The notes under the pieces are model-generated. The model was given only the letters and a program-made list of their open reading frames with translations, ran no database searches and was not told the DNA's origin. The translations under genes were made by a program, and so were the position numbers. A stretch of 44,698 bases of DNA, taken from positions 1 through 44,698 of IMG/VR virus record IMGVR_UViG_3300022407_002666. One strand, 5' to 3'. Shown here one piece after another: positions 1-44,698 of the stretch (positions within the stretch are counted from its first letter, which is position 1; each line of letters starts with the position of its first letter). The DNA comes from a virus. Taxonomy: Duplodnaviria > Caudoviricetes.

Positions 1-1378
1 GCTCGTTGCCGCCCGGCATGACCTGGGCAAAGGTGTCGACGATGATCACGTCGGCACCGCCCCAGGCCTTCACCGCCTTGGCCACGTCGACCGCGTCCTG
101 TATCTGCATCATGTTGGGGGCGGCGTGGATCACGCCCAAATCCATGTCAGCCAGGTCGAACTGGTTGTGCTGGCCGTAGGCCGTCAGCCGCTTACGAAAG
201 CCGCCACCGCCCTCGGCGGCGATGTAGGCCACCCGCCCCTGCCGGGTCTTCTTGCCGCGCCACGGGATGCCACGGGCGATCGCCGCCGCCATGTCGAGCG
301 CCAGGAAGCTCTTGCCCGAGCCGCTGGCGCCGTAGATCACCACCAGCTCGGCCTGGGGCAGCACGTCCTTGATCACCCAGGTCGGTGCAACGCCCTGCGA
401 AAACTCGCTCGCGTGCATGACCTGGAACCGGTGGCCTGCTTCCGCCACTGCTGGTGCGTCCATCAGCACCTCGAACTCATCTGCGCTTGCGGGGCCGTTG
501 ACCGCCATGCCCGCCAACTTCATCGCCGTGCGGATCGTGACCGTGCGCTCGTGGCTCTTGCCAAAGCTCGACCACCGCTGCAACAGCACCTCGCGCCCGG
601 GGAACTTCGACCCGAGCTCCGACCAGTCGCACCAGTAGTCAAAGCCCTCCCCCTGGGTCTCGTGATGCAGGCCCATGCCGACACTGAGCCAGGGGTCGTG
701 CCCCATGTCGGGGTCAAGCGCCAGCATCAGGCCCTCGAGCTGCTGCGGCGTGAGCCCGACCGGGTCGCCTGCGCTGACGTGCACCTCGGCTGCGGGGCGC
801 GCAAAGCGCCTGGCGCACAGCTCACGCACCGGGCCATCCACGTTGGCGATCGTGTTGCCGTTGTTCTCGAGGTCGACCACATCCAGCCGGTTGCCCGTGA
901 ACGTGACGAAACCCTTGGAGCTGAACACCTCGAACCCGTAGGGCTCGCCGTGGGCTTTGCTGTTGCCATACTGGCCCTTGATGAACGCACGCACGCCGGT
1001 GCCGCTGGGGCTGTACTCGGCGTAGGTGTTCATGACGATCGGGATAAGGTCTGGGTGCACCTGACCATTAGTCACACAGTGATCGAAGTCCAACGCGCAG
1101 ATGTTGAACTCAGGCATGGGCACGAAGCCCACGCCATCAAAGCCACGGCGGGCCGCGGCGGTGCGCGCTGCGTCGAAGGTAGTGAGCTCTTGCCGATCCT
1201 CGGGGCGGCCCTGCACGCCGTGGCGTTTGGGGCCTGAGGTGTAGTACGGGATCTTGCGGGGCTTGTCCTCGCCCTCGTGGTACTCAAAGCGCCACACCAG
1301 CCAGGCTGGCAGGTTGCGCATCTCGTCGGGGGCGACGATCGAAGAGATGTGGGGCTTGATGGTGGTGACCGCGTTCAT
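1..1378 (-). CDS. Primase-polymerase (NrS-1/AEP-like) + PriCT-2 + RepA/AAA_25 helicase, 5' part; continues at 44570..43996 (about 650 aa in total)
   Basis: Not in the ORF track because it runs off the edge. Hand translation from ATG 1378 (RBS GGGAGG): MNAVTTIKPH...WLVWR...KIPYY...ALDFDHC...EYSPSGTGVRAF...FEVFSSKGFVTFTG; a PriCT-2-like stretch WLSVGMGLHH...WCDWS; Walker A GASGSGKS. In frame with ORF 43996..44682. Confidence 0.88.
   Translation of the reverse strand, partial: MNAVTTIKPHISSIVAPDEMRNLPAWLVWRFEYHEGEDKPRKIPYYTSGPKRHGVQGRPEDRQELTTFDAARTAAARRGFDGVGFVPMPEFNICALDFDHCVTNGQVHPDLIPIVMNTYAEYSPSGTGVRAFIKGQYGNSKAHGEPYGFEVFSSKGFVTFTGNRLDVVDLENNGNTIANVDGPVRELCARRFARPAAEVHVSAGDPVGLTPQQLEGLMLALDPDMGHDPWLSVGMGLHHETQGEGFDYWCDWSELGSKFPGREVLLQRWSSFGKSHERTVTIRTAMKLAGMAVNGPASADEFEVLMDAPAVAEAGHRFQVMHASEFSQGVAPTWVIKDVLPQAELVVIYGASGSGKSFLALDMAAAIARGIPWRGKKTRQGRVAYIAAEGGGGFRKRLTAYGQHNQFDLADMDLGVIHAAPNMMQIQDAVDVAKAVKAWGGADVIIVDTFAQVMPGGNE
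2..127. repeat. Terminal direct repeat, copy 1 (circular assembly overlap)
   Basis: Positions 2-127 are identical to 44572-44697 (offset 44570). The primase-helicase ORF reads in frame across the junction. Confidence 0.95.
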
Positions 1379-1403
1379 AGGCGGCCTCCCGTGATTGATG
1401 GCA

Positions 1404-1492
1404 TGGCGAGCTTTCAAAGGCGCCATGGGTGGGGATTCCGAAGTCGCCAAACCCTACCCGCTGTCCACGGGCCGGAACCCCCACCCATGGCG
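1404..1492 (-). ncRNA. Structured 5' leader of the primase gene (C4/CI-antisense-like riboregulator candidate)
   Basis: 20-bp stem 1421-1440 / 1473-1492 whose only mismatch is a G-U pair on the minus strand. The loop contains GGGTTTGGCGAC, and TGGCGA is complementary to TCGCCA just upstream of the primase RBS. Confidence 0.5.
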
Positions 1493-1514
1493 GGACAGAT
1501 TGGTTTGGCCCCGC

Positions 1515-1531
1515 TACTGTAGCAGACCGTA
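1515..1531 (-). promoter_or_regulatory. Extended -10 promoter (TGcTACAGT) with operator-like site, upstream of the primase leader
   Basis: Minus strand CTTTACGGTCTGCTACAGT. Same architecture as the site at 2142-2160. Confidence 0.55.
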
Positions 1532-1536
1532 AAGCC

Positions 1537-1710
1537 TCACACCGCCCGGCCAAACCTGCGCAGCCACGCCCCCGTGAACTCAACCTCGCCCCGCTGGCGG
1601 GACATCACGTGGTACTCGCACACCCAGCTGGCGCCCTCCCGGCGCTGCAAGGTGACGATGTTGCCGCTGGGCAGCATCACCCGCAGCCCCACTTTCAGGT
1701 GGGTGATCAC
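1537..1710 (-). CDS. Hypothetical protein (57 aa)
   Basis: MITHLKVGLRVMLPSGNIVTL...; GTG start overlaps the stop of the upstream ORF (GTGA coupling). Confidence 0.6.
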   Translation of the reverse strand: MITHLKVGLRVMLPSGNIVTLQRREGASWVCEYHVMSRQRGEVEFTGAWLRRFGRAV

Positions 1711-1808
1711 TCGCCCCGGTCCCGACCGTTGGCCGACATCAGCGCCGCAGCCAAGAAGCCGAACATAAACGACAGCCAGCACAGCACCCCGATCTGCCAC
1801 CAGGTCAC
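1707..1808 (-). CDS. Small membrane peptide (33 aa)
   Basis: MTWWQIGVLCWLSFMFGFLAAALMSANGRDRGE has a single hydrophobic helix; coupled to the Cro-like gene. Confidence 0.6.
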   Translation of the reverse strand: MTWWQIGVLCWLSFMFGFLAAALMSANGRDRGE

Positions 1809-2134
1809 AGCGCGAGCTCCAACTGGCGGGCGTCCACGATCGGGAAGTCCGACACCACCGCCCTGGAGCCCAGGCACTTGGCCGCGTACTGGCACGCCCG
1901 GCAGGCCTCGCACAGGTCCGTGCGGTAGACCTTGGGCAGGCGCCCCTTGCTGAGCCGGTGCATGTCCGCGGTGGCCGCCTCGATCGCGCCTGCCCGGGAG
2001 GCGCTGGCCTCACGGTGGCCGCCGGCGTATTGGTAGAGGTTGCCGCGGGTGGTCTGGGTACGGTGCGCGAGCACCTCCTGTTCCTCTGCGGTCGCTGCGG
2101 CCATCCAGGCCTTCATCGGGGTAATGGTTTTCAT
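1805..2134 (-). CDS. Cro-like HTH regulator with C-terminal Cys cluster
   Basis: LAHRTQTTRGNLYQYAGGHREAS is HTH-like; C-terminal CEACRACQYAAKC; divergent from the repressor. Confidence 0.7.
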   Translation of the reverse strand: MKTITPMKAWMAAATAEEQEVLAHRTQTTRGNLYQYAGGHREASASRAGAIEAATADMHRLSKGRLPKVYRTDLCEACRACQYAAKCLGSRAVVSDFPIVDARQLELAL

Positions 2135-2141
2135 GGCGTGG

Positions 2142-2193
2142 ATTTTAGCAGGCTGTAAAGGTCTTGCAGCAATAGGCTAAACCTTGCTACCCT
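2142..2193. promoter_or_regulatory. Divergent promoter/operator region (genetic switch)
   Basis: Leftward TGcTAAAAT lies 7 nt before the cro ATG. Rightward TTGCAG-N18-TACCCT (TGn-extended) lies 8 nt before the repressor ATG. Operator-like TAGCAGGCTGTA (2146-2157) and TAAACCTTGCTA (2178-2189). Confidence 0.65.
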
Positions 2194-2201
2194 GCCCGGC
2201 C

Positions 2202-2618
2202 ATGAAGTCTGTCTACGCCACCCGCCGCGATAACTTGCGCGCCCTGGTCAAGGAGTGGGGCGGGCCGACCTCCATGGCCAAGAAGCTCGGCCACACCAAC
2301 GGCAGCTACCTGGCGCAGTTGATCGGCCCCAACCCCTCGCGCGAGATCTCCGAGAAGGTCGCCCGCGAGATCGAGGGCAAGCTGGCGCTGCCCGTCGGTT
2401 GGCTCGACCAGGAGCACGACGGCCAGGGGCGCCAGGTCGACGACCAGGCCCTCGGCGAGTGCGTGCGCGCAGTGGCTGCCGCGATCCGTGACGCGGGCCT
2501 CAGACCCAACCCCGACACTTATGCGAATCTGGTTAGCTTGGCCTATGAACACACCAAACTCACTGGCCGGGTCGACGAACCCTTCATCACAAAACTCGTA
2601 AGGCTGACAGCGAAATGA
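2202..2618 (+). CDS. CI-like phage repressor (HTH; no S24 autopeptidase domain)
   Basis: MKSVYATRRDNLRALV...MAKKLGHTNGSYLAQLIG...ISEKVAREIEGKLALPVGWLDQ is a typical CI N-terminal domain; only 138 aa. Confidence 0.8.
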   Translation: MKSVYATRRDNLRALVKEWGGPTSMAKKLGHTNGSYLAQLIGPNPSREISEKVAREIEGKLALPVGWLDQEHDGQGRQVDDQALGECVRAVAAAIRDAGLRPNPDTYANLVSLAYEHTKLTGRVDEPFITKLVRLTAK

Positions 2619-2782
2619 ACGACGAGCAGCTCAAGCAACGGATCGCTTACCTGGTCGAACACGGCGGCATCTGCGACGACCCCCTCCACGACATCCGGCG
2701 CCACATCCGCCTGCTGTACTGGCTCGGCGCCGGTGGCACCATCACCCTGTTGCTTGACATCGGCCTCCACTTCTTCCGCTAG
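2615..2782 (+). CDS. Small membrane protein co-transcribed with the repressor (55 aa)
   Basis: Not in the ORF track. MNDEQLKQRIAYLVEHGG...LLYWLGAGGTITLLLDIGLHFFR; ATGA overlap with the repressor stop; C-terminal hydrophobic helix. Confidence 0.65.
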   Translation: MNDEQLKQRIAYLVEHGGICDDPLHDIRRHIRLLYWLGAGGTITLLLDIGLHFFR

Positions 2783-2800
2783 CCGACCCCCCGGTTTCCT

Positions 2801-2831
2801 AAAGACCCGGCTTTTTAGTCGGGTTTTATTT
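2801..2831 (+). terminator. Intrinsic terminator of the repressor operon
   Basis: ACCCGGCT-TTTT-AGTCGGGT followed by TTTATTT. Confidence 0.6.
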
Positions 2832-2859
2832 GCGTGTGTGTTTTAGCATCTGCTACATT
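2830..2859 (+). promoter_or_regulatory. Early sigma70-type promoter with operator TAGCATCTGCTA (2844-2855)
   Basis: TTGCGT-N18-TACATT with TGn extension; the palindrome overlaps the -10. Confidence 0.7.
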
Positions 2860-2892
2860 ATCGACATCGCAACAAATTAACCGGAGAACGAA

Positions 2893-3117
2893 ATGACCTA
2901 CCCCTGCACCGAATGCATTCTTGACCACATGGCAGCCAGCGGCCCCCAGGAACGTAAAGAACTGAAGCGCGAATGCCGCACCCAAGCCGTGCCGTACAGC
3001 GACGAGCTGTTTGAAAACGCCATCTTCACTTTGCTTCAGCAGCAAAAGATTGTGCTGGAAACCGACAACTACTACGACTTCCCAGAGGCTTACTACAACG
3101 CACAGATCGGCGCTTGA
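2893..3117 (+). CDS. Hypothetical early protein (74 aa, possibly winged-helix)
   Basis: RBS GGAG; first gene after the promoter at 2830. Confidence 0.65.
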   Translation: MTYPCTECILDHMAASGPQERKELKRECRTQAVPYSDELFENAIFTLLQQQKIVLETDNYYDFPEAYYNAQIGA

Positions 3118-3154
3118 TCACAGCGATCTGCCCCCGGGCAGATCAGTGTCATCA
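3115..3154 (+). repeat. Intergenic hairpin repeat, copy 1
   Basis: TGATCACAGCGATCTGCCCCCGGGCAGATCAGTGTCATCA; near-identical to 3438-3477. Confidence 0.8.
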
Positions 3155-3173
3155 ACCCAACCGGAGAAACAAA

Positions 3174-3440
3174 ATGGCAACCAAGTACGCAGTCGAATAC
3201 GCCAACGGCCACCGGGACGAGTTCACCGCCAGCCAGTGCCACCAGGCCAAGCAAGTGAGCAATTACGACGGCACCCGGTTCTTTTTGGCTGGCGCTGAAG
3301 TGACCGGCGAAGTTTGGTTCGCCGCCGTGCACGCCGCCATCGACGCCGCCTGGGACAAGAAGAACCAGACTCACAAGCGCGTTCGCGTCCTGCACGGTAC
3401 CAGCGTCGCCTGCTACGTCGAGAAGTGGGTTCGCCGCTGA
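3174..3440 (+). CDS. Hypothetical early protein (88 aa)
   Basis: MATKYAVEYANG...; RBS GGAG before ATG 3174. Confidence 0.7.
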   Translation: MATKYAVEYANGHRDEFTASQCHQAKQVSNYDGTRFFLAGAEVTGEVWFAAVHAAIDAAWDKKNQTHKRVRVLHGTSVACYVEKWVRR

Positions 3441-3477
3441 TCACAGCGATCTGCCCGGGGGCAGATCAGTGTGATTA
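3438..3477 (+). repeat. Intergenic hairpin repeat, copy 2
   Basis: TGATCACAGCGATCTGCCCGGGGGCAGATCAGTGTGATTA. Confidence 0.8.
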
Positions 3478-3495
3478 CCCAACCAGGAGCTTCAA

Positions 3496-3807
3496 ATGGC
3501 TATGAAATTCAAAATCCTCATCGGAGGCAAGCGCAAGGAAATCGCCGCGCGCCGGTTCTCCCATTACGTGGACAACGTGCGCTTCTGGTTTGCGGTGCAC
3601 CCGTCCACCCAGTTCGTCAGTCAGTTGACCGTGTCGCACTGGGAGTCCGGCAAGGCCGTGTGCCACATCGACAACATGACTCGCATCGCCGGTGTCGGCA
3701 TGTCAGACGCCGACCTGGGCCGCGCCCAGATCAACAAGTTGGTCGGCCGCGTTGGCGCCATCAAAGTTTCCACCACACTGCGCGAAGCAGAGAAAGAAGC
3801 CAAGTGA
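3496..3807 (+). CDS. Hypothetical early protein (103 aa)
   Basis: RBS AGGAG; MAMKFKILIGG...VSHWESGKAV. Confidence 0.7.
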   Translation: MAMKFKILIGGKRKEIAARRFSHYVDNVRFWFAVHPSTQFVSQLTVSHWESGKAVCHIDNMTRIAGVGMSDADLGRAQINKLVGRVGAIKVSTTLREAEKEAK

Positions 3808-4013
3808 GAGCAACCATCCAAGAAACCCCAGCCCACCGGCTGGACGTCAGCCTCAAGCGGGGCGCCTACGGCACCCATCTCATGCTGATCACCTTCGTGC
3901 CCACCGCACGCAACCCCGAGGAGCAGGTCAAGTTCCAGACCACGCTGTCGGATACCGAGCTCCGAAACTTTGAAAAAGTTTTGTCTGCCGCTGTAGCATC
4001 CGCTACAATCTAA
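3804..4013 (+). CDS. Hypothetical protein (69 aa)
   Basis: GTGA-coupled start; MRATIQETPAHRLDVSLK... Confidence 0.6.
   Translation: MRATIQETPAHRLDVSLKRGAYGTHLMLITFVPTARNPEEQVKFQTTLSDTELRNFEKVLSAAVASATI
3981..4009 (+). promoter_or_regulatory. sigma70 promoter of the replication operon with operator TAGCATCCGCTA (3994-4005)
   Basis: TTGTCT-N17-TACAAT, near consensus; the operator overlaps the -10. Confidence 0.75.
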
Positions 4014-4038
4014 CTTTACCAACCCGAAAGGCATCCCC

Positions 4039-4446
4039 GTGATTCAAGTCACCCTCTCATTCCCCGACCAGGCCGCCCTGGTCCAGTTCTTCACCTCGGT
4101 GAGCGCCCCGGCGCCGGTCAAGGTGGAAGCCCCAAAGCCTGCACCTACCCCAGCTGCCCCCGCGACGGCTACGAAGACCGCCAAGGTCACTGCGCCAGTT
4201 GCACCTGCTGCGGAATCCCCTTCTGACCCAAAGCCCGAGCCGGTGGCTACGACCTCTTCGGAGAAGCCCTCCGCATCAGTCGTGGACTACCCCACCCTGC
4301 AGAAAGCAGTGTTCGCCCTGGCCGGTAAGTCTCGCGAGTCGGCCGCTGCGGTGGCCGCCAGCATGGGCGTGAAGACGTTCAAGGAGCTGCCCGAGGCGAA
4401 GTGGGCCGACGCCCTGGTCGCTGTGAACGCCGCACTGGCTGCCTAA
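4039..4446 (+). CDS. Conserved hypothetical protein preceding the DUF2800 gene (Pro/Ala linker, helical C-terminus)
   Basis: RBS GAAAGG; C-terminal ...MGVKTFKELPEAKW; this position is typical of the DUF2800-DUF2815-PolA module. Confidence 0.7.
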   Translation: MIQVTLSFPDQAALVQFFTSVSAPAPVKVEAPKPAPTPAAPATATKTAKVTAPVAPAAESPSDPKPEPVATTSSEKPSASVVDYPTLQKAVFALAGKSRESAAAVAASMGVKTFKELPEAKWADALVAVNAALAA

Positions 4447-4448
4447 TC

Positions 4449-5717
4449 ATGGCCGAGCTCGCACACTCCAAGTGGTCGGCCTCGGGCTTTGAGCAGCGCA
4501 TGCTTTGCCCTGGGTCCTACGTCCTGCAGGCCGGCAAGCCTGACAGCGCCAGCAAGTACGCTGCCGAGGGCACCGCCGCCCACCAGGTGCTGACCTGGGC
4601 GCTGCAGGAAGACCGCCCAGCCAGCGCTTTTATTGGCCGGGTAATCGAGGCCGACGGTTTCACCTTCGAGGTTGACGAGGACATGGCCCGCCACGTCCAG
4701 GTCACCCTCGATTACGTGGCCGACCTCAAGGGCGCCGACGGCATCGTGTTCGCTGACATCCGTGTCAACTACAGCACCTACCTCGACACCCCCGAGGCGG
4801 AGGCCTGGGGCACGGCGGACGTGATCATCGCGCGTGGCAGCGAGATCATCGTGATCGACTTCAAGTACGGTATGGGCGTCGAGGTCAGCGCCGAGAAGAA
4901 CCCGCAAATGAGCTTGTATGGGCTCGGCGCGCTGCAGGCCTACCACGGCCTGGTTGCTGACTTCGAGACGGTGCGCATGGCCATCAGCCAGCCGCGCATC
5001 CGCACGGCGCCAAGCGAGTACGACACCACGGTGGCCGAGCTCGAGACCTGGGGCCGCAGCACCGCACGCAGTGCAGTGATGACCTGCGTCAACGCGGATC
5101 GCACCAAGCTGGAAGAGGACGACCAGCGGTGGCTCGAGATCTTCGTGCGCCCCGGCGAGAAGCAGTGCAAGTTCTGCCGAGCCAAGGCCACCTGCCCGTC
5201 GCTGCGCGCCGAGGTGTCGCTGCACACCTTCAGCGACCCGGCAACACTTGACGAGTTCGACGACACGGCCACCGCTGCCGAGCCGAAGACTCTTAGCGAT
5301 CACGACCTGGGCCGAACCCTGGCCGCGTGCGACATGATCGAGGACTTCACCAAGGCCGTGCGTGCTGAGGCCGAGCGCCGCCTGCTGGCTGGCGAGCCCG
5401 TCACCGGGTTCAAGCTGGTGCAGGGCAAGAAAGGCAACCGCGCCTGGTCCAAGCCGGCCGACGTCGAGGCTCTGCTGAAGTCGATGCGACTCAAAGAGGC
5501 CGAGATGTATGACTTCAAGCTGATCAGCCCGACGAGCGCAGACAAGCTGGCCAAGGCCGGCACCATCGGCCCGCGTCAGTGGCCAAAGCTGCAGGAGATG
5601 ATCACCCAAAAAGACGGGGCCCCGCATGTGGCGCCCTCATCAGATTCACGCCCGGCTCTGACAGTCACGCCGGTTGTTGATGACTTCACCGACGTGACTG
5701 TCAATTCTCTCGCTTAA
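4449..5717 (+). CDS. DUF2800 family Cas4/PD-(D/E)xK-like exonuclease
   Basis: HSKWSASG...CPGS, AAEGTAAH, GTADV...IDFKYGMG, NPQMSLY, CKFCRAKATC. Confidence 0.85.
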   Translation: MAELAHSKWSASGFEQRMLCPGSYVLQAGKPDSASKYAAEGTAAHQVLTWALQEDRPASAFIGRVIEADGFTFEVDEDMARHVQVTLDYVADLKGADGIVFADIRVNYSTYLDTPEAEAWGTADVIIARGSEIIVIDFKYGMGVEVSAEKNPQMSLYGLGALQAYHGLVADFETVRMAISQPRIRTAPSEYDTTVAELETWGRSTARSAVMTCVNADRTKLEEDDQRWLEIFVRPGEKQCKFCRAKATCPSLRAEVSLHTFSDPATLDEFDDTATAAEPKTLSDHDLGRTLAACDMIEDFTKAVRAEAERRLLAGEPVTGFKLVQGKKGNRAWSKPADVEALLKSMRLKEAEMYDFKLISPTSADKLAKAGTIGPRQWPKLQEMITQKDGAPHVAPSSDSRPALTVTPVVDDFTDVTVNSLA

Positions 5718-5740
5718 CTTTTCATAGGAACTTTTCACTC

Positions 5741-6316
5741 ATGGCAACTACCCAACCCACCGGCCGCATCCTGCTCAAGAACGTGCGCCTGGCATTCCCC
5801 AACCTCTTCGAGCCCACCACCGTGGCCGGCGAAGGCAAGCCCCGCTACAGCGCCACCCTGCTGATCCCGGCGGACCACCCACAGATCGAGGAGATCAAAG
5901 CCGCCCAGCTGGCGATCGCCACCGCCAAGTGGGCCGGCAAGGCTGCCGCCATCGTCAAGGGCCTGGACAAGCAGGACAAGCTGGCGCTGCACGACGGCGA
6001 CACGAAGAGCAAGTACGACGGGTTCCCCGGCAACTTCTTCATCTCGGCAGCCGCCCAGGAGAACGCAGCGCCCACGGTCATCGACCGCGATCGCAGCCCG
6101 CTGAGCGCACGCAGCGGCCGCCCCTACGCTGGCTGCTTCGTCAACGCGAGCATTGAGCTGTGGGCCCAGGACAACTCCTACGGCCAGCGGGTGAACGCGC
6201 AACTGCGCGGCATTCAGTTCTACCAAGACGGCGACTCGTTCTCTGCTGGCCGCCCAGCCGATGCCGACGAGTTCGAGGAAGTCACCGAAGGCGCTGGCGC
6301 CGACGACTTCGCCTGA
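5741..6316 (+). CDS. DUF2815 family ssDNA-binding protein (T7 gp2.5-like)
   Basis: VRLAFPNLFEP...KPRYSATLLI, YAGCFVNASI, LRGIQFYQDG, acidic C-terminal tail ending DDFA. Confidence 0.85.
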   Translation: MATTQPTGRILLKNVRLAFPNLFEPTTVAGEGKPRYSATLLIPADHPQIEEIKAAQLAIATAKWAGKAAAIVKGLDKQDKLALHDGDTKSKYDGFPGNFFISAAAQENAAPTVIDRDRSPLSARSGRPYAGCFVNASIELWAQDNSYGQRVNAQLRGIQFYQDGDSFSAGRPADADEFEEVTEGAGADDFA

Positions 6317-6326
6317 TCACTGCGGG

Positions 6327-6543
6327 GACATGCACTCCCCTTCTCGATTCACCCACGAGACAAACAGCTGAAGATTAGGACCCCCACCGCCCGCTCGTGA
6401 TCCACGGTGGGGAGTCCGAACAGGCCGCGCATGTCATCAAATTACAGCGGTTAATTTTCAGAACGGGTGATTTTTGTTGAGGGCGGCGTGCGGCCGCACA
6501 TCACTGGGTCAAAAGCTGAGAATCCCAGCGCCCTCACCAAAAA
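6327..6543 (+). ncRNA. Structured intergenic RNA candidate upstream of the DNA polymerase
   Basis: Nested stems GACATGC/GCATGTC, TCTCG/CGAGA, GGAC-CCCCACCG/CGGTGGGG-A-GTCC, and TTTTTG-T-TGAGGGCG/CGCCCTCA-C-CAAAAA enclosing two hairpins. Confidence 0.45.
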
Positions 6544-6554
6544 CGAAAGCACAC

Positions 6555-8633
6555 ATGACAATTCTCTGGTTCGACTGCGAGACCTTCAGCGAGTGCGACC
6601 TCAAGACCGCCGGCACCCACCGCTACGCCGAGCATCCCAGCACCGAGATCACCGTCGCCCAGTGGGCCATCGACGATGGCGAGCCCCAGGTGCTGGACAT
6701 GACAGCACCATACCCCGAGCGCTGGCGCGTTGAGCAGTACCTGCTTTCCCCCCGCATCACCATCGTCGCCCACAACAGCGCCTTCGACCGCACTCTGCTG
6801 CGCCACTGCTGGGACATCGACGTGCCCGTGGAGCGCTGGCAGGACACTATGATCCAGGCCATGGCGCACGGCCTGCCGGGCGGGCTGGATAAGATCGGTC
6901 AGATCGTGGGGCTCGATGCCGACCAGGCCAAGGACAAGCGCGGCCGCGAGCTCATCCAGCTATTTTGCAAACCCCGCCCGAAGGGCAGCACCTTGAGGAG
7001 AGCAACCCGTGAAACGCATCCCGAGCAGTGGGCCGAGTTCCTCGAGTACAGCCGACAAGACATCGTCGCCATGCGCGCTATCGGCCAGCGCCTGCCGACC
7101 TGGAACTACCGCGCCGGGCACCCCGAGCTCGCCCTCTGGCACCTTGATCAGCGCATCAACGATCGCGGGGTGGCGGTCGACCTGGGACTCGCGGACGCCG
7201 CCATCAGAGCTGTTGACCGAGAACAAAAGCGACTGAAGGGCCAGGTCACCGAGGAGACCGACGGCCTAGTCACCAACGCCAGCCAGCGCGACAACCTGCT
7301 GGCCTACATCTGCGCCGAGTACGGGGTCGACCTGCCCGACATGAAGGCCGACACGCTGCGCCGCCGGGTGGAAGACCCCGACCTGCCCGAGTCGGTCAAG
7401 CTGCTGCTGTCCATCCGCCTCGAGGCCACCAAGACCAGCACCGCCAAATACAAGGCCCTGGTCAACGCCACGAGCGAGGACGGCCGCCTGCGCAACACGC
7501 TGCAGTTCGCCGGCGCTCAGCGCACCGCCCGCTGGGCTGGCCGGATCTTCCAGCCCCAGAACATGCCACGCCCTGACATGAAGCAGGACCAGATCGACGA
7601 GGGCATCGAGGCGCTCAAGGCCAACTGCGCCGACCTGTTCTTCTCCAACACCATGCGCCTGACCGCCAACACCGTGCGCGGCTGCATCGTGGCGCCGCCG
7701 GGCAAGAAGCTGGTGATCTCCGACCTGTCCAACATCGAGGGCCGGGGGCTTGCGTTCCTGGCCGGTGAGCGGTGGAAGCTCAAAGCCTTCGCCGAGTTCG
7801 ACGCAGGCACCGGCGAGGATCTCTACAAGGTGGCCTATGGTCGCTCGTTCAACATCGATCCGCGCGAGGCCACCGGCCAGAAGCGCCAGATCGGCAAGGT
7901 CATGGAGCTCGGCCTCGGGTACGAGGGCGGCGTCGCGGCGTTCCTGACCTTCGCCGCGGTCTACAACATGGACCTGCAGGAGCTGGCCAAGGCGGTGTGG
8001 GCCACGGCCAGCCGCGAAGCGCTCGAGAATGCGCTCGGCATGTGGAAGTGGGCGAGCTCCAAGAAGCGCACCCTGGGCCTGCCCCAGGACGTTTACGTGG
8101 CCTGTGAGGTGCTCAAGCGCGCCTGGCGCGACGCCCACCCGCAGACCACCGCCCTCTGGCACGCTGCAGGCGACAGCGTGCGCGCTGCGATCAAGAACCC
8201 AGGCGAGACCTTCGACATCGGCCAGCACCTCAAGGCCCGCCGCGATGGCGCCTGGCTGCGCCTGCGCCTGCCCAGTGGCCGCTACCTCTGCTACATCAAC
8301 CCCAAGGTCGATGACGACGGGCAGATCAGCTACTTCGGCGTCAACCAGTACACCCGCCAGTGGGGGCCGATCAAGACCTACGGCGGCAAGCTGATCGAGA
8401 ACGCCACCCAGGCCTTCGCCCGCGACATCCTGGGCAGCACCATGCCGGGCATTGAGTTGCTCGGGTACCAGATCGTGCTCTCTGTGCACGACGAGCTGCT
8501 GACCGAGACACCAGACACAGACGAGTTCAACGTCGCCGAGCTCAGCACGATGATGTCCGAGGCTCCGCACTGGGCGAAGGGCATCCCGCTCGCGGCCGCC
8601 GGCTTTGAAACGTACAGGTACCGGAAAGATTAA
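6555..8633 (+). CDS. Family A DNA polymerase with 3'-5' exonuclease domain
   Basis: Exo I DCETFS, AHNSAFDR; motif A DLSNIEGR; motif B RQIGKVMELGLGY; motif C SVHDE. Start at ATG 6555 after GAAAG. Confidence 0.95.
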   Translation: MTILWFDCETFSECDLKTAGTHRYAEHPSTEITVAQWAIDDGEPQVLDMTAPYPERWRVEQYLLSPRITIVAHNSAFDRTLLRHCWDIDVPVERWQDTMIQAMAHGLPGGLDKIGQIVGLDADQAKDKRGRELIQLFCKPRPKGSTLRRATRETHPEQWAEFLEYSRQDIVAMRAIGQRLPTWNYRAGHPELALWHLDQRINDRGVAVDLGLADAAIRAVDREQKRLKGQVTEETDGLVTNASQRDNLLAYICAEYGVDLPDMKADTLRRRVEDPDLPESVKLLLSIRLEATKTSTAKYKALVNATSEDGRLRNTLQFAGAQRTARWAGRIFQPQNMPRPDMKQDQIDEGIEALKANCADLFFSNTMRLTANTVRGCIVAPPGKKLVISDLSNIEGRGLAFLAGERWKLKAFAEFDAGTGEDLYKVAYGRSFNIDPREATGQKRQIGKVMELGLGYEGGVAAFLTFAAVYNMDLQELAKAVWATASREALENALGMWKWASSKKRTLGLPQDVYVACEVLKRAWRDAHPQTTALWHAAGDSVRAAIKNPGETFDIGQHLKARRDGAWLRLRLPSGRYLCYINPKVDDDGQISYFGVNQYTRQWGPIKTYGGKLIENATQAFARDILGSTMPGIELLGYQIVLSVHDELLTETPDTDEFNVAELSTMMSEAPHWAKGIPLAAAGFETYRYRKD

Positions 8634-8640
8634 CCCCACG

Positions 8641-8670
8641 TTACAGTCGGGATTTAGCAGGTGCTACACT
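8641..8670 (+). promoter_or_regulatory. Promoter with operator TAGCAGGTGCTA (8655-8666)
   Basis: Extended -10 TGcTACACT, directly after the polymerase stop codon. Confidence 0.65.
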
Positions 8671-8702
8671 TCACCTCGTCAGTAACCAACCGAAAGCAAC
8701 TT

Positions 8703-8897
8703 GTGAATCGTAAACCTTCCTTCCTTGACTGCCCTCCCCGCTACACCCGCACGCCCCGCCTCGACCAGTCCATGGCCGAGTACGCCGAGGCCGTGCACAA
8801 AGCCGACAAGGAAAACTTCTTCGGCCTGGGCGACGCCGTCATGGCCGTTGTCATCGTCGCTGTGCTCTGGCTCATCACCTCCGTGGTGCTGGCATGA
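8703..8897 (+). CDS. Small membrane protein (64 aa)
   Basis: GTG after GAAAG; C-terminal TM helix AVMAVVIVAVLWLITSVVLA. Confidence 0.55.
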   Translation: MNRKPSFLDCPPRYTRTPRLDQSMAEYAEAVHKADKENFFGLGDAVMAVVIVAVLWLITSVVLA

Positions 8898-9199
8898 GAG
8901 AGCGCGACGTCGAGGCACACCTCGTCAAGCGTGTGCGTGAGCTCGGCGGCGAGTGCCGCAAGGTGCAGTGGATTGGCCGCGTCGGTGCACCCGACCGGCT
9001 GGTGATGCTGCCGCCGACGGTCGCCACCGGCTGGGGCGGCAATGAGTGCCTCGTGCCCACATCCATCTGGGTCGAGCTCAAGGCGCCCGGCGAGAAGGCC
9101 CGGCCCAGTCAGGTGCGCGAGCACGAGCGCATGCGCGCCATGGGTCAGCGCGTGGTGGTCATCGACAGCATCGACGGCGTCGAGGAGCTGCTGGCATGA
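8894..9199 (+). CDS. VRR-NUC domain nuclease
   Basis: MRERDVEAHL...GAPDRLV...WVELKAPG...Q. Confidence 0.9.
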   Translation: MRERDVEAHLVKRVRELGGECRKVQWIGRVGAPDRLVMLPPTVATGWGGNECLVPTSIWVELKAPGEKARPSQVREHERMRAMGQRVVVIDSIDGVEELLA

Positions 9200-9684
9200 G
9201 CGGCGACCACAACATGCGCGGAGAAGATGACGATGAAATCTCCACAAGCACGCACTTCTTGCCTAAGCCAAAAACTTACGGCTGCGACCAAAACGAGTTC
9301 AGCCCAGACTGGGATCAGATGGCTGTACTTGTTGAGCAATCCCAAGAACAGGCCGCAAAGATAGAGCATCTTGAAGCAAAGCGTCTGCAAGATCGCAATG
9401 CAATGGATGCTATGAAACTGGCTAACGAACAGTGGTCGGTGCAATGTAGACAGCTTGAGAAAAAGTTGGCTGAACGCTCGGCAGAGCACCTCGCTGCGCA
9501 CATCACATATGACAAGGGGTATCAAGCTGGAAGGGACGATACGAAAGATGCGGAAGCTGAGTTTAATCGAGGCATCGAAGCCGCGCAGCATCGACTAATG
9601 CAGATGCACCGCATAGCAACAGAGAGACACAACCTTTACCACCACGCAGCGCTAGAGCTAAACAAACTGAAGGAACCAACATGA
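9196..9684 (+). CDS. Hypothetical coiled-coil protein (162 aa), lower-GC insert
   Basis: ATGA-coupled start at 9196; many A/T-ending codons. Confidence 0.6.
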   Translation: MSGDHNMRGEDDDEISTSTHFLPKPKTYGCDQNEFSPDWDQMAVLVEQSQEQAAKIEHLEAKRLQDRNAMDAMKLANEQWSVQCRQLEKKLAERSAEHLAAHITYDKGYQAGRDDTKDAEAEFNRGIEAAQHRLMQMHRIATERHNLYHHAALELNKLKEPT

Positions 9685-9929
9685 ACGTCAGATCACAAAC
9701 CATGCGTATGGTTTTAAACGCAATGAACCGTGTCGAACAGGACTGGCAGCGCAGCGGTAAACCAAAGGACGAAATGATCGACCCAGAGGCACCTGTAGTC
9801 GTGCAGTGCGGTGACTTCGGTTATCACATTGCAAGCATCGGCGGCGACGGGGACATTGATGGCTTTGTCATCATGCTTAAGCCAGAGCCGGTGTGCGAGT
9901 GGCGTGGTATGGATTGCATAAAGCTATGA
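9681..9929 (+). CDS. Hypothetical protein (82 aa), lower-GC insert
   Basis: RBS AAGGA; ATGA overlap. Confidence 0.6.
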   Translation: MNVRSQTMRMVLNAMNRVEQDWQRSGKPKDEMIDPEAPVVVQCGDFGYHIASIGGDGDIDGFVIMLKPEPVCEWRGMDCIKL

Positions 9930-10021
9930 CCACCTGGCCCTTCCCCACCGAGCTGCCGCCAGCGCAGCCGGCCAAGCCGATCCCCTTCAACCCATCCAAT
10001 TTTGAAGACGCACCATGGTAA
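9926..10021 (+). CDS. Pro-rich micro-protein (31 aa)
   Basis: MTTWPFPTELPPAQPAKPIPFNPSNFEDAPW; overlaps both neighbours and fills the gap exactly. Confidence 0.5.
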   Translation: MTTWPFPTELPPAQPAKPIPFNPSNFEDAPW

Positions 10022-10425
10022 GAACACCCCCCGCCAACAAGGGCAAGCAGATCATCAAGGTCGGCGCCCTCTCTTACGCCCAGCTGATCAAGTTCATGCT
10101 CGAGGGCGTCTACAGCTGCGAGGAGCTCGCCGAGCACACCGGCCTGCACTACGTCACCGTCCTGCACTACACCCGCGAACTGCACAAGGCTGGCGCCTGC
10201 TACATCTCGAGCTGGGGGCAGGACACCCGCGGGCGCGACGCCATCAAAATCTACAGCCTCGGCATCGGCTGGGATGTGCCCCGCCAGGAGCGCATGACGG
10301 TCGCCGAACGCACCCGCCGCTACCGGGCCAAGCTCAAATCCGGCCAGCTGGCCCAGGTCATGGGCGGCCAAGGTCAGTTTGTGCAGTCCGCCAACGGGCG
10401 CATTCGCTTCGAGGCGGCAGCGTGA
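10015..10425 (+). CDS. Winged-HTH DNA-binding protein
   Basis: SCEELAEHTGLHYVTVLHYTRELH is HTH-like. Confidence 0.7.
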   Translation: MVRTPPANKGKQIIKVGALSYAQLIKFMLEGVYSCEELAEHTGLHYVTVLHYTRELHKAGACYISSWGQDTRGRDAIKIYSLGIGWDVPRQERMTVAERTRRYRAKLKSGQLAQVMGGQGQFVQSANGRIRFEAAA

Positions 10426-10661
10426 AGGCCGAACGTCGACAAGCCGTGCGGGTGCTGTTGCGGGCCCACGAGGACGGCTTGTCTACGGCGGACATCGGCC
10501 GCCTGCTGGGTATTGAACAGACGGCCGTCCGCGTCGCGCTCAAGGCGATGCCTGACTGCTACATCGACCGCTGGCAGAAGCCCGCTCGTGGGCCCGTTTC
10601 CGGGGTCTGGTGCGCGGTGTATGTGCCAGACCACTGCCCGAGGCCACGCGAAAATGCGTAA
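10422..10661 (+). CDS. Small HTH-like protein (79 aa)
   Basis: GTGA-coupled; DGLSTADIGRLLGIEQTAVRVALK...YIDRW...CPRP. Confidence 0.65.
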   Translation: MKAERRQAVRVLLRAHEDGLSTADIGRLLGIEQTAVRVALKAMPDCYIDRWQKPARGPVSGVWCAVYVPDHCPRPRENA

Positions 10662-12054
10662 GCACTTCACCCCCCGCGCTTACCAGGGGATCGGCCTGGC
10701 GCACTTGGCCAACGTCGAGCGCGGCGCACTGTTCGCCGGCATGGGCACCGGCAAGACGGTCACCACCCTGACCTTCCTCGACCACCTGCACAACGTCGCG
10801 GGCGAGGACCGCCCGACCCTGGTGCTGGCGCCACTGCGGGTGGCCACCACCACCTGGCCCGAGGAGGCCCGCAAGTGGCAGCACCTGTCGGGCCTCGAGG
10901 TGGTGCCGATGGTGGGTGGCAAAGACGAGCGCGAGCGTGCCCTCAAGCGCGACGCGCCGGTCTACGTGACCAACTACGACAACCTGCTGTGGCTTCGCAT
11001 GCGGTGCGAAGAGACCGGCCTGGCCTGGCCCTTCGCCACCGTGGTGGCCGACGAGTCGACCCGGCTCAAGAACTTCAGGCTGCGCCAGGGCGGCGTGCGC
11101 GCCCAAGCGCTGGGCAAGGTGGCGCACACGGGCGTCAAGCGCTGGATCAACCTGACCGGCACGCCGGCCAGCAACGGCCTCGAGGACCTGTGGGGGCAGA
11201 CCTGGTTCTTGGACGCAGGCCAGCGCCTAGGGCGCACCTTTAGCGCCTTTCAGAACCGCTGGTTCCGCCCGGTCAAGCAGGGCCAGTTCCACCAGTGGCG
11301 CCCGGCGGAGTACGCGCAGGCCGAGATCCAGGAGCGCCTGGCTGACATCTGCCTGACGATTGACCCGAAGGATTGGTTCGACCTGAAGGACCCGATCGTC
11401 AACGTGATCGAGGTCGATATGCCAGCCAGCGCTCGCAGCAAGTACCGGGAGCTCGAGCGCGAGCTGTTCACTATGATCGAGGCCAACGAGGTCGAGGTCA
11501 CCAACGCGGCGGCGAAGTCGATCAAGCTGCTGCAGCTGGCCAACGGCGCGGTGTACCTCGACCCCGCAAGGTACGGTCCTGATGTTTGGATTGAGGTGCA
11601 CGATGCAAAAATTGAAGCTCTGGCGTCCGTGGTGGAAGAGGCTATGGGGGCGCCCATTCTGGTGGCCTACCATTTCAAGTCGGATCTCGCCCGCCTACAG
11701 CGAGCATTCCCTGAAGGTCGCCACCTGGACGCTGATCCTCAGACGATCGTGGACTGGAACGCTGGCCGGGTCCCGCTCCTATTCGCTCATCCTGCATCGG
11801 CGGGGCACGGTCTCAACCTCCAGGATGGGGGCAACATCATCTGCTACTTCGGCCAGTGGTGGGACCTCGAGCAGCACGACCAGATCCTCGAGCGGATCGG
11901 GCCGGTGAGGCAACTGCAAGCCGGGCACGAGCGCCCGGTGTTTGTGCACTACATCGTGGCGCGCGGCACGATCGACGAGCTGGTAATGGCTCGCCGAGAA
12001 TCGAAGCGTGAAGTGCAGGACCTCCTGCTTGATTATTTGAAAGGTAAAAAATGA
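10654..12054 (+). CDS. SNF2-family (SF2) helicase
   Basis: Start MRKHFTPRAYQ; GMGTGKT, VADEST, LTGTP, SAGHGLNLQ, ERIGPVRQ. Confidence 0.92.
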   Translation: MRKHFTPRAYQGIGLAHLANVERGALFAGMGTGKTVTTLTFLDHLHNVAGEDRPTLVLAPLRVATTTWPEEARKWQHLSGLEVVPMVGGKDERERALKRDAPVYVTNYDNLLWLRMRCEETGLAWPFATVVADESTRLKNFRLRQGGVRAQALGKVAHTGVKRWINLTGTPASNGLEDLWGQTWFLDAGQRLGRTFSAFQNRWFRPVKQGQFHQWRPAEYAQAEIQERLADICLTIDPKDWFDLKDPIVNVIEVDMPASARSKYRELERELFTMIEANEVEVTNAAAKSIKLLQLANGAVYLDPARYGPDVWIEVHDAKIEALASVVEEAMGAPILVAYHFKSDLARLQRAFPEGRHLDADPQTIVDWNAGRVPLLFAHPASAGHGLNLQDGGNIICYFGQWWDLEQHDQILERIGPVRQLQAGHERPVFVHYIVARGTIDELVMARRESKREVQDLLLDYLKGKK

Positions 12055-12365
12055 CGACCATTTGTAAATCGTGCGGCAAGATCGAAGGCCACTGGCCGAA
12101 CTGCGCCATCCTCGTGAACCCGCCGCTCGCCATCCCCGCCAAGGCGCCGGCGCCCACCACGCCCCTGACCAAGCAGGTCGACGGCAGCCACTACAAGGAC
12201 CTGAAAATCCAGCCGCTCGAATACATCCACGCCAACGGCATCCCCTTCGCTGAAGGGTGCGTGATCAAGTACGTGAGCCGCTGGCGCAACAAGGGCGGCA
12301 TCAAGGACCTCGAGAAGGCCAAGCACTTCCTCGAACTGCTGATCGAGCTGGAGACGCGAGCGTGA
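12051..12365 (+). CDS. DUF3310 (SaV-like / T7 gp1.7-related) protein
   Basis: QVDGSHYK...IQPLEYI...GCVIKYVSRWRNKGGIKDLEKAKHFL. Confidence 0.85.
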   Translation: MTTICKSCGKIEGHWPNCAILVNPPLAIPAKAPAPTTPLTKQVDGSHYKDLKIQPLEYIHANGIPFAEGCVIKYVSRWRNKGGIKDLEKAKHFLELLIELETRA

Positions 12366-12550
12366 GCGACAACCTCGACATCGCCAGCGACCGCGAGGAG
12401 CTCGCCCGCAACATGGCGATCAACCTCAAACGCCCCGCCGGACCCGCCGCCACCGGGCGCTGCCTGCACTGCGATGAGATCGTGGGCGACACTCAGCGCT
12501 GGTGCGATGCGGACTGCCGCGATCACTGGGAGAAATACCGTGGCCGCTGA
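12362..12550 (+). CDS. TraR/DksA-like C4 zinc-finger protein (62 aa)
   Basis: GTG start; MSDNLDIASDREE (DxxDxA-like), CLHC...WCDADC. Confidence 0.7.
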   Translation: MSDNLDIASDREELARNMAINLKRPAGPAATGRCLHCDEIVGDTQRWCDADCRDHWEKYRGR

Positions 12551-12551
12551 T

Positions 12552-12734
12552 ATGCAGTTCATCGCCGAGCTGCCCGCCGGCTACGACGAGCGCACGCGCC
12601 TGGCGCTGCGCGACGACAACCAGGTGATCGTCACGCACCCCGAGCACCCTGCCCTGGTGCTCGGTGCCGACGGTAAGTGGCTTGAAATTCTGAGCGGGGT
12701 TGTGCATCCTGCACATAGTTCTAGCACCTGCTAG
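12552..12734 (+). CDS. Hypothetical protein (60 aa)
   Basis: MQFIAELPAGYDERTRL...; GC3-rich codons; follows the previous stop directly. Confidence 0.55.
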   Translation: MQFIAELPAGYDERTRLALRDDNQVIVTHPEHPALVLGADGKWLEILSGVVHPAHSSSTC

Positions 12735-12736
12735 AA
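12719..12736. promoter_or_regulatory. Operator palindrome TTCTAGCACCTGCTAGAA
   Basis: Best-symmetry member of the TAGCAnnTGCTA family; about 50 bp left of the dif-like site. Confidence 0.65.
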
Positions 12737-12786
12737 CGACGCAGAGCGCGATGTCCCCCTAGCGCTTTGGTGGCTTTACAAATTTG

Positions 12787-12814
12787 TAAGGTCACAATAT
12801 ACATTATGCGTCCC
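12787..12814 (-). other. dif-like XerCD recombination site (putative attP)
   Basis: Minus strand GGGACGCATAA-TGTATA-TTGTGACCTTA versus E. coli dif GGTGCGCATAA-TGTATA-TTATGTTAAAT: XerC arm 9/11, spacer 6/6, XerD arm 4/11. Confidence 0.8.
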
Positions 12815-12824
12815 AGAACGGGGG

Positions 12825-12854
12825 TTGACGGTTGAGCATTTGCTAAAGGATACT
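12825..12854 (+). promoter_or_regulatory. Promoter of the XafT-like gene, with operator GAGCATTTGCTA (12834-12845) in the spacer
   Basis: TTGACG-N18-GATACT; the ATG lies 7 nt downstream with no RBS (probably leaderless). Confidence 0.65.
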
Positions 12855-12861
12855 GTCGCAC

Positions 12862-13269
12862 ATGCTTGAGATTAACGCCCGCCCCGGTCGCCACCTGCGC
12901 CAACTCATCGAGCTGATCGGCGAGCCGCGGCTGCTGCGCGAGCTCGACATCCACCGCACCACGCTGCGCCGCTGGCTGAAGGAGGAGATCAAGATCCCCG
13001 GCCACCAGCACCAGGTGATCCGCCTGCTGCTCGGCGACCTGCCGGGCACCGCCGGCCAGTGGAGCGGCTGGCGCTTCGACCAGGGGCTGCTGACCGCCCC
13101 GGGCGGTGACCGCTACCGGCCCGGCGACGTGCTCTCGCTCATCATCCTGCGCCAGCAGCTGACCGCCCAGCGCCGCGAGCTCGAGGCGCTCAAGGTCCGG
13201 CTCGCCATCAGCGAGGAAGCGCTCGAGCGGCTGGCGCCGGCGGCCAATGAGTCCAGGGCCTGGGGCTAG
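12862..13269 (+). CDS. HTH + DUF3653-like protein; XafT-like Xer recombination activation factor candidate
   Basis: N-terminal HTH LLRELDIHRTTLRRWLK...IP; DUF3653-like GDLPG...WSGWRFDQGLLTAPGGDRYRPGDV; C-terminal coiled coil; adjacent to the dif-like site. Confidence 0.72.
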   Translation: MLEINARPGRHLRQLIELIGEPRLLRELDIHRTTLRRWLKEEIKIPGHQHQVIRLLLGDLPGTAGQWSGWRFDQGLLTAPGGDRYRPGDVLSLIILRQQLTAQRRELEALKVRLAISEEALERLAPAANESRAWG

Positions 13270-14858
13270 GCCGCGATCGCGCCGAAGGTCTTCCAGGTGC
13301 CGGGCGTGCCCGCCGTGGTGCACACCACCCCGATCGTGCCGCCCGCTGCGGGCGTGCCGTAGACCCGATCCCCCACCGCCCAGGTGCCGGACGCCGGGGT
13401 GCCACCGAACGCCTCGATGCGGGCCTGCGCGAGCGACCAGGTGCCGGTCAGCGGGCGCAACGCACACACGCCCGCCGAGGTGAAGCGGTTGCTGTCGATC
13501 ACGCAGGTGCTGCCGATCGTGGCAAACACGTACTTGCCGAAGCAGTGGTTGCCGTTGAAGGCGACGTCCGTCCAGGTCGCAAAGTACAGCGTGTCGGTGA
13601 AGGCCGAGCCCGAGTAGAACTGGTTGCCCGAGATCGTGCTGTACTGCAGGTTCTCGATCGCCACCGACTTGTAGGCGGCGCCCACGTTCTCGCCGTCGAT
13701 CACGTTGCCCGTGATGGAGGACAGCTGGGCGTGGTTGACCTTGAGCTGCGGCTCGGCGCAGGTGGGGCGGCCAAAGACGTTGTTGTTGGCCAGTGTCAGG
13801 TACAGCAGCGGCACGCCGCCCGTCCCCGTGATCTCGAGCCCAACGTTGCAGTTGTTAAGCAGGTTGCCGGTGACCGCGACCTTGTTCATCGGGGTGCCGA
13901 CCGTGGCACTGCCTGCGGAGATCAAGATGCCGCAGCAGCCGTTGCCGTTGGTCGAGTGGCTCACCGTGTTGCCGGTGACGCTCACGTTGCTCACGCCGTA
14001 GACGGTCTCGCCCGAGGTGGTGTACACACCGATGCCCTTCAGCGTGCACTCGGCGATCGTGTTGTGGGCGATCAGGATGTTGCTCGAGCCACTCAGGTTG
14101 TTGGGGGAGTTGCGCACGTTGACGCCGAACTCCCCGTAGTAGGAGAAGTGGTTGCCGACGACGCGCACGTTCTTACCGGAGTGGATCGACACCGCGTCGT
14201 AGTAGCTGGCCGGGCTCGAGGTGCTGCCGACCAGGGTGTTGCCGCTGATCTCGATGTCCTCACCATCCGCCGTGATGCCAGAGTAGTTGCCCAGGCCCGA
14301 GCAGTTGTGGATCTTGACCCCACTGACCTGGCGCGTGGCGGTGCCCGCGCTCGTGCGCTGCAGGATGTAGATGGCGCAGGCCGTGCCCACGAAATGGCAG
14401 CGCTCGATCGAGACGTTGGTGACGCTGTTGGCGGCCGTGTCGGGGGCGACCTGCAGCATGATGCCCGCGCCCAACTCCTGGCCACCGCCCGGTGCGGTCT
14501 GGGAGATGCGCACGCCCGTGAAGCGCAGGTTGGACACGGGGAGTGCGGTCTGGTCGACGCCGAACACCGCCGCAAACAACGTGCTGCCGGTGACGGCGGA
14601 GGCCGTCATCGACGCCCCCGCCTCAAACTCGACCGCGGTGTTGCTGGGTAGCGCAAAGAGGGAGCTGTACGCGCTGAGGCCCGCGGGGAACACCACCTGG
14701 TAGCTGCCCCGGGGGAAGTAGACCGTGCCGCCCCCGGCAGCCTTGACGGTGGCGATCGCCGCCTGGATCGCGGCGGTGTCGTTGGCGGTGCCATTCCCCA
14801 CGGCCCCGTGGGTCTTGACGCTGATCAATCGTTGCTGGTTCTCTTGCGCATTACTCAT
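13266..14858 (-). CDS. Tailspike/depolymerase (pectate-lyase-like right-handed beta-helix) lacking an N-terminal virion anchor
   Basis: Begins ISVKTHGAVGNGTANDTAAIQAAI...GGGTVYFPRGSY; repeated I(S/T)GN beta-helix turns; C-terminal VCTTAGTPGTW. Confidence 0.8.
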   Translation of the reverse strand: MSNAQENQQRLISVKTHGAVGNGTANDTAAIQAAIATVKAAGGGTVYFPRGSYQVVFPAGLSAYSSLFALPSNTAVEFEAGASMTASAVTGSTLFAAVFGVDQTALPVSNLRFTGVRISQTAPGGGQELGAGIMLQVAPDTAANSVTNVSIERCHFVGTACAIYILQRTSAGTATRQVSGVKIHNCSGLGNYSGITADGEDIEISGNTLVGSTSSPASYYDAVSIHSGKNVRVVGNHFSYYGEFGVNVRNSPNNLSGSSNILIAHNTIAECTLKGIGVYTTSGETVYGVSNVSVTGNTVSHSTNGNGCCGILISAGSATVGTPMNKVAVTGNLLNNCNVGLEITGTGGVPLLYLTLANNNVFGRPTCAEPQLKVNHAQLSSITGNVIDGENVGAAYKSVAIENLQYSTISGNQFYSGSAFTDTLYFATWTDVAFNGNHCFGKYVFATIGSTCVIDSNRFTSAGVCALRPLTGTWSLAQARIEAFGGTPASGTWAVGDRVYGTPAAGGTIGVVCTTAGTPGTWKTFGAIAA

Positions 14859-15250
14859 GCTCTCCCTTTCAGGGCGTCGGCGACGCCCGGCACAATCTTC
14901 TCAACGCTGCGGCCGATGACGTAGCCGCCTAAGCCCAGCTCCACAATGGACCACAGCTTCAGGTACTCGGCCTCGCTCAGGTTGGGTGCAGCCCAGCCGA
15001 ACCAGCGCGCCACGATGAGCGCCCCGAAGGTCAGCATCAGGATCGGGCGCCAGCTCGAGGCCAGCCAGTTCTCACTTGCCGCCTCGGTCTTGACGATGTC
15101 GGCGCGCGCCGTGAACTCGGCAAGCTCGCCCTTCTGCGCGAGCTCCAGCAGCGCGAGCTTGGCCTGGTCGCGCTGTGTCGGGTCCGGCCACAGTCGGTCA
15201 ATGAGCTTGCCGCCCACGTCGAGCGCGGCGGTGATCGGGTCTACTGCCAT
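14855..15250 (-). CDS. Holin (3TM/GTA-holin-like family)
   Basis: MAVDPITAALDVGGKLIDRLWPDP...SSWRPILM...LGLGGYVIGRSVEK; follows the endolysin. Confidence 0.75.
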   Translation of the reverse strand: MAVDPITAALDVGGKLIDRLWPDPTQRDQAKLALLELAQKGELAEFTARADIVKTEAASENWLASSWRPILMLTFGALIVARWFGWAAPNLSEAEYLKLWSIVELGLGGYVIGRSVEKIVPGVADALKGRA

Positions 15251-15669
15251 GTGCCGTCTTTCATTTGCTTGGCCAGCCGCCGCGCGCGCTCGGGCGTTTG
15301 CGTGGCCCATTTGCTCTGCGCCATCAGCAGCGCGGCGTCGGTGTACGCCCCCCGCTCCACCGCCGCCAGCGTCTGCTTAAAGGCCAGCAGCCCCGCGGTG
15401 CCGAGCTGGAAGGCCATGTTCAACAGCACCCCCTGGCGCGCCCCGTCCAGGCGCTCGAACCACGGCAGCGCACGGGTCAGGGCGTCGACGCGGTCGCGGA
15501 TGTCGTTGCTCAGCAGGTAGTCGATCTCGTCGGGGCGCAGGCCCCCGCCCTTGCGCGCGTCGATCAGGCGGCCCACGCCGATGGTGAGGTAGCCCAGGTG
15601 GTCGTTGTAGGCCGATGGGCGCACGCCCTCGTCGCGGCGCAGCTGGGTGGTGAGCTCGCTCAGCATCAC
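15241..15669 (-). CDS. Endolysin, T4-lysozyme/GH24-like muramidase
   Basis: DEGVRPSAYNDHLGYLTIGVG (E-x8-D-x5-T); NMAFQLG; SKWATQTPERARRL. Confidence 0.9.
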   Translation of the reverse strand: MMLSELTTQLRRDEGVRPSAYNDHLGYLTIGVGRLIDARKGGGLRPDEIDYLLSNDIRDRVDALTRALPWFERLDGARQGVLLNMAFQLGTAGLLAFKQTLAAVERGAYTDAALLMAQSKWATQTPERARRLAKQMKDGTWQ

Positions 15670-15950
15670 TTAAACCCGTGGCTCTTCAGGAAGTCGAGGA
15701 ACACGTAGCCGAGGCCGACAATGGCCGACCACACCAGGCCCGCGAGGGACTTCTCGATGATCGCCTGGCGCAGCTTGATCGACTGCTCTTGCTTGATGAT
15801 CGCCAGGCGCACCCACTGTTGCTCGTCGGTGGTGAGGCAGTGGGGCGTGGGCTGCTTGCCAACGTGGCCGACGACGGCCTCCACAATGGCGGAGATCAGC
15901 TGCTCGTCGTGAGCTCGCCTGCGCTCGGATACCGGGATGGAGTCGGTCAT
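15666..15950 (-). CDS. Membrane protein of the lysis cassette (holin/antiholin-like, 94 aa)
   Basis: MTDSIPVSERRRAHD...; coiled coil plus one C-terminal TM helix; first gene after a late promoter. Confidence 0.6.
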   Translation of the reverse strand: MTDSIPVSERRRAHDEQLISAIVEAVVGHVGKQPTPHCLTTDEQQWVRLAIIKQEQSIKLRQAIIEKSLAGLVWSAIVGLGYVFLDFLKSHGFK

Positions 15951-15977
15951 GGTCGGTGGGTGAAAATGCGTTGCCGC

Positions 15978-16009
15978 ATGGTAGACGGCAGGGCTCACGA
16001 CACGGACAC
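15978..16009 (-). promoter_or_regulatory. Late promoter (lysis cassette)
   Basis: GTGTCCGTGTC-N15-TACCAT. Confidence 0.75.
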
Positions 16010-16014
16010 CGGTC

Positions 16015-16040
16015 AAGAAAAAGCCCGCGCTGGGCGGGCT
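16015..16040 (-). terminator. Intrinsic terminator after the tail fibre operon
   Basis: AGCCCGC-CCAGC-GCGGGCT-TTTTCTT. Confidence 0.75.
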
Positions 16041-16048
16041 GGTGGGGC

Positions 16049-16306
16049 TTACTCGGCGGCTCTCGCCTCGATCTCGTAGGGGTTGTTGCGGTAGCCATAT
16101 CGTAGTAGCCAGTAGCTGTACTTGATCAGGTACACCAGCTTGCCGTCGCGCTGCATCTGCTCAAGGTGCTTGCGCTCGTGGCGGATCAAAGCAGCGTGTT
16201 GCTCGTAGCCGGGGGCAAGGTAGATGCTGCCCCAGAAGCTAGTCCAGCCGTGGAAGCCGCAGAGGCGCATGTACCAAAGGATTAGGCCGGTGGCGGTGTG
16301 GGTCAT
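16049..16306 (-). CDS. Small zincin-like HExxH protein (DUF4157-like, 85 aa)
   Basis: LIRHERKHLEQ...NPYEIEAR; TAATG coupling to the tail fibre stop. Confidence 0.65.
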   Translation of the reverse strand: MTHTATGLILWYMRLCGFHGWTSFWGSIYLAPGYEQHAALIRHERKHLEQMQRDGKLVYLIKYSYWLLRYGYRNNPYEIEARAAE

Positions 16307-18822
16307 TACAGATTGCCCTCTGACACCCAAGTGCCGGGATTACCAGCAACTGTACACACCCATCCTTTTGGTTGACCAACAGCAGGCGCTGAGTTTTTGA
16401 CAACCGTACCGGCAGTCCAGTAGATAGCCGCACCGGGGACGTTTGCTCCATAAACCCCGTAGAGATATTCTTTGATGTTTAGCATGGCCCTCAAATCACC
16501 TACATCGCGGCCCGGCGTACACCCGACACCGCCCAAAGTGATTGTTCTGCCGTTTGGAATCACAATGTCAAAGACATATGGGCTACCGGCAGCGAGGTAG
16601 TTTTGCGTAAACTCAATCAACACACGAGTCCACGCGGTGCTAATAGTCTTGTTTAAATTGAATCCGTAATCGCTTGCGCGTGTTGTGGAGAACTGCACGT
16701 TTGATTCCACATCCATCTTGCACCACACCCACAAAGAATACTTCTTCTGGACGTTGTTGGTGTCCACCGTATTTACTCGGATGTAATTGTTGGCCGCAGT
16801 AGCGATGACAGATGTTGCGTTATTCGCAATGCCGTTTTCGTCCGTACTCGTCATGTAGGTCGGCGTTGCGTTAGCGTAGGTGAAATACGCTCCTGCGTTC
16901 ACGTAGCGCGACCAAGTCATCATGTTATTTTTTAGGTCGGTCGGCGGTTCCGAGTAGTCAATGGAATTGAAATTGCCCCGGTTGATGTTCCCAAAATCAA
17001 AAGGCAAGAAGACATTTGGCCCAATCTGATTCTTCCCATTGGCCCCTGTCGTGATCTCCGTCGAAGCAGGATCGAATAGTTTGCAGTAGTCTAGGCCGTT
17101 GTTCTGGATGACGCAGCCTTGCAACTGAATTCCAACGAGTTTGATAAAACCGCCGACTGTCGGTCCTTCAAATCCAACGGTCGGATTGTCGCAAATCTGC
17201 AAATTGGTTACCGGGTTCGCGCCGGTGATTAAAATCGGGTTCCCAGCAATGCGCCCTTCCGAGCCGAATTTGTTACCTATAATTCTGCTATACGAACCAG
17301 TAACCGCTGTTGTTGTGTCAATGCAGATATTGACCGGGGTTGCAGCCAAGTTGCCGACAAACGTATTCCGGTAGATTGTGGCGACGTTTGCGCCGTTTGT
17401 CAGGTGGATGTCGTATCCACTGTTATAGATAAAGACACACCGTTCAATATTCAGCCCGTCAGAAGCCTGCCCATTGTTCCAAACGCCCTTGGCGTTGCCG
17501 CTGAATCGACACTGAGCCACATCAACACTGAACCCAAAGTTTCCGAGCTTGATTGAAGCAGTGGTCTGGTTAATGAAGTTGCACTTGTAAAACGCTGCAG
17601 GCATTGCGTCTGCGTTAATACCGATGTCTGCCGCAATCGCCCCACCTACAAAGTCGATGTATTCAAATACCACGCCTGACTTGTCAGACGATCCAATATA
17701 GTTCCACAAAAGTGCTGTTACGCCATCGTCAATGTTTAGCCGCGCAGGGCCACGGACAATAATCTTAGATTTGGTGATGTTGATGCTTGCCCCAATGCGA
17801 CGCGCCAGTGCGCTGGCGGCAAGAAGCAAACTCCCACCGCCAACAATAGCGTTGCCACCTGTTCCGGTAATTGCGGCAAGGCTAGGTGCTGGTGCAGCAG
17901 TGATTGCCGCTTCAGTGTCAGTTGTTTCGTTAGTGCCGCTATTAACGGCAGATGAATCTGGCACCACACCAAAATCAGCATCACTCACACTCTCCCGCAG
18001 CTTGGTCTGCACAGTCGTAGCCACGGCTCCGGTACCGGCTGGGGTGTAGCTCACGTCGTTCGCGTCCGCGCTGACGCCGACCAGCGCCTGGCCGTAGCGC
18101 ACCAAGATCTCGGCGCCGTTGCTAGGCGCAACAGTAAACACGGCGTTGCCCGCGGTCAGCACGAAGTCGACGCCGGGCACCTGGGTGAAGCCATCAATGG
18201 CCACATCCATGTTGCCGAGCACCGCGGGGTCGGTATCGAGCGCGAACTGCGTGGTCGAGCCGTTGCCGGTGAAGGTGTTGAACCGGTAGGTGGCAAACGA
18301 GATGGCGGTGGCGATGTCTTCCAGCGGGTAGTTCTGCATCGCCGTGGCGGCGGTGTTCCAGCCCAGCAAGGCGTTGGCCTCGGGGGCGGGGAGCAGCGGA
18401 GACGCGCTCGAGGTGACAGGCACCTGCACGGCCCGGCTGGCCACCTCCTCCACCTGCTGCACTTGCATCGTCAACCGGTCGAGCTCGTTCTCCAGCGCCA
18501 GCGGTGAGAAGTTGCCACCCGACGGCAAGTCAAGCGGCTGGTCGTAGGGGAGGTTGCCGATGATGGTGAGCTTGCCGCTGACGGGCAGCGCGCTGCCGCT
18601 CAGGGGGTAGGTGACGGTGCCGCCGGGGCTGGTCTCCTGGTTCGCGTTCAGCGCCACCGAGTAGTCGGTGTTGATCACCCGCACGGTCTCAACGCCGAGG
18701 CTGTCGGCCGTGGTCACCAGGATGTCGGTGGTGGCGAACACCTTGAAGGTGAAGGGCCAGGTGGTTTGTGCGCCGGTACCGAGCAACGGCCCGGCCTTAC
18801 GCGTCGTGGATGGGATCGTCAT
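16306..18822 (-). CDS. Tail fibre/tailspike: T7-gp17-like N-terminal anchor + beta-helix receptor-binding domain
   Basis: N-terminal GTGAQTTWPFTFKVF...LENELDRLTMQVQQ; FTGNGSTTQF domain; GAVATTVQTKLRESVS junction; C-terminal GWVCTVAGNPGTW. Confidence 0.85.
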   Translation of the reverse strand: MTIPSTTRKAGPLLGTGAQTTWPFTFKVFATTDILVTTADSLGVETVRVINTDYSVALNANQETSPGGTVTYPLSGSALPVSGKLTIIGNLPYDQPLDLPSGGNFSPLALENELDRLTMQVQQVEEVASRAVQVPVTSSASPLLPAPEANALLGWNTAATAMQNYPLEDIATAISFATYRFNTFTGNGSTTQFALDTDPAVLGNMDVAIDGFTQVPGVDFVLTAGNAVFTVAPSNGAEILVRYGQALVGVSADANDVSYTPAGTGAVATTVQTKLRESVSDADFGVVPDSSAVNSGTNETTDTEAAITAAPAPSLAAITGTGGNAIVGGGSLLLAASALARRIGASINITKSKIIVRGPARLNIDDGVTALLWNYIGSSDKSGVVFEYIDFVGGAIAADIGINADAMPAAFYKCNFINQTTASIKLGNFGFSVDVAQCRFSGNAKGVWNNGQASDGLNIERCVFIYNSGYDIHLTNGANVATIYRNTFVGNLAATPVNICIDTTTAVTGSYSRIIGNKFGSEGRIAGNPILITGANPVTNLQICDNPTVGFEGPTVGGFIKLVGIQLQGCVIQNNGLDYCKLFDPASTEITTGANGKNQIGPNVFLPFDFGNINRGNFNSIDYSEPPTDLKNNMMTWSRYVNAGAYFTYANATPTYMTSTDENGIANNATSVIATAANNYIRVNTVDTNNVQKKYSLWVWCKMDVESNVQFSTTRASDYGFNLNKTISTAWTRVLIEFTQNYLAAGSPYVFDIVIPNGRTITLGGVGCTPGRDVGDLRAMLNIKEYLYGVYGANVPGAAIYWTAGTVVKNSAPAVGQPKGWVCTVAGNPGTWVSEGNL

Positions 18823-18847
18823 GCGCGGAGCTCCTGCGAATTACCTC

Positions 18848-18879
18848 ATGGTAGGTCGCAGGAGCATCGACACGGACAC
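18848..18879 (-). promoter_or_regulatory. Late promoter (tail fibre)
   Basis: GTGTCCGTGTC-N15-TACCAT. Confidence 0.75.
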
Positions 18880-18880
18880 C

Positions 18881-21800
18881 CTACTTGCTGGCGGGGCTGG
18901 CGGTGCCGCTGACCAGGCCACGTGCCAGGTCGAGCGCGTCGGTCGGCTCCACCTTGCCCTGCTCCACCCCGGCCAGGTAGCCGAGCGGTCGGGCCACTGC
19001 GAACGCAGGCAGCCCGGTCACGATGCTGACCGCACTCGCCACATCCCGCACCGCCTTCTGCCGGTTGCCGTCGTCGGCGATCGCCTTGTAGACCGAGAAC
19101 GGGGCGCTGACGGTGGACTCGATCAGCGACACCGCCGGTGACAGCGAGAACTTGTCGTCGGCCGGGTTGTCGTTGAAGCGGTTGACGGTGAGCTGGGCCG
19201 CCTGCCCCAGGAACGGCACCATCGCGAAGGCGCCCTTGATCGTGCCCATGCCGAACACCGCCATCAGCCAGTCATCCAGGTAGCCGTCCTTGTCCTCGTC
19301 CTCTGGGCCGCCACGCATCGCGTGAGCGATCGCCTCCGCCACCCAGATCGGCGCCAGCATGCCGAGCGTGATGATGCCGAGCGCCTTGCCCGCGCCCTTC
19401 TTGAGGCCCATCTCGCGCGAGACCTGCAGCAGCGCGGTGCCGTTGGTGTTGGCCAGCATGTTGAAGTAGCCGATGAACTGGGTGAACAGGCGGGCCCAGG
19501 CCGGGCCGGTCTCAAGCCGGCTCACGTCCTCCGGCAGGGTCGAGCCCTGGGTGGTGCGGATCACGCTGTCGGCGTGGCGCACCGCATCGCGGTCGCTGTC
19601 GCCCCGGGTGATCGCGTCGTTGTAGGCGGCGGTCCAGATGATCGGCTCCATGGTGTTGGCCATGGCGGTCTGCAGGAAGTAGGCGTGCTTTTGCGTCCAG
19701 GCCTGGCTCTTCTCGTAGAGGCCGGGGTCGAGCAGGATCGCGTCCATCGCGTCGTTGATCGCGGCGATCTCGTTCTCCATGCGGTTGGCCATGAAGCTGC
19801 TGGCGTCTGCCACCGCCTTGGCGGTTTGCTTAGGCGAGGCGATGAACGTCGCCGTGGCCCGCATCATGCTGGCGGGCTTGACCTTGATCGCCGCCACGCT
19901 GAAGCCGGTGATCTGCTGCAGGGTGTTGCTGACGTTGGCGAACATCAGCGCCATGCCGGCGCGACCGCGGGCTGCGCTCATCACCCGCGAGATGCCGCCG
20001 TCGCCCACGATCGGGGTCTCCACCACCTGGCGGGCGCTGCGGCTCAACCAGGGGGTCAGCATGCCGGCGTAGATGGTGGGGTCGATGCGCCCGAGCGAGT
20101 AGCTCACGCCCTTGCGCGAGAGCAACTTCTGCACGTCACGCACGGCGGGCTCCATGTGCGAGAACAGCAGCACCTTGTCGATGTGCTGGCCGATGGTGCG
20201 CAGGTCCAGCATCAGTGGGCGGTTGTACTCGACACGGCCCTTGGTAAAGCCCTTGTTGGTGCCGGGGAATGAGAAGCTCATGTTCTCGTTCTCGGCTTCA
20301 GCCAGCTTGCGCAGGTCGACGTCCTGCACGATGCGCGGGTCGGCCTGGGCTGGCACGTAGCCGCCGGTGTAGCTGCCGAACGGTGTGTCGAAGCTGTCGG
20401 CGGTGACCTCGGCAAAGTAGCGGCCAAACACGTCGCGGTGGGTCTTCTGCGCCAGTGGCTTGGTCTGCTCCAGCAGATCCCACACGCCCTGGGCGAAGTC
20501 GTAGTGAGCCTTGGTCAGCACGCCGGTGTCGTGCATGCGCTGCAAGAACGCATCCCAGCGGCCGGTGTTCAGGGTGCCGTCGGCGTTCTCAGTAGCCCAG
20601 CCACGGCCCAGCAGCAGCTTGCGCTTGTTCGATGCGTTGCCGGTGTGCAGGATCGCGTGCAGCAGCTCGGCGTGGCCGATGCCGTTGTGGCCCTCGCCGA
20701 AGGTGTAGTTGAGCTCAGGGGCCACGATCAGGCCCTTGGTGAGGGTAGGCGCCACGTTGTCGATCAGCGCCTGGTAGCGCTTGCGGTAGACCACCCGGTC
20801 GGCGCGGTAGGCGTTGGCGGCGTCCTTCACTGGCTGGAACACCAGCTTGGTGAACTCCGAGCCCATGCCTTGGGCCCACTGCTCCACCCGGCGCAGGATC
20901 GAGCCCACGAACTGCAGCTTGCGGGCGAGCTCCTCGCGCGGAGTCACCGCGCCGGTATCGCCTGGCATCTCGGTGGGCACACCAAGCACCTGCATGCGGG
21001 CTTGCAGCTCGGCCTCGGCGTCGTCCATGTCCATCAAGTTGCCGTCGATCTCCATCTGGCGCGAGCGCTTGGCCAGGTGCCACATGGCCTGGATCTCCTC
21101 GTGCAGGCCGCGCAGCTCCTCCATGGTGAGCGCGTCCAGGGGTTGTGCCATGTTGAGCGCGCCCTGCATGCTCGGCTGCAGCGCGGCGTACATGGCGGGG
21201 TCGTTCTTCTCGACCAGGGCCATGTACTCGAGCGCCGTCTTAGCGCCCTTGGGGGCGACCCCGTAGGCGCCCAGGATGGCGCGGGCGGCGTTGACCACGT
21301 CCGGGTCGCGCCCCTTCTTGACCACCTTCTCGTTGTTGTCGCCGATCACGCGCTTGAAGAACTCGAGGATCTTGCGCATCTCGAGCTGGGCGTCCACCGC
21401 CGCCTTGGCCGCGGCGTTGTTGAGCATCTGGTCTTGCTTGGCTTTGACGGCCTCCTGGGTCTCGCCCTTGGCGGTGGCCTCCTGCCAGCGCTTGCCAGCG
21501 CGGCGCTCGGCGGCGGTGTGCTGCCAGGCCTTCGCCTTCAGGTCGCGCAGCGGGGTGCGGGCGATCACATTCGCCGCGAACTGCTTAGCCGCCTCCATCA
21601 GAGCGTTGATTGTGATCTTGCTGCCCTTGGCGGTGACCTGGCCGGTGTCGGTGCGCGGGTTCAGCATCTCGGCCTGGCTGCGCAGCTCGGTGGCCAGGGA
21701 CCGGGCGCGGGCCTCGTTGTGCACGGCCTCGTTCGCGGCCTGCTCAATGGCACGCTGATCGACCAGGTCGCCGTACTGCTCGAGCATGCGCTGGTCGGTC

Positions 21801-24800
21801 ATGCCCTCGATGACGTCGGACTTCTTGCCGGCGGCGTCGATCGCCTGCAGCATGGTGTTGGCGTCGGGGTAGCCGTAGCTGTCGGCGATGATGGCCAGCT
21901 CGGTGTCGTTGAGCTGCTCCTTGTTCTCCTTGCGCATGGTGGCCAGCATTTCCTTGGCCTGGAACTCCGGCATCGCGTTCACCTCAAGGGTGACCTCGGC
22001 CTCCACCTCCTTGCGCTGCTCGGCAGCCTGTTTCTGGAGTTTCTTGATCTCGCGCGCTCGTGCGTTCACGGTCCACTTCAGATCGCGCAGGCTGCGCGCG
22101 GTGAGCTTCTCGTTGGCCTCAGCGTCGGCCTCCTCGTTCGGCAGCAGACCCGCGACCTCGTTGGCTTGCTGGATCTGCTCCTCGCTCGCGAGCATGCGGT
22201 CGAACACCTGGCGCACTTCGTCGGAGAGCACGATGCCGCTGTCGGGTTTGCCAGCGATGAACGCCTGCAGGCTCTTGTAGACGTTCAGCATCCAAGCGCG
22301 GAACTTGCGGAACAGCGGCTGCAGCTCAAGGCTGGGGGCCTTGCCCTCCATCAGGTACTGCTCAAAGCTCTCGGCAAAGCGCTCGTGGTAGGGGCGCTTC
22401 TGGTCCAGGGTGTAGCTGTTCCAGGTGGCGAGATCCGCCACGCCGAACCACTTGACCAGCGCCGCCATGTCGGTGGCGATGTCCGCCGGCGCACCGGGCT
22501 GGCTCGCCAGGTCCGCCATCACCTCGAGGAAGAAGTGGCCGGTCTCGTGCAGGAAGGTGGAGAGGTCGGCGTTCTCGTTGAGCGCCAGCTCCAGGTTCTT
22601 CGGGCTGAAGGTGCCGCGGGGGCCTTGGTTTAAGGTTTCGGTGTCGGGGCGCTGCGCATCCCCACCGACAGGCGTGTCGGTTCCGCCATCGGGTTGTCCG
22701 CCCGCGGTTTCTCGAGCTTGGCGATCTGCGCTTTCAAGCCCTGCACGAACGGGTTGTCCGCTCCACTGCGGGCCTCCGACTTCGCCAGCTGTTCCTTCAG
22801 CATTTCCAGTTGCGATGGCATCGAGTTTCTCCTGGTACTGGTGGCTAAACGCCACCTGGGTGTCGTGCCAGAACTGACCGGCAAATGCGACGCCGTCGAC
22901 AGTGGCCAGCACGCGCTCGGCGAGTGCTGCCATCTCGTCGGCTTTCGCGTTGATTTTAGCAGCAAGTGCTGCATCGTCCAACCCGCTCAGGTTGTCAAAA
23001 CCATACCGCTGGTCGAACTCGGGCACGTACTGCAGGCGCACGCCCACGGCCGGCGGCATCTCGCCTGCAACCGCACCCGGCATGCGCCGACCATCGACGA
23101 TGACCGTTAGGAACTCGACGCCTTCCTTGGCCAAGTCGGCCAAGACGGCCTCAAGCTGCGCGGCCTGCGCCGCCTCGCGCAAGTAGATCTCGACGCCCGG
23201 CCGGTGTCGCAGCGGGTCGACGTTTTCCCCGTCGCGCAGCACGCGTGACAGGAACGTGGAGTCCTGCCGTGCCTCTTGTGCTTGGCGCAGCATCTCGGCC
23301 CACAGCGCGGTGGGGTCGTACCCTTCGCGCGCCACCACCTCCATGTCGAGCGAGCGCTCGATGCCGCCGTAGCGGCCCTGGGTCGACAGCATTTTCGAGG
23401 CCAGGACTTGGGTGTTCCCGTCGCCCTCGTAGGCGGCCAGGCGGATCTGCTCGGCCAGTCGGGCCATATCCGCGTCGGTGGGGACATAGTCGATGCCCTG
23501 GGTGTCGAGTGACATCTGGGTGGACAGACCGCCCACGAACCGGTCGACCGTGCGCTCGAGTGTGGCGAGCTCGGCGCGGGCGGCTGCCTTGGCATCCGGT
23601 TTGCTCTTGCTCGAGTCGATGACGCGGCGCAGTTCTTTGATGCGCGCCTGGTCGGCATTGCCCGTGAGGCTGGCCTCGAGCTCGAACGAGCCGCCCTCGC
23701 CCGCCGCGCTCGTCCAGTTGTTGACGGTCCAGAGTTCTTTTTCAATGAACCAGACCACGGCCTGCAGGTCGTCGTCGTTTACCTCGGCCAGGACCTTGTC
23801 GGTCTTGAGCTCGTCATCGGCGCGGATGCGTTTTGACGCTTCGGTGAAAATGTCCTGGCCCATGCCGAACTGCAACGTGGTCGTGCCGTCCTCGCGCATG
23901 GCGCCCGACACGCCGGTCTCCGCCATGCTCGGGATGCGCAGGCCGCCCGCCAGGCGCTGCAACATGCGCGCAGCCCAGACGTCGATCGTCGCCCGGGTGC
24001 GGAACCCGATCAGGTTGCCGCTGAAGTTCAGGGCCTTGGGCGCGGTGTCGCCTCGGCCAATGTCCGCGTCGGCGTTCTTGACCACGCGCCACAGGTCGAC
24101 CATCGCGCGGGCGACGTTCTTGCCGTTGAACCCGTACTTCCTGCCCGATTCCTTGGTGGGCAGAAACGAGTCGTCGAGCACGCGCGCGGTTTTCAGCGCG
24201 GCGATTTTGCTTTGGTACTCGGGCAGCCTCTTGATGGCCGCCTTGCTGTATGGGGCCGCTGCCTTGTCGGCCGTTTCAACAGCTTGCTTGAGCGCAGCGT
24301 ATTCTTCGCTCTCCTTGGCCTGAGCTGGAGTCTGGTCCCGGTCCTTTGCGGTTGCGAGAAACTCGTCGCGAGCGGCACGGGCGGCCTTGTACTCGGCAAT
24401 AAACGGCTCGCCCTCGGTCAGGCGTTCGTTGAACCAGCCACGCAGGTCGAGCTCGAGCGCGTCAACCGTGTCGGCCCATTCCACCCATTTGGGCAGCAGT
24501 GTGTCGTAGTCGCCGCGGCTTGCACGGCGCAGCGTGTCGACCGCGTTGGTCCAGTTGTCACGCACGGGCGTGTTGGGACTGGTGGCACCGAGCAGATCCG
24601 CGAACAGGTCGCCCAGTCCACCGAACTCCTGACGCAGGCGGGCGCGCATGGCCTTGTACCAGCCGGCCTGGGCCAGGATGTTCTTGGCGTTCTGGTCCCC
24701 GTTGGCCGCGCGCTGAAACACCCGGCGGACTTCATCGACCATCGCCTTGGCGGTGGCCTTTACCCGCTTCTTGTAGGCGGGCGAGTCCGTGTCAATCTGC

Positions 24801-27490
24801 TTGCCGTCTGCGTCCGAGCTGAACGAGTACGGGACGTTCTGGTAGTTGTAGACAACCTTGCTCTTGCCTTTGTCGTCGACCTCAATCTTGGCGCTGACGA
24901 AGGTGAGCGGTGCCCAGCCTTGGGTTGTGGGGTGCGCCAGCTTGTGGCCGCGCACGGTGTTGGTGATCTCTTTCTCGGACACGCCAATCTTTTCGGCCGA
25001 GTCTTTGACCGCCTGCTTCTCCTCGGCGGTAAACCTTGCGCGCGTACCTAAGACACGAGTGCCTCGTTCGGCCACTGATGTCAGGTTGTTCACCTTGGCG
25101 TCGGCCTGGTTCAGCACCTCCGACTTCTTGCGCGCCTGCAGCTCGCGCCCTTCAATGCGCAGGTCGTAGTCGGCCCACGAGGCGTTGCCCTGCATGCGCT
25201 CGAGCTTGGCCTGCAGCATGGCGGGCTCACCGCTCGCCTGGGTCTGCCACTGCGGTTCGGTGCGCGCAAGCGGGGCCACGCGCTGGCCGCTCTCGATGCG
25301 ACTTTGCGCACCGAGCAGTTCTGGGGTGAACGTCTGTTCGCCCAGCATGATGACCTGGCCGGGCTGCGTGCCGTCCATGCGGTTGGCGTAGCCTTTGTAG
25401 CCCAGATCCAAGAGCTTGGACTCAAGGTCGCGTGCGTTGCCGGTCTTGAGTTTGAGCGGATCGGCGTCGGCGTCGTAAACACCCGTCAGTTGCACGCGGT
25501 GCGCACGTCCGCCAACACCGCTCTCGGGTCGAATGCCGGTGCCCTTGTCGAAGTAGAACGACAGGCGCTGCTTCAAGCGCTGGTCGGGGTTGTTCAGGAT
25601 CTCATCGCGTGCGCTGCCCTTGAGCCCGGTGCCGTACATCGCGGTGGAAAGCGTCGGCCGGTCGACCATGCTGAAGTGGTAACCCTCGACAGTGAGCTCG
25701 CCCTCGAGGCCGCCAGTGTTCAGCACAGCGCCCTGCCCGCTCTGGCCAGTGATGCGCAGCGGGTACTTGGCCTGCATCTGCTCGGGGGTCATGCCGGTGC
25801 GCCCGGCCAGGGTGGTGTAGAACGCGGCGGTCCAGGTGGCGTAACCCTCGTTCACGTCCTTGCGGAACCGACCCACGGTGTTGAGTTGGTCGAGCACGCC
25901 CTGCTTCACGCGGTCGCTCGAGGCCTGCATGGCCTGCTGGTCGCTGGCCTGCTGGATCACGCGCTGCGCTTCCTGCGCCAGGAACTCCTGCGCCTGGGTG
26001 CCAGCCGCCTTGGCCTCGACCTGGCTCATCGCCATCGGGTCGCCGATGCGTGCGTTCTCGACCAGCATGGCCTCGAGCGGGGTGCCGGGCGCGAGCGTGA
26101 GCACGTCCCCCATCGGGATGGCAACCGCTGCGTTGGCGGCAAGCGCTTCGGGGATGGCGTCGCGCACGGCCTGTGGCAGTTGGTTGAACACCTCGGGCGC
26201 CAGCTGGTTGAGCACCTCGGCGTCGACGTAGATCTCCTTGGGCGCGCCGTCGGTGTTGTTGGCCATCGACTGCACTAGGTTGCGGAACTCCTCGGGGTTG
26301 CGCTCGCGCAGCAGCGCCTGGCTGGCCAGGTCGAACTGGGCTTTGAGTTGCGTCGAGTCGCGCTCGGCCTGCTGGCCGTCGCGCACTTCCTGGGCGCCAC
26401 GGGTGCGCACGCCGAGCGCAGCGCGCACGATCGCGGCCGAGGTGCCCGCCACACTTGCCTCGTAGAGTGAGCCGTCGCCGATGGTGGCGTCAGGGTTGGT
26501 GAGCAGCTTGCGGACTACGTCCTGCAGCACGCCCTCGGTGATTTCCTGGGTGGCCTCGATACCGCCCGCCACCAGCTTGTCGGCGATCCAGCGCAGGGCG
26601 CTGTTCTTGATCGCAGGCGGCACCCGGTTCAGCAGCGCGTCGATGCCGTACTTTTCGGTGAGCGCGGTGATGCTGGCGCCAGTGAGAACCGCCGTGTCGC
26701 GCATCGCCTGGGAAGCCCTATCGCCCTTGGTCTTGTCGGCCATCACGTCGGCGCCCTGCGAGAACAGGGTGGCCAGCGAGGCGGTGCCGCCGGTGGCGAT
26801 CTGCACGCCGATCTGCTGCATCAGTTGGCCGATGCCCCCCGCCACGTCGGTGGCGAAGTTCTGGGCCTCCTTGTCGGGGCCGATGGCGTCGGCCAGCATC
26901 TTCCAGCCAGAGCCGGCGAACTTGAGCGAACCGGCTACGTCCAGCGCGATGCCAGGGTCGGCGCCGGTCAGGTCGCGCACCGCGCGCGAGACGGCGGTCA
27001 AGCCGATGTTGCGGGCACCGATGTCGATGATCTCGCCGGAGCCGGCCAGGAAGCCGCCCACGCCACGCGCGGCACCTGCGGGCACGGCGCGCACGACATT
27101 GAACGTCTGCTCCAGGGCGCTCAGGTTGTCGGTGTGGTCGTGGACCTGGCTGGTGAAGGTGGGGTCCAGCAGCTGACGCGTCAGCACGGGGGAGTCCTGC
27201 GCCAGGCGCGCCAGGTCCAGCATGCGCGCCTGCTCGCGGCGCTTGGCTTCGGTGAAGTTGCGGTCAATAACGGAGAACGGCAGCCCCGTGGTGCGCGTCA
27301 ACTTCTGCGTCTCTGCAGCCTGGTCGGGGTTCACGGCCAGCGCTTTTTCAAAAATGGTGCGAGTACGTTGCTGGCGTTCGCCGGCCATCTCCCCGACGAC
27401 AGCGTCGTAAGGGTTGGTGGTCATGGTGACGGGTGCGCGGTTGTTGTCCTTTTGCCAGGAAGCGACAACGTCGTCATAGGGGTTTGCCAT
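18881..27490 (-). CDS. Giant internal virion/ejection protein, polyvalent (2869 aa)
   Basis: Last of the internal virion genes; LPD22-like N-terminus; ART-like module (YHFS...GYKGY); glycosylase-like module (GWY...ATSP...N, TIDVWAAR, QAVVW); zincin motif ADLSTFLHETGH. Confidence 0.82.
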   Translation of the reverse strand: MANPYDDVVASWQKDNNRAPVTMTTNPYDAVVGEMAGERQQRTRTIFEKALAVNPDQAAETQKLTRTTGLPFSVIDRNFTEAKRREQARMLDLARLAQDSPVLTRQLLDPTFTSQVHDHTDNLSALEQTFNVVRAVPAGAARGVGGFLAGSGEIIDIGARNIGLTAVSRAVRDLTGADPGIALDVAGSLKFAGSGWKMLADAIGPDKEAQNFATDVAGGIGQLMQQIGVQIATGGTASLATLFSQGADVMADKTKGDRASQAMRDTAVLTGASITALTEKYGIDALLNRVPPAIKNSALRWIADKLVAGGIEATQEITEGVLQDVVRKLLTNPDATIGDGSLYEASVAGTSAAIVRAALGVRTRGAQEVRDGQQAERDSTQLKAQFDLASQALLRERNPEEFRNLVQSMANNTDGAPKEIYVDAEVLNQLAPEVFNQLPQAVRDAIPEALAANAAVAIPMGDVLTLAPGTPLEAMLVENARIGDPMAMSQVEAKAAGTQAQEFLAQEAQRVIQQASDQQAMQASSDRVKQGVLDQLNTVGRFRKDVNEGYATWTAAFYTTLAGRTGMTPEQMQAKYPLRITGQSGQGAVLNTGGLEGELTVEGYHFSMVDRPTLSTAMYGTGLKGSARDEILNNPDQRLKQRLSFYFDKGTGIRPESGVGGRAHRVQLTGVYDADADPLKLKTGNARDLESKLLDLGYKGYANRMDGTQPGQVIMLGEQTFTPELLGAQSRIESGQRVAPLARTEPQWQTQASGEPAMLQAKLERMQGNASWADYDLRIEGRELQARKKSEVLNQADAKVNNLTSVAERGTRVLGTRARFTAEEKQAVKDSAEKIGVSEKEITNTVRGHKLAHPTTQGWAPLTFVSAKIEVDDKGKSKVVYNYQNVPYSFSSDADGKQIDTDSPAYKKRVKATAKAMVDEVRRVFQRAANGDQNAKNILAQAGWYKAMRARLRQEFGGLGDLFADLLGATSPNTPVRDNWTNAVDTLRRASRGDYDTLLPKWVEWADTVDALELDLRGWFNERLTEGEPFIAEYKAARAARDEFLATAKDRDQTPAQAKESEEYAALKQAVETADKAAAPYSKAAIKRLPEYQSKIAALKTARVLDDSFLPTKESGRKYGFNGKNVARAMVDLWRVVKNADADIGRGDTAPKALNFSGNLIGFRTRATIDVWAARMLQRLAGGLRIPSMAETGVSGAMREDGTTTLQFGMGQDIFTEASKRIRADDELKTDKVLAEVNDDDLQAVVWFIEKELWTVNNWTSAAGEGGSFELEASLTGNADQARIKELRRVIDSSKSKPDAKAAARAELATLERTVDRFVGGLSTQMSLDTQGIDYVPTDADMARLAEQIRLAAYEGDGNTQVLASKMLSTQGRYGGIERSLDMEVVAREGYDPTALWAEMLRQAQEARQDSTFLSRVLRDGENVDPLRHRPGVEIYLREAAQAAQLEAVLADLAKEGVEFLTVIVDGRRMPGAVAGEMPPAVGVRLQYVPEFDQRYGFDNLSGLDDAALAAKINAKADEMAALAERVLATVDGVAFAGQFWHDTQVAFSHQYQEKLDAIATGNAEGTAGEVGGPQWSGQPVRAGLESADRQARETAGGQPDGGTDTPVGGDAQRPDTETLNQGPRGTFSPKNLELALNENADLSTFLHETGHFFLEVMADLASQPGAPADIATDMAALVKWFGVADLATWNSYTLDQKRPYHERFAESFEQYLMEGKAPSLELQPLFRKFRAWMLNVYKSLQAFIAGKPDSGIVLSDEVRQVFDRMLASEEQIQQANEVAGLLPNEEADAEANEKLTARSLRDLKWTVNARAREIKKLQKQAAEQRKEVEAEVTLEVNAMPEFQAKEMLATMRKENKEQLNDTELAIIADSYGYPDANTMLQAIDAAGKKSDVIEGMTDQRMLEQYGDLVDQRAIEQAANEAVHNEARARSLATELRSQAEMLNPRTDTGQVTAKGSKITINALMEAAKQFAANVIARTPLRDLKAKAWQHTAAERRAGKRWQEATAKGETQEAVKAKQDQMLNNAAAKAAVDAQLEMRKILEFFKRVIGDNNEKVVKKGRDPDVVNAARAILGAYGVAPKGAKTALEYMALVEKNDPAMYAALQPSMQGALNMAQPLDALTMEELRGLHEEIQAMWHLAKRSRQMEIDGNLMDMDDAEAELQARMQVLGVPTEMPGDTGAVTPREELARKLQFVGSILRRVEQWAQGMGSEFTKLVFQPVKDAANAYRADRVVYRKRYQALIDNVAPTLTKGLIVAPELNYTFGEGHNGIGHAELLHAILHTGNASNKRKLLLGRGWATENADGTLNTGRWDAFLQRMHDTGVLTKAHYDFAQGVWDLLEQTKPLAQKTHRDVFGRYFAEVTADSFDTPFGSYTGGYVPAQADPRIVQDVDLRKLAEAENENMSFSFPGTNKGFTKGRVEYNRPLMLDLRTIGQHIDKVLLFSHMEPAVRDVQKLLSRKGVSYSLGRIDPTIYAGMLTPWLSRSARQVVETPIVGDGGISRVMSAARGRAGMALMFANVSNTLQQITGFSVAAIKVKPASMMRATATFIASPKQTAKAVADASSFMANRMENEIAAINDAMDAILLDPGLYEKSQAWTQKHAYFLQTAMANTMEPIIWTAAYNDAITRGDSDRDAVRHADSVIRTTQGSTLPEDVSRLETGPAWARLFTQFIGYFNMLANTNGTALLQVSREMGLKKGAGKALGIITLGMLAPIWVAEAIAHAMRGGPEDEDKDGYLDDWLMAVFGMGTIKGAFAMVPFLGQAAQLTVNRFNDNPADDKFSLSPAVSLIESTVSAPFSVYKAIADDGNRQKAVRDVASAVSIVTGLPAFAVARPLGYLAGVEQGKVEPTDALDLARGLVSGTASPASK
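22630..22821 (-). CDS. Nested +1-frame small protein (63 aa) inside the giant ejection gene
   Basis: RBS AGGAGA 6 nt before ATG 22821; MPSQLEMLKEQLAKSEARSGADNPFVQGLKAQIAKLEK...; hand count of GC3 is 50/63 in this frame versus 30/63 in the host frame. Confidence 0.65.
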   Translation of the reverse strand: MPSQLEMLKEQLAKSEARSGADNPFVQGLKAQIAKLEKPRADNPMAEPTRLSVGMRSAPTPKP

Positions 27491-27502
27491 ACGTGCTTTC
27501 GT

Positions 27503-29704
27503 TTATTTTTTCTTTTTAGAAAGAGAGGCTTCTATTAGCGCGATAAGCTGCTTATCGTCTGGGTCTGCGGGATCAAAGGTGAAGCGAGCGTCATTTACGC
27601 TTTCCCACAATCCTTCTTTATTTTTTACTAAATCGCCTAGACCTAACTCTGTAAACTTAACACTACCCGCACGCCCTCCCAGTGTGGACCCTGCTTTAGA
27701 CCAATCAATCTTCACTTTAGTGCCTGCAGGAGATGACGCAGCAGGAGCGGGTGCAGCAGGAACGCGCGCAGCAGCAGCAGGAGCGCGCGCAGCAACAGCG
27801 GCAGCAGGCGCAGGAGCGGGCGCAGGAGGAGGCGGAGCGTTTGCTATAAAGTCGGGAACAGTGCCTGAAACGGCGGGAGTAGCAGCAGGAGCCGTTTTAG
27901 CAGAAGCAGTGGGGGCGTTTGCTGCCTGCCAAGCGCGGTAAGCCTGCCATTCTGCGGTGGGAGCGTAAATCGAAGGCTGACGCATTGCAGGCGCAGCAGC
28001 AGCAGCAGGCGCAGCAGCAGCAGGCGCAGGAACTGCCGGGGCTACTGGGGTGGGAGCGGGAACCGCCGATGGGGTTTTTGGTCTTCCACGCAGATACACC
28101 TCGGCGATCGCCTGCTCAGTGGCCAGTTCGCCTCTGCGGCGCAACGAGTCCATGATCTGCTGGCGGTCTGTCAGCGGGATGGTGGAGAGCTTTACGTCCT
28201 GGCCATTGACCGTGACGTAGGCGTCTTTGAGCTCTTCGGGCTTGAGCAACGTCAAGGGTTTCTGAGTATCTCGACCAAACTCTGACACAAACACCTTATC
28301 CATCAGCACCGAGTCGATAATTTTCTGCTTCTCGTCGGGGGTGACATCCTTGCCGCCTTTGCTCACCGACAGTGCCCGCACGCGGCGGTCAACTTCGCCG
28401 ATGAACTTCCCGGCCGACTCGGGATCCCGTTTCTTGTCGATCTTGGCTGCTTGTAAGCCGAGGTCAATGCGTTGCTCGTCAGTCGCCATGCTGTCGAACT
28501 TTGGCGAGCTGGCCTTGCTGCCCGCGCTCTTGATGTCGAGCAGTTGCTCCATCTGCGCGGGGGCGATCTTCTCTGTCAACGCCAGCAAGTTGACGCTGGC
28601 GCGCACGGCCGGGTCGTCGCTCATCAACGCCTCGCGGACCTTGATGTAGGTCGCCATGTCGGTCTTGACTGCCTTGCCCGCAAGTAGCCGATCCGCACGA
28701 GCTTGAACATGCTCCTGCAACTGCACGCGCTCTTTGCCGTCCATGTTGGCCAGCAGCGCTTCGGGAACTTTCTGGCCCTTGCCGACCATCTGCCAGGCCT
28801 GGTCGCTGACGCGCTTCTCCATCTCGATCTGTGCCTGCTGCACCATCGCGTAGTTGTTCTTGACCTCGGTGAGCGCCTTGCTGCGGCGCTCGGGGTCTTT
28901 GATTTCACCGGCGGCCTTGAGCTGCGCGGATAGTGGGTTGCCGGCCTGCTGTGCCGCGAACTGGACCGCGAACTGGTTGTCGCCTTCCGCCTTGAGCACT
29001 TGCTCGACACGCGGTTGCTGGGCGAATCCCACCTCGGCTTTGTTGGCGTCGTAGTAGGCCTGTGCGCGGACTGGGTCCTGCTCAGCCAACTTGCTGATCT
29101 GCGCCAAGTGCAACGCGGAGAGGTTCTTCGCCTGCTCGGCCTGCACCTGCTCGGTGGTCCAGCCCTTGCGCGCGCCGACCTCGGAGGCGAGCTTGCGCAC
29201 CTGAACGGAGGCCCCCACTACATCGCCGGTCGTCACCCCGAACTGGATGGTGGTGCCGATGTTGGCGGCGGCCATCTCGTCGGCGTGCTTTTCTTTTTCG
29301 GTTTCAACGAACTGCGAGACCTGACCGAGCGAGGCGGCCTTGCGCCGGCCGAGAGTCTTGCCGACCATGGACTTAGCCAGCGGGTCAAAGTCCTTGCCGT
29401 AAGTGTCGGCGGCGTCGGCCCACCACTGCTCGGCGGCGGCACCGTATTGGCCCGCGTTGCCGCCCTGGTACTTCTTGCGGTTCTCTGCATCCCATTGCAA
29501 CCACCCGGCCGCAATTTCATTGTCAGTCGCGTTGGCCTTAGTCTCGGCCTCGCGCATCACGAATCGGTCGGCCGTCTCCGCCACCTGCAGCAGGCCCTGG
29601 CCCAGGGCGCGGGTGCTGCTGCTGACATCGATGTTCTGCTGGAACCCGCCCTGCAGGGCCTGTTCGCGTACCTGGGGGTTGCCGTAGGTGGGGACTTGCG
29701 GCAT
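27503..29704 (-). CDS. Internal virion (ejection) protein with Ala/Pro-rich C-terminal extension
   Basis: MPQVPTY N-terminus, helical body, position between a gp14-like gene and the giant ejection gene. Confidence 0.75.
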   Translation of the reverse strand: MPQVPTYGNPQVREQALQGGFQQNIDVSSSTRALGQGLLQVAETADRFVMREAETKANATDNEIAAGWLQWDAENRKKYQGGNAGQYGAAAEQWWADAADTYGKDFDPLAKSMVGKTLGRRKAASLGQVSQFVETEKEKHADEMAAANIGTTIQFGVTTGDVVGASVQVRKLASEVGARKGWTTEQVQAEQAKNLSALHLAQISKLAEQDPVRAQAYYDANKAEVGFAQQPRVEQVLKAEGDNQFAVQFAAQQAGNPLSAQLKAAGEIKDPERRSKALTEVKNNYAMVQQAQIEMEKRVSDQAWQMVGKGQKVPEALLANMDGKERVQLQEHVQARADRLLAGKAVKTDMATYIKVREALMSDDPAVRASVNLLALTEKIAPAQMEQLLDIKSAGSKASSPKFDSMATDEQRIDLGLQAAKIDKKRDPESAGKFIGEVDRRVRALSVSKGGKDVTPDEKQKIIDSVLMDKVFVSEFGRDTQKPLTLLKPEELKDAYVTVNGQDVKLSTIPLTDRQQIMDSLRRRGELATEQAIAEVYLRGRPKTPSAVPAPTPVAPAVPAPAAAAPAAAAAPAMRQPSIYAPTAEWQAYRAWQAANAPTASAKTAPAATPAVSGTVPDFIANAPPPPAPAPAPAAAVAARAPAAAARVPAAPAPAASSPAGTKVKIDWSKAGSTLGGRAGSVKFTELGLGDLVKNKEGLWESVNDARFTFDPADPDDKQLIALIEASLSKKKK

Positions 29705-29707
29705 GTC

Positions 29708-30295
29708 TTACTTTCCGTACTTGTAGCTATTCCACTTGTCGGCCACCTGACCGGCACCGGACAGCAGGGTGCCAGCGCCCGCCATCAGTGGGTTCTGGGC
29801 GCTGGCCTCGGCGCGGTAGTTGGCGCCCATGGCGCGCTTGCCCCAGGCGTCCTTGGCGGCGTTGGTGCGGGCGGTGGCGACGTCACTGGCAGCGAAGAAG
29901 TCGGTCTGATCCTGCAGGTCGGCGGCGGTGCCGTAGCCCAGGTCGAGGCCCTTGGAGGCCAGGTTCACGCGCTGCGAGCTCTTCAGGGCAGCAGCGCGGC
30001 GCTGGATCGCCTGCGCGTCCTCCTCCCCTCGGCGCTGGATGTCCTGCGCCTGGTACTCAGCGACCTTGGCGTTGTTCTGGGCGATCTGCTGGTTGGCCTG
30101 GCTCTGCTGGTAGGCGCTGCCTGCGGACATCACGGTGCCCCCGACACTGGCGCCCAGCGCGATGGCCTGCAGCGCGGTGAGGCCGGCGGTGGTGGCGGTG
30201 GCGCCCGCGACCCCTGCCACGGTGGCCCCGGCACCAACTGCACCGAAACTGGTGGCGGCAGTGGCCAGCAATCCTAGCGTTACGGGTTCGCACAT
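29708..30295 (-). CDS. Internal virion protein (T7 gp14-like)
   Basis: MCEPVTL start; Gly/Ala-rich hydrophobic N-terminus; Q-rich coiled coil; ASKGLDLGYGTA. Confidence 0.78.
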   Translation of the reverse strand: MCEPVTLGLLATAATSFGAVGAGATVAGVAGATATTAGLTALQAIALGASVGGTVMSAGSAYQQSQANQQIAQNNAKVAEYQAQDIQRRGEEDAQAIQRRAAALKSSQRVNLASKGLDLGYGTAADLQDQTDFFAASDVATARTNAAKDAWGKRAMGANYRAEASAQNPLMAGAGTLLSGAGQVADKWNSYKYGK

Positions 30296-30297
30296 GA

Positions 30298-30762
30298 TTA
30301 GGCTCGCATTTCAAAACGGTGGAACGGCTCCCCGAGCGCGCCGAACGGCGCGGCTGCGTACATCGCAAAGCCGAGCCGTTGCAGCCAGCGCTGGCTGGTG
30401 AGGTTGTCGGCGTGGACGTAGTTCACCAGATGCGGAAAGGCCTTTAGCATCTTGGCAATGTACCCGGGGGTGCTGCGCACAAGGACACGGCTGTGTGCGT
30501 CGAGCACCGGTGTGCCCAGCATCCAGGGGGAGCCGATGCCGCTGACGACTGAAACCGGCGCGCAGCCCAAGATGGCAGCGAGCTCGCCGTTAATGAACGC
30601 CGTCCAGCACAGCAAAGACTGGCCCACGCTGCGCTCGCAGGCGTGCACGGGGTCGAGGTGGCCGTAGGCGCGCACCTCGTGCGCATCGCTCGCGCGCAGG
30701 CGCTGGGCCAGCGCGTGTGCGTCGCCCGCCTCAGTGGGTCGGATCAGGACCTCAGCCGCCAC
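30298..30762 (-). CDS. T7 gp13-like GNAT-fold protein (internal virion protein A)
   Basis: LRASDAHEV, PWMLGT, LVNYVHADNLTSQRWLQRLGF. Confidence 0.8.
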   Translation of the reverse strand: MAAEVLIRPTEAGDAHALAQRLRASDAHEVRAYGHLDPVHACERSVGQSLLCWTAFINGELAAILGCAPVSVVSGIGSPWMLGTPVLDAHSRVLVRSTPGYIAKMLKAFPHLVNYVHADNLTSQRWLQRLGFAMYAAAPFGALGEPFHRFEMRA

Positions 30763-33229
30763 TCTGCAGCTCGAGCGTCATCGACAGGACGGTGAGCGGC
30801 AACGGCAGATCCTGACGGATGCAGAGTGCGGCGTCCTGGTTCCAGCTCGGGTCGATGGAGAGTGCGAGCTCCCCCTCGCGCAGCGCGGGCGGGGAGCCGT
30901 AGGGGTCGGTGACGGCGCGCGCCGGGTACTCGCGCAGGCGGTCGAACGTGGGGCCGGCCTTGACCACGCTCGACTGGGAGACGCGCAGGTGCACCTTGTT
31001 GATGTTCTTGACGGTACCCTGCCCGCTGGCCTGGGCGCCCTCGATCGCGAGTGGCAGGGTGCGCAGGTCGGCGGTGATTGGCAGCCCGATGTGCACGGTG
31101 CTGGCGGCGGTGGTCAAGGTGATTTGCCCGCCGCTGACTGTTTGGCGGGGCTCGACCGCGCCATCGGCCAGGATGTCGACCGTCTCGCCCTCGAGGTGGT
31201 AGAGCCCGCTGATGGTGGTGGTGGCGGTGCCCGCGTAGGTGAGGCCCGAGTCGACGAAGAACGCGTCCTCGAGCTGCGTGAAGATGCGGGTGCGCAGGCG
31301 CTCGATGTAGCGCACGGTGCGCCCGTTGACGCTGCGGTTGACCACCGCGTAGAGCACGTCCTCGTTGTCCTCGGCCACCACGCACACGGACTCGAAGGCG
31401 CCGTCGGTGTCGTGGGCGTGCCAGCCGTAGACCTGCTGGTCGGGCACGTAGGTCATGCCGAGCAGCACGCCGTCGTTGCGCACCGCCCAGAGGGTGGGCT
31501 CAGGGGCGCGCACGTAGGCGAGCTGGGCGACGGTGTAGCCGTTGAACCGGTGGGGCGCCATGATCGACACGTCGACCGTGCGGTAGGCGTTGGATTCCCA
31601 GTTGTAGGCGAGCTCGCGGATGCGGGAGCCCTGCGCCTGCACGTAGAGCACGGAGCCCGAACTCACCACCGGCTGCACGTTGTTGGCGCCGGAGTAGCCC
31701 TGGGGCTTGATCGACACGCTGGTCGGGGTGATGGCCGGGGCGTTGTCGGAGAACAGGCGGAACTCCCCGCCTGCGGTGAGCGCGATCAGGTCGGCGAGCG
31801 GCACCAGGTGGCGGATCTGGTTGTTCTGCATCGAGGCGACGCGCAGCTCGAGCCCGTCGGCATCGCGCGCGGGCAGGCTCGAGGTGAGGTTGGATTCGGT
31901 GCCGGTGCGGGTGGCCCACACCACCTGGGGCTTCTCGTTGGTGCCGGCGAACCAGCGCCGCTGCTCGTGGTAGGTGGTGGCGTTGGGGTAGTCATCGACG
32001 CCGTTGTTGAGGGTGATGATGTCCTCGGGCGGGGATTGGCTGGTGTCGGCCAGCACGTTGTCATCGATCAGCGACAGGGCGGGCAAGCTCGCCGTGCCGG
32101 TGCTGGCGCTGGCGCTGGTCTTCTTGCCCGACACGTAGGTGAAGGTGGTGGTGTTGATGACCGTGACGTGCCAGGCGCCATCGAACGAGGGCACGCCCGT
32201 GCCATCAATCAAGACGTGGTCGGAGGTGACGTAGCCGTGCACGCTGCCGGTCACCACGGTCACGACGTAGGACGGCGAGGTGCGCGAGATCGAGGTGATC
32301 GCCACCGGGGCCCCGGCCACCGGGATCACCTGGCCGACGTAGCCGTAGATGCCCCCGCGCAGCTTGTAGACGTTGTAGCGGTTGACGCCGTCGACCCCGT
32401 CCCAGGTGACGGTGTTGAAGTTGCCGGCGACGGTGAGGTTGTTGTCGGTGCCGCTCGGGGTGCTGGCCAAAGACTCGGTCACGCCGTCCGCCTGCACCGC
32501 GGTGACCACGTACTTCTGCGGCGACTCGTTGCCGGCGGTGCCGATGGTGGGGGTGACGGTGAGCCCGGTGGGCGCGTTGGTGGGCGCAGCGAAGCTCACG
32601 TCCGTGAGCGTCCAGGTGGTGGCGCCCAGGCGCTTCAACTCACGCGCCGGGTAGCTTGGGTGCACGATCGTGATCACGTCCGCGCTCTGCGTGAAGTGCA
32701 GGTCGAACAGGTCGGCGGCGGCGTAGGTGCTGGTGAGGGTGTAGACCCGCGCGCTGGTGGAGCCCGAGGCGGTGGTGGCCACGCCCCACAGGTCGGTGGT
32801 GGTGAACGTGTCGGCGTCGACCACGGTCGCCTTGTGGTAGCGGGTGCCGATGTAGACCCAGTCGCCGGTCGAGTAGCCGTGGGCGGCGGTGGTGTTGACG
32901 GTCGAGCCCGCGATCGAGCTGATCGCAAGGCCGGTCTCGAGCAGGGTACCGCCGCCGATGTGAAAGCGGATGCGCAGGTTGCTGAACTCGAGCACCGCGG
33001 TCTGGCTGGCGCTGAACGCGAACGGGATCAGGCGCACCGCCTGGGTGCTGTCGCGGGCCTCGTTGATGAACTCGAACCCCGGGCGGCGGGCGGCGGGGCC
33101 GTGCGGCAGCGTGACGAAGTTACGCGCCAGGGCGAGGCCGGTCTGGTACTTGGTGAGGTCGAGTCGGCCGGCCAGTTCGGGGGTGATCTCCCCGCCCGCG
33201 AAGCTGCGCAGCAGCAGCTTGGTGCTCAT
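30752..33229 (-). CDS. Tail nozzle / tubular protein B (T7 gp12 / P22 gp10-like)
   Basis: SFAGGEITPEL.GRLDL..Y, NFVTLPHGPAARRPG, YHEQRRWFAGT, QVYGWHAH, PLPLTVLS. Confidence 0.9.
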   Translation of the reverse strand: MSTKLLLRSFAGGEITPELAGRLDLTKYQTGLALARNFVTLPHGPAARRPGFEFINEARDSTQAVRLIPFAFSASQTAVLEFSNLRIRFHIGGGTLLETGLAISSIAGSTVNTTAAHGYSTGDWVYIGTRYHKATVVDADTFTTTDLWGVATTASGSTSARVYTLTSTYAAADLFDLHFTQSADVITIVHPSYPARELKRLGATTWTLTDVSFAAPTNAPTGLTVTPTIGTAGNESPQKYVVTAVQADGVTESLASTPSGTDNNLTVAGNFNTVTWDGVDGVNRYNVYKLRGGIYGYVGQVIPVAGAPVAITSISRTSPSYVVTVVTGSVHGYVTSDHVLIDGTGVPSFDGAWHVTVINTTTFTYVSGKKTSASASTGTASLPALSLIDDNVLADTSQSPPEDIITLNNGVDDYPNATTYHEQRRWFAGTNEKPQVVWATRTGTESNLTSSLPARDADGLELRVASMQNNQIRHLVPLADLIALTAGGEFRLFSDNAPAITPTSVSIKPQGYSGANNVQPVVSSGSVLYVQAQGSRIRELAYNWESNAYRTVDVSIMAPHRFNGYTVAQLAYVRAPEPTLWAVRNDGVLLGMTYVPDQQVYGWHAHDTDGAFESVCVVAEDNEDVLYAVVNRSVNGRTVRYIERLRTRIFTQLEDAFFVDSGLTYAGTATTTISGLYHLEGETVDILADGAVEPRQTVSGGQITLTTAASTVHIGLPITADLRTLPLAIEGAQASGQGTVKNINKVHLRVSQSSVVKAGPTFDRLREYPARAVTDPYGSPPALREGELALSIDPSWNQDAALCIRQDLPLPLTVLSMTLELQSGG

Positions 33230-33858
33230 GCCCGGGCGACGAGTTGGGAGGCGACGAAGGCGTGCTCGGTCTGGCTCGCGTTGGCCGAGCTTGCCGCGGC
33301 CAGATCCGCCAGGGCGGTGGCCCGCTGACGCATGGCGTCGCCGAGCTTGAGGCCCTCGTTGCCCTTGACGATCGGGCCCGCCAGGTAGGCCCCGAGCAGG
33401 TAGCCCAGGGCGGCGCTAAAGCTCGGAGTGAACCGGGTGGTGTCGGTGATGTCGCGCACGTAGATCAGCACCGCGTCGGGCTCGTTGCTGTAGAGCACCT
33501 CCCCCTCGATCTCGAAGGTGGCGGAGTCCTGGTCGTTGGGGCTGTACTCGCGGTTGTCCTGGGTGAACACCGTGAGGGTGGAGCCGGGGCGCAGGACGCG
33601 CTTGGCGCTCATGCAATCGGCCGGCTTGGCGTAGGCGTAGGCCCAGGTGGTGCTGACGTTGGCAACCTGCGCCAGGGCGGCGCGTTGCAGCGCGAAGGCC
33701 CAGTTGCCGGGCTCGAGCATTTCAGTGCGGGCCTGGTCGTAGAAGGTGGCGCAGTGGCCGGCCTCGACGCTGCCATCCGGCGGGCTGATGCTGGCGACGC
33801 GCCCTTCTGAGCCGATGTGGCTCAGGGCCATGTTGCAGATTTGGACGACTGAGGCCAT
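33226..33858 (-). CDS. Tail tubular protein A / adaptor (T7 gp11-like)
   Basis: MASVVQICNMALSHIG...WAFA...YAKPADC; immediately upstream of the nozzle gene. Confidence 0.85.
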   Translation of the reverse strand: MASVVQICNMALSHIGSEGRVASISPPDGSVEAGHCATFYDQARTEMLEPGNWAFALQRAALAQVANVSTTWAYAYAKPADCMSAKRVLRPGSTLTVFTQDNREYSPNDQDSATFEIEGEVLYSNEPDAVLIYVRDITDTTRFTPSFSAALGYLLGAYLAGPIVKGNEGLKLGDAMRQRATALADLAAASSANASQTEHAFVASQLVARA

Positions 33859-33878
33859 GGGGTTCTCCGGTGCGGGTC

Positions 33879-33910
33879 AGTGTAGGGGCCGCGCTGTGCG
33901 ACACGGACAC
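33879..33910 (-). promoter_or_regulatory. Late promoter (tail/ejection operon)
   Basis: GTGTCCGTGTC-N15-TACACT. Confidence 0.75.
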
Positions 33911-33911
33911 G

Positions 33912-34766
33912 TCAGCGGCGGCGCAGCATCACCGTGCCGCCCCCGGTGGCGGTCAAGGTGCCGGTGTACTCGGAACCGGTGGGGCCGTACTGCACGCCCA
34001 AGGTGACCTGGCCCGGCAGCGGCCACACCACGCCGACCTTCGTCAGGTCTACGGGTGAGGCGGTGATCGAGTAGCTGCCTGGCAGCAGGTTGAGTCTGCG
34101 CGCGGTGCGCACATCGACGGGGGTGGCCGTGAGGTCGTAACCGCCGGGGGTGGTGAGCACGACGCGCGTAGCGAGGGTCTGGCCGTTGCTGCCGGTGAGC
34201 ACGAACGCGCCTGGGCTGACGGAGACGACCCGCCCTGCGCCCAGGGTAGCGTTGCTGCCGGTCAGGGTAAACGCCGCCGGTGTGATGGTGACAACGCGCG
34301 CGGCGGCCAGGGTGGCGCTGCTGCCGGTTAAGCTGTAGCTGCCCGGCGTGATCAGCAGATCGTAGGCCGCCAACGCGACAACGTAGGTGAGGTCGACGTT
34401 GGCCCCGGTGTAGGCGTAGCTGCCGGGGGTGATTAAGACCGTGCGGCCTGCGGCCAGGGTGACCGCCGTACTGGTCAGCGCGTAGCTCGCGGGGTTGACC
34501 GTTGTGATGCGCGTGGTGCGGGTGATCGCGGCGCTGGCGGTCAGTGCGTAGGTGGCAGGGGTAATCGTGGCCAAGCGCGCTGCAAGCAGCGTGGCGTTGC
34601 TGCCACTGAGCGCAAACGAGCTGGGCGTGATGTCGAGGTTGTAGGCGGCTCCACCCCCGCCCCCGGTGTTGATCAGCTCGGTGTCAAACCAGCCAGGCGG
34701 CTGCAGCTCGGCGTCAAACCACGCGTCTGGCCGCAGCTCTCCGTCAAACCAGCCTAGAAACGCCAC
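33912..34766 (-). CDS. Repeat-built virion fibre/whisker protein
   Basis: About nine 22-aa repeats (ITPxSYxLTGSxATLxAxR) and three N-terminal WFDxEL repeats. Confidence 0.65.
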   Translation of the reverse strand: MAFLGWFDGELRPDAWFDAELQPPGWFDTELINTGGGGGAAYNLDITPSSFALSGSNATLLAARLATITPATYALTASAAITRTTRITTVNPASYALTSTAVTLAAGRTVLITPGSYAYTGANVDLTYVVALAAYDLLITPGSYSLTGSSATLAAARVVTITPAAFTLTGSNATLGAGRVVSVSPGAFVLTGSNGQTLATRVVLTTPGGYDLTATPVDVRTARRLNLLPGSYSITASPVDLTKVGVVWPLPGQVTLGVQYGPTGSEYTGTLTATGGGTVMLRRR

Positions 34767-34769
34767 GGG

Positions 34770-34934
34770 TTACCCCGGAGCGGTAAAACTGGTGCCGTCG
34801 TACGTCCAGCCGATGTTTTCCTGGCCCAGTTGTTCCGACAAGGTGCACTCAGGGTAGTAGTCCTTCACGTCGTCAAACGAGTGCACGCTCACGCAGACCT
34901 CGACCACTCCATTTTTGACGCCCACGACCACCAT
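34770..34934 (-). CDS. Small fibre-associated protein (54 aa)
   Basis: MVVVGVKNGVV...IGWTYDGTSFTAPG; this C-terminal motif is commonly seen in small fibre-adjacent proteins. Confidence 0.55.
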   Translation of the reverse strand: MVVVGVKNGVVEVCVSVHSFDDVKDYYPECTLSEQLGQENIGWTYDGTSFTAPG

Positions 34935-34935
34935 G

Positions 34936-36123
34936 TTATTTCTCCATGATCTGCAAGGAACCGGCAATAAACGTGGCCGCCGTCGAGCTGGTCAGCATGT
35001 TGTGCAAAATGCAGCTGCCATTAAAGATGCGGATGCCAGGCGAGCCCGGCACTTTGGGCACCGAGACGTTGGCTATGGTGGTGCCAATCGTCAGGATGTC
35101 GCGGGTAATCATCAGGCTGATGGACCCGGTCAGCATGGAGGTGCCGAGGGTGATGCCCTGAATTGAGCGCACGCCCTTGTCGCCGGCCTGCAAGTTAAAC
35201 CACACAAGGGTGCCGATCACTGGCGTGGGCGGCACTTGCGAGCCCACAATAGCGGTCAAGGTAGCGGTGCGCCCGGCGGTGCCGGCGCTGTTGGTGTAAT
35301 TGACGGTGAGGTTGGCGCCGGCGGCGGCCAAGGTGGAGGCCGCGGTGAACAGCAGGGCAATCATGCAGCCCTCGCCATTGGTGGTGCCGTTGGCGTCGCG
35401 CGCTGGCAGCGTGGGCGAGGCAATGGTCTGGGCGGTGGTGGTGGTGACCACCAGGCCAGAGTTGACCCACAGCACATCAAAAAAGTCGTGCGTGTGGTTG
35501 ACGCTGGAGGCCAGATCGAGGGCGGTAATAAAGTTGGCGCCTGAGACTGGGTTGGGGATGACCAGGCAGCCGTTGTCAGCCACGGTGGTGCCGTCGGTGA
35601 CGCGACCGTTGACGCCCGGCGTACCCGGCGCCCACGCGCCTGGGAATCCCGCATCCTTGCTGGAGCAGTACCAGTAACCGACACCGTCCGATGCCGTGGT
35701 CGACTTCATGAACTGCGCGGTGCGGCCGTTGTAGTTGCCCAGGCCAGCCGGCGGGTACTCCGCGCCTTGGGCGTCGCGGTGGACCCAGGAGCCGTCTTCG
35801 CGGTAGCCCATGTTCTCACCCGGCAGCAGCACAAACTGCATCAGCTCGACGGTGTTGGTGCCGTCGGTGTGGCTGACGGCCACGTTGCAGGAGGTGCCCA
35901 GGCTGTTGTTGGTGACGTAGATGGCCTTGACGTTGCGCTGAGTCGATGCCGCTGGGCTGCCGACGATGGTGGTCGTGGTGGCGGTGCTGACCAACGTGTT
36001 GGTGCGGGCAGGCGTGATGGTGCTGCCGCTGACATCCACGTAGCTGGTGTGCACCTCGATGGTGGAGGTGGCCGTGCCCGTCGTCAGCTGGACCAGGTCG
36101 GCGGTGGAGGTGAGCAGCAGCAT
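34936..36123 (-). CDS. Beta-rich virion accessory protein (395 aa)
   Basis: Start MLLLTSTADLVQLTTG (ATG 36123); Thr/Gly-rich, beta-strand-like. Confidence 0.65.
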   Translation of the reverse strand: MLLLTSTADLVQLTTGTATSTIEVHTSYVDVSGSTITPARTNTLVSTATTTTIVGSPAASTQRNVKAIYVTNNSLGTSCNVAVSHTDGTNTVELMQFVLLPGENMGYREDGSWVHRDAQGAEYPPAGLGNYNGRTAQFMKSTTASDGVGYWYCSSKDAGFPGAWAPGTPGVNGRVTDGTTVADNGCLVIPNPVSGANFITALDLASSVNHTHDFFDVLWVNSGLVVTTTTAQTIASPTLPARDANGTTNGEGCMIALLFTAASTLAAAGANLTVNYTNSAGTAGRTATLTAIVGSQVPPTPVIGTLVWFNLQAGDKGVRSIQGITLGTSMLTGSISLMITRDILTIGTTIANVSVPKVPGSPGIRIFNGSCILHNMLTSSTAATFIAGSLQIMEK

Positions 36124-36124
36124 G

Positions 36125-36568
36125 TTAGGCCAACGTGAACATGGTGCCGGGGCTGGCGTTGTTGAACTTGACGGTGAAGGTCTCCGTGTCGCCCAAGGTG
36201 ATGCTGGCGGCGTAGTCAAAGTAGGCGATCAGCGCGTCGGCCGGGCTGGTGGCGGTGTCGTTGTAGAGCACGGCGTAGCGGAACGGGCCGATGCCGCCGA
36301 CGGTGGCCGTGAACACCACCTGCGTGCCGGTCAGGGTGGTGGTGCCGGTGGTCTCGCTGATGGCCACGGTGGTGGCGGTACCGCCGGCGGTGTAGCCGTT
36401 CGCGGCGGCCGGCGCGGCGTGGTTGGTGACGGTGTCGAGGCTGACCTGGGTGGCCACCGGGGCGGTGTTGGTGAGCGCGATCTTGAAGGTGTGGGCATCG
36501 AAGTCGTGCACCCCACGGATCAACTGCTCTGAAAAGTCTTGGAATTTATTCCACGAAGAGGTTGCCAT
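36125..36568 (-). CDS. Conserved virion accessory protein (fibre base-like)
   Basis: KFQDFSEQL..GVHDFDAHTFKIALTNTAP...NGYTAGG...GPFRYAVLYNDT...LIAYFDY. Confidence 0.7.
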   Translation of the reverse strand: MATSSWNKFQDFSEQLIRGVHDFDAHTFKIALTNTAPVATQVSLDTVTNHAAPAAANGYTAGGTATTVAISETTGTTTLTGTQVVFTATVGGIGPFRYAVLYNDTATSPADALIAYFDYAASITLGDTETFTVKFNNASPGTMFTLA

Positions 36569-36577
36569 GGTCGACTT

Positions 36578-36937
36578 TCAGAAGACGGACTTGCGGCCTG
36601 CGAGCACCACCTTCAACGCGGTGGTGCCGTCGCCGCCAAAGACGCGGGGCTTGATGTAAATGGGCAGCTCGACGATCGCCTTTAAGGCGCCGCTGGTGAG
36701 CGTGAGCGCGCCGCCCGAGGTGTCGGTCAGTGCGTGGTAGGTTTCGCCATCGTTGCTGCCGCCGATGGTGACGGAGGCACCGCCGAAGACGCCGGCGATC
36801 TGGATGGCGCGGTCAGAGTAGACGGCGAGCCGTACGGGCTCGCCATCGTCGTCTGCCGCCAAGGTATCCCAGGTCGTCACCGCCACGTCGAGCGAGGTCT
36901 CGATCGGGAAGGTGGTGACCGGGGCGACCGTTGCCAT
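36578..36937 (-). CDS. Hypothetical structural protein (119 aa)
   Basis: Q..GVFGGASVTIGGSNDG jelly-roll-like pattern; located in the head gene cluster. Confidence 0.65.
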   Translation of the reverse strand: MATVAPVTTFPIETSLDVAVTTWDTLAADDDGEPVRLAVYSDRAIQIAGVFGGASVTIGGSNDGETYHALTDTSGGALTLTSGALKAIVELPIYIKPRVFGGDGTTALKVVLAGRKSVF

Positions 36938-36946
36938 GCCTGCCGA

Positions 36947-37180
36947 TCAGGCGAGGGAACCCTCGTGGACGTCGGTGAAGCTCTTGGCATCACTTCGGCC
37001 CATCTCGGACAACGCCTTGGGTTCGGGCTTGGCGCTTGGCTTGACCTTGGCCGCTTTGGCCTCGGTCGAAGCCACGGGCGCGAACCACGAGCCTTTCAAT
37101 CCTTGTGGGATCTCGAGCTCGTCGCCCACGCGCACGCGCCGCCCGTTGTAGAACGCTGGCTTGATAGCAACGATCTTCAC
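36947..37180 (-). CDS. Hypothetical protein (77 aa)
   Basis: AIKPAFYNGRRVRVGDELEI...WF followed by a K/P-rich tail; typical of small post-capsid genes. Confidence 0.65.
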   Translation of the reverse strand: MKIVAIKPAFYNGRRVRVGDELEIPQGLKGSWFAPVASTEAKAAKVKPSAKPEPKALSEMGRSDAKSFTDVHEGSLA

Positions 37181-37190
37181 GGGCTAGGCC

Positions 37191-37637
37191 TTAGAGCTGG
37201 AACGGTGCGTCGTAGGCTTTCCAGCGGGCGACGTCGTCGACCAGGAAGGCGTTAACCTTGCCGGCCGTGAACGCGGCCGTGCCGGTCACCTGCTGGATAC
37301 CGATGTAGCGCTCGTAGGCGGTGCCCTCCATGGGCAGCTGCACGGCCATCAAGGTCTTGCCGGCCGTCATGCTGGCCACGGGCCAGGCAACGGAGGAGAC
37401 CAGCACGGTCGGTGAGGACAGGGAGGCGTTGTCGTCGGTGACCAGGTTGAACTGGCCGGTGGCCGAGCCGCCCGAGGTGGCTGCCGTGTCGACGCTGACC
37501 ACCAGGTACAGGGCCATGTCGCCACCGAGGTCACGGGCCACGCCCAGGTCGACCACGTCACCGAGCAGGTAGGAGCCGGCAGCGCCGGTGTTGAGGGCAG
37601 TGGCGTCGCAGAATTCGCCGCGTTCGTCGAGAATCAT
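37191..37637 (-). CDS. Capsid cement/decoration protein (BPP-1 Bbp16-like)
   Basis: MILD....F, VVDLG..RDLG, YERYIG, FTAGKVNAFLV; follows the major capsid gene. Confidence 0.8.
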   Translation of the reverse strand: MILDERGEFCDATALNTGAAGSYLLGDVVDLGVARDLGGDMALYLVVSVDTAATSGGSATGQFNLVTDDNASLSSPTVLVSSVAWPVASMTAGKTLMAVQLPMEGTAYERYIGIQQVTGTAAFTAGKVNAFLVDDVARWKAYDAPFQL

Positions 37638-37662
37638 GATGGTTCCTTTCGGTGTGTAAGGG

Positions 37663-38658
37663 TTAGACCACGCGGGTCTCGGTGTTGATCAACGCGTCGG
37701 TGCGGCGCACGGGGATGTCGTCGAACGTCATCACGCGTTTGCCTTCCACGGTTTCCCAGGTCAGGTTGGTGGAGACCTTCTCGAGGATGCCCAGGCGCAG
37801 CTTCTCGCGCAGCGTGCGGTTCATGTAGAAACACGCCCGGCCCTTGCCCAGCTGGGGGATGCGCTCGCTGGCCTGGATCATCCAGGTGATCAGGTTCTTG
37901 GTGTTGGCCAGCGTGGTCAGCTCGGACACGTCGATGTTGGCGATGCGCACGAAGTAGCGCCAGTCGCGGATCGCCAGGCCGGTGTCCATGCGGTAGTGGG
38001 TGCGGTAGCCTTCCATGCGACCGTTGGAGCCGTCGACGTTCTCGATCGTCACCTGGCCCTTGTCGGTCATCTGCAGACCGCCCATCGAGCCCTTCGGGTA
38101 GATGCCGAAGCCCGTCTGTGGACCCCACACGCACAACCAGATCGAGGTTAGGTCACCGCCGGAGCCGCTGAAGGCGTCGACGATGTTGTCGGCGTTCTGG
38201 GCGGACAGCGAGTTGTAGCGCGGGGCCAAGCCGGTGAAGGCTTCAGGCTCGGTGCCCTCGTTGCCGTAGAACAGCGTGGAGGCGTGCTCCTGGGCCATGC
38301 CCTCGATGTGGGCCGCGTCTTCGCTCAGGCGGAAGGCAGCGGTGTTGCTGTTGAGGTCGGCCAGGGCCTTGTCCACTTCAGCGTAGGCTTCCAGCATGCC
38401 GCAGGAATCGGTGACCTGTGCGGTCGTCGATTTCGTGGGCTGCACGCCACCGTAGAGCTTGCGCCAGGTGGGGGTGGGCAGACCGGTGCGGACCGTGGTC
38501 TTGTGACCGGTCGGCAGGTTGCCTTCGACAAACGACATGTCCTGCAGGACTTCGTTCTGGGCGGCCAGCAATTCGACAATCGAGTCGATCTTGCCGTTGG
38601 GGTCCAGACGCTTGGAGACGTCGAGGAGCGTGGGGTTGGTTGCGCTGAGGGTTGCCAT
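37663..38658 (-). CDS. Major capsid protein (BPP-1 Bbp17-like, HK97 fold)
   Basis: NPTLLDVSKRLDP, EGNLPTGHKTTVRTGLP, FTGLAPRY, DWRYFVRIANID, IPVRRTDALINTE. Confidence 0.92.
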   Translation of the reverse strand: MATLSATNPTLLDVSKRLDPNGKIDSIVELLAAQNEVLQDMSFVEGNLPTGHKTTVRTGLPTPTWRKLYGGVQPTKSTTAQVTDSCGMLEAYAEVDKALADLNSNTAAFRLSEDAAHIEGMAQEHASTLFYGNEGTEPEAFTGLAPRYNSLSAQNADNIVDAFSGSGGDLTSIWLCVWGPQTGFGIYPKGSMGGLQMTDKGQVTIENVDGSNGRMEGYRTHYRMDTGLAIRDWRYFVRIANIDVSELTTLANTKNLITWMIQASERIPQLGKGRACFYMNRTLREKLRLGILEKVSTNLTWETVEGKRVMTFDDIPVRRTDALINTETRVV

Positions 38659-38668
38659 GGTTAACCTT

Positions 38669-39253
38669 TCAATTCATGTTAGGGAACATTTTCTTGGCCA
38701 TGTCGGTCTCGGGTCCTTTCGGGCTCCCAGACACGAAACGGTCGCCACTGATGGCCATGCCGGCTTTGTAGAAGGCTTTGATCACGGCAGGGTGATTGCC
38801 GAATCCCGTCGCGTTCAACACGTCCTTCAGTTCAGGGGTGCCAAACGTCTCGATCGCCTTCCGTGCAACTGCCAGGTTCTCCGCGAGCTTGTCGCCACCG
38901 ATCTCTTTGTCGGCCTTGACCTGCTCGACCCAGGACTCCACCAGCTGGACATGCGCTTCGGCTTGACGTTGGGCCATCTTGGCGCCGACATCTGCAACCT
39001 TCTGCGCGTCTGCCTGGTTGAGCTTGAGCTCCTTGGCAATCGCGGTGAACTCATCCGCTGCGGTCTTATCGAGCGCAACGCCTTCGGGCATCGTGAACTC
39101 GTAGCTGTCGGGGGCCGTTGCCGCGGGGGCGGGGGTCTCCGGTGCTGGCGCGTCCGTCGTTGCCGTCGTGGGGTCCACGGCACTTACATCAGTTGTCTTC
39201 GGTTCCCCAGCGTCGTTGGTAGGTGTGCTGGTTGCCGCATCAATATCACTCAT
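38669..39253 (-). CDS. Scaffolding protein (Bbp18-like)
   Basis: APDSYEFTMPEG...AKELKLNQ..AQ, TGFGNHPAVIKAF; upstream of the major capsid gene. Confidence 0.78.
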   Translation of the reverse strand: MSDIDAATSTPTNDAGEPKTTDVSAVDPTTATTDAPAPETPAPAATAPDSYEFTMPEGVALDKTAADEFTAIAKELKLNQADAQKVADVGAKMAQRQAEAHVQLVESWVEQVKADKEIGGDKLAENLAVARKAIETFGTPELKDVLNATGFGNHPAVIKAFYKAGMAISGDRFVSGSPKGPETDMAKKMFPNMN

Positions 39254-39557
39254 CTTTGGCCTGGTATTCTTTCAAGAGCTTGAAATACCCGTCGGGGGCG
39301 GCCTGCAGAATCTCTGCGGTAAGGAACAGCCCGAGGTGGCGCTTGCCTTCGTTGAACGCCATCAGAGATCCTGAATGGTTGAACGAGGTGCGGTTAACTC
39401 CGGCTTCCTCCAGCAGACGACTGACAATCCGTCGCCCTTGGGGGTGGGCCATCAACCATTTGACATCCTCCTGCTCCTTGCGCCTGAGTTCGCGTGCCAC
39501 CAGCTCATCGCTTTCGGCATCACGTTCTTGGCTCTTCAGATCGGTGGGGTCTCGCAT
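39246..39557 (-). CDS. Bbp19-like head assembly protein
   Basis: DVKWLMAHPQGRRIVSRLL...AFNEGKRHLGL. Start moved to ATG 39557 because the promoter -10 overlaps ATG 39575. Confidence 0.78.
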   Translation of the reverse strand: MRDPTDLKSQERDAESDELVARELRRKEQEDVKWLMAHPQGRRIVSRLLEEAGVNRTSFNHSGSLMAFNEGKRHLGLFLTAEILQAAPDGYFKLLKEYQAKDE

Positions 39558-39573
39558 GGTTAACTTGGGGGGC

Positions 39574-39605
39574 ATCGTAGGGGCTGCTCAGCCGATCACG
39601 GACAC
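39574..39605 (-). promoter_or_regulatory. Late promoter (head operon)
   Basis: GTGTCCGTGAT-N15-TACGAT. Confidence 0.7.
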
Positions 39606-39607
39606 GC

Positions 39608-39859
39608 TCAGGCCATGCCGGGGTAGAGGATCGCGGCCATGCCGCCCTCTTTCATCTCGTGGGTGAGCTCGAGCTCTTCGAGCTCCAGTTCCACCGAGCC
39701 GTCGGGACCGACACTCAGCACCGTGGCGTCAGCCTCCAGGCAGAACTCGGTGCCGGCGGGCGGCGGGCTCACGTAGCCGAGCGCCTGCAGGGTTGCGGCG
39801 TCCAGGCGGATGCGGGGCTGGGGTGCCTCGGGGGTGTCGGGGTACAGCATTGATGGCAT
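39608..39859 (-). CDS. Small head-associated protein (83 aa)
   Basis: IRLDAATLQALG...PPAGTEF...AAILYPG; between the portal and Bbp19-like genes. Confidence 0.6.
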   Translation of the reverse strand: MPSMLYPDTPEAPQPRIRLDAATLQALGYVSPPPAGTEFCLEADATVLSVGPDGSVELELEELELTHEMKEGGMAAILYPGMA

Positions 39860-39860
39860 G

Positions 39861-41552
39861 TCAGGCTCCTACGGCAGAGGGGGACGGGGTGCCGTAGCCC
39901 ATCAGGCCGTTCATCACGTCCTGCACGCCCTGGGTGTTGATGTCGCCGGCGGTCTTGGCACTCTCCACCAGCTGCGGCATGGCGGCGGCGGTCTGCGCGG
40001 CCTGGGCTGCCTGCGCGCGCTGGGCGCGGATCTGCGCCACCACGTTGTCGGGCACCACGATCTTGGGGTTGACCCCGTACATGTCGCCGTAGTCGTCGAC
40101 CACCTGGTCGAAGTCGATCTTGTCGAGCACCTCGGGCTTGAGCTGCGCCAGGTTGCCAACGGTGCCGAGCAGCCGGTCGACGCCTTGGGCGGCCACCGCG
40201 CGCTGTGCCTGGGCCAGCACCGAGATGAACTCGACCTTGAGCTCCATGCCCTCGAGCTCGGGCGGGGCCTGGGGCAGGATGTTGGCGCGGTTGGCGTAGT
40301 CGAACGCGATGTCGATCATCGGGGAGAGCAGCTCGTTCTGCAGGCGCTCGAGCACGGGTCCGAGCATCAGCAGCTTCTCTTCGTGGCGCTCGGCCACCTC
40401 GGTGGCGGTGATGCCACTGCGGGTGTCGTTGGCCAGCATCATAAATAAGTCAGCGTAGTAGCTCGAGCGGATGCGCTCGCGCACGTCCTGGATGTCGAGC
40501 ATCAGGTGCTGCAGGTTCAGGTTGACGTCGAACGCGGTGCGCACCACCTGCGTGTTGGTCTGGCTGTCGACGTAGAACACGCCGCCCGGCAGGCGCGCCT
40601 TGGCGGCCTCCTTGTACTTGGTCGGCACGGTGATCGGGGGGTTGACCTGGTAGTCGATCGCCTGCCCCTTGCGCAGCTGCTGGTGCTGCAGCTGCTTCAC
40701 ATCCCCTAAGCACTCCATGCCGGGGCTGGTGCCGTAGATGTCGTTGCCGGTGACCACCCAGCGGGGAGTGAGCGCGGGGAAGTTGTCGAACCCCGACTCG
40801 CTCAGGTAGCGCTCGATGTTCTCGCGCCCGGGCTCGATGTAGCAGCTCGAGAAGCGCTTGTTCTTGCCGTCCATCTTGCCGTACTCACGGTCCAGGCGCG
40901 GCTCGATCATGTGCACCACGTCGACCCAGCTGTCGAGCTGGCGGCGGTTGTACATGCCTTTGACCGTGTCGCTGCAGTTGTCCAGCCCGAACTGCCCCAC
41001 CAGCTGCGCGACCGTCATCTGGAACTCGCGGCACAGGGTGTCGACCTCGCCCTTGTAGTTGGTGCCGAGTGCGTACTCGCCCACGGTGAGTGGGTAGTGG
41101 TGCAGCACGTTGTCGAAGTCGGGCAGCACGATGGTGGCGGCGGTGCCAAACAGGCCGAGCTCCTCGTAGAGCGTGTGCAGGCTGCGGTAGGTGTTGGAGC
41201 TGGAGAAGATGGCGCGCAGCAGGACCGCGCTGTCGTGCAGCCAGGCCTTGACGGCGCCCGACTCCATCAGGTCCTTGTCCTGGATCTCGAGACGGAACCA
41301 GGGCCGGGCGGGGCTGGTCATGCCCGACATCATGCCGGCGGCCAGGGTGCGGGCGCCGAACACGGCGGCGTTGTCGAGGATGTTGTTGGCGCGCTTGTCG
41401 CCGCGGTTGCGGTCGGTGACAAAGAAGCGGCCCGCGCGGGGCTGCTGGTAGTCGCTAATGTCGCGCCAGTGCGTGACCCAGCTCGAGCGCTCGCTCCACA
41501 GCTCCGCCTTGCGCGAGAGTATGCGCTGCCGTTTGTCGAGCGGGTTGTCCAT
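39861..41552 (-). CDS. Portal protein (T7 gp8 / Bbp21-like head-tail connector)
   Basis: LAAGMMSGMTSPARPWF, YGTSPGM, TATEVAERHEEKLLMLGPVLERL. Confidence 0.93.
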   Translation of the reverse strand: MDNPLDKRQRILSRKAELWSERSSWVTHWRDISDYQQPRAGRFFVTDRNRGDKRANNILDNAAVFGARTLAAGMMSGMTSPARPWFRLEIQDKDLMESGAVKAWLHDSAVLLRAIFSSSNTYRSLHTLYEELGLFGTAATIVLPDFDNVLHHYPLTVGEYALGTNYKGEVDTLCREFQMTVAQLVGQFGLDNCSDTVKGMYNRRQLDSWVDVVHMIEPRLDREYGKMDGKNKRFSSCYIEPGRENIERYLSESGFDNFPALTPRWVVTGNDIYGTSPGMECLGDVKQLQHQQLRKGQAIDYQVNPPITVPTKYKEAAKARLPGGVFYVDSQTNTQVVRTAFDVNLNLQHLMLDIQDVRERIRSSYYADLFMMLANDTRSGITATEVAERHEEKLLMLGPVLERLQNELLSPMIDIAFDYANRANILPQAPPELEGMELKVEFISVLAQAQRAVAAQGVDRLLGTVGNLAQLKPEVLDKIDFDQVVDDYGDMYGVNPKIVVPDNVVAQIRAQRAQAAQAAQTAAAMPQLVESAKTAGDINTQGVQDVMNGLMGYGTPSPSAVGA

Positions 41553-41746
41553 CAGCCGCCCAGCAGGCTGGTCTTGCCGGTCGGGGCGGCCATCACGCCA
41601 CTGGGGCCGGTCAGCAGCGAGCCTCCACCCATGGCGGAGGTGTTGCGGTTGCGCTTCATGGCGGCGCCAACGGCCATCTGGTCAGGTTGCTTGACGGCCT
41701 GGGGCGGTGGCGGCGGTGCGGGGATGGAAGGGCTGGATAGGCACAT
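41552..41746 (-). CDS. Small virion protein (T7 gp7.3-like)
   Basis: MCLSSPSIPAPPPPP...SLLTGPSG...KTSLLGG; directly upstream of the portal. Confidence 0.7.
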   Translation of the reverse strand: MCLSSPSIPAPPPPPQAVKQPDQMAVGAAMKRNRNTSAMGGGSLLTGPSGVMAAPTGKTSLLGG

Positions 41747-41772
41747 GCGGCGGGTCCTCAAGGGTTCGCGGC

Positions 41773-41804
41773 ATTGTGCAAGGCGCAGCGCGCGACACGG
41801 ACAC
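41773..41804 (-). promoter_or_regulatory. Late promoter (portal operon)
   Basis: GTGTCCGTGTC-N15-CACAAT. Confidence 0.7.
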
Positions 41805-41812
41805 CCGCCCCC

Positions 41813-43144
41813 TCAGAGGCGTGCGTAGGGGTTGTAGTCGAGCGCGTTGGCGTCCTCAATGGTCGGCAGCCCCATGGCGCGCGCTCGGGCCTGAGTGCTG
41901 TGGTCCTGGTAGACCGGGAACGCGAACGTCAGCGCCAGCGCATCGCCCAAGTCGGGGCTCGGCAGACCCCGGCCCTTGATGTCGTCCTTGCTCTCGAGCT
42001 GGATCTTGTCGGCCGGGGTGAAGCGGTAGGTGGGCGCGGCCAGGTCCTGCTTGAGGTCCACCAGGTCGGGGATCGCCCCGCCCGCCCGCAGCCAGTCACG
42101 CACCTCGAACCACATCTCGGCGCGCTTGTTGAGGTAGCGGGCGTTCGATGGGCTGCCGCTGAAGTGCACCTCGATCACGTCGTGGTGCAGCTGGCGCAGG
42201 CGGTCGATCACGCCTGAGCCGTTGCCGGCGTCGATGAACACCGCGTCGGGTCGGAACAGCTCGATCTGCTGCGCCACCTTGTCGGCCAGCGCCATGTTGT
42301 CGATGCCGCGGTAGACCAGGGGCTGCAGGGCGTAGAGGCCCTGGCGCGGGAAGATCACGCTGCGGTCATCCCCAAAGCGGGCCGGGTCGACCCCCAGCAC
42401 CTTGGCGGCGTAGGTGTACTCGTCTTTGCGCAAGTGGCGTCGGCTCGCCTCCTGCACGTCGGTCAGGCTCATCAGCTGGTCCTCGCCCGACGCCGCGAAG
42501 TCACACAACATCTCGCGGCGGAAGGTGTTCTCATCGACCGCCTGGCGGTAGCGCTCGACCTCCTCGGGCTGCAGCGCCTCGGTGTCGTACACGGTGTAGA
42601 GCGCGCTGTGCCAGTCGGGCAGGTTGCGGCCCTTGAAGAACAGCTCGCTGAACAGGTTGATCCCGTGCGGTGTGCCGATGAACAGCGCCCAGCCTAAGCG
42701 GTCAGCGAGCGCCGGCTGCAGCACCTCGCGCCAGGTCTCGGGCTTGATGTCGGCCACCTCGTCGAGCACCACCCCGTCCAGGCGCACGCCGCGCATGGCC
42801 TCGGGGTTGTCGGCGCCGTACATGCGGATGATCGCGCCGTTGCTTTTGAGGCGCACCCAGAGCTCGCTCTCGTTGATCTCGGCCAGGTTGTACATCACCA
42901 GCGGTGCGACGATCTGCTTCAGGCGCGCCCAGGCGATCGCCTTGGCCTGCTTGAGGAGCGGTGCGACGTAGAAGAACAGGCTCAGCTCGAGCGGGCAGCG
43001 CAGCGCGCTGTCGAGCAACTGGCGCAGCGCGAGCTCCGTCTTGCCGGCCCGCCGATGCAGCGCCAGCACCGTGAAGCGCTTGCGACTCAGGTGGCACTGA
43101 CGCTGCCACTCGCGGGGCCGGTAGCCCAGGTCGATCGTGGCCAT
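41813..43144 (-). CDS. terL: Terminase large subunit
   Basis: Walker A HRRAGKT, Walker B VVLDE, GTPHG, nuclease GVDPARFGDD...SPDLGDALALTF. Confidence 0.95.
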   Translation of the reverse strand: MATIDLGYRPREWQRQCHLSRKRFTVLALHRRAGKTELALRQLLDSALRCPLELSLFFYVAPLLKQAKAIAWARLKQIVAPLVMYNLAEINESELWVRLKSNGAIIRMYGADNPEAMRGVRLDGVVLDEVADIKPETWREVLQPALADRLGWALFIGTPHGINLFSELFFKGRNLPDWHSALYTVYDTEALQPEEVERYRQAVDENTFRREMLCDFAASGEDQLMSLTDVQEASRRHLRKDEYTYAAKVLGVDPARFGDDRSVIFPRQGLYALQPLVYRGIDNMALADKVAQQIELFRPDAVFIDAGNGSGVIDRLRQLHHDVIEVHFSGSPSNARYLNKRAEMWFEVRDWLRAGGAIPDLVDLKQDLAAPTYRFTPADKIQLESKDDIKGRGLPSPDLGDALALTFAFPVYQDHSTQARARAMGLPTIEDANALDYNPYARL

Positions 43145-43548
43145 CAGGCCAGGTCGGTGTAGTCACCCACCACCGGCACCCCAGTGGCGATCACCACTTG
43201 GGTCTGCAGGGGGCCGCCGTTGGCGCCGGTGAGCTCCACCTTGTTGTTCTCGCGGTAGTCGTCCGGGAAGCGTGCCGCCATCGAGCGCGACCACAGCTGT
43301 GGGTTGAGCTTCTCGCCCTCTGGGCTCTGCCACATGCCGGTCTGCCCCTGATCCTCCCACCAGGCCATGGCCAGGTCCCTTGCGCGCGCGATGGCGATGC
43401 AAAACTCTTCGTGCTCATCACACCAGCGGTTGATGCTGGCGCGGTCACAGCCCAGGGCGGCTGCCATCTGCGCTTTGCTTTTTCCAAGTGCGCCAAGCTC
43501 CACCACGGTGGTGCAGAACGCTGGGTCGTATTTTGTTGGTCGTGCCAT
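43144..43548 (-). CDS. terS: Terminase small subunit
   Basis: MARPTKYDP, HTH QMAAALGCDRASINRW, KVELTGANGGPL. Confidence 0.85.
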   Translation of the reverse strand: MARPTKYDPAFCTTVVELGALGKSKAQMAAALGCDRASINRWCDEHEEFCIAIARARDLAMAWWEDQGQTGMWQSPEGEKLNPQLWSRSMAARFPDDYRENNKVELTGANGGPLQTQVVIATGVPVVGDYTDLA

Positions 43549-43554
43549 GGTTTT

Positions 43555-43586
43555 ATCTTCCTGCTAAATCAACCAGACACGGACAC
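43555..43586 (-). promoter_or_regulatory. Late promoter (terminase) carrying a TTTAGCA operator half-site
   Basis: GTGTCCGTGTC-N15-GAAGAT, 6 nt before the terS ATG; the -10 match is weaker. Confidence 0.6.
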
Positions 43587-43805
43587 GCGCACCGCCCGTG
43601 CTGCCGACTGGTTGCGGTTGCGCCCGGTGCAGATCCAGCGTGCGCAGGACTTGCTGACGTCGAACTTCGCGGCCAGCCAGGCGTAGCTGTAACCCTCATC
43701 CCTCAAGTCCAGCATCACCGCGACCTCAGCGTCCGTCAGCTTCGCGCCCGGGTGCTCCTGGCCGATCCGGCGGCCACCTTCGTTGAATTCAACCAGTTTC
43801 TGCAT
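43569..43805 (-). CDS. Small HTH protein, candidate late-transcription activator (78 aa)
   Basis: GQEHPGAKLTDAEV...GYSYAWLAAKFDVSKSCARWI; RBS GAAAGGG; between the replication and packaging genes. Confidence 0.7.
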   Translation of the reverse strand: MQKLVEFNEGGRRIGQEHPGAKLTDAEVAVMLDLRDEGYSYAWLAAKFDVSKSCARWICTGRNRNQSAARAVRVSVSG

Positions 43806-43839
43806 GACCAGCCCTTTCACGTAAAAGATTGCAGATTCG

Positions 43840-43970
43840 ACAACGTTTTACCCCCGCAACGTGCAACACATGCAACGTGTCCTATACACACGTTGCGTTG
43901 CGTTGCAGTTTTCGTCGCTGCGCAACACTGCAACACGGTGCAACGTTGCACTCGCGTTGCACGTTGCAGT
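43840..43970. repeat. GCAAC/GTTGC iteron cluster, putative replication origin
   Basis: About 12 GCAAC pentamers in both orientations, including the hairpin GCAACGTGT-N7-ACACGTTGC, immediately downstream of the primase-helicase stop. Confidence 0.65.
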
Positions 43971-43995
43971 TGGGAATGCGCAAAGTTCTGCATGT

Positions 43996-44698
43996 TCAGC
44001 AGATCGCAATGCAGCCATCGTCGCCCAACCAGTAGGGCGCCTCGTCCCCAACCGTGAGCGCTTCCAGCGCCCGGCGGACCCTTTGCTTGCGTGAATCGCG
44101 CTTGCCATCGGCCGGTGCGTCCATCCGTTTGACGGCCTCCGCGATGACTGGACCGACCTCGATGCCACTGGTCTGGGCGATCGCGTATTCCTGGATCACG
44201 GCGTTGACCACCGTCTCCACCGGCCCGAGTTTGCGGCTGGCGATGCCACCGACCGGCACCGCGGCCTCGATCACCACGCAGCTCGTGATCGGGTCGAGGT
44301 CCTCATCGACTCCCACCTTCACCACCTCGAGGTCGAACCCCCACACCATGCCGTCCTCGCCGTCCTTGCTCTTGGTCAAGCGCAGCGTGCGGCCGGCGGC
44401 CTCGCGCGCCACCTCGAGCTCGGCGTCAGCGGCGGCGCGCAACCCCGACCAGCCCCGGGCCCCTTTGCTGGCGTCCTTGCCCGCGTGGTGGATCAGCACG
44501 ATCATGGCGCCGGTCGACTCGTGGATGCGCTTGCAGTGGGTGAGCGCCTTGCCAACGTCATCGCCGGCGTTCTCGTTGCCGCCCGGCATGACCTGGGCAA
44601 AGGTGTCGACGATGATCACGTCGGCACCGCCCCAGGCCTTCACCGCCTTGGCCACGTCGACCGCGTCCTGTATCTGCATCATGTTGGGGGCGGCGTGC
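43996..44698 (-). CDS. Primase-helicase, 3' part (AAA_25/RepA helicase C-terminus)
   Basis: Walker B VIIVDTFA plus GNEN, IHHAGKD and ARGWSGLRAAAD, typical RepA/AAA_25 motifs. Joins 1..1378 across the circular junction. Confidence 0.88.
   Translation of the reverse strand, partial: HAAPNMMQIQDAVDVAKAVKAWGGADVIIVDTFAQVMPGGNENAGDDVGKALTHCKRIHESTGAMIVLIHHAGKDASKGARGWSGLRAAADAELEVAREAAGRTLRLTKSKDGEDGMVWGFDLEVVKVGVDEDLDPITSCVVIEAAVPVGGIASRKLGPVETVVNAVIQEYAIAQTSGIEVGPVIAEAVKRMDAPADGKRDSRKQRVRRALEALTVGDEAPYWLGDDGCIAIC
44572..44697. repeat. Terminal direct repeat, copy 2 (circular assembly overlap)
   Basis: Identical to 2-127. Confidence 0.95.

Follow-up and report, generated by a model that had tools for sequence, protein, structure and literature searches.

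How might a tailed phage that carries a repressor and no integrase of its own establish lysogeny? The question is raised by a viral genome of 44,698 nucleotides (the whole stretch analysed, hereafter the window), in which a dif-like site lies beside a gene whose product resembles an activator of the bacterial recombinases XerC and XerD. We regard it as likely that the window represents a temperate BPP-1-like tailed phage without an integrase, which integrates at the host dif site through host XerC/XerD activated by the product of this gene, termed here Xaf (putative Xer activation factor).

The Phage and Its Probable Host

The two ends of the record share a 128-bp overlap with 126 identical positions, from which it follows that the window is a complete circle, with a length of 44,570 bp. 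Profile scans of its ORFs revealed the capsid, connector, tail, polymerase, helicase and terminase genes of a BPP-1/BcepC6B-like podophage, and the hallmarks of these temperate podoviruses that were looked for, namely a GP7-type capsid, a head-tail connector, a two-arm layout and CI, were all found. The capsid protein is 74%, 72.5% and 60.5% identical to those of Burkholderia phage KL4, BcepC6B and BPP-1, respectively, in keeping with the BPP-1-like podophage of ~44.6 kb recognised in the initial annotation, and the phage encodes its own polymerase and primase-helicase. The capsid match, together with a homologue carrying the label Rubrivivax MAG, suggests a host in the Burkholderiales. The sequence was traced mainly to lake and freshwater metagenomes (24 runs from 21 studies), with more than half of its words in just one, which is possibly the source. 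The genes that frame the locus and its regulation are as follows:

1805 to 2134, minus strand: divergent ORF in the Cro position
2184 to 2618, plus strand: CI-like repressor (PHROG repressor families, E 6e-15)
10654 to 12054, plus strand: SNF2-type helicase, last large early-arm gene, marking the integrase slot (synteny with BcepC6B gp28-gp25)
13266 to 14858, minus strand: tail-spike-like beta-helix gene that ends the late arm, convergent on xaf (ORF profile scans)
37663 to 38658, minus strand: major capsid protein, BPP-1/BcepC6B type (PF20911)

Of the CI/Cro switch that had been proposed, the CI half is supported by the repressor match, whereas the Cro label derives from position alone, ORF 1805-2134 having no Pfam match.

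The window contains a second tail-spike-like beta-helix gene (16306-18822) besides that at 13266-14858, located in a low-GC stretch (50-53% vs ~65%) that suggests recent exchange. The stretch 18881-27490 encodes a 2869-aa virion-module protein with an LPD22 domain, while 33912-37180 holds extra unannotated genes between the capsid and tail modules, which are not on the BcepC6B map and are likely structural. Two ORFs of this region (34939-36219 and 33915-34766) were considered as recombinases and rejected, since neither resembles one; the former clusters with unnamed viral proteins.

The dif-Like Site and the xaf Gene

The locus is constituted by two principal elements:

12787 to 12814, minus strand: dif-like site of 28 bp, putative attP (XerC arm 12814-12804, spacer 12803-12798, degenerate XerD arm 12797-12787)
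12862 to 13269, plus strand: HTH + DUF3653 gene of 135 aa, putative Xer activation factor gene xaf (Pfam, family profile vs XafV, structure model)

Read on the minus strand (12814-12787), the site is GGGACGCATAA-TGTATA-TTGTGACCTTA, and E. coli dif, taken from the real chromosome, is GGTGCGCATAA-TGTATA-TTATGTTAAAT. Against this reference, which may not equal the dif of the host, the XerC arm matches at 9 of 11 positions, the spacer at 6 of 6 and the XerD arm at 4 of 11, so that both the coordinates and the match counts first reported for the site were reproduced. In the window, the shared 13-mer has a single exact occurrence, against a chance expectation of 0.08 even if two mismatches are allowed, and it is also single in the 4.9-Mb E. 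coli chromosome, where it is located opposite dnaA. The locus displays three marks of a TLC-type IMEX: an 11-6-11 dif-like attP of 28 bp with a dif-identical spacer (E. coli dif as reference), a conserved XerC arm combined with a degenerate XerD arm, and the absence of an own recombinase. A CTX-type folded attP was rejected, the XerC arm and spacer having no second inverted copy in the window; across 58 related sites, pairing between the XerD arm and its outer flank is slightly above that of controls (6.9 vs 5.6 of 11).

The start of xaf lies 48 bp away from the outer XerC-arm end. Its product scored 24.5 bits against Pfam DUF3653 (cut-off 22.4), and its AlphaFold2 model (pLDDT 89.5) predicts helices bundled at the N-terminus, a beta-hairpin containing WSGWRF and a long helix at the C-terminus. 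Fold searches with the model matched the HTH part alone, weakly, to XRE-type domains, and a PDB fold search returned no match at E<=0.001; model and fold matches together point to an N-terminal HTH fused to DUF3653. Among 59 family members, 48 matched DUF3653 at E<=0.01 and a minority matched HTH families of Pfam, the window Xaf not being one of them. The family profile aligned to XafV (VGJphi ORF136) over 72 columns (93%, E 3.3e-7), and XafV is a demonstrated Xer activator according to the available text of bioRxiv 10.64898/2026.06.12.731946. The pTLC record gave no DUF3653 match. Both the HTH + WxGWRF gene noted earlier at this distance from the site and its suspected DUF3653 similarity are thereby substantiated, and the protein is designated a putative Xer activator. 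DUF3653 proteins are not always Xer activators: PSB15, which has this domain and no HTH, binds a packaging signal, and integration does not require it, in the accessible part of bioRxiv 2024.03.19.585677.

A Site-Gene Pair in the Integrase Slot

The site and the gene form a pair that is conserved in its anatomy among relatives and is mutually exclusive with integrases. No integrase was found among the 52 scanned ORFs of the window, and six-frame searches for PF00589, PF00239 and PF13614 gave no match, which upholds the earlier statement that tyrosine and serine integrases are lacking; of the parA/parB genes also said to be lacking, ParA was sought in the six-frame search and ParB in the ORF scans alone. 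In records carrying the gene or the site, PF00589 was found in 0/19, 0/36 and 0/12 (0/67 in total), 15 of which are at least 90% complete, and all 15 encode a tailed-phage capsid. PF00239 was present in 0/19 records, and the ParA partition ATPase that would mark a plasmid prophage in 0/20.

A control set was drawn from helicase-related loci, of which 37 of 43 were taken (six short or near-self fragments were excluded) and 36 records scored. An integrase occurs in 16 of these 36, xaf in one (L150) and both in none, and the 16 integrase-bearing records contain neither the gene nor the 13-bp core of the site. L150 itself lacks an integrase and possesses two dif-like sites; elsewhere among the controls, the core was found as one 11/13 occurrence in L160, which has neither integrase nor gene. 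In BcepC6B the integrase follows the helicase at the arm junction, and it is this place that the dif-like site and xaf occupy in the window. L160 is a complete 45.5-kb relative with one dif-like site (10975-11002) at the arm junction beside a small uncharacterised ORF, which is a candidate for a different activator.

Conservation of the Site-Gene Pair

Homologue searches yielded 322 close homologues and 828 cluster representatives. The core (at least 11/13) lies within 4 kb upstream of the gene, in the same orientation, in 43 of 47 viral loci, at 48-49 bp in 21 of the 43, and nowhere else in 662 kb; the remaining four retain the XerC arm with an altered spacer. A broader alignment added 15 loci, of which all nine with E<=1e-20 show the core at a distance of 44-137 bp on the upstream side of the gene, while the core was not found in the other six, namely three ~11-kb elements (L221-L223) and three weak HTH matches. 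Many loci are near-duplicates or kin, so these counts are not independent. The core persists where protein identity falls to ~47%, and a clade further removed has it too. Site and gene are paired in these relatives, and no integrase was found in the records with the gene. A broad alignment (A2) was discarded for locus searches as too variable.

The inner XerC arm is conserved in 19-21 of 21 at each position. A canonical XerD arm is found in 0/38 distinct arms, the best reaching 7/11, and in all 38 either position 1 is T or position 5 is G. The T1 and G5 classes are those that XafT integrates efficiently, according to the available text of PMC9226527. Since T1 and G5 are also canonical dif positions, the rule shows continued use of XerD and not use of XafT as such.

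Some loci deviate from this arrangement. L044 and L045 harbor two to three XerC-arm sites with differing spacers per phage, 146-1144 bp upstream of the gene, which may target other dif types or belong to a separate cassette family. An HNH-like ORF (motif recognised by eye) is situated between site and xaf in L015 (5316-5831) and L021 (3278-3766), both of which have sites with altered spacers, and is possibly a homing endonuclease insertion.

Promoter, Operator-Like Palindromes and a Proposed Mechanism

The site is surrounded by the following signals, one of which recurs at the switch region:

2144 to 2159, no strand: operator-like palindrome in the CI/Cro gap (11/14)
12702 to 12714, no strand: GTGCA-n3-TGCAC palindrome, unique in the window
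12720 to 12735, no strand: operator-like palindrome beside the site (12/14)
12775 to 12790, no strand: degenerate operator-like palindrome that covers the outermost 4 bp of the XerD arm (9/14 as judged by eye, below the scan cut-off)
12825 to 12854, plus strand: sigma-70-like promoter, predicted to transcribe xaf and pointing away from the XerC arm (one match against 0.1 expected; conserved in relatives)
12832 to 12847, no strand: operator-like palindrome inside the xaf promoter (13/14 to TTTAGCA-nn-TGCTAAA)

At a threshold of at least 11/14, TTTAGCA-nn-TGCTAAA occurs seven times in the window against 0-1 in 15 simulated genomes, four of the seven being at 2842, 3992, 8653 and 28992. The copies are found in the CI/Cro gap, upstream of early genes, next to the site and within the xaf promoter. 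The likeliest ligand is CI, the HTH of Xaf itself being the alternative. On the XerD side, a flank of ~90 bp is conserved, in which the GTGCA-n3-TGCAC palindrome keeps a fixed distance of 83-85 bp from the spacer in most phage-type sites. These palindromes, the XerD-side element and the cassette arrays described below extend beyond the initial annotation.

A mechanism can be proposed in which Xaf would be produced after infection from the promoter beside the XerC arm and would activate XerCD without FtsK, with the crossover taking place in the shared TGTATA spacer. One junction would then combine the host XerC arm with the degenerate phage XerD arm, and the other would combine the phage XerC arm with the host XerD arm, thereby restoring a working dif. 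The degenerate arm would prevent excision of the prophage by FtsK-driven recombination, and the repressor would hold excision off until induction by occupying the operator of the xaf promoter and perhaps also that on the XerD arm. By the same reaction, small cassettes in circular form, which carry dif-like sites of their own, are probably inserted into the phage attP.

Cassette Arrays in Relatives

Arrays of two to three direct-repeat sites, spaced 0.6-1.4 kb apart, were found in ten distinct relatives (L002, L014, L023, L027, L043, L049, L050, L054, L074 and L095). A cassette unit comprises an XerC arm, a promoter-like stretch with an operator, one to three ORFs and a conserved tail of ~140 bp with a cassette-type XerD arm at its end. 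In 10/10 arrays, the phage-type XerD flank belongs to the site most distant from xaf (61-96% identical to the window, against a background of 40-55%); the flanks of the inner sites are of cassette type, switch at the spacer and form at least two families (66-94% and 80-89% within-family identity). The window comes close to being the empty form of L049, to which it is 96% identical over 200 bp left of the site. Such an order is the outcome expected from insertion of circles into attP at the spacer, and the flank pattern suggests that the site really recombines. At the XerC-side junction, where the cassette and phage sides are alike, homologous recombination may also have acted. Excised circles were not observed.

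Sixteen cargo ORFs were scanned, and the seven Pfam matches comprise four DNA methyltransferases, one Mom, one 3'-5' exonuclease and one Vut_1 transporter. The AKAA with which several cargo ORFs terminate is part of a shared motif, and ORFs may be swapped by short-homology recombination as well. The commonest cassette site was present in eight viral contigs, all within such arrays. The arrays work like cassette arrays and are not integrons, for no PF00589 integrase (IntI) was found in the array-bearing records searched. With about even odds, these relatives form a widespread freshwater tailed-phage lineage that has swapped its integrase for an Xer activator and uses XerCD both for lysogeny at dif and for an integrase-free integron-like system, in which repressor-controlled DNA-modification (anti-restriction-like) cassettes circulate between phages and stack in attP. 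In L074, ~1370 bp past the first site and after two cassettes, the xaf position holds an N-terminal piece only, without the DUF3653 part; L009 (4050-4739) has a Mom-family gene between site and xaf, behind the same promoter and without a second dif-like site.

Search for Integrated Copies and Alternative Explanations

No integrated copy was detected in five pattern or protein scans of collections that have few members and consist mostly of free-phage contigs. The hybrid attR pattern had 0 matches in viral and metagenome contigs. The attP/attL pattern gave 28 viral matches, 23 on contigs known from the gene and five new, each of the five with a phage-type XerC side, and 19 metagenome matches, of which 18 were phage-type, including the window's own sequence; all but one of these matches were uncut phage sites. 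The exception, L079, was discounted as a fortuitous match at the end of a contig, next to a collagen-like gene, and one of 58 candidate stretches in species-representative genomes (24 residues, weak, from an actinobacterial MAG without the 13-mer) was likewise rejected. GenBank phages and plasmids gave no match, and among the contig ends listed, contigs of four runs aligned to 11500-14500 had no joint at the site; a soil contig ending at 12797, the spacer edge, was accorded no evidential weight, there being 98 further loose ends. Records with the gene or site were classed as provirus in 0/67 cases, compared with 1/16 integrase-bearing controls, and two homologues lie on large contigs, P0285 (68.8 kb) and P0347 (567 kb). 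The initial interpretation is partly supported: three kinds of observation that could have told against it, on the protein, on integrases and on conservation of the site, did not arise, and the proposed lysogeny at the terminus via XerCD has no integrated copy from these scans to its credit.

That a real Xer site serves another use, such as multimer resolution, support of an unintegrated prophage or cassette capture only, is unlikely, even though it would agree with the failure to find attL/attR, with the phage's own polymerase and primase-helicase, and with the resemblance of the ~90-bp flank and its fixed-distance palindrome to the plasmid Xer accessory sequences described in available portions of PMC6744903. 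Such a use is difficult to reconcile with the absence of ParA from the records searched and with a module that sits in the integrase slot and excludes integrases, and the missing junctions lose force in data composed mostly of free-phage contigs, where even the integrase-bearing controls are rarely proviruses. Plasmid resolution sites, moreover, tend to retain the XerD arm, whereas here it is the XerD arm that is degenerate, as in the attP of TLC and of the gonococcal island in the descriptions available.

Integration by XerCD at dif with the DUF3653 protein acting as a DNA-binding regulator rather than an activator is quite unlikely. The precedent of PSB15, a DNA-binding assembly factor in the accessible text of bioRxiv 2024.03.19.585677, the N-terminal HTH and the palindromes around the site as possible targets speak for it; against it stand the homology to XafV, the HTH-DUF3653 fusion as in XafT/XafV, which PSB15 lacks in the same text, and the nature of a dsDNA terminase phage without an ssDNA packaging signal, together with TLC assays in which, as far as the available text of PMC9226527 goes, equally degenerate XerD arms required XafT. 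It is highly improbable that the phage is now lytic and that its site and gene are relics or match by chance: free-phage contigs alone were observed, as this would predict, yet the core has been kept over the protein divergence described above and in the distant clade, the repressor is intact with its seven operator-like sites, and cassette junctions fall at the site.

Relation to Known Xer-Dependent Systems

The nearest counterpart of the proposed Xaf-activated integration at dif is the TLCphi satellite of Vibrio cholerae with XafT. In the available text of PMC6744903 and PMC9226527, it shares with the window a good XerC arm, a matching spacer, a degenerate XerD arm and an HTH+DUF3653 gene on the XerC side, and the D arms follow the T1-or-G5 rule; it is, however, a ~4.7-kb rolling-circle satellite of filamentous phages for which integration has been shown, whereas the window represents a head-tail phage of 44.6 kb that encodes polymerase, terminase and CI and is known from sequence alone. 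XafV/ORF136 of VGJphi has in common with Xaf the homology of the HTH end and the WxGWRF hairpin, as well as a gene adjoining attP, but VGJphi is a filamentous ssDNA phage, and XafV, which boosts XerC-initiated reactions in the accessible account, does not thereby assign a pathway to the window Xaf. The Vibrio dif-type double-jelly-roll prophages (PMC12715192) and phiCAH24 (bioRxiv 10.64898/2026.02.19.706829) are, in the portions available, dsDNA and lytic-capable, with a repressor, an XafT-like gene and a dif-like attP replacing the integrase, and they have int-type sisters. They differ in being non-tailed, ~10 kb and found integrated, with the repressor beside attP, which in the window is 10 kb away from it. 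BcepC6B and BPP-1 share the two-arm gene order and the capsid type, but in BcepC6B the slot is taken by a site-specific integrase, and the xaf profile has no match there.

Like Acinetobacter pdif modules and integron arrays, the arrays of the relatives stack small accessory genes, flanked by recombination sites, in a single place. They differ from both, in the pdif orientation and integron anatomy commonly described, in forming direct repeats inside a phage attP, in having their own promoter and operator per cassette and in lacking a dedicated integrase. The pdif sites are Xer targets in the available text of PMC10057898.

Xer hijacking is already known for filamentous, micro- and tailless phages, satellites and islands, and the accessible text of PMC6744903, PMC9226527, PMC12715192, PMC11630473, PMC10057898 and preprints names filamentous, satellite, tailless and island cases, while tailed phages in the searched papers use their own enzymes. 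No report of a tailed phage using XerCD at dif was found in this literature, which is mostly open-access and covered by titles and abstract openings; the 250 genome matches mentioned in available parts of PMC6744903 could include unrecognised tailed prophages. If the reading is true, integrase-less tailed phages with a repressor are not lytic or plasmid-like by default, lifestyle predictors require a dif/Xaf rule, 40-kb prophages are able to occupy the terminus, and the cassette arrays represent a phage-borne, Xer-run route of gene capture. As the spacer equals that of E. coli dif, the integration claim is testable in E. coli, and the family offers natural XerD-arm variants and Xaf proteins by the dozen for studies of FtsK-independent Xer activation.

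The Module in Other Genetic Contexts

In L193 and L211, the site and gene lie behind a different replication module (Cas4-like exonuclease, Sak4 and another helicase), from which it follows that the module moves between phage backbones. An xaf-family gene is also harbored by five ~11-kb elements with a P2-like nicking replication protein (L190, L198 and L221-L223), four of which have terminal repeats; L221-L223 are circular and lack the core, and L190 and L198 carry dif-like sites. These elements are possibly tailless phages or satellites.
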